Of a stretch of DNA of 64,000 nucleotides, positions 1 to 64,000 are shown piece by piece. Under the pieces are notes generated by a model, which saw only the letters and a list, made by a program, of their open reading frames with translations, was not told the DNA's origin and did not search any database. The position numbers and the translations under genes were made by a program. Position 1 is the first letter of the stretch. The number at the start of each line of letters is the position of its first letter. This DNA is from Malacoraja senta (Eukaryota). The stretch is from positions 13,456,001 through 13,520,000 of the forward strand of contig CM075988.1 of the NCBI GenBank assembly GCA_038087875.1, read 5' to 3'.

Positions 1-224
1 AATGTAACACTTCCCTTTTCTCATCTTCCACCACATTCCACCTCCCTGCTTCACATCCCACTAACAACCCACTTTCCATCCTGTCTTGCCTTTACTCACC
101 CACCTCCTCTCATCTCCTCCCACTCTCTCGTGCTTAAACTGTTCCCAGTTTTATGCCCACTTTTGCCCTTCCTCTCCCTCCTCTCTCTACTTCACCCTCG
201 CTCACTTTCCTTGTTTCTTAAAGT

Positions 225-470
225 CATAAGTGATAGAAGTAGAATTAGACCATTCAGCCCATCAAGTCTACTCTGCCATTCAATCATGGCTGATCTATCT
301 CTCCCTCCTAAACCCATTCTCCTGCCTTCTCCCCATGACCTCTGACACCTGTACTAATCAAGAATCTATCTATCTCTGCCTTAAAAATATCCTCTGACTT
401 GGACTCCACACCCTTCAGTTGCAAAGAATTCCACAGATTCACCACTCTCTGACTAAAGAAATGTCTCATC
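225..470 (-). mobile_element. CR1-clade LINE 3' tail
   Basis: Reverse complement of 21420-21645; related tails at 4780-4975(+), 11280-11395(+), 13215-13450(-), 48505-48735(+), 52285-52405(-). Confidence 0.8.
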
Positions 471-834
471 TTCCTACATACTGTTTCCCACGTATAGACA
501 TCCGAATTAAGCCATAGGCAACTTACGTATACTCACACTTACATAAACAATTCTGTAAACAGCACCTAGTGTAATCAAGGCAGTTTGTTATTGCCGCAAC
601 ATTGTAAGATCACTGTGAGACACAAAATGCTGGAGTAACTCAGCGGGACTGGCAGCAAATACCACTTAACTTACAACTCGCGGGATGTGGGAGGAGCCCG
701 TAGCAGCTGGTGCAAAACCCAAGCGGCCACAAGGAGAACGTGCAAACTCCACACAGACAGAATCCGAGTTCAGGATCGAACACAGGTCCCTGGCGCGGTG
801 AGACCGCAGCTCCACCAACTGCGCCACTGTGTTA

Positions 835-1082
835 ATGTTCCCTCCCCCACCCCCAGTATCAATTCTACATTTTCCTTGACCCGCATCCCCTTTGATGTCT
901 CGTTCTCACGCCTTACACTTCCTTATCTCTGTGTCTTCCTCTCCCCTGACTCTCAGTCTGAAGAAGGGTCTCGACCCGAAACGTCGCCCATTCCTTCCCT
1001 CCAGAGATGCTGCCTGTTCCGATCAGTTAGTGCAGCATTTTGTGCCTATCTTTGGTGTAAACCAGCATCTCTGCAGTTCCAC
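835..1082 (+). mobile_element. Penelope 3' UTR/pLTR fragment
   Basis: CAGTCTGAAGAAGGGTCTCGACCCGAAACGTCGCCC...CAGCATCTCTGCAGTTCC; inverted arm at ~618-657. Confidence 0.8.
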
Positions 1083-1159
1083 ATAATTCCCAGACAAACA
1101 TTTTCAACTTTTGTCCAACTTTTCCTTGGGGCAACAAAAAAAACCCCATCCGAACTTTT

Positions 1160-1320
1160 CCGCGCCAATCAGCCGCTGTTACCTGGCCAATGAGGGGGCG
1201 AGCGCGCTGATTGGCGGATTGACTCGCTACATGACTGGGCCATTGTGTGCGGCAGCCAATGGGCGGCGGCCGGGGGGGGGGAGAGGGCGGGGCTGAGCCC
1301 GGGAGCCGGAAGCGCCGCTC
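1160..1320 (+). promoter_or_regulatory. CpG-rich TATA-less promoter of GLB1L2-like gene
   Basis: CCAAT boxes at 1165, 1187 and 1256, reverse ATTGG at 1210, GC box GGGCGGGG at 1285, ETS-like CCGGAAG at 1306; locally CpG-rich and immediately upstream of coding exon 1. Confidence 0.8.
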
Positions 1321-1392
1321 GCACTGAACTGGTGTGTTGCTGTTGCTGTTGCTGCACAGAGTTAGCGCTCCTCAACAACGCCGCTGGTCTCC

Positions 1393-1517
1393 ATGTTCAA
1401 GGTGTTCAAACAGAAGGGATCGGCGCCCATGCAGATCATTGCAGTGAGAAGAGAGCATGTGCGGAGGATTGGACTCCTGCTTCTGATTGCAGTGGCTCTG
1501 TTGTTGTACAGATTCAG
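1393..1517 (+). CDS. glb1l2: GLB1L2-like exon 1 (signal peptide/anchor)
   Basis: [41 protein letters not shown](R); donor CAG|GTACTG; phase 2 matches exon 2; second in-frame ATG at 1429. Confidence 0.8.
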
Positions 1518-4500
1518 GTACTGAGTGTGCAGGGCTGTCTAATGGTGGTGTCAGCCTCTGTTTATTTAACACACACACACACACAGACAAACAAACAGGC
1601 ACACACACACACTTCTTGCAAATCTTTTGTCGAGCACTCTCAAGAGGCTGCATGCACTCTCAAGAGGCTGCATGCACTCTTTTTGTAAATGTGCTTAGCC
1701 GGTAACATGCTCGTCTCAAGCTGCTTTGGAGTTGCAATGTACATAGGACGGCACCTTTCAGAATATAATCCCCCCACGACCCCCATGATATAATCTGGAT
1801 ACTTGGTTATAATTTATCGTTTGTGTTTGAAATGGCTGCCGTGAATAAAATATGTCTGCACTGGGCCGATTCATAATACTTGGCAGCAGCATTAAATAAA
1901 TCCAGACTTGTCATTTTGCAACTTGCTGTAGTAACGAGAGGCTGGGACCCAGTAGGTTGAAATTAGAGAACGGAGAGAGTTGCAATCGCACGAAATGACT
2001 GTACAGTGAAACTTACATGATTTGGAAAACTTAGCGGTTTGGTGTTGGATTGGCAGTTTTCAGGGTCATTGGACGTTATTTCTATTAATGCTCCCAAAAG
2101 ACACTTAAGACGTTGCACAGTTGTAATAAACATTTTAGTGAGTGCTGGAACTGGGCCCCTGGTGAGTGGAAAGAAGGTGCAACAAGCATTAATTAGTGAT
2201 CAAAACGTTGAATAATAGTACGATAGCGGATTATTAGAGTTTTGCAGTGTGTATAGATTGTGTGGAGCTGTAATTTACAGTGCCCTCCACAATGTTTGGG
2301 ACGAAGACCCATCATTTATTTACCTATGTGCTAGACAATTTGAGATTTATAATAGAAAAAAATCACATGTAGTTAAAGTGCACATTGTCAGATTTTATTA
2401 AAGGGTATTTTAATACATTTCCGTTTCACCATGTAGAAATGACAGCTGTGTTTATACATTGCCTCCACATTTCAGGGCACCACAATGTGTGGCACACAGG
2501 GCTTCACAGGGTGTTTGTAATTGCTCAGGTGTGTTTAAACGCCCCCTTAATGTAGGTATAAGACGTCTCTCAGTCCTAGTCTTTCCTCCATCACCTTTGG
2601 AAACTTTTATTGCTGTTTATCAACATGAGGACCAAAGTTGTGCCAATGAAAGTCAAATAAGCCACTATGAGTGAGAAACAAGAATAAAACTGTTAGAGGT
2701 ATCAGCCAAAGCTTAGGCTTACCAAAATTAACTGTTTGGAACATCATTAAGAAGAAAGAGAACACCAGTGAGATTACTAATCGCAAAGGCACTGGCAGAC
2801 CAAGAAAGACCTCCGCAGCTGATGACACAAGAATTCTCTCTATAATAAAGAAAAATCCCCAAACACCTGTCCGACAGATCAGAAACACTCTTCAGGAGTC
2901 AGGTGTCGATTTGTCAATGACACTGTCCGCAAAAGACTTCATGAACGGAAATACTGAGGCAACACTGCAAAATGCAAACCACTGGTTAGCTGCATAAATA
3001 GGATGGCCAGGTTACAGTTTGCCAAGAAGTACTTAAAAGAGCAACCACAGTTCTGGAAAAAGGTCTTGTGGACAGATGAGATGAAGAGTGATGGCAAGAG
3101 CAAAGTATGGAGGAGAGAAGGAACTGCCCAAGATCCAAAGCATACCACCTCATCTGTGAAACACGGTGGTGGGGTGTAATGGCCTGGGCATGTTTGGCTG
3201 CTGAAGGTACTGGCTCACTTATGTTCATTGATGATACAACTGCTGATGGTAGTAGCATAATGAATTCTGAAGTGTATAGACACATCCTATCTGCTCAAGT
3301 TCAAGCAAATGCCTCAAAACTCATTGGCCGGCAGTTCATTCTACAGCAAGACAATGATCCCAAACATACTGCTAAAGCATCAAAGGATTTTTACAAAGCT
3401 AAAAAATGGTCAAGTCTTAAGTGGCCAAGTCAATCACCTGAACTGAACCCAATTGAGCATGCCTTTTATATGCTGAAAAGAAAACTGAAGGGGACTAGTC
3501 CCCAAAACAAGCATAAGTTAAAAATGTCTGCAATACAGGCCTGGCAGAGCATCATCAGAGAAGACATCCAGCAACTGGTGATGTCCATGAATCACAGACT
3601 TCAAGCAGTCATTGCATGCAAAGGATATGCAACAAAATACTAAACATAACTACTTGCTGTGCTGTACTAACATGAAATGCTGTGTCCCAAACATTATGGT
3701 GCCCTGAAATGGTGGGGGGTGGGGGGGGGGGGGGGGGGACGGGACTAGACTAGACTATGTATAAACACTGCTGTCATTTCTACATGGTGAAACCAAAATG
3801 TATAAAAATACCCTTTATTAAAATCTGACAATGTGTGATTTTTTTTCTATTGCAAATCTCAAATTGTGGAGTACAAAGGCAAATAAATAAATGATGGGTC
3901 TTTGTCCCAAACGTTATGAAGGGCACTGTAAGATGCACAATGAAATTCAACAATACATCAGGGGAGGGAGGAGATATTGGTGAGGGTGGGAGGCACATTA
4001 GTGGCTCAGCATATTTTGTTACTACTGGGATATCAAATGACAATACAATGCAGACCTTGAAGAGACAATTCAATGTGCTGTCATTGGGAGTTAGAACATA
4101 GAACAGTACAACACAAGAACAGTCCCTTTGGCACATAATGTCTGTGCCAACCATGATGTTAAGACCATCTCTTATCTGCCCATATATTCTTCCATTCCTG
4201 GTATACCCAGAGCCTATACAAAAGTCTCCTGAATATCACTATAATATCTGCCTCAAACACCACCCCCTGCACTGCGTTCCAGCCATTTGCCAGCATCTGT
4301 TTAACAAAAAAACTGGTCATGAATATCTCCTTTAAACTTTTCTTTACTCGCCTTCAATCTAAGCCCTGTAGTATTTGATTTTTCAATCTTGGGTGGGTGG
4401 TGGGGTGGGGGGGGGGGGGGGGAGGTTCTGACTCTTTACCCTATCTATGCCTCTCATAATTTAAAAAAAATCTGTCGGGTGTCCTCACCACCATCGGTGT

Positions 4501-7500
4501 TCCAGAGAAAACAATCCAAGTCTGTCCAACCTCTCCCTGCGGTTATTAAAATAATTCAAGCTGAACGGGTTAATGTTCAAGGGAGCATACAGGATTGCAA
4601 CTAGCTGGCTGAGAATGTCCAGCAGTTTCACTTGGATCGTTCCAAGCAACAAACACCAGCAGGATGTGGATTCTGATGTCTGGAGAGTTATAGATCATGT
4701 GGGTGGAAATAGGTGAATCCCTTGACAGTCGGGCTCAGATGACCCCTTCACCAAGGCCCTATGTTGTGTTTGCATGCAGCCACAGAAGGCAGCGGAGGCC
4801 AATTCACTGGATGTTTTCAAGAGAGTTAGATTTAGCTCTTTGAGCTAACGGAATCATCAGAAAAAGCAGGAACGGGGTACTGATTCTGGATGATCAGCCA
4901 TGATCATATTGAATGGCGGTGCTGGCTCGAAGGGCCGAATCGCCTACTCCTGCACCTATTTTCTATGTCATGTTTCTTAAAAACTCAAGCACTTCAAGAC
5001 CAATAATGAAGCTTGCCTGAGCATTCCCTGAATCGGGTGGGATCGAGTGACTTGAAAGAGACCCCCTGCCAAAGAGCTGTGGCTTGTGTTGAGTTATAGA
5101 AGTTTAAAAATCAATGGCTATAGTAAAGCTGTGTGTGATGAAAGAAGAATCTGCACAATGGCATGATAGCAAGTGACAAGCATATTGCAAAAACTGGAAA
5201 TATGGTTGTCTTCATTCTTTAGATGAAGCAAAGCTTTAATTTTTTTGTGAACTTAAACTAGATGAAGTATTCTCATGAAGCAGGTTAAGTCATAAAGTCG
5301 AAATGCTGATCTTTGGAAAATGCTGGAGTTGTTTTCGGGGTAAGAGTGGCTCGTGATGTGAGGGATAGCAGGGAAAGTCAGTGTTTGGATGAGGCATTGA
5401 GAAAGTTTACTCCTTGTGCCCTGGCTAGGGGGTCACAGTTTGCATTACTGCATATAGAACATGCCAAAATACAGCACAGGAACAGAAGCAAACAATTGGA
5501 GGTCAGCCAACAATTGTGTTAATATCGAAGATAGGCATAAAATGCTGGAGTATCTCAGCAGGACAGGCAGCATCTCTGGAGAGAAGGAATGGGTGATGTT
5601 TCGTGTCGAGGCCCTTCTTCTGACTGATGTCAGGGCAGTGAGCAGGACAGAGATAGACTGTGGTCGGAGACAGTAAGGCTGGTGGGAGGGGGAGGGAGAG
5701 AGAGGGAAAACAAGGGCTAGTTAGAGAGGTCATTGTTCATAAAGCTGGGGTGTAAGCTACCCAAGTGAAATATGAGGAGCTGTTATTCCAATTTGTGCTA
5801 GGCCTTACTCTGACAATGGAGGAGGCCCAGGACAGAAAGGTCAGATTGGGAATGGAAGGGGGAGTTAAAGTGCTGAGCAACCGGGAGATCAGGTAGGTTA
5901 AGGCAGACTGAGCGGAGGTGTTCAGCGAAACGATCGCTGAGCCTGCGCTTGATCTCGCTAATGAACAGAAGTGAACACCTGGAACAGCGGATACAGTAGA
6001 TGAGGTTGGAGGAGGTGCAAGTGAACCTCTGCCTCACCTGAAAATACTGTCAGTGTCCTTGGATGGAGTCGAGGGGGGAGGTAAAGGGACAGGTGTTGCA
6101 TCTCCTGCGATTACAGGGTAAAGTACCTGGGCAGCGGGTGGTTTGGGTGGGAAGGGACGAGTTGACCAGGGAGTTGCGGAGGGAACGGTCTCTGCGGAAA
6201 GCAGAATGGGGTAGAGATAGGAAGATGTGGCTAGTAGTGGAATCCCGTTGGAGGTGGCGAAAGTATTGGAGGATTACATGAGACGGCTGATGGGGTGGAA
6301 GGTGAGGACAAGGGGGACTCTGTCCTCGTTGTGAATGGGGGGAGGGGGAAGCAAGAGCGGTGCTGCGGTATATCAAGGAGGCCCTAGTGAGAGCCTCATC
6401 TATAATGGAAGAGGGGAACCCCCATTTCCTAAAGTATGAGGACATCTCCAATGATCTAGTATGGAAAACCTCATCCTGGGCGTAGACGTAGGAATTGGGA
6501 ATAGGAGATAATCTTTACAGGACGCAGGGTGGGAAGAAGTATAGTCTGGATAGCAATGGGAGTCAGTAGGTTTGTAGTAGATGTCAGTCAATAGTCTGTC
6601 TCATGTGATGGAGATGGTGAGATCCAGAAACGGTAGGGAGATGTCAGATGGTTCAAGTGAATTTGAGTGCTGGATGGAAATTAGTTGTGAAGTTGATGAC
6701 GTCAGTGAGTTCTGCATGGATGCAGGAGTCAGTTGTTAATGTAGCGGAGGTAGAGTTCGGGGATAGGGCCAGTGTACACCTGGAACAGCGATTGTTCGAC
6801 GAACCCTACAAAGAGGCAGGCGTAGCTGGGGTCCATGCAAATGCCCATAGCTATGCCTTGGATTTGGAGGAAGTTGGAGAAGTCGAAGGAGAAGGTGTTG
6901 AGGGTAAGGACCAGCTCTGCTAGGTGGAGGAGAGTATTAGTTGATGGAAATTGGCTGGTTCTGCGATTGAGGAAGAACGGAGGGCTTTAAGACCTTCCTG
7001 GTGAGGGATGGATGTGCAGAGTGACTGGACATCCATGGTAAAGATGAGGGAGTGGGGGCCTGGAAAACGGAAGTCATTGAAGAGATGAAGAGCATGTGTG
7101 GTGTCTTGCACATAGGGAGGGATTGGACCAGGGGCTATAGGATGGTCGAGGTATGTGGAAATTATTTTGGTGGGACATGAACAAGCAGAAACAATGGGTC
7201 TGCCAGGATAGTTCTGTTCATGGATTTTGGGGAGAAGATAAAATCGGGCCGTGCAGGGCTGGGGAACGGTAAGGTTGGAGGCTTTCGAGGGCAGAGAGCT
7301 GGAAGTAATAAAATCAGAAACGGTGTGATATTAAGGTCTGGTGCTCATCTGTGGGGTCATGGTCCAACGATAAGTAGGAGGAGGTGTCTGAGAGTTGTTG
7401 TGGTCGTCTGGCGAAATGACCTCCACCGGTGGAGGTCAGCGCGCCAGACTACCGCGGCACCTCCCTTGTCAGCGGGTTTGTTTATTAAGTTGGGGTTGCT

Positions 7501-10500
7501 GCAGAGTGAGCGGAGGGCTGTACGCTCGGGGGGGGGGGGGGGAGTTGTGAGAGTAAGTAAGGGGAGTGGAGAAGTTGAGGAGGTTGATGTTCCGCCGGCA
7601 GTTGGAAATGAAAAGTTCTAAAGAAGGTAGAGGACCATCTGGAGGAGTCCAAGAGGAGGGGGTCCGGTGTAGATGGGAGAAGGGGTCATCACTGGGTGGT
7701 GAGGACTCCTTCCCATAGAAAAAGTTGCGGAGGCGACGGAAGAAGAGCTCTAAATTGTGGCAGACCCAGAACCCGTTGAGGTGGGGACGGAGGGGATAAA
7801 AGGTGAGGCCTCTGCTGAAGACAGACCGTTCTGTATCAGAAAGGGGGAGGTTAGAGGGGATGGTGAACACACGGCAAGGGTGGGGGTTGGGGTCAGAGTA
7901 AGGCAGCTGTAATTTCTACATGGTGAAACCAAAATGTATACAAATACCCTTTAATAAAATCTGACAATGTGCACTTTAAACTCGTGTGATTTTTTTTCGA
8001 ATACAAATCTCAAATTGTGGAGTATAGGGGCAAATAAATAGATGATGGGTCTTTGTCCCAAACATTATGGAGGGCATTGTATATGGATCACCTGCGAGCA
8101 GATGAGATTAATATATCTTGGCATTATATTCAGCATGGACATTGTGGGCTGAAGGGCCTATTCCTGTGATGTGCTTTTATACGTAGGAAGGAACTGCAGA
8201 TGCTGGTTTAAACCGAAGATACGCACACAAAGCTGGAGTAACTCAACGGGGCAGATAGCATCTCTAAAGAGTCTCGACCCAAAACGTTACCCATTCCTTC
8301 TCTCCACAGATGCTGCCTGTCCCGCTGAGTTACTCCAGATTTTTGTGTGTACTTTTGTATGTTCTATATCCAGTAATGCTCAATGAGACAGGTTACTGTG
8401 TACAATGCCCCAGATGTTAATGTGACCACAGTTCATCACAACAACAGCATTACCTCCAGGCTTTTTTGTTCGCTTTCCCCCTGGGAGTAATAAATATATT
8501 CTGTTAGCTTTCTTAATTACTTACACTATCTGCACACCAGTCTTCTCTGAATCACGCACTAGGTCACCCAGTTCCCTCTGCATCTGGGAACTCTGTAGTC
8601 TCAATATTCAGATCGATGTGGTGTGGGGGGGGGTACTGCCAAAATGGATAATTCCACATGTTCTCATGTTGTACAAATTTGTTGAGACGTTGCCCAGCAT
8701 TTTAGATATTTTAGATAAAACAATCCAAGTCTGTCCAACCTCTCTGTCTGAAGAAGGGTCTAGACCCGAAAGTCACCCATTCCTTCTCTCAAGAGATGCT
8801 GCCTGTCCCGCTGAGTTACTCCAGCTTTCTGTGTCTTTCTTCGGATTAAAGCAGCATCTGCAGTTCCTTCTTACACAACCTCTCCCTGGAGTTATTAGAA
8901 GAACTTAAGCAAAACAGGTTGATCTTCAAGGGAGCATGCAACTAGTTGGCTGAGAATGTCCAGCAGTTTCACGTGGATCATTCTGAGATCCAAGCAACAA
9001 ACACCAGCAGGATGTGGATTCTAACGTCAGTAGTTATGGATCATGTGGGTTGGAAAAGGTGGACTTTTTTAGTTAAGTGATGCAGTGTGGTAACAGGCCC
9101 TTCGGCCCACCGAGCCAGTGCCGTACACTATCCCACATACTGGAGACAATTTACAATCTTTACCAAAGCCAATTAACCTACGAAACAGTATGTCTTTGGA
9201 GTATGGGAGGAATCCGGAGCACCCGGAGAAAACCCATGCGGTCACTGGGAGAACGTACGAACTCAGTGCTAACAGCACCCATAGTCAGGATCGAACTCGG
9301 GTCTCTGGTGCTGTAAGGCAGCAACTCTACCGCTGCCCCACCGTGTCGTCACGGGTGTAGCTAATTCTGGAACAGCAGTTTTGAGTTCCGCAGACTGGAT
9401 GCTACCTGGTCTTTTGGCCATTGGTGTAGCCATTGCTTTCAATTGGCACTTGATACCTTTTGGAAATTGGCTTAAGACTGGCTTCTGTGATGTTAAGGAT
9501 TTCGCGAAATGGGAGATGGATCAGCTGCTTGGCACTTCAAGTGCTTCAACTTTGTCTTCTGTGCTCTCCTCTGACCTGGCTGCTGATCTTAAAGCTGTCA
9601 ACTGTTGTCTGGTTAAATGTGTGGCAAGTGTGCGGAGCTTTGATCTGAACCCTGGCTGTGGGATCACTTGGCTTTGGCAATTGCATGCTTGTTACTAAGC
9701 AGTCTTCCATTGCAGTTTCATCCGATTGAAACCACATTTTTAGCTTTGTCTAGTGATGTACCTGCCATACTCTTCTGCATTCCTCTTTCAAACCAGGGTT
9801 CAACTCCAGGTGTGAAAGTAATGATAGAGTGAGAGATATTGCCAGGACATGTGTTACATGTATTCTGGTGTCCTGCTGCTCATGGTCCACAGCGCCTCAC
9901 TGATGCCCAGTTTTATACTGTGGATGCAACAAACTGCAGAGGCTGGTTTACCATAAAAGACACAATGCTGAAATATCTGAGTTGATCAGGTAGCATCTCT
10001 GGAGAATATGACTGGGTGGCGTTTTTGATCGGAACCCTTCTTCAGTACCAAGTCATTCAATACTGCTTTCTTCCTAGACACTGATTAAACCAGTTCAAGA
10101 GTCTGAAGAAAGAGACTGATCAGCAAGGTCTCCTATTCATATTCTCCTGAGATGTTTTCCCATTCCGATGAATTACTCCAGCAATTTGTCTTTATTTTTC
10201 CCATTTTTATACCACGTGATTTGACTTTTCTCGCAGTTAACCGTTTGCAATGAGGCTCTGATAATTGTACACTTGGAACTTTGATGCTCGACAGACAGTC
10301 AGGCAGATTTGTTCATTTGGTTAGATTAGAGATACAACGGTGGAAACAGGCCCTTCGGCCCACTGTCTCAACCAACCAACGATCACCCGTTCTATGTTGT
10401 CCCAGTTTTGCATCCTACACATGAGGGGCAATTTATAGAAGTCAGTCAACCTATAAACCTGAACGTCTTTGGGATGTGGGAGGAAATCGGAGCAGCTGGA

Positions 10501-13500
10501 GAAAACCCAGACGGTCACAGAGAGAATGTACAAACTTTGTACAGACAGCAACCTAAGTCAAGATTGGACCCAGGTCTGTTGTGCGGCGAGGCAGCAACTC
10601 TACCGCTGCGCCACAGTGTCACCCCGCCCGTCACTGCCACCCCGCTAAACCAGATTAATCAGGGCTGGACCAGTTTATTCAGAGTTTTACTGTGTTGCCA
10701 TAGAACATCACGGATGATGTGTGAACACTGGACATTCTTGGTCGCCTCTTCTAAAGTAGATGGATGAGGACTCGTCCAATTATTCATCATGTTGGTTCCA
10801 ACCCTTCCTTTTACAGATCTAATCTAGCTGATTTACCCTTCGTAACCTCACCAGCTTGTTCTGTGGTGGTACTGTCAAATCACTGTAGATGAGTCAAAAC
10901 ACAGGGTATAAAACTGGGAACAATAATGACAAAGTGCTGCAGTAATTCATCGGATCAGGCAACATCTCAGGAGGATATGAATAAGTGACGTTGCTGATCA
11001 GGACCCTTCTTCAGACTTTTGAACTGGTTTAGTCAATGTCTAGGAAGAGAGCAGTATTGGATGACTTGGTACTGAAGAAGGGTGCCGATCCGAAACATCA
11101 CTTAGTCACATTGAAGAGTCTCACTCAAAGTATATTGGGTGCTCTTGCTATTTTCATTGTGGTGGAGCATTGGCTTATCATCTAAGGCTGATGGTAATGA
11201 GGAGGCTTCTATACTATATTTGATCTGATGGCATGTGACTTCACGGGGTCCGGCATGGGTGTCAAAGACTCTCAGGTCAACTTATGGGGAGAAGGCAGGA
11301 GAATAGGGTTAGGAGGGAGAGATAGATCGGCTATGATTGAATGGCGGAGTAGACTTGATGGGCCGAATGGCCTATTTCTAGTATTCCTTATGACCTTTTC
11401 ACTCTTTCCTTCCTGGTTGCTGTTCGCTCTGGTTTTTCTGTTCTACCGATGAGACTCGATGCAATTGGGAATTATGATGGCGAGTCTGGTAACTTACTAA
11501 CAGAATCGTATCACACCATTTGAACAGGTACAGGATAGGAAAAATATTTAGTTTAGTTTTATTATTATTATTATTGTTGTCATGTTTACCGAGGTACGAT
11601 AAAGGTTTATTCTGTGGCATGCTATTGTGTCAGCGAAAATACTATGCATGATTACAATGTACACAGATACAGAATAATAGGTTAGGGTAGACGAAATGTT
11701 TAAGAAAGAACTGCAGATGCTGGAAAAATCAAAGGTAGATACAAATGTTGGAGAAACTCAGCGGGTGAAGCAGCATCTATGCAGCGAAGGAATAGGCGAC
11801 GTTTCGGGTCGAGACCCTTCTTCAGACTATTCCTTCGCTCCATAGATGCTGCCTCACCCGCTGAGTTTTCCAGCATTTTTGTCGACCCAGAATAATAGGT
11901 ACAATGTTTAGTGCAAGGTAAAGCATGATTAAAGATGCTTTGAAGGGCTCCAATGAGGTAGATGGGAGGTCAGGAATACTCTATAGTTGGTGACATGGCG
12001 GTTCAGATCCCTGGTAACATCTGGGAAGAAATTGGTGCTGAATCTGGAGGTATGCATTTTCAAACTTTTGTACCTCTTGCCTGATGGGAGAGGGGAGAAG
12101 ACGGAGTGACTGGGGTGAGACTGGTTCTTGATTATGCTAGTGGCCTTGCCAAGGTAGCGTGAAGATCAGGTCTGAAGAAGGGTCTCGACCAGAAACGTCA
12201 CCTTTCGGGTCGAGACCCTTCCTCAGTCTGATGTCGGAGTGCGCAGCACAGAGATAAAATGTAGTTGGAGACAGTAAGACTGGTCGGAGAACTGGGAAAT
12301 GGGAGGGGATGGAGAGAGAGAGAGAGAGAGAGGGAAAGCAAGGGCTACTTGAAGTTAGAGAAGTCAATGTTCATACCACTGGGATGTAAGCTACCCAAGC
12401 GAAATATGAGATGCTGTTCCTCCAATTTGCGCTTGGCCTCACTCTGACAACGGAGGAGGCCCAGGACAGAAAGGTCAGTGTGGGAATGGGAGTTAAAGTG
12501 TTTGATCAGTGGCTGCTGGTTTAGGATCATTTGCCGGGACTACCTGTGATTTTTCACTGAGTTGGGTCCCCAGCCACCAGTGACTGCAAAAGCATTTAAT
12601 TGTTTTTACATTCTCAATCGCAACCATTTAATACCCAACATCCTGGAATGGTATAGTAGCTGACGTCAATTAATAATCCTGAGAATAAGGAATGATGTTT
12701 GAGTTGTTTGCTAATTGGACTAAAGTGTGAAGCCTGCTCCCATGTCAGAGACTGGATGTGTGGCAAGCCTAACATTCTGGGGGTGTCATCTGGAGCACAA
12801 TAAACATCCTTGATCCTGGACAAGTGGAGATTGATGTGATTCCCTCCAGCTGTTTATTTTTTATAATGCCAGGGAAACATGTTTATGAGGTAGTATTTCA
12901 TATGGAGCAGCATAGGAGGAGGTGACCCATTAGTCCAGGTCAGGACATCCTGGAGCAAGCTAGTCAGCCCTACATCCTTCAAGTCCTCTAATTACTTTTG
13001 TTTAAGAACTTCTAATTTAAATGGTGCATTTCCTGAAGGCTTAGAACTTTCCAAAGTGAGCATTGAAATGAAATTGAGAATGGAACAAGCAGTTGAATAT
13101 GCAGAGTGCCTCCGCAAGGTGACATTGAGCAGGTGATCTACTTGAGGATGTTGGTGAAGGGCCATGAGCTTGTCACTCAGTGAGCAACTGGTGTGTCACC
13201 CGACTGTCTCTATTCATAAGCTCTAGGAGCAGAATTAGGCCATTCGGCCCATCAAGTCTATTCTGTCATTCAATCATGGATGATCTATCATTTCCCTCTC
13301 AACTCCATTCTCCTGCCTTCTCCCCGTGACCCCTGACACCCTTGCATATCAAGAATCTGTCAATCTCCACCATTCAAATATCCATTGACTTGACCTCCGT
13401 AGCCGTCTGTGGCAATGAATTCCACAGATTCATCGCCCTCTGACTAAAGAAATCCATCTATATTCATGGACATTATACACCAGATGTTTAGTCCTGCAAA

Positions 13501-16500
13501 TTCCAGTGTGCCCGAAGGAAAGCAAGATGTTGCAGTGGAGCACCAGTGCTCTTTTTGTAACAGACAACCAAAAATGTGCTGCCAGGGGAGTTGGTGTTAA
13601 GACTGGGTACAGGAGGTTAGGAACTGCACTGGGGCTGGAGTGAGGTACCTTTTGTTGTAGTTGGGAGAGATAGTGGTGCTTGGGTGGTAGTTGGTTGAGC
13701 TAGGATGGAGAGACGGTGGAGTTTGGGCTATGTTATGAAAGTGTGTGTAGGGGGAGAAGTGGCTGAAACATGGGGAGCTGGTCTGTGTTTGGGGTGGTGA
13801 GGGAGAGCCATTGGGGGTCTGCCGTGTCATCAACATTTATTTTAGAATTTAGAGATACAGCGTGGAAACAGGCCCTCGGCCCACCGAGTCCGCACCGACC
13901 AGCAATCACTCCGTATGCGAGCACTATCCTACACACTATGGACAACTTACAATTTCCAAAAGCCAATTAACCTGCAAACCTGTACGTCTTTGAAGTGCGG
14001 GAGGAAACCGGAGCACCCGGAGAAAACACAAGCGGTCACTGGGAGAATGTGCAAACTCCGTACAGACAGCACCCAGTGTCAGGATTGAACCCGGGACTCT
14101 AGCTGTTAGGCTGCAACTCCACAGCTGACCCACTGTGCCACCCAGGAAGCAGAGTGGATTATATGCCCTAGTCTGCATCAGATGGTTGCAAGCTTCAAGT
14201 TCCTAGGTGTAAATATCACCAACAATTTGTCCTGGTTTAAATACGGTCACTCTATGGCCAAGAAAGCACACCAAGACCTCTGCTTTCTCAGGATATTAAG
14301 AAAAGTTGGTATGTTTCCAATGACTCCTACCAATTTCTACAGATGGGCAATAGAAAGCATCCTGTCAGGATGCATCACAGCTTGGTTGGGCAACTGCTCT
14401 GCCCAAAACCACAAGAACCTGCTCAGAGTTGTGGATGTGTCCAGTCCATTGTGCAAACCAGCTTCCTTCCATCCACATCCCTCTCTCTCCAACAACTCCA
14501 TCTATATCGTGCATTGTCTCGGGGAAAGCAACCAAAATAATCAAGGACCACCTGCATCCCAGTCATTTTCTTGTCACCTCTTCTATCCAGAAAAGATTGA
14601 AAGCATGTACCACAAGATTCAAGAATGGCTTCCTCCCTGCTGTTATCAGATTCTTTAAAGGGCCTCTAATGCTAAAGTTAAATTCTCAATCTTTCAATCT
14701 ACCTCATGGTGGCCCTTACATTTTTCTTTTGCCTGCACTTTCTATGATATTCTGCACTGCTTATTTTCTCTTTTGCGCTACCTGTTGTACTCATGAATGA
14801 TATGATTGTACTCGTTGTGTATGGTATCATTTGCCTGGATGGCATGTAAAACAATATTTTTCATTATATCTGAGTATATGCGGTTATAATAACCCAAAGT
14901 AGGAGAAGAATTGGGCGGAGTTGGAAATGAGGGAGGTTGGTACGTTGGCCATCCAGGATTCTTGGGGAAACAACAGAGTTGGTAGTTCAGGGGGTTGGGA
15001 AATGGACATTTGAGGTCTGGACTTGGGTTGAATGAGGTTGTGGGGGTGGGATGGTTTGTGGGATCTGGGACGGTGAAGTGTATTTATGGTTGAGATTGGA
15101 CGGCCTGGGGTGTTGCACCCGCTCTGTGTAGATGTGAATGATGAAAGTTAAATACGTGTAACTCACTTTTGGAAGACCAAGTTGCCCTCGGAGTTCCCAT
15201 AGCTAATAGCATCCAGGGGAGCTTGTCCAAGTTCCACTGCTGTATTTCAAATGGATTATTGCATGATGATTGATGCCATCCTTTGAACCCCAAACAAAAC
15301 AAAGTTGATCATTCAGGAGAATATGCCCATTATGCCAACATCATCTTGCATCACCTCATGAAGTGGAAAACATCAAACTTCCATTCCCTGTCTGCAGTTT
15401 GCCATTTGTGGTGATTTATTTATAGGTGAAATATATACTGGTGAAATTTATAGGTGGTGGGAGAACAATAGTTCAATAGCTCAAGACTAAATAGCAAAAC
15501 ATTTTCAAAAGAACAGACATAGTCTTGAGCCACACACATATTGAACGGTTTTTTTTCTCAAGAAAATTGTGTCTGATGATCTAATGTCAACGTAATCTTT
15601 AAATCTTAATTTTCCATAGACTGCTCTAACAACCTGGAGTTTAAGGCCTTTTTAGTGATTTACCTCTTTGAGGAGGAATAATTGCTCGGGATACCAATGA
15701 ACTTGTTCTGTTTTAAATGTCTTTTAAGCCCGTGACAGTTTACAGCGAATGCATGTTTTTTTTATAGGTAATTTCTGATGAGTGCATTGCTTCATTTATG
15801 ACCACTCTTTAAATGCAAAATAAAAATTGAGTGCTGTTCCCTTTTGATGGGGACAAACACATAATTCAAATTCACAACCATAACAAAGAGCTCCCGTTGA
15901 GCTGCTCCAACATTTTGTGTCTATCTTCGGTGTAAACCAGCATCTGCAGTTCCTTCGCAACCGCAACCTGTATTATGCTGTACTCTATCATGAAACTGTC
16001 AGGTCATTTTTGTAGGTAATATGTTATTTAGCAGATAGAATAATCTAAAGGTAAAGTACTGCGAATTAGTAAAATGAAAACAAGAAATACTAATAATACT
16101 CGGCTAGTCAGGGAGTGTGCAGAGAGCAAATTCCCTTGCTTTTGTCTGTAACTTGCTTGACAACATCAAGTCCAGATTACTTTCTCAAATCCATGTTCCG
16201 AGCCTTAAGGACAAACGTACAGCCCGTTCCAGTCGACACTGCCACTCTGCTGGAGTCGCTGTTGCTGCCACATGATAGTTGATGTAATATTGTGGTATGA
16301 ACCCCTATAGAAATGTATCATGTGACAACTGATATTTAGTTTAGCCCATAACCCTCTAGATCCTTCCTATCCATATCTGTTCAAATGTATTTTAAACATT
16401 GTTATTGCATCTGCCTATGCCACTTCCTCTGGCAGCATGTTCCACATACCTACCACCCTCTGTGTGAAAAGCCTGACACCCAGATCCCCTTAAGTTGTCC

Positions 16501-19500
16501 CCTCTTATCTTAAATCTGTGCCCTTTAGTTATAAATTCCCCTATCATGGGAACAAGACTGTGACTATTCACCTTGTGTATGTTCCTTGTGATTTTATATA
16601 ATTCTATTAGGTCACCCCCTCAGCCTCCCACCCTCCAGTGGGAAAAATCCACCCAGTCTGCTAATCTGAAGCAGATATACCAAGATAGTTACTTGGGTGT
16701 CACCTGAAAACTGACTCTTGTTTGGTTGCAAATTAATCCATGTACTAATTTAAAGAAGAGTGGTGTTTTTAGGAAATACTATGAACATTCAACTGATCAA
16801 GCATAATATGTCAAGAGAGAAACTGTTAATGTACATGACAATTTACCTTGCCCCAGGCAATATTTATCCCTCAGCCATGTATGATAAAGGGTTGTCATTC
16901 TAAAAGGATGTCACTCTCGCAACAGATGCTGTACTTTCACAGCCTTTTTTGGTTGTTATTTTCAGCAACAACAATTATTTAAACTTTAGGCAAACGGCAG
17001 GAAAACAGGCCCTTCGGCCCACTGGGTCCGCGCCAACCAGCGATCACCCCATATACTAGCACTATCCTACACACTATTAACAATTTTACTGAAGCCAATT
17101 AATCTACGTCTTTGAAGTGTGGGAGGAAACCAGAGCACCTGAAGAAAATCCACCCAGTCACAGGGAGAACGTAAAATTCCGTGCAGGCAGCACCCGTAGT
17201 CGGGATCGAACACTGGTCTCTAGCGCTGTAAGGCAGCAACTCTACCGCTGCGCCACTGTGCTGATTGCTTACAAATCGGAAAATATTAATCATCTTGCTA
17301 TTAATGTCTTCTGCATTTTGCAATGAGCTGGAATCCGAAACTCTTGAGAGTAGCAGAAGTAATGCGCCTTTTCTTGATCGTCAAAGAGTGGGAGAGACAA
17401 ATCAAGCTTAATCTATTGTAATCAGTAGGCAATGTAAAATGATGCACATTGGAATAGATTGTAAAAAATTTCAGAATTCAGAAACTTTGTTCAATTCATG
17501 TTATAGTCTTTCAGCATGAAAAGGGGCCCTTCATCCTACTTGTCCGCAAGGATCATGATGTTCCATCTAATATCGTCCCAATTGGCGCATATTCGTCTAG
17601 CCCTTTCCAATCCATGTCCCAGTCCGTGTCTATTAAATGCTATTGCACCTGCCTCAACTGCCTCCTCTGGCAATTCCAGGCGTTCTCTGCACAGTAGCGT
17701 GTTTGGAGAATGACAGTGGAATTGGTACAATGTTATTATTGGGATTCCTATCATTGGGGTAATCTGGTCCTGCCAGTAAAGAGCTGGTCTGGCGTTCGTG
17801 TGTGTAGGTTTATCGTCTTGCCCGCCCCATCTACTCAAGTCCCAGACCTACCAATCTTCAGCCAACCATGTGTCTCATTCAGCATTACCAATTCCAGTTA
17901 ACCTTCCCCACCCCTGATCCAAGAGTCAACATTCAAGTCGTACCTCAAAATCCACCACCATGCTCCTCTCCCTGGCCACATGTTGGGCTGATCCTTCCCA
18001 CTCCTCAGGAATTACTGCTATCCGTTGCCAAATTGAATGGATAGATTCCAAAATAAATAGAGCTCATTGGGCGATCTGAAAATTATGTAAACTTCTGGTC
18101 TCGGCAAAGATGTAACAAAGCCTTTTTGAAGCTTATTGAATTCATCAGATGTACAAGTGATTGTATTTGAGAACAATACAGTGTGTAGTTTATTATGCAG
18201 TGAAAAGACAGAAAGCTCGATGCTCATTTAGTTTGAAGTGCTAATGCTGAGCTCTGTACAAATAGCAGTATACACACAATCATTTTTAACAATTCCTTTT
18301 GGAAAGGTGTGTGTAGTAAAAAGGAATCTGTTTTTGTTTTGTGAGCAATTGTCATTCCCATCGTACCAATCACCAGGCCAATGATTTGGTCATATGATAT
18401 CTGAACACCATTAAGTCACAGCGTTGCAGACAATGAAAGCATTTTGATCCGCCAACTTGTCTGCTGTTGATCTATCTGCCACTTAGTCTTTTGGACAAGC
18501 ACACCATGTGCCTTCTCTCTAAATGGTTTGCTTGGTTATGTATGTACCTGAAACTAAGATGTTTTCCATCTGATTTTAGGTTCCATTGGATAACCCTCAC
18601 TCCAAAAAGAATGCACAGCAGAAATTTAGGATTACAGGCCAACAAAGAATATTTTCAATTGGAGGGAAATAAGTTTTTAATTCTGGGCGGATCAATGCAC
18701 TATTTTCGTATTCCACGGGCGTACTGGTCTGACCGCATGTTGAAGATGAAAGCCTTGGGTTTGAATACTTTAACAACGTAAGTGATATTCATTGTGTGCA
18801 AAGATATATTACAATCCTTTTTTTTTTAAATTTCCTCTTATGATTTTGTTCCCTGAAGTTGTCAAGCTGGCTTTTCTAGTCTTTGTATACATTTATAGCA
18901 GTTATTCTCCTGATGTTTCAAAGGCAGGTTATGAACATGGCCTCGGCAGCTTTTACATAAAACATGCAGGAACAAGCCCTTCAGACCACAACGTTCGTAC
19001 AAAACATAGTGCCAAGTTAAACTTATCTCCTGCCTGCACGTCATTCATGTCCCTCCATTCTCTGCATATGTATGTGTCTCTTAAATGCCACTATCGTATC
19101 TGCTTCCACCACCACCAGTGTGTTCCAGGCACCCTCCACTCACTTTGTGTATGAGGAAAAAAAATTGCCCTGCATATCTCTTTTCAACTTGTCCCTCTCA
19201 CCTTAAAGCTATGCCCTCTTTTTGATATTTCTATCCTGGGGGGAAAAGGTTCTGACTCTCTATCCTATCAATGCCTCTCATAATTTTAAATGCTTTTATT
19301 GGGTCTCCCCCAGAGAAAACAATACAAGTTTGTCCAACCTGTCCTTGTGGCTAATACCTCCTCTTCCAGTGAGCAGTCTTGTAAACCTCTTCCTCACCTC
19401 TCCAAAGCCTCCACACCCATCATGTAATGGGGCGACCAGAACTGCATTGAATGCTTCCAATGTGGCTTAACACGCTTAGAAGTTTGACTTCAGAGTGAGG

Positions 19501-22500
19501 AGTCAGTCTAAGTGAACTTTTGATATTTTGTATAATGCATTAGTGTCCATGTTCTTATTACAGGTATGTTCCATGGAACCTTCATGAGCCAGAGAGGGGG
19601 ACATTTAATTTTAAAGACGATAATGATCTTGAGTGAGTAGATAACATTTGTGTTTCCTGGTGGTTTTTATTTTTTGCAATGTTTCTTAAAAGCATTTCTT
19701 TACAGACAGTTGCTGAGCATCAATCACCCACTAGGGAAAGCACATCTCGGACCCGCTGACCTTCAGCATAGGAGCACCGCAAGACTGCGTACTCTCCCCT
19801 CCCCTTTACTCTCTCTACACCAACGACTGCACCTCCACATACTCCTCTGTCAAGCTTCTCAAGTTTTGCGGACGACATAAACTGATTTGTCTGATCCAGG
19901 ATGGGGAGGAATCTGCCTACAGACGTGAAGTGACGAAGCTGGTGTCCTGGTGCCATCGCAACAACCTGGAGCTCAATGCTCTTAAGACAGTGAAATTGAT
20001 TGTAGACTTTCGGAGAGCTCCCCCTCCCCTAACCCTACTCGCCATCAACACCACAGTCACATCTGTGGAGTCATTTAAGTTCCTTAAATGGGAGGCCGCC
20101 ATTGACTCCACAGTCAAAAAGGCCCAACAGAGGATGTACTTCCTGCGGCAGCTGAGAAAATACAATCTGCCACAGGCAGTGATGGTATAGTTTTATACTG
20201 CCAACATTGAGTCTGTCCTCACCTTCTCCATCATGGTTTGGCTCGGCCACCAAGCATGACATCTGGAGGCTGCAGTGCCTCGTTCGCTCAGCCGAGAAGG
20301 TTGTTGGCTGCAACCTACCACCCCCCCCTCAATGACGAACTGTACACGGCAAAGGCCAGGAAGTGAGTGGGTAAGATCATCTCTGACCCCTTTCACCCTG
20401 ACCGCAAACTCTTTGAAGCACTTCCCTCTGGAAGGCGACTCTGGACTTTTTTCCACGAGCAGTCGCTCTACTCAACAATCAAAAGTCTGTAGCCTCCTTT
20501 TGCTCTGGTATTGTATTTCATTTTTCACATCTCATGTTTTATTCTTAATTGTTTACTGTATTTCGTGTTAATTGCGAGCACAGCACCAAGACAACGCACC
20601 TTGTTTGTCTACATGGCTAATAAAATGTATTCAATATTCATCTTGATTGCTCAAAGAATGTGATGTTCCTTGCAGAATCTTGCCCATTGTAGCTTGTAAG
20701 ATTTTTGTTGCTGACTTCACACCATAGAGTAGTTTTGTGTTGGCACAGTGGTTAATACCTCAAAGCTCTGGAGACCTGGATTTGATCCAGGCTTTGTGCA
20801 GTGTTTACAAGTTCTTCCCCTGATACATGTGTTTTCTGTGTCCCATAGTCATGTTTATTGATAGGTTAATTGGCCACATTAATTTGCCCCCATCGTGTAG
20901 GAGATTTGGAGAACCAGAGTGTGGTTAATGGGAATGGGGGAGAATAAAATAGGATTTGTGTAAATAGGTGTCTGATGGTCCTGGAGGACAGAGAGGTCTG
21001 TTTCCATTGCTGTAATCCTCCAAGCATCACAGCTATTTCAAGAGGACTAGAATACAAAACCAGGGATGTAATGCTGTGGCTCTGAGGTGCTGGTCAGGCC
21101 ACATTTGGAGTATTGTAAGCAATTTTGGGTACCATATCTGAGGATGTGCTGGCTCTGGAGAGGGTCCAGAGGAGGTTTACAAGAATGATCCGAGTAATGA
21201 GTAGGTTAACCTATGATGAGCGCTTGTCGGCACTGCACCTGTACTCGCTGGAGTTTAGAAGAATGATGGGACACCTCATTGAAACATACAGAATAGTGAA
21301 AGGCTTGGAAAGAGTGGATGTGGAACGGATGTTTCCATTAGTGGGAGAGTCTAGGGCTAGAGGTTATAATCAGAATTAAAGGACGTTCCTTTAAGGAGGA
21401 GATGAGAAGGAATTTATTGTCAGATGGTGGTGAATCTGTGGAATTATTTTCCACCGAAGGCTGTGGAGGCCAAGTCAATGGATATTTCTAGGGCAGAGAT
21501 AGATTCTTGATTATTATGGGTGTCAGGGATAATGGGGAGAAGGCGGAGAATGGGGTTAGAAGGGAGAGGTAGATCAACCATGATTGAATGGCGGAATAGA
21601 CTTGATGGGCAGAATGGCCTCATTCTACTATTACTTATGACCTTATCTACCTGAGCTTGGAGAACAACAACCAATGATCAGAAGCCACCAGTGAGTGCAA
21701 GGATGTGGATATCACTTGGAAAGGCACCATTTTGTTAATTTGCTCCAAGTATAATACTTTCTTTTCTAGGGCCTATCTCAAACTAGCCAATGACTTGGAT
21801 TTATGGGTCATATTGCGCCCAGGACCATATATCTGCTCGGAGTGGGACCTTGGAGGTTTACCCAGGTAAATTTGAGAATCTTCTGCAGGACAAAGCAAAA
21901 TGGTTTTTGTAAAGGATTCATAATGAGGCATCTTTACTTTACTATCTTTATTCATACTGGAGCATTACACATTGCACTAGCTGTACGTGGTCTGTCACAG
22001 GAACTAGAGAGCGATCTGTGGGTGGGGAGGTTGTAGATATACTTGTGATATGGGGAGTGGTTAGTAGGTATGAGGTCACTATGTTAAAGGCACATGCATA
22101 TCTCATCTACAGTTTTCTTTAAAAAAAGACACCAAGTGCCTGAATAGCAGTTCTCAGCAGGTCAGGCAACATCTCTGAATAACATGAAGCAGGTGACGTT
22201 TCGGGTCGGAAACCCTCTTTAAGATTTAATTTACTAGTTGTGCAAATTGAGGGTAAATCTTTCTGAGCAATACCCATGTGAGCAATGTTTCCTTTGCTAA
22301 TAATAGATCTGTTCCCTTGCCATCAATGTTGGTGTAAATAGTCGAATCTAAATATAGGCTGCAGTATGTCCTCGAATAAGAATCAAAATATTGGTCTCAG
22401 ATGACCTTGTAAAGCTAGAATAGAAACCTTAATTAAATGTAATTAAAATGTACCACTAATGTAGTAATACTTTAGAATGGAATTTCCAAACATTCCTTTT

Positions 22501-25500
22501 TATGGTTTATTGTTCCTTACATAAATTCATTTAAAAGCAGGCAAAGTATAAAAGGTTAAATTTTGTTCTGCAAATGATGAATGGAAATTCTGCATCTATA
22601 ATGATTTATTATGGTGTCCTATGCTAGTACTGTAATTTCCATAGGTAGTCCTGAGTCAATGCTTTGAGAGTATTGTTCTACATACAGAAACAATATGCAA
22701 GGAGCTGCAGATGCTGGTTTACAAAAAATGACCTCCATCGTGATACCTGACATGCTGAGTTACTCTAGCACTTTTGTGTTTCACCAAGTTAGTATGTAGA
22801 TTTGCAAGTCATTGATGTGTATATTATATGCATAAGGGTGCATATCATCTCACCTTGGTTGACGACAAACAGATCTTGAGACAAGGCACTGCAGATGCCT
22901 GATTTCCAAAGCATCAGTGCAGGTGTAACTCAGCAGGTCAGGCAGCATCTCTGGAGAACATGGATAGGTGATGCTTCAAATTGGGACCCTTCTTCAGACT
23001 CATGAACTAGTTTAATCAATGTCTAGGAAGAAACCAGTATTGGCTGACTTAGTACTGGAATTATAGATTTGGATGCGTGGTAATTGGATATGTTGACACT
23101 CATAGAAGATAGACACAAAATGCTGGAGTAACTCAATGGGACAGGCAGCATCTCTGAATAGAAGGAACAGGTGACGTTCGTGCCAAGACCCTTCTTCAGA
23201 CCGAGGCTCGATCCGAAACGTCACCCATTCTTTCTATCCAGAGATGCTGCCTGTCCCGCTGAGTTACTAGGCATTTTGTGTCTATCTTCAATGTAAACCA
23301 GAATCTGCAGTTCTTTCCTACACAAGTTGACACTAACATGGCACTTTGTAAAATACAAATAAATGTCAGTCATAGCGCTTAAAACCTGTTTTTTGTTTTT
23401 TTTGCAAAAAAAAATTGCAGACCTTTCTTTAAAATATTAGTATTTTCCCAATGGTGGAATCTTACAGAAGAGTGTGATGTACTGCTGTCTCTATTTTGAT
23501 TGGTATAACTATATTTGGTTTAATTATGTTAATTGATAGAGCGGAAACTATAGATTTCAGGAATAAAGAGGATGGGTTATCAGAAATTATGATCTTTAGG
23601 TGAAGTGTTATTTAATTTCACTGTACTTATTTGATCTGTTCCCTTTTTAGTTGGCTGCTGAGAGACAGAAAAATGAAACTGCGCACGACGTATGCTGGTT
23701 TTACTGATGCAGTCAATTCCTTTTTCAATGTGCTAATTCCTAAGGTCCTCAAATTTCAGGTGAGTTAGGCCAATTCACGAGATCTTGCTGCACTATGGAT
23801 GTTCGGTGTCTCTAATAAGCATGGTTTATATTGCATTAGTTGGAAAGCTTCTTTTATCATGACTTGATTTTTATCAAATATGTTTCAACTTGGCAAGTTA
23901 ACCCTCTGGCAAACTATTTGATATGATCCAGAAAGTTGAAATGTCATACTTGTAGGTCAGAAGACATCATAAAAGAACATGTAATGCAGATGGTGAACAT
24001 CACTGAACTGATTTCCTGCCTCTTGGGTCTATACAGAACGTTACCTTTTAAAGTTAATTATGCTGAGGCAGAAGTCTGGTGACAATACTTTTAAGTCACT
24101 TATAAATTGCAAGGGTTTTTCTTTTATGTGAAGTATTGTGGTATTTAAATAGATTATGAACTCCGCTCCCCAGGAATCCACAGCTCCTTTATGAATCCAT
24201 ATTTCAAACTGAGACGAGTTTGGATTGATTGCTTTGATTTCTGGTTTCCTAGTATAGTAGGTATTATGAATATTGGTGCTAGTGGGTGGTTCTGGATAGA
24301 ACAGTCGACACTAGGTGCCATGCCTGTATGGTTGTGTTCTGCATCAGAAACACTGAGTCTGCAGTAGAGCACAGTCACACTGACTTACTACCTTCTGTAG
24401 AATGTCCCCATTCATTTAATAATCGGAAGCATTCAAAAACATTTTTTTTAAATGATCAGTTAACCAGGACAGTAGGGGTTGGCAGCAGCTGGGAACCAAT
24501 TAGTATGCGTGGAGCACTCTGCCTCATGTGTTGACTACAGAGTGTCCCAAAAGACTGCAAATGTTTATTGCTGTTGTACGGAGTAGACTTGAGGCAGGGG
24601 TTGGGTCAAGCATGGATCATTCCAATGTGCTCTTGGAAGCATGCACAGAAAGATGAGAAATAAGCCAGAATGGGCCTGAATATATCAAGGAACAGGCTAT
24701 CAAAGAGGAAATTAACTGCATTTGCCAATTATTTTTGGATGCACAGCAACACTTGCTAGCAGTATGTGCATTTGAAAGTTTCCACACCTTGTAATCTCAC
24801 TCCTTTATCCTCCCCATAAAGCAAGACCACCTTGGAACCCACATAGAACAGTACAGCACAGGAGCAGGCCCTTCAGCCCGCAATGTCTGTGTCGAACATG
24901 ATGCCAAGACCATCTCTCATCTCCGTCCCCATCCGTCCCCCCTCCGTCCCCATCTCAATGAGTTCCGTGCCCTCCATGACTTGGAACGCTTCTACCGTCG
25001 CCTCCGCCTCACAGCTCACTTCCATGGGAAGGAGTCCTCGCTCCCCACTGATGACCCCTTTTCCCGTCTCCAACGCACCCCATCCTCATGGAACCCCCCT
25101 CGTAGCCTTCCGGCTTTAGAACTCTTTATTAAAAACTGCCGCCGTGACATCAACCGCCTCAACTTCTCCACTCCCCTGTCTCACTCCAATCTCTCCCCCC
25201 CTGAACGCACTGCCATCGACTCACTCCGCAACAACCTAGATTGGGTTATCAAACCCGCCGACAAGGGAGGTGCCGTGGTAGTCTGGCGCGTCGATCTCTA
25301 CAAAGCTGAGGCCACGTGCCAACTCTCGGACACCTCCTCCTACTTACCCCTGGACCATGACCCCACTGACGAGCACCAGGCCACCATCTCCAGCACCATC
25401 ACCGACTTCATCCACTCCCACGCCCTGCCCGAACGAGCCTCCAACCTCATCGTTCCCCAGCCCCGCACAGCCCGCTTTTACCTTCTCCCCAAAATCCACA

Positions 25501-28500
25501 AACCTGACTGTCCCGGTAGACCCATTGTCTCTGCCTGTTCTTGCCCCACCGAACTCATCTCCACCTACCTCGACTCCATCCTATCCCCCTTGGTTAAATC
25601 CCTCCCCACCTATGTTCAAGACACCTCAGACACTCTCCGTCATCTCCGCGCATTCCACTCTCTAGGCCCTCACCCCCTCATCTTCACCATGGACGTCCAG
25701 TCACTGTACACCTCCATCCCCCACCAGGATGGTCTCGAAGCCCTCCGTTTTTTCCTCGACCGTAGAAGCAATCTATACCCGGCCACTGACACCCTCCTCC
25801 GCCTAGCGGAGCTGGTACTTACACTTAATAACTTTTCATTTGACTCCTCCCATTTCCTCCAAATACAAGGCGTAGCTATGGGCACACGCATGGGCCCCAG
25901 CTACGCCTGCCTCTTTGTCGGATACGTAGAACAATCCTTGTTCAATGCGTACCAGGGCCCCATCCCCGACCTCTACCTCCGCTACATCGATGATTGTTTT
26001 GGTGCCACATCCTGCACCCACACACAACTGACTGACTTCATCCGCTTCACCACCAACTTCCATCCGGCACTCAAATACACCTGGACCATTTCCGACACTT
26101 CCCTACCATTCCTTGACCTCACTATCTCCATCGCAGGTGATAGACTCCTTACCGACATCCACTACAAACCTACCGACTCCCATGGCTATCTGGACTACAC
26201 TTCTTCCCACCCTGCTTCCTGTAAGGACTCCATCCCCCACTCCCAATTCCTCCGTCTACGCCGCATCTGCTCCCAGGATGAGGCGTTCCACACCAGGGCA
26301 TCTGAAATGTCCTCATTCTTCAGGGAACGGGGGTTCCCCTCCTCCACCATAGATGAGGCTCGCACCAGGGTCTCTGCCATACCCCGCAACACTGCTCTCT
26401 CTCCCCATCCCCCCACTCACAACAAAGGCAGAGTCCCCCTAGTCCTCACCTTTCACCCCACCAGCCGTCACATACAACAAGTGATCCTCCGTCAGTTTCG
26501 CCACCTCCAACGTGACCCCACCACTCGCCACATCTTCCCATCTCCCCCCATGTCTGCCTTCCGCAAAGACCGCTCCCTCCGTAACTCCCTTGTCAATTCT
26601 TCCCTTCCCTCCCATACCACCCCCTCCCCTGGTACTTTCCCTTGCAACCGCAAGAGATGCAACACTTGTCCCTTCACCTCCCCCCTCCACTCCATTCAAG
26701 GACCCAAGCAGTCGTTCCAGGTGCGACAGAGGTTCACCTGCATCTCCTCCAACCTCATCTATTGCATTCGCTGCTCTAGATGCCAGCTGATCTACATCGG
26801 TGAGACCAAGCGGAGGCTTGGCGATCGTTTCGCCGAACACCTCCGGTCGGTCCGCAATAACCAACCTGAACTCCCGGTGGCTCAGCACTTCAACTCCCCC
26901 TCCCATTCCGTATCTGACCTCTCTGTCCGGGTCTCCTCCATGGCCACAGCGAGCAACACCGTAAATTGGAGGAAATGCACCTCATATTCCGCTTGGGCAG
27001 TCTACATCCTGGGGGCCTCAACATTGAATTCTCCCAATTCTGCTAGCCCTTGCTGTCCCCTCCCCTTCATCAGCCATCTGGTTGTCTCCTCCCCTCCCCC
27101 AGCCCTCGGGCTCCTCCTCCGCCTTTGTCCTTTTTTCCTTTCTTCTCCCCACCCCCTATCAGTCTGAAGAAGGGTTTCGGCCCGAAACGTTACCTATTTC
27201 CTTCGCTCCATAGATGCTGCTGCACCCGCTGAGTTTCTCCAGCATTTTTGTGTACCTTCGATTTTCCAGCATCTGCAGTTCCTTCTTTAACACTTTGTCT
27301 ACTCCACTGCGAAATCTCGTCAAGGTATGCCTACTTTGAAGAAGTTCTCCTCCTCTCTCCGGAGACTGTTCCACACCCAACTCTCTAACTGCCCCATCTC
27401 TGTGATCCCCCCTGCCCTCCAACTCTACGACCACATCCTTACCCAAACTCGATACCACAGCCACATCTGCTTCCTCGGGGCATGCCTGCGCCTCCATCTC
27501 ATACCTCATGGCTTCCAGCTCCAGTTCCCTACTTCCCAGTTCGGACCTCAGCCGGACTATCGGTACCGACTGGCTATCTACCGGCATACCCAACAATTCT
27601 CCACCCGGGCACTGAGATCCACACGGACTGCGATGCGCCGACACCAGCAGGACATCGCATTGACCCTCCCGGAACTTCGGGCCTCACTCACCCAGACCTG
27701 CAACGGTCCTCAACTATACTTTATCCGCCAGAAGATCCACCTCTTCAATAAAAGATTCCTGGCCCACCTCAACTCCACCAAGGACCTTAAATTAGCCCGC
27801 CTCCAGGCCGCTCCCGCCGCCGACTCTCCGCGACTCGACCGCCCGCAGGCTCCGGGCCCCAACTCCGGCCCGCATCGCGTGCCCCGGTCCCGCGACGCCA
27901 TCTTGTCCACGGGGAGCGCCTCCAGTACTCACCAGGACGCCATCTTGTCAACGGGGAGTGCATCCAGTACTCACCAGGACGCTGCCTTCACCGACCTCCA
28001 CGTCAATGCTGCCGCCGACCTTCACCTGCCTACCGATGACGCCCAGGCTCGCCGCTTCTACGGTAACTCAGACTTCCTTCCCCTCGCCGATTCCTCCGAA
28101 CCTCGCTGCCCCCCATGACCTCCTAACATCATCGCTGCACCGGGCCCATCCGACATCGCCGTCGCACTGGGCCCGCCGAACATCACAGCCGCACCCGGTC
28201 CTCCTAACATCGCCGCCGGACCGGGCCCATCCAGCATCGCCGCCGGACCGGGCCTACTCTACACGGCCGCCGGACCGGAGCTCCTCGAACATGGCCGCCG
28301 CACCGCACCCTATTCACCCCGTCTCCTCACCGGGCTGGTCGAACCGCGCCGCCCCACCTACCATCCGCCTACCGGGACGTCCCACGCATCGCCCGTGGAC
28401 CCCGACTCTACTGCCCATGGACCCCGACCATCGGATCCGCCGACCCTCGCCACTGCACCTCCCTCCAGCCCCACCGACTCCACTGCCTGAGGACCCCGAC

Positions 28501-31500
28501 CATCGGGTCCGCCGACCCTCGCCACTGCAACGCCCTCCAGCCCCACCGACTCCACTGCCCGAGGACCCCGACCATCGGGTCCGCCGACCCTCGCCACTGC
28601 AACGCCCTCCAGCCCCACCGACCCCGACTCTACTGCCCACGGACCCCGACCATCGGGTCCGCCGACCCTCGCCACTGCACCTCCCTCCAGCAGCCCGCAG
28701 CCGTCGCCTCACCTGCAAACTGGTCTCTGTACTGGGCCTGAAACCTCCACGCTGCTCACTCCCACTCTCCGGGGTTTGACTCCACTGGGTCCTAGCGCTA
28801 GTCTGCCTAGCCCTGGTTATCTCCGTGTTAGTTCCACTGATTCTTCCCCATCCCTCGCCAACTATGGGACCACTTCTCTTCCACACCCACACCACAGCCC
28901 TCTCACCCCCCCACCCCCTGACCACCCCCCACCCCCCCCACCACACATCGCCTCGTCCCCATTCCACCCACCTGCCTTCCTCCGGCCCCAACCCCCATCC
29001 CTGCCGGGTGTTCACCATCCCCCCCGACCTCCCCCTCTCCGACATCGAACGGTCTGTCCTCAGCAGAGGTCTTACCTTTGTCCCCCTCCGTCCCCATCTC
29101 AATGAGTTCCGTGCCCTCCATGACTTGGAACGCTTCTACCGTCGCCTCCGCCTCACAGCTCACTTCCATGGGAAGGAGTCCTCGCTCCCCACTGATGACC
29201 CCTTTTCCCGTCTCCAATGCACCCCATCCTCATGGAACCCCCCTCGTAGCCTTCCGGCTTTAGAACTCTTTATTAAAAACTGCCGCCGTGACATCAACCG
29301 CCTCAACTTCTCCACTCCCCTGTCTCACTCCAATCTCTCCCCCCCTGAACGCACTGCCATCGACTCACTCCGCAACAACCTAGATTGGGTTATCAAACCC
29401 GCCGACAAGGGAGGTGCCGTGGTAGTCTGGCGCGTCGATCTCTACAAAGCTGAGGCCACGCGCCAACTCTCGGACACCTCCTCCTACTTACCCCTGGACC
29501 ATGACCCCACTGACGAGCACCAGGCCACCATCTCCAGCACCATCACCGACTTCATCCACTCCCACGCCCTGCCCGAACGAGCCTCCAACCTCATCGTTCC
29601 CCAGCCCCGCACAGCCCGCTTTTACCTTCTCCCCAAAAATCCACAAACCTGACTGTCCCGGTAGACCCATTGTCTCTGCCTGTTCTTGCCCCACCGAACT
29701 CATCTCCACCTACCTCGGCTCCATCCTATCCCCCTTGGTTAAATCCCTCCCCACCTATGTTCAAGACACCTCAGACACTCTCCGTCATCTCCGCGCATTC
29801 CACTCTCTAGGCCCTCACCCCCTCATCTTCACCATGGACGTCCAGTCACTGTACACCTCCATCCCCCACCAGGATGGTCTCGAAGCCCTCCGTTTTTTCC
29901 TCGACCGTAGAAGCAATCTATACCCGGCCACTGACACCCTCCTCCGCCTAGCGGAGCTGGTACTTACACTTAATAACTTTTCATTTGACTCCCATTTCCT
30001 CCAAATACAAGGCGTAGCTATGGGCACACGCATGGGCCCCAGCTACGCCTGCCTCTTTGTCGGGTACGTAGAACAATCCTTGTTCAATGCGTACCAGGGC
30101 CCCATCCCCGACCTCTACCTCCGCTACATCGATGATTGTTTTGGTGCCACATCCTGCACCCACACACAACTGACTGACTTCATCCGCTTCACCACCAACT
30201 TCCATCCGGCACTCAAATACACCTGGACCATTTCCGACACTTCCCTACCATTCCTTGACCTCACTATCTCCATCGCAGGTGATAGACTCCTTACCGACAT
30301 CCACTACAAACCTACCGACTCCCATGGCTATCTGGACTACACTTCTTCCCACCCTGCTTCCTGTAAGGACTCCATCCCCCACTCCCAATTCCTCCGTCTA
30401 CGCCGCATCTGCTCCCAGGATGAGGCGTTCCACACCAGGGCATCTGAAATGTCCTCATTCTTCAGGGAACGGGGGTTCCCCTCCTCCACCATAGATGAGG
30501 CTCGCACCAGGGTCTCTGCCATACCCCGCAACACTGCTCTCTCTCCCCATCCCCCCCACTCACAACAAAGGCAGAGTCCCCCTAGTCCTCACCTTTCACC
30601 CCACCAGCCGTCACATACAACAAGTGATCCTCCGTCAGTTTCGCCACCTCCAACGTGACCCCACCACTCGCCACATCTTCCCATCTCCCCCCATGTCTGC
30701 CTTCCGCAAAGACCGCTCCCTCCGTAACTCCCTTGTCAATTCTTCCCTTCCCTCCCATACCACCCCCTCCCCTGGTACTTTCCCTTGCAACCGCAAGAGA
30801 TGCAACACTTGTCCCTTCACCTCCCCCCTCCACTCCATTCAAGGACCCAAGCAGTCGTTCCAGGTGCGACAGAGGTTCACCTGCATCTCCTCCAACCTCA
30901 TCTATTGCATTCGCTGCTCTAGATGCCAGCTGATCTACATCGGTGAGACCAAGCGGAGGCTTGGCGATCGTTTCGCCGAACACCTCCGGTCGGTCCGCAA
31001 TAACCAACCTGAACTCCCGGTGGCTCAGCACTTCAACTCCCCCTCCCATTCCGTATCTGACCTCTCTGTCCTGGGTCTCCTCCATGGCCACAGCGAGCAA
31101 CACCGTAAATTGGAGGAAATGCACCTCATATTCCGCTTGGGCAGTCTACATCCTGGGGGCCTCAACATTGAATTCTCCCAATTCTGCTAGCCCTTGCTAT
31201 CCCCTCCCCTTCATCAGCCATCTGGTTGTCTCCTCCCCTCCCCCAGCCCTCGGGCTCCTCCTCCGCCTTTGTCCTTTTTTCCTTTCTTCTCCCCACCCCC
31301 TATCAGTCTGAAGAAGGGTTTCGGCCCGAAACGTTACCTATTTCCTTCGCTCCATAGNNNNNNNNNNNNNNNNNNNNNNNNNNNNNNNNNNNNNNNNNNN
31401 NNNNNNNNNNNNNNNNNNNNNNNNNNNNNNNNNNNNNNNNNNNNNNNNNNNNNNNNNNNNNNNNNNNNNNNNNNNNNNNNNNNNNNNNNNNNNNNNNNNN

Positions 31501-34500
31501 NNNNNNNNNNNNNNNNNNNNNNNNNNNNNNNNNNNNNNNNNNNNNNNNNNNNNNNNNCACCGACCCCGACTACACTGCCCACGGACCCCGACCGTCGGGT
31601 CCGCTGACCCTCGCCACCGCACCTCCCTCCAGCAGCCCGCAGCCGTCGCCTTACCTGCAAACTGGACTCTGTACTGGGCCTGAAGCCTCCACGCTGTTCA
31701 CTCCCACTCTCCGGGGTTTGACTCCACTGGGTCCTAGCGCTAGTCTGCCTAGCCCTGGTTATCTCAGTGGCAGTTCCACTGATTCTTCCCCATCCCTCTC
31801 CAACTATGGGACCACTTCTCTTCCACACCCACACCACTGCCCTCTCACCCCCCCACCCCCTGACCACCCACCACCCCCCCACCACACATCGCCTCGTCCC
31901 CATTCCACCCACCTGCCTTCCTCCGGCCCCAACCCCCATCCCTGCCGGGTGTTCACCATCCCCCCCGACCTCCCCCTCTCCGACATCGAACGGTCTGTCC
32001 TCAGCAGAGGTCTTACCTTTGTCCCCCTCCGTCCCCATCTCAATGAGTTCCGTGCCCTCCATGACTTGGAACGCTTCTACCGTCGCCTCCGCCTCACAGC
32101 TCACTTCCATGGGAAGCAGTCCTCGCTCCCCACTGATGACCCCTTTTCCCGTCTCCAACGCACCCCATCCTCATGGAACCCCCCTCGTAGCTTTCCGGCT
32201 TTAGAACTCTTTATTAAAAACTGCCGCCGTGACATCAACCGCCTCAACTTCTCCACTCCCCTGTCTCACTCCAATCTCTCCCCCCTGAACGCACTGCCAT
32301 CGACTCACTCCGCAACAACCTAGATTGGGTTATCAAACCCGCCGACAAGGGAGGTGCCGTGGTAGTCTGGCGCGTCGATCTCTACAAAGCTGAGGCCACG
32401 CGCCAACTCTCGGACACCTCCTCCTACTTACCCCTGGACCATGACCCCACTGACGAGCACCAGGCCACCATCTCCAGCACCATCACCGACTTCATCCACT
32501 CCCACGCCCTGCCCGAACGAGCCTCCAACCTCATCGTTCCCCAGCCCCGCACAGCCCGCTTTTACCTTCTCCCCAAAATCCACAAACCTGACTGTCCCGG
32601 TAGACCCATTGTCTCTGCCTGTTCTTGCCCCACCGAACTCATCTCCACCTACCTCGACTCCATCCTATCCCCCTTGGTTAAATCCCTCCCCACCTATGTT
32701 CAAGACACCTCAGACACTCTCCGTCATCTCCGCGCATTCCACTCTCTAGGCCCTCACCCCCTCATCTTCACCATGGACGTCCAGTCACTGTACACCTCCA
32801 TCCCCCACCAGGATGGTCTCGAAGCCCTCCGTTTTTTCCTCGACCGTAGAAGCAATCTCTACCCGGCCACTGACACCCTCCTCCGCCTAGCGGAGCTGGT
32901 ACTTACACTTAATAACTTTTCATTTGACTCCTCCCATTTCCTCCAAATACAAGGCGTAGCTATGGGCACACGCATGGGCCCCAGCTACGCCTGCCTCTTT
33001 GTCGGGTACGTAGAACAATCCTTGTTCAATGCGTACCAGGGCCCCATCCCTGACCTCTACCTCCGCTACATCGATGATTGTTTTGGTGCCACATCCTGCA
33101 CCCACACACAACTGACTGACTTCATCCGCTTCACCACCAACTTCCATCCGGCACTCAAATACACCTGGACCATTTCCGACACTTCCCTACCATTCCTTGA
33201 CCTCACTATCTCCATCGCAGGTGATAGACTCCTTACCGACATCCACTACAAACCTACCGACTCCCATGGCTATCTGGACTACACTTCTTCCCACCCTGCT
33301 TCCTGTAAGGACTCCATCCCCCACTCCCAATTCCTCCGTCTACGCCGCATCTGCTCCCAGGATGAGGCGTTCCACACCAGGGCATCTGAAATGTCCTCAT
33401 TCTTCAGGGAACGGGGGTTCCCCTCCTCCACCATAGATGAGGCTCGCACCAGGGTCTCTGCCATACCCCGCAACACTGCTCTCTCTCCCCATCCCCCCCA
33501 CTCACAACAAAGGCAGAGTCCCCCTAGTCCTCACCTTTCACCCCACCAGCCGTCACATACAACAAGTGATCCTCCGTCAGTTTCGCCACCTCCAACGTGA
33601 CCCCACCACTCGCCACATCTTCCCATCTCCCCCCATGTCTGCCTTCCGCAAAGACCGCTCCCTCCGTAACTCCCTTGTCAATTCTTCCCTTCCCTCCCAT
33701 ACCACCCCCTCCCCTGGTACTTTCCCTTGCAACCGCAAGAGATGCAACACTTGTCCCTTCACCTCCCCCCTCCACTCCATTCAAGGACCCAAGCAGTCGT
33801 TCCAGGTGCGACAGAGGTTCACCTGCATCTCCTCCAACCTCATCTATTGCATTCGCTGCTCTAGATGCCAGCTGATCTACATCGGTGAGACCAAGCGGAG
33901 GCTTGGCGATCGTTTCGCCGAACACCTCCGGTCGGTCCGCAATAACCAACCTGAACTCCCGGTGGCTCAGCACTTCAACTCCCCCTCCCATTCCGTATCT
34001 GACCTCTCTGTCCTGGGTCTCCTCCATGGCCACAGCGAGCAACACCGTAAATTGGAGGAAATGCACCTCATATTCCGCTTGGGCAGTCTACATCCTGGGG
34101 GCATCAACATTGAATTCTCCCAATTCTGCTAGCCCTTGCTGTCCCCTCCCCTTCATCAGCCATCTGGTTGTCTCCTCCCCTCCCCCAGCCCTCGGGCTCC
34201 TCCTCTGCCTTTGTCCTTTTTTCCTTTCTTCTCCCCACCCCCTATCAGTCTGAAGAAGGGTTTCGGCCCGAAACGTTACCTATTTCCTTCGCTCCATAGA
34301 TGCTGCTGCACCCGCTGAGTTTCTCCAGCATTTTTGTGTACCATCTCTCATCTACCTGTGCATACTGGTCACTGTTAATCCCATGCATCCAAATGTTTCT
34401 AGATCAGCCTACCATTGAGGACTTTATCAAATGCCTTACTAAAATCCATACAAGTCAACATCCAATACCCTACCCACATCCATCACCTACATCACCGCGT

Positions 34501-37500
34501 TTGAACAAACTGTTTATAGCTACCATCCCAATATCATCATCTTCAGTTAATGCCCATTTATTTAATTGTATTGATGTACTTTGAGGAATACAATAGATGC
34601 AGAGTTGATTTACAAATGTTCTCTAAGGACGAGATCATAATATTAAACTCCTTGTCTGTTCAAACCTACAATTGACTCCAGGTACCTTATATAGCTCAGT
34701 GAACCACTCGATTGTATCCAATGACTAATGGTGGTGCTCCATAATTTCTCAGTGCAACTTTGACGGGCAACAAATGTCAAACTTCATTCCGTGAAAGGTT
34801 TCAAAAGGATGAAGACATTTAAGTTGCTGTTTACCTAGTTGAAAACTAAATCACACTTGACTATGATGGTGACAACAAAGCAATAGATTTTGCTGATGCA
34901 GTTGAAGGACAGTCAGTTGAATGCACAAGTGTCCCCAGTGAGAGGTCAAGTCCTCCAGGAATAGAGAAAATTGGGAAAAACAAATGAAATAAAGTGGTAA
35001 TATTATATTTAAACAGTAGATCATATTTTAACCTTGTGTTCTTCATTTGTAGTACAAAAATGGAGGTCCAATTATTGCTGTGCAAGTAGAAAACGAATAT
35101 GGTGGCTATGCCAAAGATGACAACTACATGGCTTACGTAAAAGAGGTAATATGGTTTTGTTTTCAATGTTTTGGAATTAAAATAATCAGGTGTAGTTTTT
35201 AAGTGGTGTTCCTTTTTTCCTCACTCCATTACAATCCACTGTTTTGATAATTAGGCAGGCAAAGTGACCTGGCACTAAGCTTGTGATAGCAAATCTCTCC
35301 TTTAGCAAATCTTTCTGGGACAGATGCGAAGTGATATTTAGTATTCTTTTACCCGTTCTCTTTTTCAGTTTAGTTTACAGATAACAGCGCGGAAACGGGC
35401 CCTTCAGCCCACCGATTCCGCACCGACCAGTGATCCCCACACACTAACACTATCCTACACACACTAGGGACAATTTACACTTATACCAAGCCAATTAGCC
35501 TACAAACCTGTATGTCTTTGGAGTGTGGGAGGAAACGAAGATCTCTGAGAAAACCCACACGGTCGCGGGTAGAGCGCGTATAAACTCCGTACAGACAGCA
35601 TCCGTAGTCAGAATCGAACCCGGGACTCTGGTGCTGTAAGGCAGCAACTGTATCATTGTTCCACCATGCTGCCCCATGTACTGTAATTACGGGGGGGGGG
35701 GGGAATGAGGTCAGGGGCCAAATGTTATTGTAGCTGCAAGCTTCTAGTTGGCATTGTGGATTTTGCTACATTTGAAATGTTGCACAAATCTTGATCTTGC
35801 CTCTGTAAATGATCAAACTCTGGTTACCTATTCATGGATACTTGGAAATAATGCACATTTCATTTTATGGGAACGTAACAATTTTTTCGGCATAAAGAAT
35901 TGATTCATTAATTGTAATGTTTCCCAGACAATGTCAAGTGGATGAAGGCTTCTCTGGAAAGTGTGAGCAAAGTGATGTCACAGATTTGCAATGCATGATT
36001 GTATTACTATTTCATGCAGTTACTGTTGATTTAAATTTATTATGGAACTAAAAAATTCAAGGTTAAATTACTAGACTTGTGAATTCTCCGCTTCTGGAGG
36101 AGAGCTGTGGTTAAGGAGTGTTTTGGGGAGAGGGGAAAGGGGAAGCACATTTTTTTGCGTGCTGATAGTCTAACCTGGTCAGTTGGTAAGCTTTACCAAT
36201 ACTGGTGACTTCTCAAGGATGTCTGACCAAAATTAAAGCATCTCCCTACTTGCTTCTTTATATGTGGAACCCAGCTAGTTCCAAATGTTCACAGAAATGA
36301 AATGTTGCTGGTGTAATCGTGGCAGAGTCAGTGAGTGATAATGATGCTTGGTTCAAAGTGGTATTTAAATATTTCTGTCCTGGATATATTGTTAACGTTA
36401 TTCCCGAGCAATCAGAAGTGTTGATGTATCTTTCCTGAAATTGTTTTAGGTTACTTCACGTGTCTGTTCTTCATCCACCTTGTGCTAATGTAACATATAA
36501 TATAAGAAAACATACAATATTCCACATATTTCACAAGGACAAATTGTTAGTAAGAGTCATACAGTGTGGAGTTGTGAGCTTCCAACAATATCTGGACTAA
36601 TTAGAATTGAAACAAGTGATTATTTTATTTTGCACATAAACTGGGGGCCATTCATTTCAGGACAATGTCAGCAGTACTAAGATTCAGACTAAAAATTGTT
36701 TCTGTTTTAATCCTGAAAGGCCTTGTTAAGCAGAGGGATAGTGGAGTTATTAATGACTTCCGATAACAAAGACGGATTAACTAAAGGATCCATTGCAGGA
36801 GGTAAGTGCTGACTTGGGGATTAGCGTAATGAATGATTTCATTAAAAAAAATTAATAATTATTGTGCAGGATTTACAAGCTGAAAAATAAATCATACCTC
36901 CACTGTTATACATAAAATGTAATTGGCTAATTTTTCTTACACACGCGCAATAGAAAGCTAGAAAATATGTTACTTGTAGACTAGGTTAATATAGTTTAGA
37001 GATACCGCGCGGAAACAGGCCCTTCGGCACACGGAATCTACGCCGACCAGCGATCCCCATTACACGAGCACACACTACACACTAGGGACAATTTACAATT
37101 CTTAACGAAGAAAATTAACCTACAAACTTGCACGTCTTTGGAATGTGGGTGGAAACGAGAGTAACCGGGGAAATTTCATGTGGCCACGGAGAGAACGTAC
37201 AAACTCCGTACAGAGAGCACCCGTAGTCAGGATCGAACCCGCTGTAAGGCAGCAACTTAAGTGCTGCGCTACCGTGCCGACTCACATTCTTGGCCAAATA
37301 GTCGGCTTATCTCCCTTTGCCTTAATATGCTTAGAATTAATTTATAGCATTCAGTATTGTTTCCCTGTAAAGTTATTTGAAAACGTGACTTCCTCTTTGT
37401 GTGACTGCTTTTCTATTGCATTTTGACATGTTTACAGTTTTACCGACTTTCAACTTTCAGAAGCTGGAATCTGGACTAATGTTAATGAAAGATCTAGAAG

Positions 37501-40500
37501 TAAGAAATTTTATTATCTTTGGACATGTAACATCATAGTTTGCAGAGCAGTGATCTCATGGTTAGTTATAGACATTGGTATGATGTATGAAGATCAACAA
37601 CAAAAATCAGCAAGGGGAAATTTGAAATGCAAACAAAAAGTTGGAAATACTCAGTAGGTCAGGCAGCATCTGTGGATGGTGAAATAAAGTTGATGTTTTA
37701 CAGTAAAGATTCTTTGTCAAAACTGGGAAGGAAAGAAAATAGAGCGGCACAATGGACTGCAAAGTGCTGGAGTAACTCGGCAGTAGATATAGCATATCTG
37801 GAGGGCATGGGTAGCTGCTGTTTTTTTTTAGTTGGGGCCCCTTCAGACTCAAATAAACTAGTTTCCAACTGCATGGAGGGTGGAGCGGGGCGAACTGGAT
37901 AAAGGAACTATCACTGAGAAGGTGAGGCCAAGGCTGCCGTCGGGATATGCTGTAAACAAAGTCATCTCATGGATAAATAAATAGGGGCTTGGATGGTAGA
38001 AGGGGAACATAATGTTTTGTTTGCAATATGTTGGGTTGTCTGAAGTGCCTTTCTCTCAGCAAGGGATGTAGAACTTCAGACTCCATTCTTCCCAATGAAC
38101 AAGGAGACAGCAGGAGCATAGGTTTTACATTATTATTCCTCTGGGTTTGGATAATCCTGACTGAAGTCTGTTTGTTCTCACTTATGAAAGAGGAGAGAAA
38201 TTGGCATCAGTACCTTGGGCTAATATGAATTTTAGAGAAAACTCAATTAGTCAAAACATTTAGTGATATTTATTTATCTGTTCATGATGAACAGAGTTTG
38301 GAGTTTTATCTTCGGAAGTCGAATAGCTGACAAGTTAGAAAAGAAGAATGGGAGACAAATTACCACAAAGACTTGGAATAGTGGAAAAGTACCGTGGCAG
38401 GAAATTGGTGCCTTCAAGAATGAAGGGAAGGAGATTTGATGTGAATAATTATGGTAATAGAAGGTGGTCTGACCAGTTGACCGTCAGCATTAATGCTTGT
38501 TCTTTAGGGAACAACTCTGTATTATAGTTTGCAAATTTTACACAATTTGCTAATTTACAATATTCCTCTGCAATCTTGTATCTGTTCTTTTTTCCTCAAT
38601 GTTTAGCCTGACAAACCTAAGATGGTAATGGAATACTGGAGTGGCTGGTTTGACCACTGGGGTAGCGGTCACCATGTCTATCGGGAAGGTATGTGATATT
38701 GTTGGAGTCCATCTTTTCATGCGCTTCATTTTCTTTCACTGGCCAAGTGATTTATTCTTGCCTCCTCTCTGGAATTCTCTTTCTGAGGCATTGTGGAGGA
38801 TAGATCACTGGAGGTATTTAAAGGATGTAAATAAATATTTGACATCTCTAAATTGCGATCCTTGTTGTACTGACAAAGACGAATAGTTGATGCCTCGAGC
38901 TTATCAGCCACTGAATAGCGAGACTGTCTTGAAGGGTCAGGCAAACTACTTGCGGTCCTATTCTTCAATAAAAGGTTGGAGTTGCTGATTGTTCATTGTT
39001 CGATTCGTTTGAAATTTTCTACAATCTGTGTCAAAAGAATGAGGTCCATGCATATCTCTGCCCTGAACAAAAAGTTACGGGCAGATTTTAAGACCAATCG
39101 TGGAAGTGCTCTTGGCTCACTGGTGATTTTTTTTCTTCTTCTTTTCCAATCTGTTATTCACTCGGCACAAACCAAATTTATAACAAGATTTTTGCCCCAA
39201 CCTGCATAAGAATGACGGTTTATGGTATCCCAATGGAATGCTCAGTCACCAGAGCAAATCTGACAGCCTAGGGCTATTCCAGATGAGAACAGCTATCAAT
39301 ACAATAGTCATTGGTTCTATATGATTGTAGGAAGCATTTTTAGATTTTCTGATGATGTGGTCACAAATGATAAGCAGGAAATAGTTTTTATTCATGCAAT
39401 ATCTTTCACAAAGACGAGATATTTCAAATCACTTTACATCCAGTCTTTAATGTAATGTAAAAAGTCAGAGCCATAGAGGAAAGTAGTGCAGAAACAGGGC
39501 CTTTGGCCCAAGTCCACACTAAGCATCAACCACCGATTCACACTAATATTTTATTAATCCCATTTGTAATTCTCTCCACATTCTCATCATCTCTGCTTCC
39601 CACATCCCGTCCTTCCCTGATTCTGCCACTCACATGTACACTTGGGGGCAATTTACAGTGGCTAATGTGTGTGGGAACCAGAGAAACCAGATGAGCCCAT
39701 GTGGTCATGGGGAGAAAATGCAAACCCCAGAAGACAGCACCCAAGGTTGGCATTGAACCCAGGTCTCTGGTGCTGTATGAATTCTTCCATGCCTTTTTTT
39801 TTTTTTTACAAATGTTGACTTTAAACTAAGTGGATTTGCTTTCACAATTTTGTTGTTATGTGAGTTTTAAAAGGCTATTCTTTCAAGGGACAATAAGAGT
39901 TAAAAGACAGCTGGAAATGGAAGTGATGAAAGCAAACAATTGGGTTTAATACAGAGGAAAGACTGATTTGTGTGCACAAATCTCCATTGAATCTTGGAAG
40001 TTGCTGTCCACATAGCTTTGGGGAAATAAATGAAGAGAGTTAAAAGAGGCATCAAGTATGATGGTATAGATAAAATGGGCAAAGTCAGGCATTATTCTAA
40101 CTGGACCACTCAACGTTGGAAGGTTGCTGTGGATAAACCTTGTCAACAAACAACCATTTATCCTCCTCCAGAAACTTTCTCTTTTCAAATGTACACTCTA
40201 TAATTCAGTAGCTGTGTGTAAGTTTTTCTGTTAATCTTCCTTCGCACGTTGTATGTACCAAACACCTCTGTACATTAGGAGCATATTATATTTGAGCCTT
40301 AAGATATGTTTCTGTTCTATATTGTTTGCTGAGATTTTAGACTTTTTTTTCCTACTGCAGGATTGCTCAATACTCTTTCGGCTCTTTTAAGCAAAGGAAT
40401 TTCCATCAATCTCTACATGTTCCATGGAGGGACTAACTTTGGCTTTATGAATGGGGCACAAGACTTTGGCACCTATATTGCTGATGTCACCAGCTATGGT

Positions 40501-43500
40501 GAGTGTACTGAAGATGCTGCCAGGTTTCGTAATGGAGTGGTAATTGTTCATTTTGCAGATCAAAATCTCCATCAAATCGAATTTTAAAATTCCAGATATT
40601 AATTCAGTCATAACTTCATTAGTTAAAGTGATAAAGACGGTGGCGCAGTGGTAGAGTTGCTGTCCCACAGCGCTTGCAGTGCCGGGGACCGAGTTCGATC
40701 CCGACTACCGGTGCTGTCTGTACGGAGTTTGCACATTCTCCCCGTAACCGTGGTTTTCTCCGAGATCTTCGTTTTTCTCCCACACTCCAAAGACGAACAG
40801 GTTTGTAGGTAAATTGGCTTGGCATAAGTGTAAATTGTCCCTAGTGTGTGTGGGGTAGTGTTAATGTGCGGGCATCATTGGTCGGTGCGGACTCGGTGGA
40901 CTGAAGGGCCTGTTTCTGCGCTGTATCTCTAAACTAAACTATTGTGTTTAGACATGTAGAGGTTTACATACATTTATATTTATCAAATTTTACTTGTGCG
41001 TTATGCAGCACAATAGAACTTTAATTGTTATTAATATAGAACCATTGACTGGTAAATATCAGTGGTTAATAACCTTGTCATTGACAATTATTCATTTAGC
41101 ATAATTTTGTTTTATATTAGATTATGATGCACCCTTGTCGGAAGCAGGAGATTACACTGAGAAATACATGCAAATTCGGAATCTCTACAGCCATTACTTG
41201 GGTAAATACTCAACTGTCTGAATTTTGCACCATTTTGGTAGAGAAAACTATGTTCACATTTGTTTGTCCAGGCCATTGAATTGAAACACTAAAGTTATCC
41301 TTCAGACCCCCTCCTCCAATAATATCTCCATTCAATGTTGGGTGAAAATAACTCAAAATGAACAAACAGTTTGAGGTGAAAATGTTTTACCAAGAAGAAC
41401 CTTCCTGAAAGCATGGCAATTCCTGTAAACATTTGTTATTGTGCCAGTGTTCATTAACTTAAGAGTACAATTTGTTCCTTACAATATGAATTGCAAATTG
41501 ATTGGGGACTGCACCTAAATTATGCTCAAACTTGTAGGGGGTTACATGCCCATAAATTATAATATTTGAGAATGCTGTTTGACTTCTAGTGGGACATGTA
41601 TGAGAAGGGTTTTTTTGGGGAGGGAAATTTTGGATTTGAGAAATAATTGCTCTGCAATTATTCTGCGCTGCAGCTGCCTTTGGCAACTTTGATGACCCCC
41701 ACTCCCCCCAACTTCATTCACCCATATCTTGCTCATATCACTGATCAGGTTTATTGGGAATGCTGCATCATCCTCATGGAGGATTTTCCATCCTTTTATG
41801 AAGTGACTTTGTAGGTGGTTTGAATGCTAGTTTGTAATTGCTGGGTGTTAATGCACGTTTACTTTCTACACGTCCCAGCTCACTTGAATGTTTTTGTGCA
41901 CTAGCATTTGCTAATTTCTCATTGTTTAAAATATATTCTGTCACTTGTTTTCCTACAATACACTTAATTTGCTGCTTTGGTGCCAACTCGCACACTGTTT
42001 CTACACACTTCACTTCAAATTATTTGCAAAGTTGTGCATATAACATTTTGTTTTCTCTTCAAAATATTATTCATGAATGTAAATGTGCAAAGCTGAGGGC
42101 GCAATACTGGTTCCTGTGGTACCATTCTTTTATTTCAGCTTTGCGTCCTTTAACCAAGCCTGAATCCATGTTTTTGTATTACTCCAGACCTTGTGAACCT
42201 GAAGAAGGGTCTCGACCCGAAACGTCACCTATTCCTTCTCTCCAGAAATGCTGCCTGTCCCGCTGAGTTACTCCAGCTTTTTGTGTCTATCTTTGTGGGC
42301 CTTTGTTAATATGATATTATATCAAGTGCTGTTTGAAAATTCTACTACAGGCACTAGTCCCGTCTCTTGACTCTGCTCAATACATCCCCAGTATTAATTA
42401 GTGACAGGATGGCGATAGGCCATTCGGTCCATCAAGTCTACTCCGTCATTCAATCATGGGTGATCTCTCTTTCCCCCTTAATCCCATTAACACACAATTG
42501 TCTTTCACAAAATAATGTTTTACTGAATAGAATCAAGCCATGTTATCACATCCTTGATGATGAAGTCAAGCATTTGCCGGAATGTCTTTTTATTGATGCT
42601 GTTAGATCCCAAGTTGCATTATAAAAAAAAAAATTAAAATTATTCTCGCTCTTGTTGCAGATGAGGAATTACCTGAAAAACCACAGCATTTGTATAAATC
42701 ACGATATGCTACCATTCATCCAAAGGAATACATTCCATTATGGGATGCACTCAGTTTGTTAGAAAAGGTACATTTAATTAATTACTGTTTACTACACATC
42801 CATCCAGGAAAATTAGATTTGGAAGGTGAGTGAAGCTGATCTATCTTGGTTGCAGATCCAGATAGGTTCAGATCAGAAGTTTAGAAAAAGTATATTCCAG
42901 GCTGATGTGACCATTATTTTTAACTTGTGTAGGAAGGAACTGCAGATATTGGTTTAAACTGAGGATAGACACAAAAAGCTGGAGTAACTCAGCGGGTCAG
43001 GCAGCATCTCTGGAGAAAAGAAATGGATGACGTTTCGGATTGAGACCCTTCTTCAGACTGAGAGTTAAGTGAAAGGGAAACCTGAGAGTCAGGGGACTCT
43101 CACTGAAGAAGGGTCTCGACCCGAAATGTCACCTATTCCTTTTCATCTGAGATGCTGCTTGACCTGTTGAGCTGCTCCAGCTTTTTGTGTATATCATTTT
43201 CAACTTGTTTGCTTCTGACCTGTATCTCGGGTAATGAAATAGCACGTTCAATATGAGAATTTCTACATCAACATTTATTGCACCTGCATTGGATTCTTGT
43301 AAATGTTGTTACACATACTTTGCCAGTTTTAAAATGAATGCCTACATTAAGCAATCAGTTCTGCCTAAACAAGATCCGGATATCAGGATGATGGTGTGCC
43401 CAGCTGAATCGTGACTTTCTGAGGAGTGTCCCAATATATGAAAGCTTGTAACTTTGATGCACTCACCCATGTTGCAGAAGCTGGTAAAATAAAACAATGT

Positions 43501-46500
43501 AAATCAACATGACTAGTTGTGGAGGAAGGAACTGCAGATACTGGTTTAAACCGAAGATAGGCACAAAACGCTGGAGTAACTCAGCGGGTCAGACAGCTCT
43601 GGAGAAAAGGAATAGGTGATGTATCGGGTCGAGACCCTTCTTCAGACTGAGAGTCGGGAAAGGGAAATGAGAGATATCGACGGTGAAATAGAAATATATA
43701 AAACAAATGAATGAAAGATATGCCAAAAAGTAACAATGAAAGAAGATAAAGGATTAATGAATGCTTTGAGCAGAATAAACCAAAATTGAGAGAAAAGTTA
43801 ATGGAGTGAAAGAACCAAGGTAACTCCCAGCACACATAGATCATGCTTTAGAAAATCTGACCATCTGATCAACGTTGCAGGCTTCTACTGCCCATGGTTT
43901 CTAATGTAAAAACAAATGCTTTATAAAGCTTGGGACATGTTCACTTAGCCTTGCAGCAAAGTAGTTGATTTCTCCAGTTTGAGGATGGTTATTTTCAGTT
44001 CTGTTTGGTGGCATGTAACTTTTGGGAAATGAAGATTTAAGTGAGTGAATATGTGGGTATAACTGAGATTGTGGTAATGTCATGGTTTGTTTCCCCAACT
44101 GAAAGTCCTTGATTGTTGAATGTTTCGCTTGATGTATCAGAACACAATACATTTGCCAGCAATAGATTTATTAGCTTCTCCATTGTAATGTCTCAAGGAG
44201 TGGTCCTGCAATCCATCCAGACTTGCCAACTCCGGAAAGCTAGGTGGGAAAGTAAGGAGGTCACAGAGGCTACAAAGGGATGTCAATATTTACTATGATT
44301 TGCTAGGGGTTGCAGATGGAAGTGTGATATCCATTTTAATAATAAGAAATAGAAGCAGACTTGGATCATGAAGGCCTTTTTGAGCCTTTTGTTCAGTGCT
44401 CACGGATCATCACCTTCCGCACATTCCCAGCCAATTGCCATTTCCCCAGACCATCTAAGGATTTAACAATTTGTTGTATATTCTGTGTTTGAGCATTGGC
44501 AGCCTGCTGAGGTTGCAACCCTTAGGTTATTTCTGTTTGCTTCCCGACTGTATGTGTTCTATTCTGCCCACCTTGCTGCCATATAGCATGAAGGACCTTG
44601 ATGTACAAGACCACCAAGTTAAAAATACTGAATGTTAATGTTTGGTATGAAATTCCCAAATCTAGATGATACTGATCATCTGTGCGAAGATAATCGAATG
44701 GCAGATGCGAAGAAGGTTTGAAACGAGTTCAAATGTTCAGATCTTCACAAGTTGAAGCTTTGTTGCGGCAATGTCTCCCCCCCTCCCCCCACACCTCACC
44801 CCACCTCAATCTTGACTATCCCTGTAACCTCTTACACTCTCACATGCTCTCAAGATCGTGTATCTACAATGATTCTTCTTCCCTGCACAACTCTTCCCCT
44901 TTCTGTTGTGGGGTAGACTTATTCCCCTCCCCACCCCCTCCCCCCATCCCAAACCTTTGCACATCCCTAATCCTTTCTGCTCGTCACTTTAATTTCATGT
45001 TTCATGTATCTTGTGTTTTATGACCGTTGGCAGATCAATTTTCCCTCCTGGGATAAATAAAGTTCTATTGTATCGTATGCCAGCCGTTTACACTTCGAAT
45101 TTTGAGTTTATAGATCAATATGTCCCTGAGCTTTGGAATCACTTTACTTAAGTTTTTTTTAATTTATTTACAATATTCTATGCCATATTTTTACATTGCC
45201 TTTGATTATATGCCTCTTTTCTGTATATTGGATGTCATTTTTGTTTGATAATATATCAGTTACAATCCTTGGGAGATTTCATTTTGTTGCAGTGATTGTT
45301 TTAAATGCAGAGTGTTGTTATTAAACCTATTGCAAGAGTAACATGTTCACTTGTCTGTTCTAGACAATCGAGAGTGAAAGACCTATCAATATGGAGAACC
45401 TGCCAATCAACAATAACAATGGACAATCTTATGGGTACACGTTATACAACACAATAATAAATAGTGGTGGAGTACTTCGTTCTGAGCAGAATGTCCGTGA
45501 CAGGGCACAGGTAAACAAGGTCTTTTCTTGTTATATGAATTTGTTCATTTGGGTGCTCCAATTTCCTCTCGCATTCCAAAGATGTTCAGGTAGGGAGATT
45601 AATAGGTCAGTGAAAGTTACCTGTAGTGTTGGTGGGTGGCAGGAGAATCGGGTAGCAGGAGTTGTGCATGCGTGAGGGGAAAATGGGTTACTGGGGGAAA
45701 TAACTGGAGGAATGGAGAGATGAAATCGCACTGTCAGAGCTGTGATTTTGTGCTAAATGACCTAAGGACATATGAAAATTGTATGCAAAGAAGTAGCCTG
45801 AAAGTAGCCTCAAAGTAAAAACATGAGCAGTAAATTTTCATTGTGGTTTTGCAGCTTTAGAATGCTCTTTTAGAAATTGAATATGTTCAGCTTGCTCTTA
45901 TAATTGCAGGCTGAGCCAGCATTTAATTGTCCATCCCTAGCTGCCCTTGAGAAGGAGCTGGTGAGCTGCTGTCTTGTACGGCAACAGTCTATGAGGCGTG
46001 AGTATTCCCACTGTGCTGTTAGACAGAGGACTCCAGGAATTTAACCCAGCAACAGTGAAGGAACAGTGATATATTTCCAAATCAGGACTCTGCGAGACTT
46101 GGAAGGATAATTTCCAAGTGGTGGTGTTCCCTGTGCTTTTGCGGCCCCAATCCTTCTAGCTGTTTGAGGTCATGGATTTGGAAGTTTGCTGGCTTGTGGC
46201 TCTGTGCTGTTTCTGTTGGGAGTGTCTCATTCATGCCCAGCTCCCTGGCTTGTTACATTTGCATAATTGAGTCTCTCTTGTATTTCAGGTGTTTGTTGGG
46301 GGTCAGTCCATTGGATTTCTGGACTATAAAAATATAGAATTGACTATTCCAGATATTAAGGTGAATGTCATTAAAATATCAAATTTGTAGATAATCGTGC
46401 AGACATTTATTATTGGTGCTTTTAAAGGTTGCAACCATGTTTTTATTGCCATCAGTTGCCTGACCCATTGAGCTCCTGCAGCATTTTGTTTTTTGCCCGA

Positions 46501-49500
46501 GATTCCTGCCTTTGCAGTCTTGTCTCCATGTTTTTTTTCCACGATGTTTTTATGTAAATAATGACTATGATAGAATGTAATGTCAGTTGGTACATTGTGC
46601 TTTTCATCCCTTGTGGGCATGCAAAACTGTTTGATAGCTTTACTTGTTTTACAAGCAAATCCACAAAAACATTTATACAAACTAAATGACATTTCTCTGT
46701 CTTTACTGCACTTTAACGTTAGCCCAGTATTTGCTCTGGCATGAGAAAGGTTTGGACCACAATTTATTATTTAGAAGGAATCATGCTGATTTCTTCAGGA
46801 GCAAAACTGAAAAAAAATCTAAAACTTAGTTTGTGGAGTATTTGATATCTGAAAGAAGTGAATTTAAAACTGAATTACAGCTTGATAATTGGAAATGAAA
46901 GAATGGGCGCTGTGAAGTTTTTAGTGGTACCCTCATCAACCTTTGAGTTTTAAACTATAATAACCTAAAATACCGCAATTGCCCAATACTCCATGTAGTG
47001 AACAAAATGGAAGGCCGACAAGGGGAAGAATGGAATTGTCAAATCTGAACCTGAAGATTCTGATGCCTTGTAACTAAACACATCATCCAATTTTGCAAGA
47101 GGGGTGCTAATACATTGCCTTAATTTGACCACCTTAGTAGAAGTTAGATGTCTTGCAGTCGATCCAGTTGGGATGTGTACATTACAATAGCTTCTGAATT
47201 TATTTTCAAGCCTTCAAAATCTAATGAGCCTTGTACACTGTCAGCGGCCTTTGGGAAACTCTTACATTTTTTGCACCATTGTGAAATTGTGGACATTATA
47301 ACTACCGTTTAGTGATTCGTCCATCCATTTGTGAAGCTCCAGCAACATGAGATCTTAAAAAATGTCTCCAGTAGAGTTTCTCCAGTGTCTCCACTCCTAA
47401 ATGTCTCCAGCAGGGTGGCACGGTGGTGTAGCGGTAGAGTTGCTGCCTTGCAGCACTTTCAGCGCCAGAGACCCGGGTTCGATCCCAACTATGGATGTTG
47501 TCTGTACGGAGTTTGTACGTCCTCCCCGTGACCGTGCTGGTTTCCTCCCACACTCCAAAGATGTACAGGTGTATTGGCTTGGTACAAGTGTAAATTGTCC
47601 CTAGTCTGTGTAGGATAGTGTTAATGTGCGGGGATCACTGGTTGGTATGGACTTGGTGGGCCGAAGGGCCTGTTTCTGTGCTGAGAGTTTGTGTTACAGG
47701 CACGTGCACCATTTCTATTCACTGGTCTACAATTGCTGATGTGCCTGCCTTGCCATTTTTAAAATTGTTCTTTTTCATTGTGTATCCACAATATTCTTAA
47801 AGTTACCCAGTTTCTTTAAATCAGAATTTTTCTGAGTTACTTATTTTATTACAGAGTTCTCTGGCATTGTTTCCTTTTTATTGAAACTGGATTATTTCTT
47901 TTTTTAGAGTAAACAAAATTTAAGCCTTTTGGTGGAGAATCGTGGTCGAGTGAACTATGGCACTAAACTCGATGAACAGCGCAAAGGTAATTTGCTGAGA
48001 TAGTGATTGACAACATAGTCAGTGTTGTGCAATGCATGGTTACTTAGTACGTGCAAACAATTAAATTGTTTAAGTTATTTGATTATTAAATTACTAGATA
48101 ATATTCCAGTTGTTAGAAGGATTTTCCTGTGATTATAGATGTGTTGCCCAGGATGGTATTAAACTGATAAATCATTATTTTCCACCTTCAGTTAAGGTGG
48201 TCAGATTTAGAGAATATTTCATGTGATCAGTTGCAAAATCTGGTAATACAAGTTATACACCATTTCCCCTCCATTTTTTTTCCTTTTTCTTTTTATTCCT
48301 TCCCCCCCCCCCCCCCCCCCCTTTCCTTCCTGGCAGCCTCTGTTCCAGAGCCTTTCTGGATTATCCGCTTTTCTGGACCAACCAAGGTCAAGTGATAATG
48401 CAACGACAATACGCCCTAGGCCCGTTAAAGACCACACCTCTTCCCCCCCCCCCTCGTGTCGCGAAAGCACCATGGAGTGCCACAAAAATAAATAAGCCAA
48501 ATTATTTAGTCAGAGGGTGGTGAATCTGTGGAATTATTTGCCACAGAAGGCAGTAGAGGCTAAGTCGGGGGATATATTTAAGGCACAGATAGATAGATTT
48601 TTGATTGTCAGAAGCTATGGGGAGAAGGCAGGAGAATGAGGTTAGGAGGGAGAGATAGATCAGCCATGATTGAATGGCGGAATAGACATGATGGGCCGAA
48701 TGACCTAATTCTACCCCTATCTATTATGACCTTATGATAAAATGTCAACTGAATATGAATGAAATTACCTGCCGACCCATTCCCCGCTCCCACATTTCCC
48801 TGGCCGTTTAGACCCCCGGCTTCAAACCCCGCTCCCGACTCGCAAAGTGCACCAGCAAGCCCTAGTTCACTCCCTGCAAATTCTGGTGACACAGCTATTG
48901 TTGCTGCTCACGTTGTAGCCCCTTGGGGACAGTGCTTTCGTCGAATCGCAGCTCCCTCCTTTTACTAAGCTTTAGCTACGCTACTAAAATCACCGTTAGA
49001 TTGGCAACCAATTTTTGATGTCTTGATATTGTAATGTTGTTTCTGTGTTAAAGGTGCTATATAAATGCCACTTTTTATAGTTTGCAACAAAAATAATTGA
49101 TTGCAGTGGAAGATGTTCTGTTCCCTTGGAGTCACTTTTGAGTTTTGGTTCTGCAGGTCTCCTGGGAGATATCTTTCTGAATAAACAGCCTTTGAAGGGA
49201 TTTACAATTTACCCATTAGAGATGAAAACAAGTTTCATCGAGAGGTGAGGATCTATATGTGCATCTTGCTTATAAACTGTCCTGCCTCTGATTGCTTGAT
49301 TTACTTTCAATACACTAAAGTCGGTTTATATTTTTGGAGGAGTTTGTGTTACATCATGAAATATTAGTATACGGTCAAATGAGGCCAGTTGTTATCTCAG
49401 GGAAGGTTAACATTTTCAGTGGGAGGTTTCTCCCCTTATTCCATCCCCCCCTTTGGTGTAGTGGTAGAGATACTGCCTGACAGAGCCAGAGACCCAGGTT

Positions 49501-52500
49501 CGATCCTGAATTAGGGTGCGTGTCTGTACGGAGTTTGTACATTCTCCCCGTGACCTGCGTGGGGTTTTCTCCGAGATCTTCGGTTTTCTCCCACACTACA
49601 AAGATGTACTGTTTTTTAGGTTAAATGGCTTGGTATAAATGTAAAGAAATAAAACAAATTATGGTGCGTGGATCACTGGTCGGTCTGGACTCGGAGGGCC
49701 GAAAGGTATCTTTAAACAAAACTAAACAAAACATTAATTGTCTCCATTAGGGTTATCATGGGCCAGCAGTTAATACAACCAATATTTAAAATATCAATGT
49801 CTGGCCAAATGTATTGGATATTAATATTGTCATGGCTTTTGACATTTTTATTGCATTTGAAACAAAGTTCACAAACCTCACAAACCTCAAAATTCAATAC
49901 ATTTTAAATAGATATCTGAGTGATTGTAATTGTAGTTTGGATAGTAACTGGAATTTTTCCAACAAAGCTACAGTCTTTACAATAGAGTTGCATCATAGTT
50001 CACTAAGTCTGTTACTTGTGCCACTGATCTATTTTGGATTAACTTTGTATTCAACAGTGGGAATCTCTTTCTACCTTGGTTACACACTGTGAACATAAAA
50101 CACTCGGCGTCCTTGGAAATGCACGGCCTCATAAATGCCAACCATTGTTCCCATACACTGGCTCTGTGAATATTTGTTTTAATCTTCTCATGCCAGTGGT
50201 CCTCGCATTAGTTAAATTGATTACCAGTTTTCTAACTAGCCTCTCTAGTTTCAAGCCAATATGTTGATTTGCGAGTTAAATTCTGGAGGGTCTGAGCTAC
50301 AGGGAGAGGTTGAGTAGGTTGGGTCTCTATTTCTTGGAGTGCAGGAGGATGAGGGGTGATGTTATAGAGGTGTATAAAATTATGAGAGGAATAATTCGGG
50401 CAGATGCACGGAATCTCTTCCCCAGAGTAGGGGAATCGAGGACCAGAGGACATAGGTTCAAGGTGAAGGGGAAAAGATTTAACAGGAATCTGAAGGGTAA
50501 CTTTTTCCACACAAAGGGAGGTGGGAGTATGGAACAAACTGCCAGAGGAGGTAGTTGAAGCTGGGACTATCTGGGACTATCTGGGACTGGATAGCTGTGA
50601 CTATCCCAACGTTTAAGAAACAGTTAGGCAGGTACATGGATAGGACAAGTTTGGAGGAACATGGACCAAACGCAGGCAGGTGGGACTAGTGTAGCTGGGA
50701 CATGTTGGCTGGTGTGGGCAAGTTGGGCCGAAGGCACTGTTTCCACACTATCTCTCTAATTAATTCAAATGCAAAGAAAATAAGAGGAATTTGCGGGTCC
50801 ATTTTCATTCATATATTTTTTCTATAGGCATTAACCACTGTAACTCTACACAGGATAATCACTGCCAGAGAATTAAAGATTATGACATTTGTTTAATGGT
50901 TTTTAATAACTAGCATTGGCTATTTTTTGTTTTTGTTTCCCTGTGACTGAAGTTTCTCAGCTATCAAAATGAATTCTACTCGGGAAAACCCCGTTCTTCC
51001 TGCCTTCTTCTACGGCTCACTCTATGTGGATTCAATGCCCTACGATACTTTTATAAGTCTTAAGGTGAGGAAAATTTGTTTTATTCATTGTAGCCTCCTG
51101 CTTGGGACAGTACATTTTACAGTGACGGTATAATTTGCAACCTCAAACTGTAATGAGTGGGGAAATTGAACAAAGTTGAACTTTTTATGTTGACGTTTCT
51201 CCTTTTAGAATAGCTGTCAGAGATGAACACAAGAAGTAATAATGGACACAAAGTGCTTATGTAACTCGGCGGGTCAGACGGCATCTCTGGAGAAAAAGGA
51301 TGGGTGACGTTTTGGGTTGTGATCCTTCCTGGAGGAGGGTCCGATCCGAAAAGTTGCCCATCCATTATCGCCAGAGATGCTGCCTGACCCGCTGAGTAAT
51401 CCAGCTCTTGGTGGAGTACTCGGAGTTCAAATTGTTTACCAAATGGTATGAATATTGATTACTTTAACTTCAAATAACTTCTGCACTCCCTCTCTCCATC
51501 CCTCCCCCTCCCAAGTTGCACCTGGCTCCCGTTCTCACTAGCAAACAGCTATCAATGGCCTGTTCCATTTATCATCATTACTTTTTTGCATATCTTTCAT
51601 TCACTTGTTCTATATCTCTCTACATCACATATCTCTCATGTCCCTTTCCCCTGACTGGTCTGAAGAAGGTTCTCGACCCGTAATGCCAATAATTCCGTCG
51701 CTCCAGAGATGCTGCCTGTCCCGCTGAGTTACTCCAGCATTTTGTGTCTATCTTCGGCTTAAACCACCATCTGCCGTTCCTTCCTTGAAACACAGCTAGT
51801 TATGTAGTACGTCTTCAGTAGCGGAACCATGATGATTTCTGGTTCTAGAGTATTTTCTGTATCTGGTACTCTTGGCCGTTTCTTTAAATGGCATGGAGTA
51901 AATTGAATTGGCTCAAGATTTTGCTGAGTTGCGGGAGTTTGGTAGGAATCCAAGATGCACCTTCCACTTGGCGCTTTTCTCTGAGTATGTTTGCAAATGC
52001 AAATGCAAAAAAAATGTAACTATGTTTTTATGCAATTTTTAGGGCTGGGAGAAAGGTGTGGTGTTTATCAATGGATTGAATTTGGGCCGTTACTGGAATA
52101 TAGGACCACAGAAGACACTTTACTTACCCGCTCCGTGGATACAACATGGTAACAATGAGGTAAGAGAGACCGATGTTAACAGTCTCCACAGATTGCATTG
52201 ATAATTGAGAGGTGTCTGTGTCTGTGTCTGTGTCACAAAACAATTCTAACTTCATTATTTTAGGCAACCATTAAAAAAAATATAGAAACATAGAAAATAG
52301 GTGCAGAAGTAGGCCACGGCCCTTTGAGCCAGCACTGCCATTCAATATGATCATGGCTGAGTCTCCTAAATCAGTACCCCATTCCTGCTTTCCCCATATC
52401 CCTTGGTTAGGCTGGTAGAGCTAAATAATATGGAGTTGAAAAGTAGGCCAGGATTCAGTGAACAGGTTAATCTTTCTCAGAGATTAGCTGTCCCTGTGTC

Positions 52501-54440
52501 ATATTAACCAAAAGTAAAGCAGCAACATTTAATTAAAAAGCTTCCAAATATTTTATTTTGCTAATTTATCATTTTCTAACCCCATTCCCTAACTCTTCAG
52601 ATAATTTCAGACCACCTCCTTATATTTTGTTTTCTATGGAATGTATTTTTGGGGGGAAAAAAGGGCTTTGTGGTTAATTATTAATTACTATTATGGATCG
52701 TAAATTCATGGTGCAGTTTACTTTGTCTTTTTTAACCTATTGCAGGGTATACTGAGTGCCAGAAGCATTAGCTCAGTGGTAGCATGCTCATTTTTGAGTT
52801 AATAATAATAATACATTTTATTTATATAGCGCTTTTCAGGACTCAAAGTCGCTTTACATTGAGAATCAAGAATAAACAAAACAAAATAGAGCAGTAAGAC
52901 AGAGATGCAAAGGGGAGGGGAACATGGGACTAAGGGTATGCAGAGGTGAAGAGATGGGTCTTGAGGCAGGACTGGAAGATGGTGAGGGACTCAGAATTTC
53001 GGATCAGCTGTGGGAGTGAATTCCAGAGCCTGGGAGCTGCCCTGGAGAAGGCTCTGCCTCCAAAAGTGCAGAGGTTTGATTTCGGAGTGGAGAGGAGACC
53101 AGCTGATGTGGATCTGTGGGACCGTGAGGGTTGGTATGGGGAGAGGAGGTCAGTGAGATAAGGGGGGGCCAAGTGGTTGAGGGCTTTGTAGGTGAGGACC
53201 AGGATTTTGTAGATGATCCGGTGGGAAATGGGAAGCCAGTGGAGTTCTTTGAGAACTGGGGTGAAGTGGTGCCAGGATTTGGTGTGGGTAATGAGTCGGG
53301 CGGCTGCATTCTGGACCAGTTGGAGTCGGTTGATGTTGCTGGAATTGATGCCAAAGAGAAGAGAGTTACAGTAGTCCAGTCGGGAGGAGATGAAGGCATG
53401 GATGAGTCTTTCAGCAGTGGGGGGTGTGAGAGAGGATCTGATTTTGGCAATGTTGCGGAGGTGAAAAAATGATGTTTTGACAACATGGCGGATGTGAGGC
53501 TCAAGGGAGAGTTAGAAGGTTATTATTTAGTTTTGCAGCCAAGTCTTAAAGAACACGATTTAAACTAATCTTCCAGTATACCCTTGCTCTGCTTTTCATG
53601 TTCATTGTTAAACCACATCTTTTCAGGTAAGACACTAGCTGAGCAAGATAATTTGATGGTCTCTTGGTGACTTGACATACATTGTCATCAGTCAATCCCA
53701 CCAAGGCCTGATCATGTATTGGCCTCTTGTGGGACTTTGTTGTGCACATAGTAATATTGAAACAGAAATGCACTTTGTGGCTATGGTGTTGTTCAGTTTA
53801 GCGATACAGCGTGGAAACAGGCCCTTCTACCCACCGAGTCCGCACCACCCAACGATCCCCACACATTAACACACACTCGGGACAATTTACACTTACACCA
53901 AGCCAATTAACCTACAAACCTGTACATCTTTGGAATGTGGGAGGAAACCGAAGATCTCGGAGAAAACCCACGCAGGTCACAGGGAGAACGTTCAAACTCC
54001 TGTCGTGTTCAGAAGGTTGCAGCATCCAAACAAAGACAAGTAGGAAGGAAGGAGCAGTTTAAAAGCGCAAATTCTCCTTTGCTCAATTGTCAGAGCTCAA
54101 GTTTGCAATCAGTCATAGCCAGTAATGGTTGCTGTTGAAAACAGACTGCTCCTCCTTGTCTTGGTCATTCCTAAGGCTTGTCAGAGGGAAGGAAGCCAGA
54201 TGCACAAGAAGCCAGTTGGACAGAAAATCTAATGTGCTTTTTCACTAAGAAGTGATGTGCTTTAATTATTTTCTATTTTTAAATCGCCATCGCAGCCTAT
54301 GCTTTCCCCCTCATTTGTACGGCTTTCTTACACATTTCCTTTTCTTGTCAAATTAGATTGTAATATTTGAAGAGAGCAAAGCTGGAAAAACAATTGAGTT
54401 TGTTAATCGGCCTGACCTTGGACAAGCTGAACATGTGTGA
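1393..54440 (+). CDS. glb1l2: Beta-galactosidase-1-like protein 2 (GH35), whole gene span, 19 coding exons, 646 aa
   Basis: 19 GT-AG exons chain with consistent phases into 1941 nt with no internal stop. GH35 motifs: [130 protein letters not shown]1L2 vs GLB1L3 is a recognition call and needs a tree. Confidence 0.9.
1634..1680 (+). repeat. Perfect 20-bp tandem repeat (x2.3) next to (CA)n
   Basis: GCACTCTCAAGAGGCTGCAT repeated; (CA)n at 1569-1612. Confidence 0.9.
2278..3928 (+). mobile_element. Tc1-family DNA transposon (IR-DR type), full length, inactivated
   Basis: TA|CAGTGCCCTCC...GGGCACTG|TA; ~200-bp inverted repeats with internal direct repeat (CACAATGT-TGG-AC); transposase remnants inside. 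Confidence 0.92.
2625..3643 (+). pseudogene. Tc1 transposase pseudogene
   Basis: [14 protein letters not shown] region [24 protein letters not shown] linker, [28 protein letters not shown]; stops and frameshifts. Confidence 0.9.
5520..7900 (-). mobile_element. Older 5'-truncated Neptune-type Penelope-like retroelement (RT + GIY-YIG), frameshifted
   Basis: Minus-strand fragments [74 protein letters not shown]; homologous to the 24.9-34.3 kb array; 3' pLTR at ~5520-5625. Confidence 0.92.
7904..8079 (+). mobile_element. Solo right terminal inverted repeat of the same Tc1 family
   Basis: Matches 3767-3928 (CTACATGGTGAAACCAAAATGTAT...GATGGGTCTTTGTCCCAAAC..ATGGAGGGCA.TG|TA). Confidence 0.85.
8745..8875 (+). 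mobile_element. 131-bp Penelope pLTR-derived insert starting at the hammerhead core
   Basis: TSD CAACCTCTC 8736-8744 / 8876-8884; empty paralogous site at ~4520-4540. Confidence 0.9.
9068..9345 (-). mobile_element. HE1-like V-SINE
   Basis: Reverse complement of the 40639 family. Confidence 0.85.
10321..10620 (-). mobile_element. HE1-like V-SINE
   Basis: Reverse complement of the 40639 family. Confidence 0.85.
11683..11887 (-). mobile_element. Palindromic pLTR-derived insert (same subtype as the young array)
   Basis: TSD CAGAATAATAGGT 11670-11682 / 11888-11900; inverted arms with CCTTCGCTCCATAGATGCTGC. Confidence 0.88.
12170..12505 (-). mobile_element. Penelope-like 3' fragment (GIY-YIG C-terminus + pLTR) with inverted hammerhead cap
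   Basis: [51 protein letters not shown] on minus strand; TCTGAAGAAGGGTCTCGACC..GAAACGTC / TTTCGGGTCGAGACCCTTCCTCAG inverted pair at 12171-12230. Confidence 0.88.
13841..14140 (-). mobile_element. HE1-like V-SINE
   Basis: Reverse complement of the 40639 family. Confidence 0.85.
14180..14650 (+). mobile_element. Rex1/Babar-like non-LTR retrotransposon 3' fragment
   Basis: [49 protein letters not shown]. Confidence 0.82.
17001..17260 (-). mobile_element. HE1-like V-SINE
   Basis: Reverse complement of the 40639 family. Confidence 0.85.
18580..18777 (+). CDS. glb1l2: GLB1L2-like exon 2
   Basis: [16 protein letters not shown]...[36 protein letters not shown], 198 nt. Confidence 0.95.
18960..19470 (-). 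mobile_element. CR1-clade LINE 3' fragment
   Basis: Similar to 4090-4535 and 16360-16650 minus-strand CR1 pieces. Confidence 0.7.
19564..19632 (+). CDS. glb1l2: GLB1L2-like exon 3
   Basis: [33 protein letters not shown], 69 nt. Confidence 0.95.
19712..20640 (+). mobile_element. Rex1/Babar-like non-LTR retrotransposon fragment
   Basis: [81 protein letters not shown] tail. Confidence 0.85.
21030..21645 (+). mobile_element. CR1-clade LINE 3' fragment
   Basis: [38 protein letters not shown]; tail GATTGAATGGCGG...GATGGGC.GAATGGCC. Confidence 0.9.
21770..21865 (+). CDS. glb1l2: GLB1L2-like exon 4
   Basis: [43 protein letters not shown], 96 nt. Confidence 0.95.
23101..23325 (+). mobile_element. 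Palindromic pLTR-derived insert
   Basis: TSD GTTGACACT 23092-23100 / 23326-23334; inverted arms. Confidence 0.85.
23651..23759 (+). CDS. glb1l2: GLB1L2-like exon 5
   Basis: [48 protein letters not shown], 109 nt. Confidence 0.95.
24981..27045 (+). pseudogene. Penelope-like unit 1 (5'-truncated) RT + GIY-YIG coding region
   Basis: [56 protein letters not shown], CxxxxCxxC linker, LIYCIRC..C..IYIGET; 1-bp deletion at ~26928 shifts the last ~38 codons. Confidence 0.92.
27160..27196 (+). ncRNA. Minimal type-I hammerhead ribozyme-like motif, unit 1/2 junction
   Basis: CTGAAGA (27164) + A + stem GGGT-TTCG-GCCC + GAAAC + GTT; stem III reduced to palindromic AACGTT; stem I weak. Confidence 0.65.
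27327..31190 (+). pseudogene. Penelope-like unit 2, full-length ORF (~1290 codons) with a few lesions
   Basis: ATG 27327, N-terminal domain ([18 protein letters not shown]...KDLKLARL), Pro/Ser/Thr-rich repeat linker, RT, GIY-YIG ending NIEFSQFC*; TGAs at 28116 and 28488, homopolymer indels at ~28930, ~29638, ~30555. Confidence 0.9.
27894..28690 (+). repeat. Coding minisatellites in the Penelope linker (42-bp x2, ~24-bp x~7, 72/78-bp x~4)
   Basis: GACGC at 27894/27936/27978; [18 protein letters not shown] units 28119-28280; GGACCCCGACCATCGG at 28419/28491/28563/28641. Confidence 0.9.
31304..31340 (+). ncRNA. Minimal hammerhead ribozyme-like motif, end of unit 2
   Basis: Identical to 27160-27196; core CTGAAGA at 31308. 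Confidence 0.65.
31358..31557. other. Assembly gap (200 N)
   Basis: Run of N inside the tandem array. Confidence 1.
31558..34132 (+). pseudogene. Penelope-like unit 3 (5' part lost in gap)
   Basis: Linker reads in frame into RT (31718..32323 ORF); poly-C indels at ~32281 and ~33495; ends NIEFSQFC*. Confidence 0.9.
34246..34282 (+). ncRNA. Minimal hammerhead ribozyme-like motif, end of unit 3
   Basis: Identical to 27160-27196; core CTGAAGA at 34250. Confidence 0.65.
35053..35145 (+). CDS. glb1l2: GLB1L2-like exon 6 (acid/base Glu)
   Basis: [42 protein letters not shown], 93 nt. Confidence 0.95.
35368..35670 (-). mobile_element. HE1-like V-SINE
   Basis: Reverse complement of the 40639 family. 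Confidence 0.87.
36720..36801 (+). CDS. glb1l2: GLB1L2-like exon 7
   Basis: [38 protein letters not shown], 82 nt. Confidence 0.92.
36993..37278 (-). mobile_element. HE1-like V-SINE
   Basis: Reverse complement of the 40639 family. Confidence 0.85.
37438..37499 (+). CDS. glb1l2: GLB1L2-like exon 8
   Basis: TTACAG| (V)[26 protein letters not shown], 62 nt, phases 1 to 0 fit neighbours. Confidence 0.85.
38607..38688 (+). CDS. glb1l2: GLB1L2-like exon 9 (nucleophile Glu)
   Basis: [38 protein letters not shown], 82 nt. Confidence 0.95.
39485..39780 (-). mobile_element. Older V-SINE
   Basis: Diverged reverse complement (GGGGGCAATTTACAGTGG...GACAGCACCCAAGG..GAACCCAGGTCTCTGG). Confidence 0.7.
40361..40498 (+). 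CDS. glb1l2: GLB1L2-like exon 10
   Basis: [57 protein letters not shown], 138 nt. Confidence 0.95.
40639..40941 (+). mobile_element. tRNA-derived V-SINE (HE1-like), full length
   Basis: A-box GGTGGCGCAGTGG, B-box AGTTCGATCCC, V-domain GGAGTTTGCACATTCTCCCCGT, CR1-like tail GAAGGGCCTGTTTCTGCGCTGTATCTCTAAACTAAACTA. Confidence 0.9.
41121..41201 (+). CDS. glb1l2: GLB1L2-like exon 11
   Basis: ATTAG| (D)[32 protein letters not shown], 81 nt. Confidence 0.95.
42198..42293 (+). mobile_element. Short pLTR insert starting at hammerhead core
   Basis: CCTGAAGAAGGGTCTCGACCCGAAACGTCACC...TTTTGTGTCTATC. Confidence 0.8.
42661..42767 (+). CDS. glb1l2: GLB1L2-like exon 12
   Basis: TTGCAG| (D)[41 protein letters not shown], 107 nt. 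Confidence 0.9.
42929..43195 (-). mobile_element. Palindromic pLTR-derived insert
   Basis: Near-perfect TSD ATTTT(T/C)AACTTGT 42916-42928 / 43196-43208; two opposed hammerhead-like cores. Confidence 0.85.
43518..43750 (-). mobile_element. Penelope 3' UTR/pLTR fragment
   Basis: GGAAGGAACTGCAGA...TCGGGTCGAGACCCTTCTTCAGACTGAGAGT. Confidence 0.8.
45364..45510 (+). CDS. glb1l2: GLB1L2-like exon 13
   Basis: [36 protein letters not shown]...VRDRAQ |GTAAAC, 147 nt. Confidence 0.95.
46289..46360 (+). CDS. glb1l2: GLB1L2-like exon 14
   Basis: [36 protein letters not shown], 72 nt. Confidence 0.92.
47413..47685 (+). mobile_element. HE1-like V-SINE
   Basis: Same head/V-domain/tail as 40639. Confidence 0.85.
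47908..47986 (+). CDS. glb1l2: GLB1L2-like exon 15
   Basis: [38 protein letters not shown], 79 nt. Confidence 0.95.
49157..49244 (+). CDS. glb1l2: GLB1L2-like exon 16
   Basis: CTGCAG| (G)[34 protein letters not shown], 88 nt. Confidence 0.93.
49455..49706 (+). mobile_element. HE1-like V-SINE
   Basis: Same family as 40639. Confidence 0.85.
50283..50755 (+). mobile_element. CR1-clade LINE 3' fragment
   Basis: [25 protein letters not shown]...[10 protein letters not shown]. Confidence 0.9.
50953..51064 (+). CDS. glb1l2: GLB1L2-like exon 17
   Basis: [49 protein letters not shown], 112 nt; this AAG acceptor keeps frame, the nearby CAG does not. Confidence 0.85.
51245..51790 (+). mobile_element. 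Composite Penelope 3' end with inverted pLTR arms
   Basis: Inverted arm 51245-51330, sense arm to ~51405, GGTATGAATATTGAT..AACTTCAAATAA (GMNID..NFK*), 3' UTR and pLTR to ~51790. Confidence 0.8.
52043..52159 (+). CDS. glb1l2: GLB1L2-like exon 18
   Basis: [51 protein letters not shown], 117 nt. Confidence 0.95.
52805..53505 (-). mobile_element. L2-clade LINE 3' fragment
   Basis: Minus strand [44 protein letters not shown]; tail AAAGCGCTATATAAATAAAATGTATTATTATT. Confidence 0.88.
53792..54000 (-). mobile_element. HE1-like V-SINE, 5'-truncated
   Basis: Reverse complement of the 40639 family. Confidence 0.85.
54357..54440 (+). CDS. glb1l2: GLB1L2-like exon 19 (terminal coding part)
   Basis: [35 protein letters not shown]. 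Confidence 0.92.
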   Translation: MVIFEESKAGKTIEFVNRPDLGQAEHV

Positions 54441-55018
54441 AGATAAGAGCAAAGACTTTTTTTAAACTTTCCTATTAACTTTTTACATTCTGGTAAAGGA
54501 AAAGCAGCCAAGCGTACTGTGACTAACCAACACTACGTTTTGAATACTGAAATTAAATCATCTTTGAAATGTTTTGGATCAATTGATTTGAAATATAGTA
54601 TTGTCTATATTTAAAGTTTAAACGTGTTACGCTGTGGGTAAGTATATAGATGGCCATTATGCATTTTGAAATGTCTCTGCCCACATTTAATTAAGGTATT
54701 AACTTGTTTGAAATTAATAAGTATTAATTCACTGAATGAAAGGGTGAAATTCTAAGAACAATAGTGTGAGATTTATTCATTTGTGTACAGTATTTAAGGG
54801 AAAAAATCTATTGAGTATGTTGGGCCTTTTAATTTTCCCAGACGTAATAATTTTACATTTAACTAAATTTTTCATTCATTGGACATGAATTTGTATGGGA
54901 AGATTGCACTAAAGATGTGAAGATGTGAACATTTATAACTGCATATTCCATAATGCTCTCAAAATATTGTAACTAATGGAAGATTGTACAATTGAACAAA
55001 ACCTGGATGTCAAAGAAA

Positions 55019-55070
55019 ATTAAACCTCGCTCTTCCTTTGTTCCTGCTTGTTTGTGTGTAAATGTTTTGC
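55019..55070 (+). terminator. Probable polyadenylation signal (ATTAAA) with downstream U/GU-rich tract
   Basis: ATTAAA at 55019-55024 followed by CTTTGTTCCTGCTTGTTTGTGTGT, ending an AT-rich ~580-nt repeat-free 3' UTR. Confidence 0.55.
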
Positions 55071-55254
55071 TGGGATGAGTGGCTGGATATTAACAGTAAT
55101 CTTCCAGGACCTCTAAGTGACATGATGCTAAAATAAATGATTTGGGATTCCTAATAAGACCCAAGGAACTGCAGATGCTGGTTTACAAAAATGACACAAG
55201 GCACTGGGGTAACTCAGTGGGTCGGGCAGCATTTCAGGCCCCTTATCTGAGGTA

Positions 55255-55755
55255 GAATATGCTGCTGTTGGAGAGGGTTCAGAGAATGATAATCCCCAGG
55301 ATGATTGGGTTAATACATTGGAAATGTTTGAAGGCTCTAGACCTGTACTCGCTGGAGTTTGCAAGGGTGGAGGGGGATCTCATTGAAAGTTACCGAATAA
55401 TGGTAAGCCTAGCTAGACTGGATATGGAGAGGATTTTTCCAGTAGTGGTAAAGTCTAGGACTAAAGTGCACAGCCTCAGACGAAAAGGATGCACCTTTAC
55501 AATGGAGAAAACAATGAATTTATTTAGCCAGAGTGTGGTGAATATCTGGAATTCATGGCCACAGATGGCGGTGGAGGCCATGTCATTGGGTCTTTTTAAA
55601 GCAGAGGTTGATAGGTTCTTGATTAGTAAAGGGCGTCAATGGTTATGGGAAGAAGGCAGAAAAATTGGGTTGAGAGAGAAACATAATTCAGCCATGATTG
55701 AATGATGGAGCAGACTCGATGGGCCAAATGGCCTAGTTCTGCTCCTGTGTTTTAT
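55255..55755 (+). mobile_element. CR1-clade LINE 3' fragment
   Basis: LERVQR..IPRM..LYSLEFARVEGDLIESYRI...FSQSVVNIWNS. Confidence 0.88.
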
Positions 55756-58339
55756 GGAGATCATGGATAGGCAATGTTAAGGGTCCGGTCCAGACTGTTA
55801 GCTGTGTAAATGAATAAGTTGTCTCCATAGGTCAGCATTCTTCATAAATTCTGCAGGTAGAACCAAAGAAGTTATTAAACTACTTACTTCCTTTGGCAGA
55901 AAGGTCCAGATCTTCTTCTCATGGGATGTGTTGGCGGGTTTTAGTTATAACCTGATGTTGGAGGAAACCAGAGCACCTGAGACAACGCTTGCGATCACAG
56001 GGGAAATCTCCAAATTCCACACGGACAGCATTCGACGTCAAGATCATATCCTGGTGTCTGGAGCTGTGAGACAGCATCTCTACCAGCTGCACCACTGTAC
56101 TGCCCTTAACTTCCAAAGGTAAAAAGTAAAACCATTGAATAGAATGCAAGTTTATATAATTTAATTTAAAAAATACCTACAGTCAATTCAAGTCAGTTAA
56201 AATATTCTGTTAACTCAACCCCATATTTTGTTCTTGTGTTTAATCCAAGTTGTTTACTTCAAAGAGAAGATCCTAAAATCTAGTTTGTCCAACAACTACG
56301 AAGATAACGTAAATTTTCTTCAGTTTTCTTTTTATTTAGGGTTCTCCTTAAAACTAAAATGACATGATGAGGAATTGTGTGCAATCAACGGTACATTAAC
56401 ATGCAAAACAAAAAGTGCAATCCCCACAGAGACGGATAATGTTGCAATCTATGGAGAAAGGAAATCAAATACATTTATTACATAGCAAGAAAGAAAACAC
56501 ATTCTGATGTTCGGACAGCCTTCTCACCATTGAATTTTTAACAAAATGTTTTGGAACTAGCGGTTTTGGCAGCCTGGGTTTGAGGAATGTGTGGGGAAAC
56601 ATTTAGCAGTGACAACTGTGTGACTGGGACATGTAAAAATGAAGTTGCCATTCAGTGTCTGTATGTGAGCATTTTGAAACTTAATAAAAAAAATCTCAAC
56701 ACACTCACTTGATTAGATGAAGTCTAGGGTTGTGCCGTTTGGTAATATAGTTTTTGTGTACAACTAAAACAATTGCTGCACGGATCAAATCTCCTCATTT
56801 GCAGTTCTCGACACGACAGAATGCTGATGTTCACGAAATCTCCAGCTTTTACGCAGTACTTCAAAAGAAGATTTACAGCTCTAATTTAGCCTTGTCTCCA
56901 AAGCTGCATTTTTGCTCTGCCACCTGCTGGTGTTGAAGCCAATGGCAGGATGAACCTCTGTTTAATTTAGAAAGTTTTCAGCCCTTGCAGAAACATAGAA
57001 TTATCACAGTAGCAAAGGTCATTTGGCCCATCAAGTCTAAAAATTCCAATGGGGTACTCTCATAAGTCCCATTTTCCCTTTAGACCTGCAAATCTTTTTC
57101 ATATTTCATTATTGTAATGGAGTCCATTCAGCCTATCAAGTCTATACTGGTACTCTGTATAATCCCATTAATCACTTTCCTCTATTTCTGCCTTGCATGC
57201 CCATTAACCCCTCTTATTCTCCTGGTAGTGGAGACAATTTACAATAGCCATTTTACTTGGCCAAGTAGTGTTTCTTTTCTAAGAGTTCAGAGCAGCTAAA
57301 GGAAACATAGTCCCAGGGAGAATGCACACTCAACACAGACAGCACTGGGGGGGTGTCGACAACACCCTGTCACTGTGCCATTCAGGAGCCTGCCCAGTTC
57401 TTTTTTTTGAAAGAATGAATCACTGGGTTTCCATCACCTCTTTCGAAGAAGTTTGAGGCCATACAAATTGACTGTGTCAATTCCCCAATTGGAGAGGGCG
57501 AATAACACAAGGAAAAACAATAAATGATAGATATTAAGAAATGTAGAATGCCATGGATAACTTCAAGCCAGCCTGGCAAAAATACTCTTAGTTATCCAAC
57601 CGGTGACTTGGCAAAAATGGGTTATCAGAATCAAAATGTTAGTATGCCGAGAGGGAAAATTTGTTGCAAAAGGGGCTTTCTTACAAAGGGAAGTTCACTT
57701 ACTGGCTTAAAGTAAGAAAAAAATACAACGTGAACCAACAAATCAAAATGTGAGCACTTGAAGATTTTGCAACAAAAATGATGAAAAGGGGAAAACACTT
57801 GGTGATCACAGTGTAAAGGTGTCTTATAGAATTCATCAAATATTAGTTTGAATTTTTGGCAAGGTGAAAAGTCAGGAAATGATTTATTGATTTAAATGAG
57901 TGCTGATTTATTGCAGTTAGACTCTGGTGTTTGTGGCTCTGAGTTCCCTTGGCTGTCATAACCTGTAAACTGCAATGAAGAGTGTGTCTACATAATGTAA
58001 ATGTGAGCATGTTCTGTACAGATTGCGAATGTGAAATATAAATTGTCATCGTTTGAGATAGCTAGGATATAACTTATATTTTGAGAGTCTGGAAAGGGAA
58101 ACATCTGGGGAAAAAATCTAGGAACTGCAGATTATAAATGCCCTTCCCCATTCTCACCTCCTTGAAATCTATTTATCTTTAATTTCTCCCAGTTGTGATG
58201 GAAGTTATACAATTGTAATTGATAATTGATGACAGTTGCTGTCTAACCTGCTGAGGAATTCCAGCATTGTCTGTCTCAAGTTCAGATTTCGAGCATCTGC
58301 AGTATTTTGTTTCAGTATGAGTGTTTGAATTGATTTGTG

Positions 58340-58770
58340 ATGAGGGAGCACAGTAGAGGTTAAGGCTATATTCACTCGAATTTAGATGGTTGAGAGGGGA
58401 TCTTATAGAAATATATAAAATTCTTAAGGGATTGGATAGGCTAGGTGCAGAAAAAATGTTCCCCATGTTGGGGTCACAGTTTAAGAATAAGAGGTATGCC
58501 ATTTAGGACTGAGATGAAGAAAATCACTTTCACCCAGAGAGTTGTGAATCTGTGGAATTCTCTGCCACAGAGGCAGTGGAGGCCGATTCACTGGATGTAT
58601 TCAAGTGAGAGTTAGATATAGTTCTTTGGGCTAATGGAATCAAGGGATATGGGGGGAAAAGGAGGAAATGAGTTCTGATTCTGGATGATCAGCCATGATC
58701 ATATTGAATGGCGGTGCCGGCTCGAAGGGCCAAATGGCCTACTCCTGCACCTACTTTCTATGTTTCCATG
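58340..58770 (+). mobile_element. CR1-clade LINE 3' fragment
   Basis: TATATTCACTCGAATTTAGATGGTTGAGAGGGGATCTTATAGAA...TTTCTATGTTTCCATG tail. Confidence 0.85.
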
Positions 58771-59159
58771 GTGGGACTAATTCATGAGACCCATAATATT
58801 ATGGCCATGCTCGAGGGGGTAAATCTGAAGTCACACAGTCAATTTGTATAGCAGATCCCAAAACTACAACATGGCAGTGATAAGGGAACAGAAGGCTGCA
58901 AATTCAATGGCCTGGGTTCGAGTAATCTGAAAGCAAAATACTGCAGATGCTGAAAATTGCAGAAAAAAACCAGAACATTTGGGGGATATTCAGAAAGTCA
59001 ACAGCACCCGTGAAGGGTGAAACTAGATTTAAAGTTTCAGGTCAATGATTTTCCATCAGAGGTTTTCGACTCTCTCCACAGATAACACGTGGTGAGCTTG
59101 ATCCTGTATTTTTGTGTTCTTACTTCCTGACTACAGTCATCTATTATCTAATTTGATGA

Positions 59160-59535
59160 TAGACACAAAGCTGGAGTAACTCAGCGGGACAGGCAGCATA
59201 TCTGGAGAGAATGAATGGGTAACGTTTCAGGTCGAGACCCTTCTTCAGACAAAGTCAGGGGAAATCGAAACGAGAGATATAGACGATGATGTATAGAAAT
59301 ATAGAACAAATGAATGAAAGATATGCAATAAATTTACATTTCATTAATTTGTTCTATATGTCTCCACATCATCGTTTGTATCTCTCTTTTCCCTTTTCCG
59401 TGCTTTCAGTCTTAAGAAGGGTCTCAACCTCAAACGTCACTCATTCCTTCTCTCCAGGGATGCTGCCTGTCCCACTGTTACTCCAGTATTTTGTCTATCT
59501 TTGGTTTAACCAGCATCTGCAGTTCCTTCCTACAC
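59160..59535 (+). mobile_element. Long palindromic pLTR-derived insert
   Basis: 14-bp TSD ATCTAATTTGATGA 59146-59159 / 59536-59549; ~170-bp inverted arms around ~59330. Confidence 0.9.
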
Positions 59536-60054
59536 ATCTAATTTGATGAGGTGGGTGAGTGTGCATAATATGGAGAACTGCAATCATGGTAGGCTACCTG
59601 GCAAGGACAATGACAGTACCAGGGTGTATTGGTCCAATTTAGTCCTGTGTAGTTGTAAATTGAGGTTAATTAAATATGTATGGTTTCAGGCTAGGCTCTG
59701 CTAATGTCAAACCCATGCGTGATAAGGTTAATCACAAAAACCAGGATCTGCAACGGGTAAAATATGTATTCCCTGCCCCTTTAATGCAGTTGTATCTGTG
59801 TAAATATGAGCTCAAAGTAAAGTGGCCCTGGGTAAGCAGATAATGGTGGGTGGAGTGGATCATGTTGTTTAACTGCTGAGCACTTTACAGTTTTGTATCA
59901 TGTACCAGATGTCTTGCAAGCTGATAAAGACTGGTGTGAAGCATTGTGTGGCCTGCACAATGGTCTGGCCACTAACTTTGCCAATGTTTCAATAAACAAA
60001 AGGTAGCTTTCAAGTCCATTCTCTCCACATTCCACCCACTGTGTTCTGCTACAC

Positions 60055-60148
60055 CAGTCTGAAGAAGGGTCTCAACGCGAAACGTTACCCATTCCTTCTC
60101 CAGAGATGCTGCCTGTCCCGCTGAGACATTCTAGCATTTTGTGTCTTC
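60055..60148 (+). mobile_element. Short pLTR insert starting at hammerhead core
   Basis: CAGTCTGAAGAAGGGTCTCAACGCGAAACGTTACCC...TTTTGTGTC. Confidence 0.78.
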
Positions 60149-63100
60149 TGCTACGTCATCTCACTCGGCAGACGCCGGGGGAGTTGGGGGGAGGGGTAGG
60201 TAACACTGTGAATGGATCAGACTTGGAGACACAAGAGGCTGTGGATGTGGGAATCTTCAGCAAAACAACAAAGTGCTGGAGGAACTGGAGCAGTATGTGT
60301 GGAGCGAAATGGGCAAATTACTTTTCTGTTTGGGACCCTTCTGAAGCATCCCAACCCAAAACCCCCATCGTCTGACCTACTGCGTTTCTAAGCATGGATC
60401 AAACCTTCAGATCATTTTGAAAAAATCTCCCAGGCATGTAATCCAGTCTCACAGGCCACATTTCGATCTGATGAGATCAACCCCATAATAACCCACTCTG
60501 TGTCACAAACATCAGAATCACCAGATCTAATTGACCTTTACCTGTGGAACAAGGCATTGGGGAAATCTGAATGGGTCAGAATGGTCCTGGTCAAAAAGCC
60601 AGCACTAGCAGGTGTGAAGTGCATCTCGACGCATGTGGTATAATTTTTTAGGTTGTCTGCCGTACATATTCTTTATTTCCAAGGTCATCGGCAACAATAT
60701 TCCGATGAATACATTCCAGCAGGAATCTCCCTTTTTGCCATTCTCTGGGAGCCTATTGCTCACACCCGCCACTGTGCAGAGACGGGTCCTTTTTAGTTTG
60801 GAACAGAATTGTTTTCCACTCATTTATGATCTCCTTCCCCCCCCCCCCCCCCCACCCACTCACACCTGATCTGCACTAATGGCAGCCAGATGTCCCTTCA
60901 TTCCAATGGAGCTCCCAGTTTTGTGAGCCTCTCTTCGTTAGCCGGAGCTCTACGTTTCTGGATTCAGCTTTATTTGCCAATGCCTTTGTACTTGTTATAT
61001 CAGGTGCCTTCAATCTATATCTAGAAATTTGATTGATAACATAAACTGTACACTACTGCTGAACGTAGTCAATAGTTGCTGTTCCTCTCTTCCTGATGCA
61101 CAATATACCGTGTAGTAATAATTAATATTTTCTTGTATCTCTTTTTAATCTGCTTTTGTCTGTGCCTTAATTGTCTGATCATGGCTGTAAAAAGAGCAAG
61201 GAAAACATGTTGGATAACATCACTCTAGGGTAATGAACAAATTAGCAAACATTGGGTAAATGTGCTGATAAATTGGCTCCTATACTTTTCAAATAGTAGC
61301 TAGCCCCATCACAGTGTCACTTTACAGTAAGTAACCCACTGTTCCAGAGTTAGCTCTGTCCTTGCTCAAATGAACATGATCTTTGTGCTTAAACATACTG
61401 CAAAGGCAAATCCAATACATTAGAAATGATGTAGGAATCTTGTTACCACGAAAACAACTGTAAACTGGAAGGCTACTTTTAAACATTCAGCTGATTCCAT
61501 TAATATAAATACATTTCAAATCAATTGGAAAGAAAGATCTTAGTAGAAGCTATAAATGATGCTATGAGTTCTCCAGTTTTCTTCAATTGTTTGGATGAAG
61601 CACTGAAAGCTTGTTGATCTCCATTATCCTTTGTTAGGTTGTTTTCCAGTGATGTCTCTTTGAAAGTTGCAGGTTACGTCAAGTCATGTTTTAACCAGAG
61701 TGATGAAGCGATGTAGCAGAAAGGTGAAAAGTTGGCATTTGATGTTTGTGCCTCGATCTCTGATTTTTCCATATGACAGTGCAACAGTCAATAACAAAAT
61801 CATCTTGACCAATGTATTTTCAAGCACAGATTAGAATCACAAGGTAAAATAGTATCATACTCCGATTTGCCCTTTAAAAAAAAAATCATTAATCAATTTT
61901 CTTAAATTATAAATAGAAATAAATTAAACTGGGTAGCAAACAGCATGTGTTAGATAATTCTACAGAAAGTATAAAAAGAGAGAATTATTCTCTGTACTAA
62001 CAGTTCAAAGAGAATAGAAAAGAAAGTGTCATTTGTCAAGTGCTGAGGATTATGTCCAGTAAAATTGTGCTTCACATTTTTGATTTGATACCACAGCACT
62101 AACTGTAACAGGTTCTGCTGCTCTAGCTGCTTGGGAGGTGTGTAAACTTCAGTCACTGTAATGTCAAACTCTACCCATGGACACATTCCACTTATGGTAC
62201 GAGATGCTAGACTGTCTTCATTATTAGCAGAATTCATCAACAGAGCTGGGGGGTCAATGTAATTAATTTCCTGTCATCCACAGCCCCTTCAGTCAATGTA
62301 AAGCATTTCCAAGATTGTCCTTCAATTGGGATGTTAGAATGCTTCTTCAGGAAGGGGCACCCTGCTACGCAAAACTGATGGACTACAGAAGCTGCTGGCA
62401 GCTTTGGGACCATCTCTTCTGTTGGAAATGAGGTATCAACTAAGGATGGAAATAAGTGTTTTACATATTTATGCTAAATGTTCATAAAATTGTGTCCTAT
62501 CAGAAGATAAGTTTTGAGGGGAGGAATTTGTGATGAATTTTCTTCAGATTGAGTAACATGTTCTGGTCGAACTCAAAATATTCTCTTTGAAGATGAATGC
62601 TGCCACTAAAGCCAGCATTTATTGCTCATTGCTTGTTGCCCTTAGTGACATCAGTCAGAGTCAGCCTTACTCTAAGACTGGGGTCTCGCGCAATTCAGGT
62701 CTCGTACAGACAGAAGGTTCCCTGTTCATTCTGCAGGATATTTTACAATTAATGTCCTTTGAGGTTTTAATTCTATAATTTCCCACCACTACTCTCATGG
62801 ATTTCTGCCCCACACCTATTTCCTTTTGTTTTTTCTTAGTAGGGTATGATTGTAAGCAAGTATGTGCAGACATTTAAATTGATCAGCTTTGGGAGGGACA
62901 AAATTACGTGGAAAATTAACACTCGCACATCTGTCACCATATGAATTCCTGGTCTTCCAATCTACTACGTTGAGGCACTTTCACTTTTTAAATATCTGCA
63001 CATCTTGTAGATGTAACACTATTCTGCATTGTTTTCTCTTTTGCATTACCTGATGATCTCGTGTGGTATGATTTGCCTGGATAACACGCAAGACAGTTTG

Positions 63101-63434
63101 GATTGTATCTAAGTACACATGGTAGTAATAAACCAGTGTCAATACTAATTTCATTTTAGATGATTATTGCTGATGGATGGGTATGATTACAAGAGTTGTT
63201 GTTGATTGTCCCCTAATTAGTAAACATAGACTCGAGTGTTTAAATCTTCATCCTTCCAAGTTAATTCAGTTTAATGCTTTACTGCCTACTGGTGGCCTTG
63301 AGGAGGAGGGCGAGAGGGGAATTCATTTTTACAGTTGCCATTTTTCAGACAGCTTCGTGGAGATCGCAATTCTTTTTTTTTTTTAAATTCTAAACTGTGT
63401 TTTCACTTTTACTTCTCGAAAGTCTAATGAAAAA

Positions 63435-63750
63435 TGTGGCGTGGGAGGACACCAGAACACTGGAGAGCAACCTACGCAGTCACAGGGAGAAAGTGCAAAC
63501 CCCACAGAGAGCAGCAGAGGTCAGGTTTGAACTTTAGTTATGAGATACTGTGCGGAAACAGGCCGCCGACCAGTGATCCCCGCACATTAAGACCAACCTA
63601 CACATGCTAAGGACAATTTATTTACACATACGCCAAGCCAATTAATCTACATGCCTGCATACCTGTGTGGGAGGAAACCGAAGATCTCGGAGAAAACCCA
63701 TGCGGTCATGGGGAGAAGAATGTGCAATGGCTCTACCAGCAGCACCGCTG
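63435..63750 (-). mobile_element. Nested V-SINE fragments
   Basis: Two interleaved minus-strand SINE pieces. Confidence 0.7.
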
Positions 63751-64000
63751 AGAAATGTCTGAGATTTCGGCAATTGGCTAAAAGATTTTGTTAAAACTAT
63801 CTTATTTGTTACATTGACTGAAGAGCTGAGATGTCTTGATCCTCAGTTATGTGTACTGAAGATTTGTCAGTACTAAAATATCCATACTTTTGAATTTGTG
63901 TGCTGTTGAGTTCATGCAGCATATTATTCTGATCATCTTTACTATAACAGCGGAGCTCAGCAAGTTAGTTTAAATGAATTTGTCTTAATACGAGGATACC

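Follow-up and report, generated by a model that had tools for sequence, protein, structure and literature searches.

A young, broken Penelope-like insertion in a skate genome and signs of repeated copying of one RNA in its family

How Penelope-like elements (PLEs) regenerate their partial tandems, and what role their hammerheads play in this, is stated to be open in PMC2377424 and PMC8557442. This question is raised by a locus of the skate Malacoraja senta, where PLE units follow one another head to tail in a window of 64,000 nucleotides from contig CM075988.1. The stretch described here is one young, now broken insertion of an endonuclease-bearing (EN+) PLE (Table 1). A single locus by itself settles nothing on PLE tandem formation, and its sister loci are considered alongside it.

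The Penelope-like identity and the Neptune-type linker read from the sequence in the original prediction both hold, as reverse transcriptase (RT) and GIY-YIG motifs and a CNRKRCNTC linker (CX4CxxC) were found in the element. Five intact ORFs were present in the 15 stretches scanned. The intact relatives at other loci encode about 1,210-1,290 aa in one ORF, in which the RT is joined by a GIY-YIG endonuclease at the C-terminus, the units in the window being broken. One of them, of 1,238 aa (L045), matched RVT_1 (6.6e-6) and GIY-YIG (1.5e-3), both below the Pfam curated cut-offs. A PDB sequence search gave no match. The layout of EN+ PLEs was also found, with a partial tandem (pLTR), a tail and a duplicated target; of 14 other loci, 10 had a target-site duplication (TSD) of 11-14 bp. 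With the Neptune-type EN+ PLEs described in PMC8557442, the skate element shares the single ORF with DKG, RT, CX2-5CxxC linker and C-terminal GIY-YIG with C-C-H-H, as well as 5'-truncated partial tandems, inverted 5' pieces, an optional 30-40-bp tail and a pLTR hammerhead. It differs from them by a long Pro/Thr/Ser-rich repeat region in its ORF and in that its TSDs, 11-16 bp long, lie at ordinary sites instead of a microsatellite target. Both the linker and C-C-H-H are conserved (alignment A1). A CX2-5CxxC linker also occurs in Nematis and is missing from Poseidon; since vertebrates have yielded only Neptune and Poseidon, the element would be assigned to Neptune by exclusion, its homologues carrying no clade labels.

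As predicted, a 14-bp direct repeat (ACCATCTCTCATCT) surrounds the array, unit 1 continues seamlessly into the 135-nt leader of unit 2 and then its ATG at 27327, and an identical motif, exact over 28 nt, is found at 27164, 31308 and 34250. The proposed period of 4144 applies to the first interval (4,144 bp); the second, which spans a 200-N gap, measures 2,942 bp. Only unit 2 is full length among the assembled units, unit 1 (~2.25 kb) missing its 5' part and unit 3 its initial ~1.4 kb. The units differ from one another by 5-8 substitutions and a few indels across ~2.27 kb. Frameshifts occur in all three and none has an intact frame: unit 1 carries a single 1-bp frameshift at 26928, and unit 2 a stop at 28116-28118, after 263 aa, with further frameshifts near 28936, 29635 and 30551. 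Because all three units are broken, the locus is not the autonomous element that had been proposed. The end of its tail matches the family's first 3'-end cluster. The preceding host exon, which reads from about 23652, and the following one (Table 1) place the insertion within an intron, in the sense direction.

Table 1. Features of the insertion and its surroundings (positions in the window).
Feature	Position	Strand	Remark
Target-site duplication, left copy	24909..24922	+	14 bp
Short stutter of the 5'-junction sequence of the element itself	24923..24938	+	sequence reading
Unit 1, 5'-truncated	24923..27191	+	RT, linker, GIY-YIG, 3' UTR, hammerhead 1
Main family-wide 5' stop	27158..27164	+	-34 to -28 from cut; initiator-like TCAGT
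Minimal type I hammerhead motif 1	27162..27193	+	features as in PMC4209133
Unit 2, cut site to cut site	27192..31335	+	4,144 bp
Broken single ORF of unit 2	27327..31190	+	
Hammerhead motif 2	31306..31337	+	
Assembly gap	31358..31557		200 N
Unit 3 as assembled	31558..34277	+	3' 2.7 kb, frameshifted
Unit 3 start	31559..31873	+	identical to a different sub-lineage
Hammerhead motif 3	34248..34279	+	
3' tail	34278..34342	+	ends +62 to +65 from cut; final 3 bases also TSD
Target-site duplication, right copy	34340..34353	+	
Host GH35 beta-galactosidase-like exon	35051..35146	+	

Of the three or more head-to-tail units that had been claimed, the third is unproven because the 315 bp beyond the gap represent another sub-lineage. 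Copies at 4 other loci match these 315 bp with 100% identity, and the best match of the corresponding region of unit 2 among the fetched copies is at most 97.7%. The foreign start is either a template switch or a contig-end misassembly, and unit 3 either stems from a third pass or duplicates unit 2. Independently of the mechanism, we regard it as quite conceivable, though short of an even chance, that the true insertion consists of a partial copy, one full unit and the tail, 'unit 3' being the other haplotype's unit 2, duplicated over the gap. Such an artefact is favoured by the gap inside the array, by a contig start of foreign lineage and by a C7 run common to units 2 and 3, absent from unit 1 and present in just 3 of 52 other copies; in addition, the first 100 of the 349 ATG-region matches showed no spacing of ~4 kb. 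Yet no derived substitution unites units 2 and 3 against unit 1, the differences being star-like, the TSD copies agree on both sides of the gap, and an insertion of two full units is present, gap-free, at C562. None of the contigs assembled from sequencing runs bridges the whole array. The depth of the flank contigs in run X1 was 30 on the left and 52.8 on the right, a weak hint of heterozygosity that was not counted.

The minimal hammerhead anatomy that had been described is present. Motif 1 is made up of CUGAAGA, a bulged A, a 4-bp stem II with a UUCG loop, GAAA, a palindromic ACGU and a 2-bp stem I, with a predicted cut after 27191; the core boxes, the bulge, a G-C closed stem II and a palindromic stem III are thus all found. 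It shares with the minimal metazoan PLE hammerheads (Cervera and de la Pena 2014, PMC4209133) the extra base between 9 and 10.1, the G10.1-C11.1 pair, the palindromic 15.2/16.2 and the absence of helix III, and its short stem I is as reported there for D. virilis. It differs from them in its 4-bp stem II and in the triplet at the cut, GUU in the young subfamily, and its activity is here putative. The exact motif is far commoner than chance predicts, with 19,101 copies (reversed control, 0), and 137 hammerhead instances were counted in 593 kb versus 0 in the shuffle. Pairing was 92-96% in stem II, where changes were one-sided and double compensation did not occur; in stem I it was 81-85% for two pairs and 11% for the third. 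Three motif changes at the subfamily level preserve the fold (U-A/U-G at stem II pair 4 and stem I pair 1, and C/U at position 17). The fold was no better than that of shuffles (z -0.02 and -0.30), and an Rfam search of positions 20000-40000 returned no hammerhead family and four weak unrelated matches. Judged from sequence, hammerhead cleavage in the family, and with it the predicted release of a working 4.14-kb monomer by a cut after GUU, is weakly supported; against the latter, 5' ends form no sharp peak at the cut.

Near the cut, insertion 5' ends were counted at -4 (245, perhaps inflated by amplified variants), +1 (201), +5 (102) and +13 (37). They accumulate ~30 nt upstream of the cut rather than at it, with 1,980 at -31 under a looser one-letter filter. 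This main stop is a possible transcription start. The base before -31 was G in 38, A in 35 and T in 27 of the first 100 of these 1,980, counted by eye, and an extra G as a cap signature (p about 0.06) is only suggestive. Full-length copies skipped the stop: none of 22 ended at -27..-36, versus 32 of 59 random motif arms that stopped before the upstream pyrimidine tract (Fisher p 1.5e-6). A clear TSD was detected by script at only 3-4 of 30 '+1' loci. Other ends recurred near -205 and -348, on the first pass and the second alike. We considered the possibility that the -30 stop was a splice acceptor (pyrimidine tract and CAG); this was dropped because many 5' ends and joints retain the AG and a common upstream exon is absent. 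The 3' ends of the family form two clusters, which probably mark the start of RT, as two are expected from two internal start sites. The anole Poseidon element PAc (Frangieh et al. 2024, PMC11167929) likewise has two 3'-end clusters downstream of the hammerhead, which define its tail; the skate element differs from it in having hammerhead and tail upstream of the ATG, with its 135-nt leader, and in its linker Zn-finger.

More-than-unit copying of one template, which had been predicted for this locus, is borne out family-wide, though not for the locus's third unit. Repeats within an insertion disagreed in 21 of 797 non-CpG lineage-diagnostic site comparisons (2.6%), as against 16,923 of 46,456 (36.4%) between loci (74 copies at 33 loci). 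Differences within a locus were private in 261 of 289 cases, and only 14 of 233 distinct ones recurred at a second locus. At each of 11 loci a joint private to that locus was repeated 2-13 times; at four of these (L216, L217, L228 and L188) it was crossed twice within less than two unit lengths, so that local tandem amplification cannot be its source. Same-lineage repeats and private joints point to multi-pass copying of one RNA, which, on this sequence record, appears probable.

An array of 13 units of 384 bp has an 11-bp TSD, a +68 tail, a terminal overlap of about 22 bp and a single 1-bp variant. Its joint and that of a 408-bp array gave 13 matches each, every one inside its own array, and no parental dimer of either was found within the assembly. 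The 408-bp array has a terminal overlap of 218 bp, and one CpG change common to 4 of its 13 units implies some later amplification or conversion. Among 33 short joints, 2 lay at +1/+2, a hint of cleavage, in arrays without a hammerhead core (L227 and L216), 10 used the -28..-34 stop and 14 had extra bases; the two joints of L224 differ. Joints with extra bases and the unlike L224 joints indicate that RT evidently jumps on linear RNA, so that a circle is not required. Microhomology of 2 or more bases was seen at 9 of 19 blunt joints, and none of 26 hammerhead-core duplications joined exactly at -1. The double-deletion joints at C1:62.7 Mb gave, on re-check, one anchor each, and when further copies of the host repeat were used to look for the empty site, 0 adjacent pairs were obtained. 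Back-splicing was dropped as the origin of the mini-array joints because these lack GT-AG.

Taken as a whole, the data are best explained, with a probability of roughly 0.45, by an RT that began ~65 nt past the hammerhead and copied one RNA repeatedly over joined ends. Priming would take place at the GIY-YIG nick, with an internal RT start at +63..+73 or +93..+109. For full-length units, a monomer cut at both hammerheads would be joined, most likely by closure into a circle, so that RT would pass the junction seamlessly and drop off at variable distances. A second, commoner RNA pool, which likely remains uncut and has its start about 31 nt upstream of the cut, would account for the imprecise jump products and for the solo ends of 95-135 bp, which number in the thousands, while short end-joined fragments would give retrozyme-like, TSD-flanked arrays of at most 14 units in one event, with no genomic donor. 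This assignment of seamless multimers to a cut, end-joined pool, of solo ends and jump products to the uncut -31 pool, and of arrays to short fragments is tentative. The target duplication, the tail, the partial-tandem layout, the lineage match within insertions and the repeated private joints are direct observations. The 2-bp stem I, the GUU triplet, the absent cut-site peak and the chimeric unit 3 beyond the gap all speak against this explanation. For an anole PLE, PMC11167929 reports that hammerhead mutants had no effect on insertion in vitro and that none of the RNA-seq reads had its end at the cut. The circle model has been put forward before: cleavage, circle and more-than-unit copying were proposed by Cervera and de la Pena 2014 (PMC4209133). 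Elements of this class typically have a partial tandem, a tail and a hammerhead in the pLTR.

Template jumping on uncut RNA is a strong rival, even if we hold it to be on the unlikely side. A linear, terminally redundant RNA would be copied in several passes, the cDNA at its 5' end realigning on the downstream copy, so that the template behaves as a circle, or jumping by microhomology; the hammerhead would be a structural or passenger motif. This fits the strong stop at -28..-34 and its use by the 10 short joints, the imprecise joints and hammerhead-core stutters, the ends recurring near -205 and -348 on both passes, and the dispensability of the hammerhead in vitro for one purified PLE (PMC11167929). 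However, an RNA starting at -31 predicts many full-length copies ending there, and with 0 of 22 observed, extra start sites upstream are required; thirteen identical consecutive joints are hard to obtain from an often imprecise jump, and two arrays begin at the cut. Plain read-through, with long linear transcripts of existing tandem donors copied once and mini-arrays growing via unequal crossing-over, is improbable. In its favour, PMC2377424 gives the partial tandem as the presumed transcription unit, bioRxiv 10.64898/2026.07.22.740005 invokes local amplification, the 408-bp array has its common CpG variant and long terminal overlap, and the position in a sense intron makes host read-through possible, but upstream and downstream copies remain lineage-matched, within-locus differences rarely recur at a second locus (14/233), four loci cross one joint twice in less than two units, and daughters can never exceed the length of their donor.

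If repeated copying of one RNA over joined ends is true, this family is a natural record of Penelope tandem rebuilding. Being young, with several ORFs still intact and ~19,000 copies of the hammerhead, it allows both the circle model and the template-jump model to be tested in a vertebrate by measurable signatures: repeats that agree in lineage, private joints that occur repeatedly, and a 5' stop skipped by full-length copies. It also offers a way for retrozyme arrays to arise from an autonomous PLE that differs from local satellite growth. Animal non-LTR retrozymes (PMC7229834; bioRxiv 10.64898/2026.07.22.740005) similarly consist of tandem 150-450-bp hammerhead units related to PLE pLTRs, and retrozyme-type arrays have already been reported there in one chondrichthyan. 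The unit in the window, a 4.1-kb coding element, is not the short non-coding tandem unit of a retrozyme; the derived arrays at other loci are of this kind. Unlike retrozymes, the skate mini-arrays show 96-100% identity to an autonomous family that is intact; every array has a joint of its own, and a TSD and a PLE tail are present in most. Since each of the two joints tested is confined to a single locus, the arrays look like by-products of single events, not spreading families.

A GH35 beta-galactosidase-like gene carries the insertion in one of its introns, in sense orientation; the intron thereby gains 9.4 kb and three sense hammerhead motifs. These 28-nt motifs lie at 27164, 31308 and 34250. 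The original prediction of at least three near-identical units with an exact 4,144-bp period held for the motif positions, but only the first interval measures 4,144 bp, the second being 2,942 bp across a 200-N gap, and the gap weakens this key evidence. Over the common 2.27 kb, unit 1 differs from unit 2 by 5 substitutions and 4 indels, and from unit 3 by 8 substitutions and 3 indels. The frame of unit 2 halts after 263 aa, and all three units carry frameshifts relative to an intact relative, none being intact. The locus is a new but broken member of a known element class.

Layout of the Penelope-like element (PLE) insertion and its host gene in the window; +n and -n are distances from the predicted hammerhead cut after 27191 (+1 is 27192)
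Feature	Position	Strand	Remark
Direct repeat, 14 bp	24909-24922 and 34340-34353		flanks array
Unit 1	24923-27191		5'-truncated
Unit 2	27192-31335		sole full unit; then 22 further bases
Assembly gap	31358-31557		200 N
Unit 3	31558-34277		3' piece of 2.7 kb
Tail after unit 3	reaches +62..+65
GH35 beta-galactosidase-like exons	~18689, 19565, 21813, 23652, 35051, 38646, 40411 (window 18689-40500)	+

We considered the possibility, doubtful yet serious, that unit 3 is a duplicate rather than a genuine further unit. Units 2 and 3, alone within the array, share a C7 run that is present in 3 of 52 other copies; against this, they have no derived substitution in common. Four other loci hold copies that match the initial 315 bp of unit 3 at 100% identity (for the matching region of unit 2, best identity 97.7% among 39 full matches), and the remainder of unit 3 clusters with units 1 and 2. 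No array-spanning contig was found among the assembled contigs examined. A gap-free insertion of two full units and one partial, without a clear target-site duplication (TSD), is present on the 70-kb contig C562.

In a scan of 15 stretches, single ORFs were intact in five cases (about 1,210-1,290 aa), and one of the five matches RVT_1 and GIY-YIG. Of 8,000 candidates scored, 1,686 proved to be its relatives, and the best among those with names come from sharks and rays (63-73% identity). The DKG motif, the CX4CxxC linker and the C-C-H-H residues are all conserved. A linker of this type rules out Poseidon and also occurs in Nematis (PMC8557442); by exclusion among vertebrates, the element is probably a Neptune. 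The assembly contains 19,101 copies of the exact hammerhead motif and 349 of a 30-mer that ends with the ATG. A long, internally repeated Pro/Thr/Ser-rich region separates the N-terminal domain from RT (window about 28090-28920; locus L045:3530-7243); it varies in length among copies and stays in frame in intact ones. Loci with L numbers are stretches taken from the assembly to which the window belongs. Older remnants of a related Penelope-like family, with frameshifts, also lie in the window (5723-7906 and 12351-12512, both minus strand; 54-73% protein identity to the intact copy), as do short ends of an older subfamily in both orientations (958, 11825 (minus) and 42199, plus about a dozen other sites), with stem II GGGUCUCGACCC and the triplet GUC.

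Repeats within one insertion disagreed at 21 of 797 non-CpG lineage-diagnostic comparisons, versus 36.4% between loci (74 copies, 33 loci), and 261 of 289 within-locus differences were private. In only 10 of 49 pairs (9 ties) was the within-locus distance smaller than that to whichever single outside copy was nearest, since the youngest lineage hardly differs between loci. Of the first 100 ATG-region matches, about 40 belonged to short tandem groups with differing unit lengths. In a survey of 60 fetched ATG-bearing stretches and two arrays, 33 loci displayed a short joint leading from downstream of the tail back to near the hammerhead, and eleven repeated their own joint 2-13 times. At L216, L217, L228 and L188 the joint is present twice, between TSDs, over a span shorter than two units; with one unit taken out, nothing repeated would remain to be amplified. 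Two arrays, of 13x384 bp and 14x408 bp, are flanked by 11-bp TSDs, with tails at +68 and +71, respectively; within the assembly, each joint is confined to its own array. The former has a terminal overlap of about 22 bp and one variant; in the latter, a 218-bp overlap and a CpG change common to 4 of 13 units leave room for later amplification. Taken together, the family data are good, if indirect, evidence of multi-pass copying. Tandem arrays resembling retrozymes (219-408-bp units; a specific joint in each, a TSD and the PLE tail in most) were seen at L031:2712-8315, L032/L033 (contig C1:28.90 Mb), L225, L223, L230, L196 and L228. At L034-L035 (C1:62.70 Mb), a doubly deleted 2.1-kb unit is repeated twice, with a partial copy, between TSDs.

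A sample of 59 motif arms, drawn from the 53 stretches of C1 that were fetched first, served to assess insertion ends; about 20 arms scored short owing to subfamily mismatches. The 3' ends group near +63..+72, where the window insertion also ends, and near +93..+104. These two clusters parallel the situation in an anole element, whose tail is defined by two internal RT start sites (PMC11167929), and by this likeness RT would start there. At the 5' side, 32 of 59 arms fail to reach into the pyrimidine tract that precedes the motif, nearly all of them stopping at -28..-34, and 1,980 motif copies genome-wide have a non-template base at -32. The TCAGT at this stop resembles an initiator. Under two-letter exclusions, 5' ends near the cut numbered 245 at -4, 201 at +1, 102 at +5 and 37 at +13, without a sharp genome-wide peak at the predicted cut. 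Similarly, none of 26 hammerhead-core duplications joined exactly at -1, and all 26 included at least the +1 base. Taken with the stops at -28..-34, this places the dominant template boundary upstream of the ribozyme and not at the cut. Most full-length copies extend 200-2,460 nt beyond the junction, and two halt within 4 nt of the cut.

How, then, are the ends joined? A hammerhead-cut closed circle is our tentative main reading (probability about 0.45): hammerheads would cut the RNA, the monomer would close into a circle and RT would cross the junction. In the arrays at L227:2745-3413 and L216:3340-3613 (reoriented coordinates), a unit begins at +1/+2 of the predicted cut without the hammerhead core, suggesting that hammerhead cutting happens at times; no TSD was found at L227. 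Less likely, though a serious rival, is that joining instead reflects jumping on uncut linear RNA with a start further upstream and homologous realignment. Jumping on linear RNA as such clearly takes place: 14 of 33 joints contain extra bases, y (the joint's point near the hammerhead) falls at -24..-36 in 10 of 33, and L224 has two unlike joints. Yet full-length copies differ, as none of 22 ended at -27..-36 (Fisher p 1.5e-6 versus random arms), which calls for a template lacking the -31 end. Both the cut, closed monomer and a linear RNA begun further upstream would meet this demand. Upstream starts could be represented by recurrent 5' ends near -348, on first and second pass (L036, L086, L098, L111, L049, L210), and near -205 in others; these could be additional start sites or mere RT stops. 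Plain read-through is improbable.

The canonical PLE structure includes partial tandems, tails and pLTR hammerheads (PMC8557442; PMC3846280), and pLTR regeneration has been described as having no obvious mechanism (PMC2377424). The circle mechanism of the original prediction is not new, having been published as a hypothesis (PMC4209133) and restated in a review (PMC6765202); the family data favour its multi-pass part. Mobilization of animal retrozymes by PLEs was proposed in PMC7229834 and is backed by a 2026 preprint, which prefers local amplification. Our searches, which covered few subscription papers, turned up no published tests of within-insertion identity or repeated joints in PLEs, nor publications on chondrichthyan PLE mechanism. 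With this element family, what the hammerhead does can be tested in a clear way.

The window motif has the features listed by Cervera and de la Pena for minimal PLE hammerheads (PMC4209133). We counted 137 instances in 593 kb versus 0 in one shuffle, with stem II paired in 92-96%. Three common subfamily changes fit the hammerhead fold, yet every one is one-sided. Stem I has two pairs only, an Rfam search gave no match to the motif, and the monomer fold was no more stable than shuffles, as expected of a dimer-dependent motif and in itself no support. Finally, at L261-L280 a 33-37-nt hammerhead core is repeated head-to-tail in two to four stutters. These join +1..+7 to about -24..-34, the two partner strands of stem I, and may recall telomerase-like realignment.
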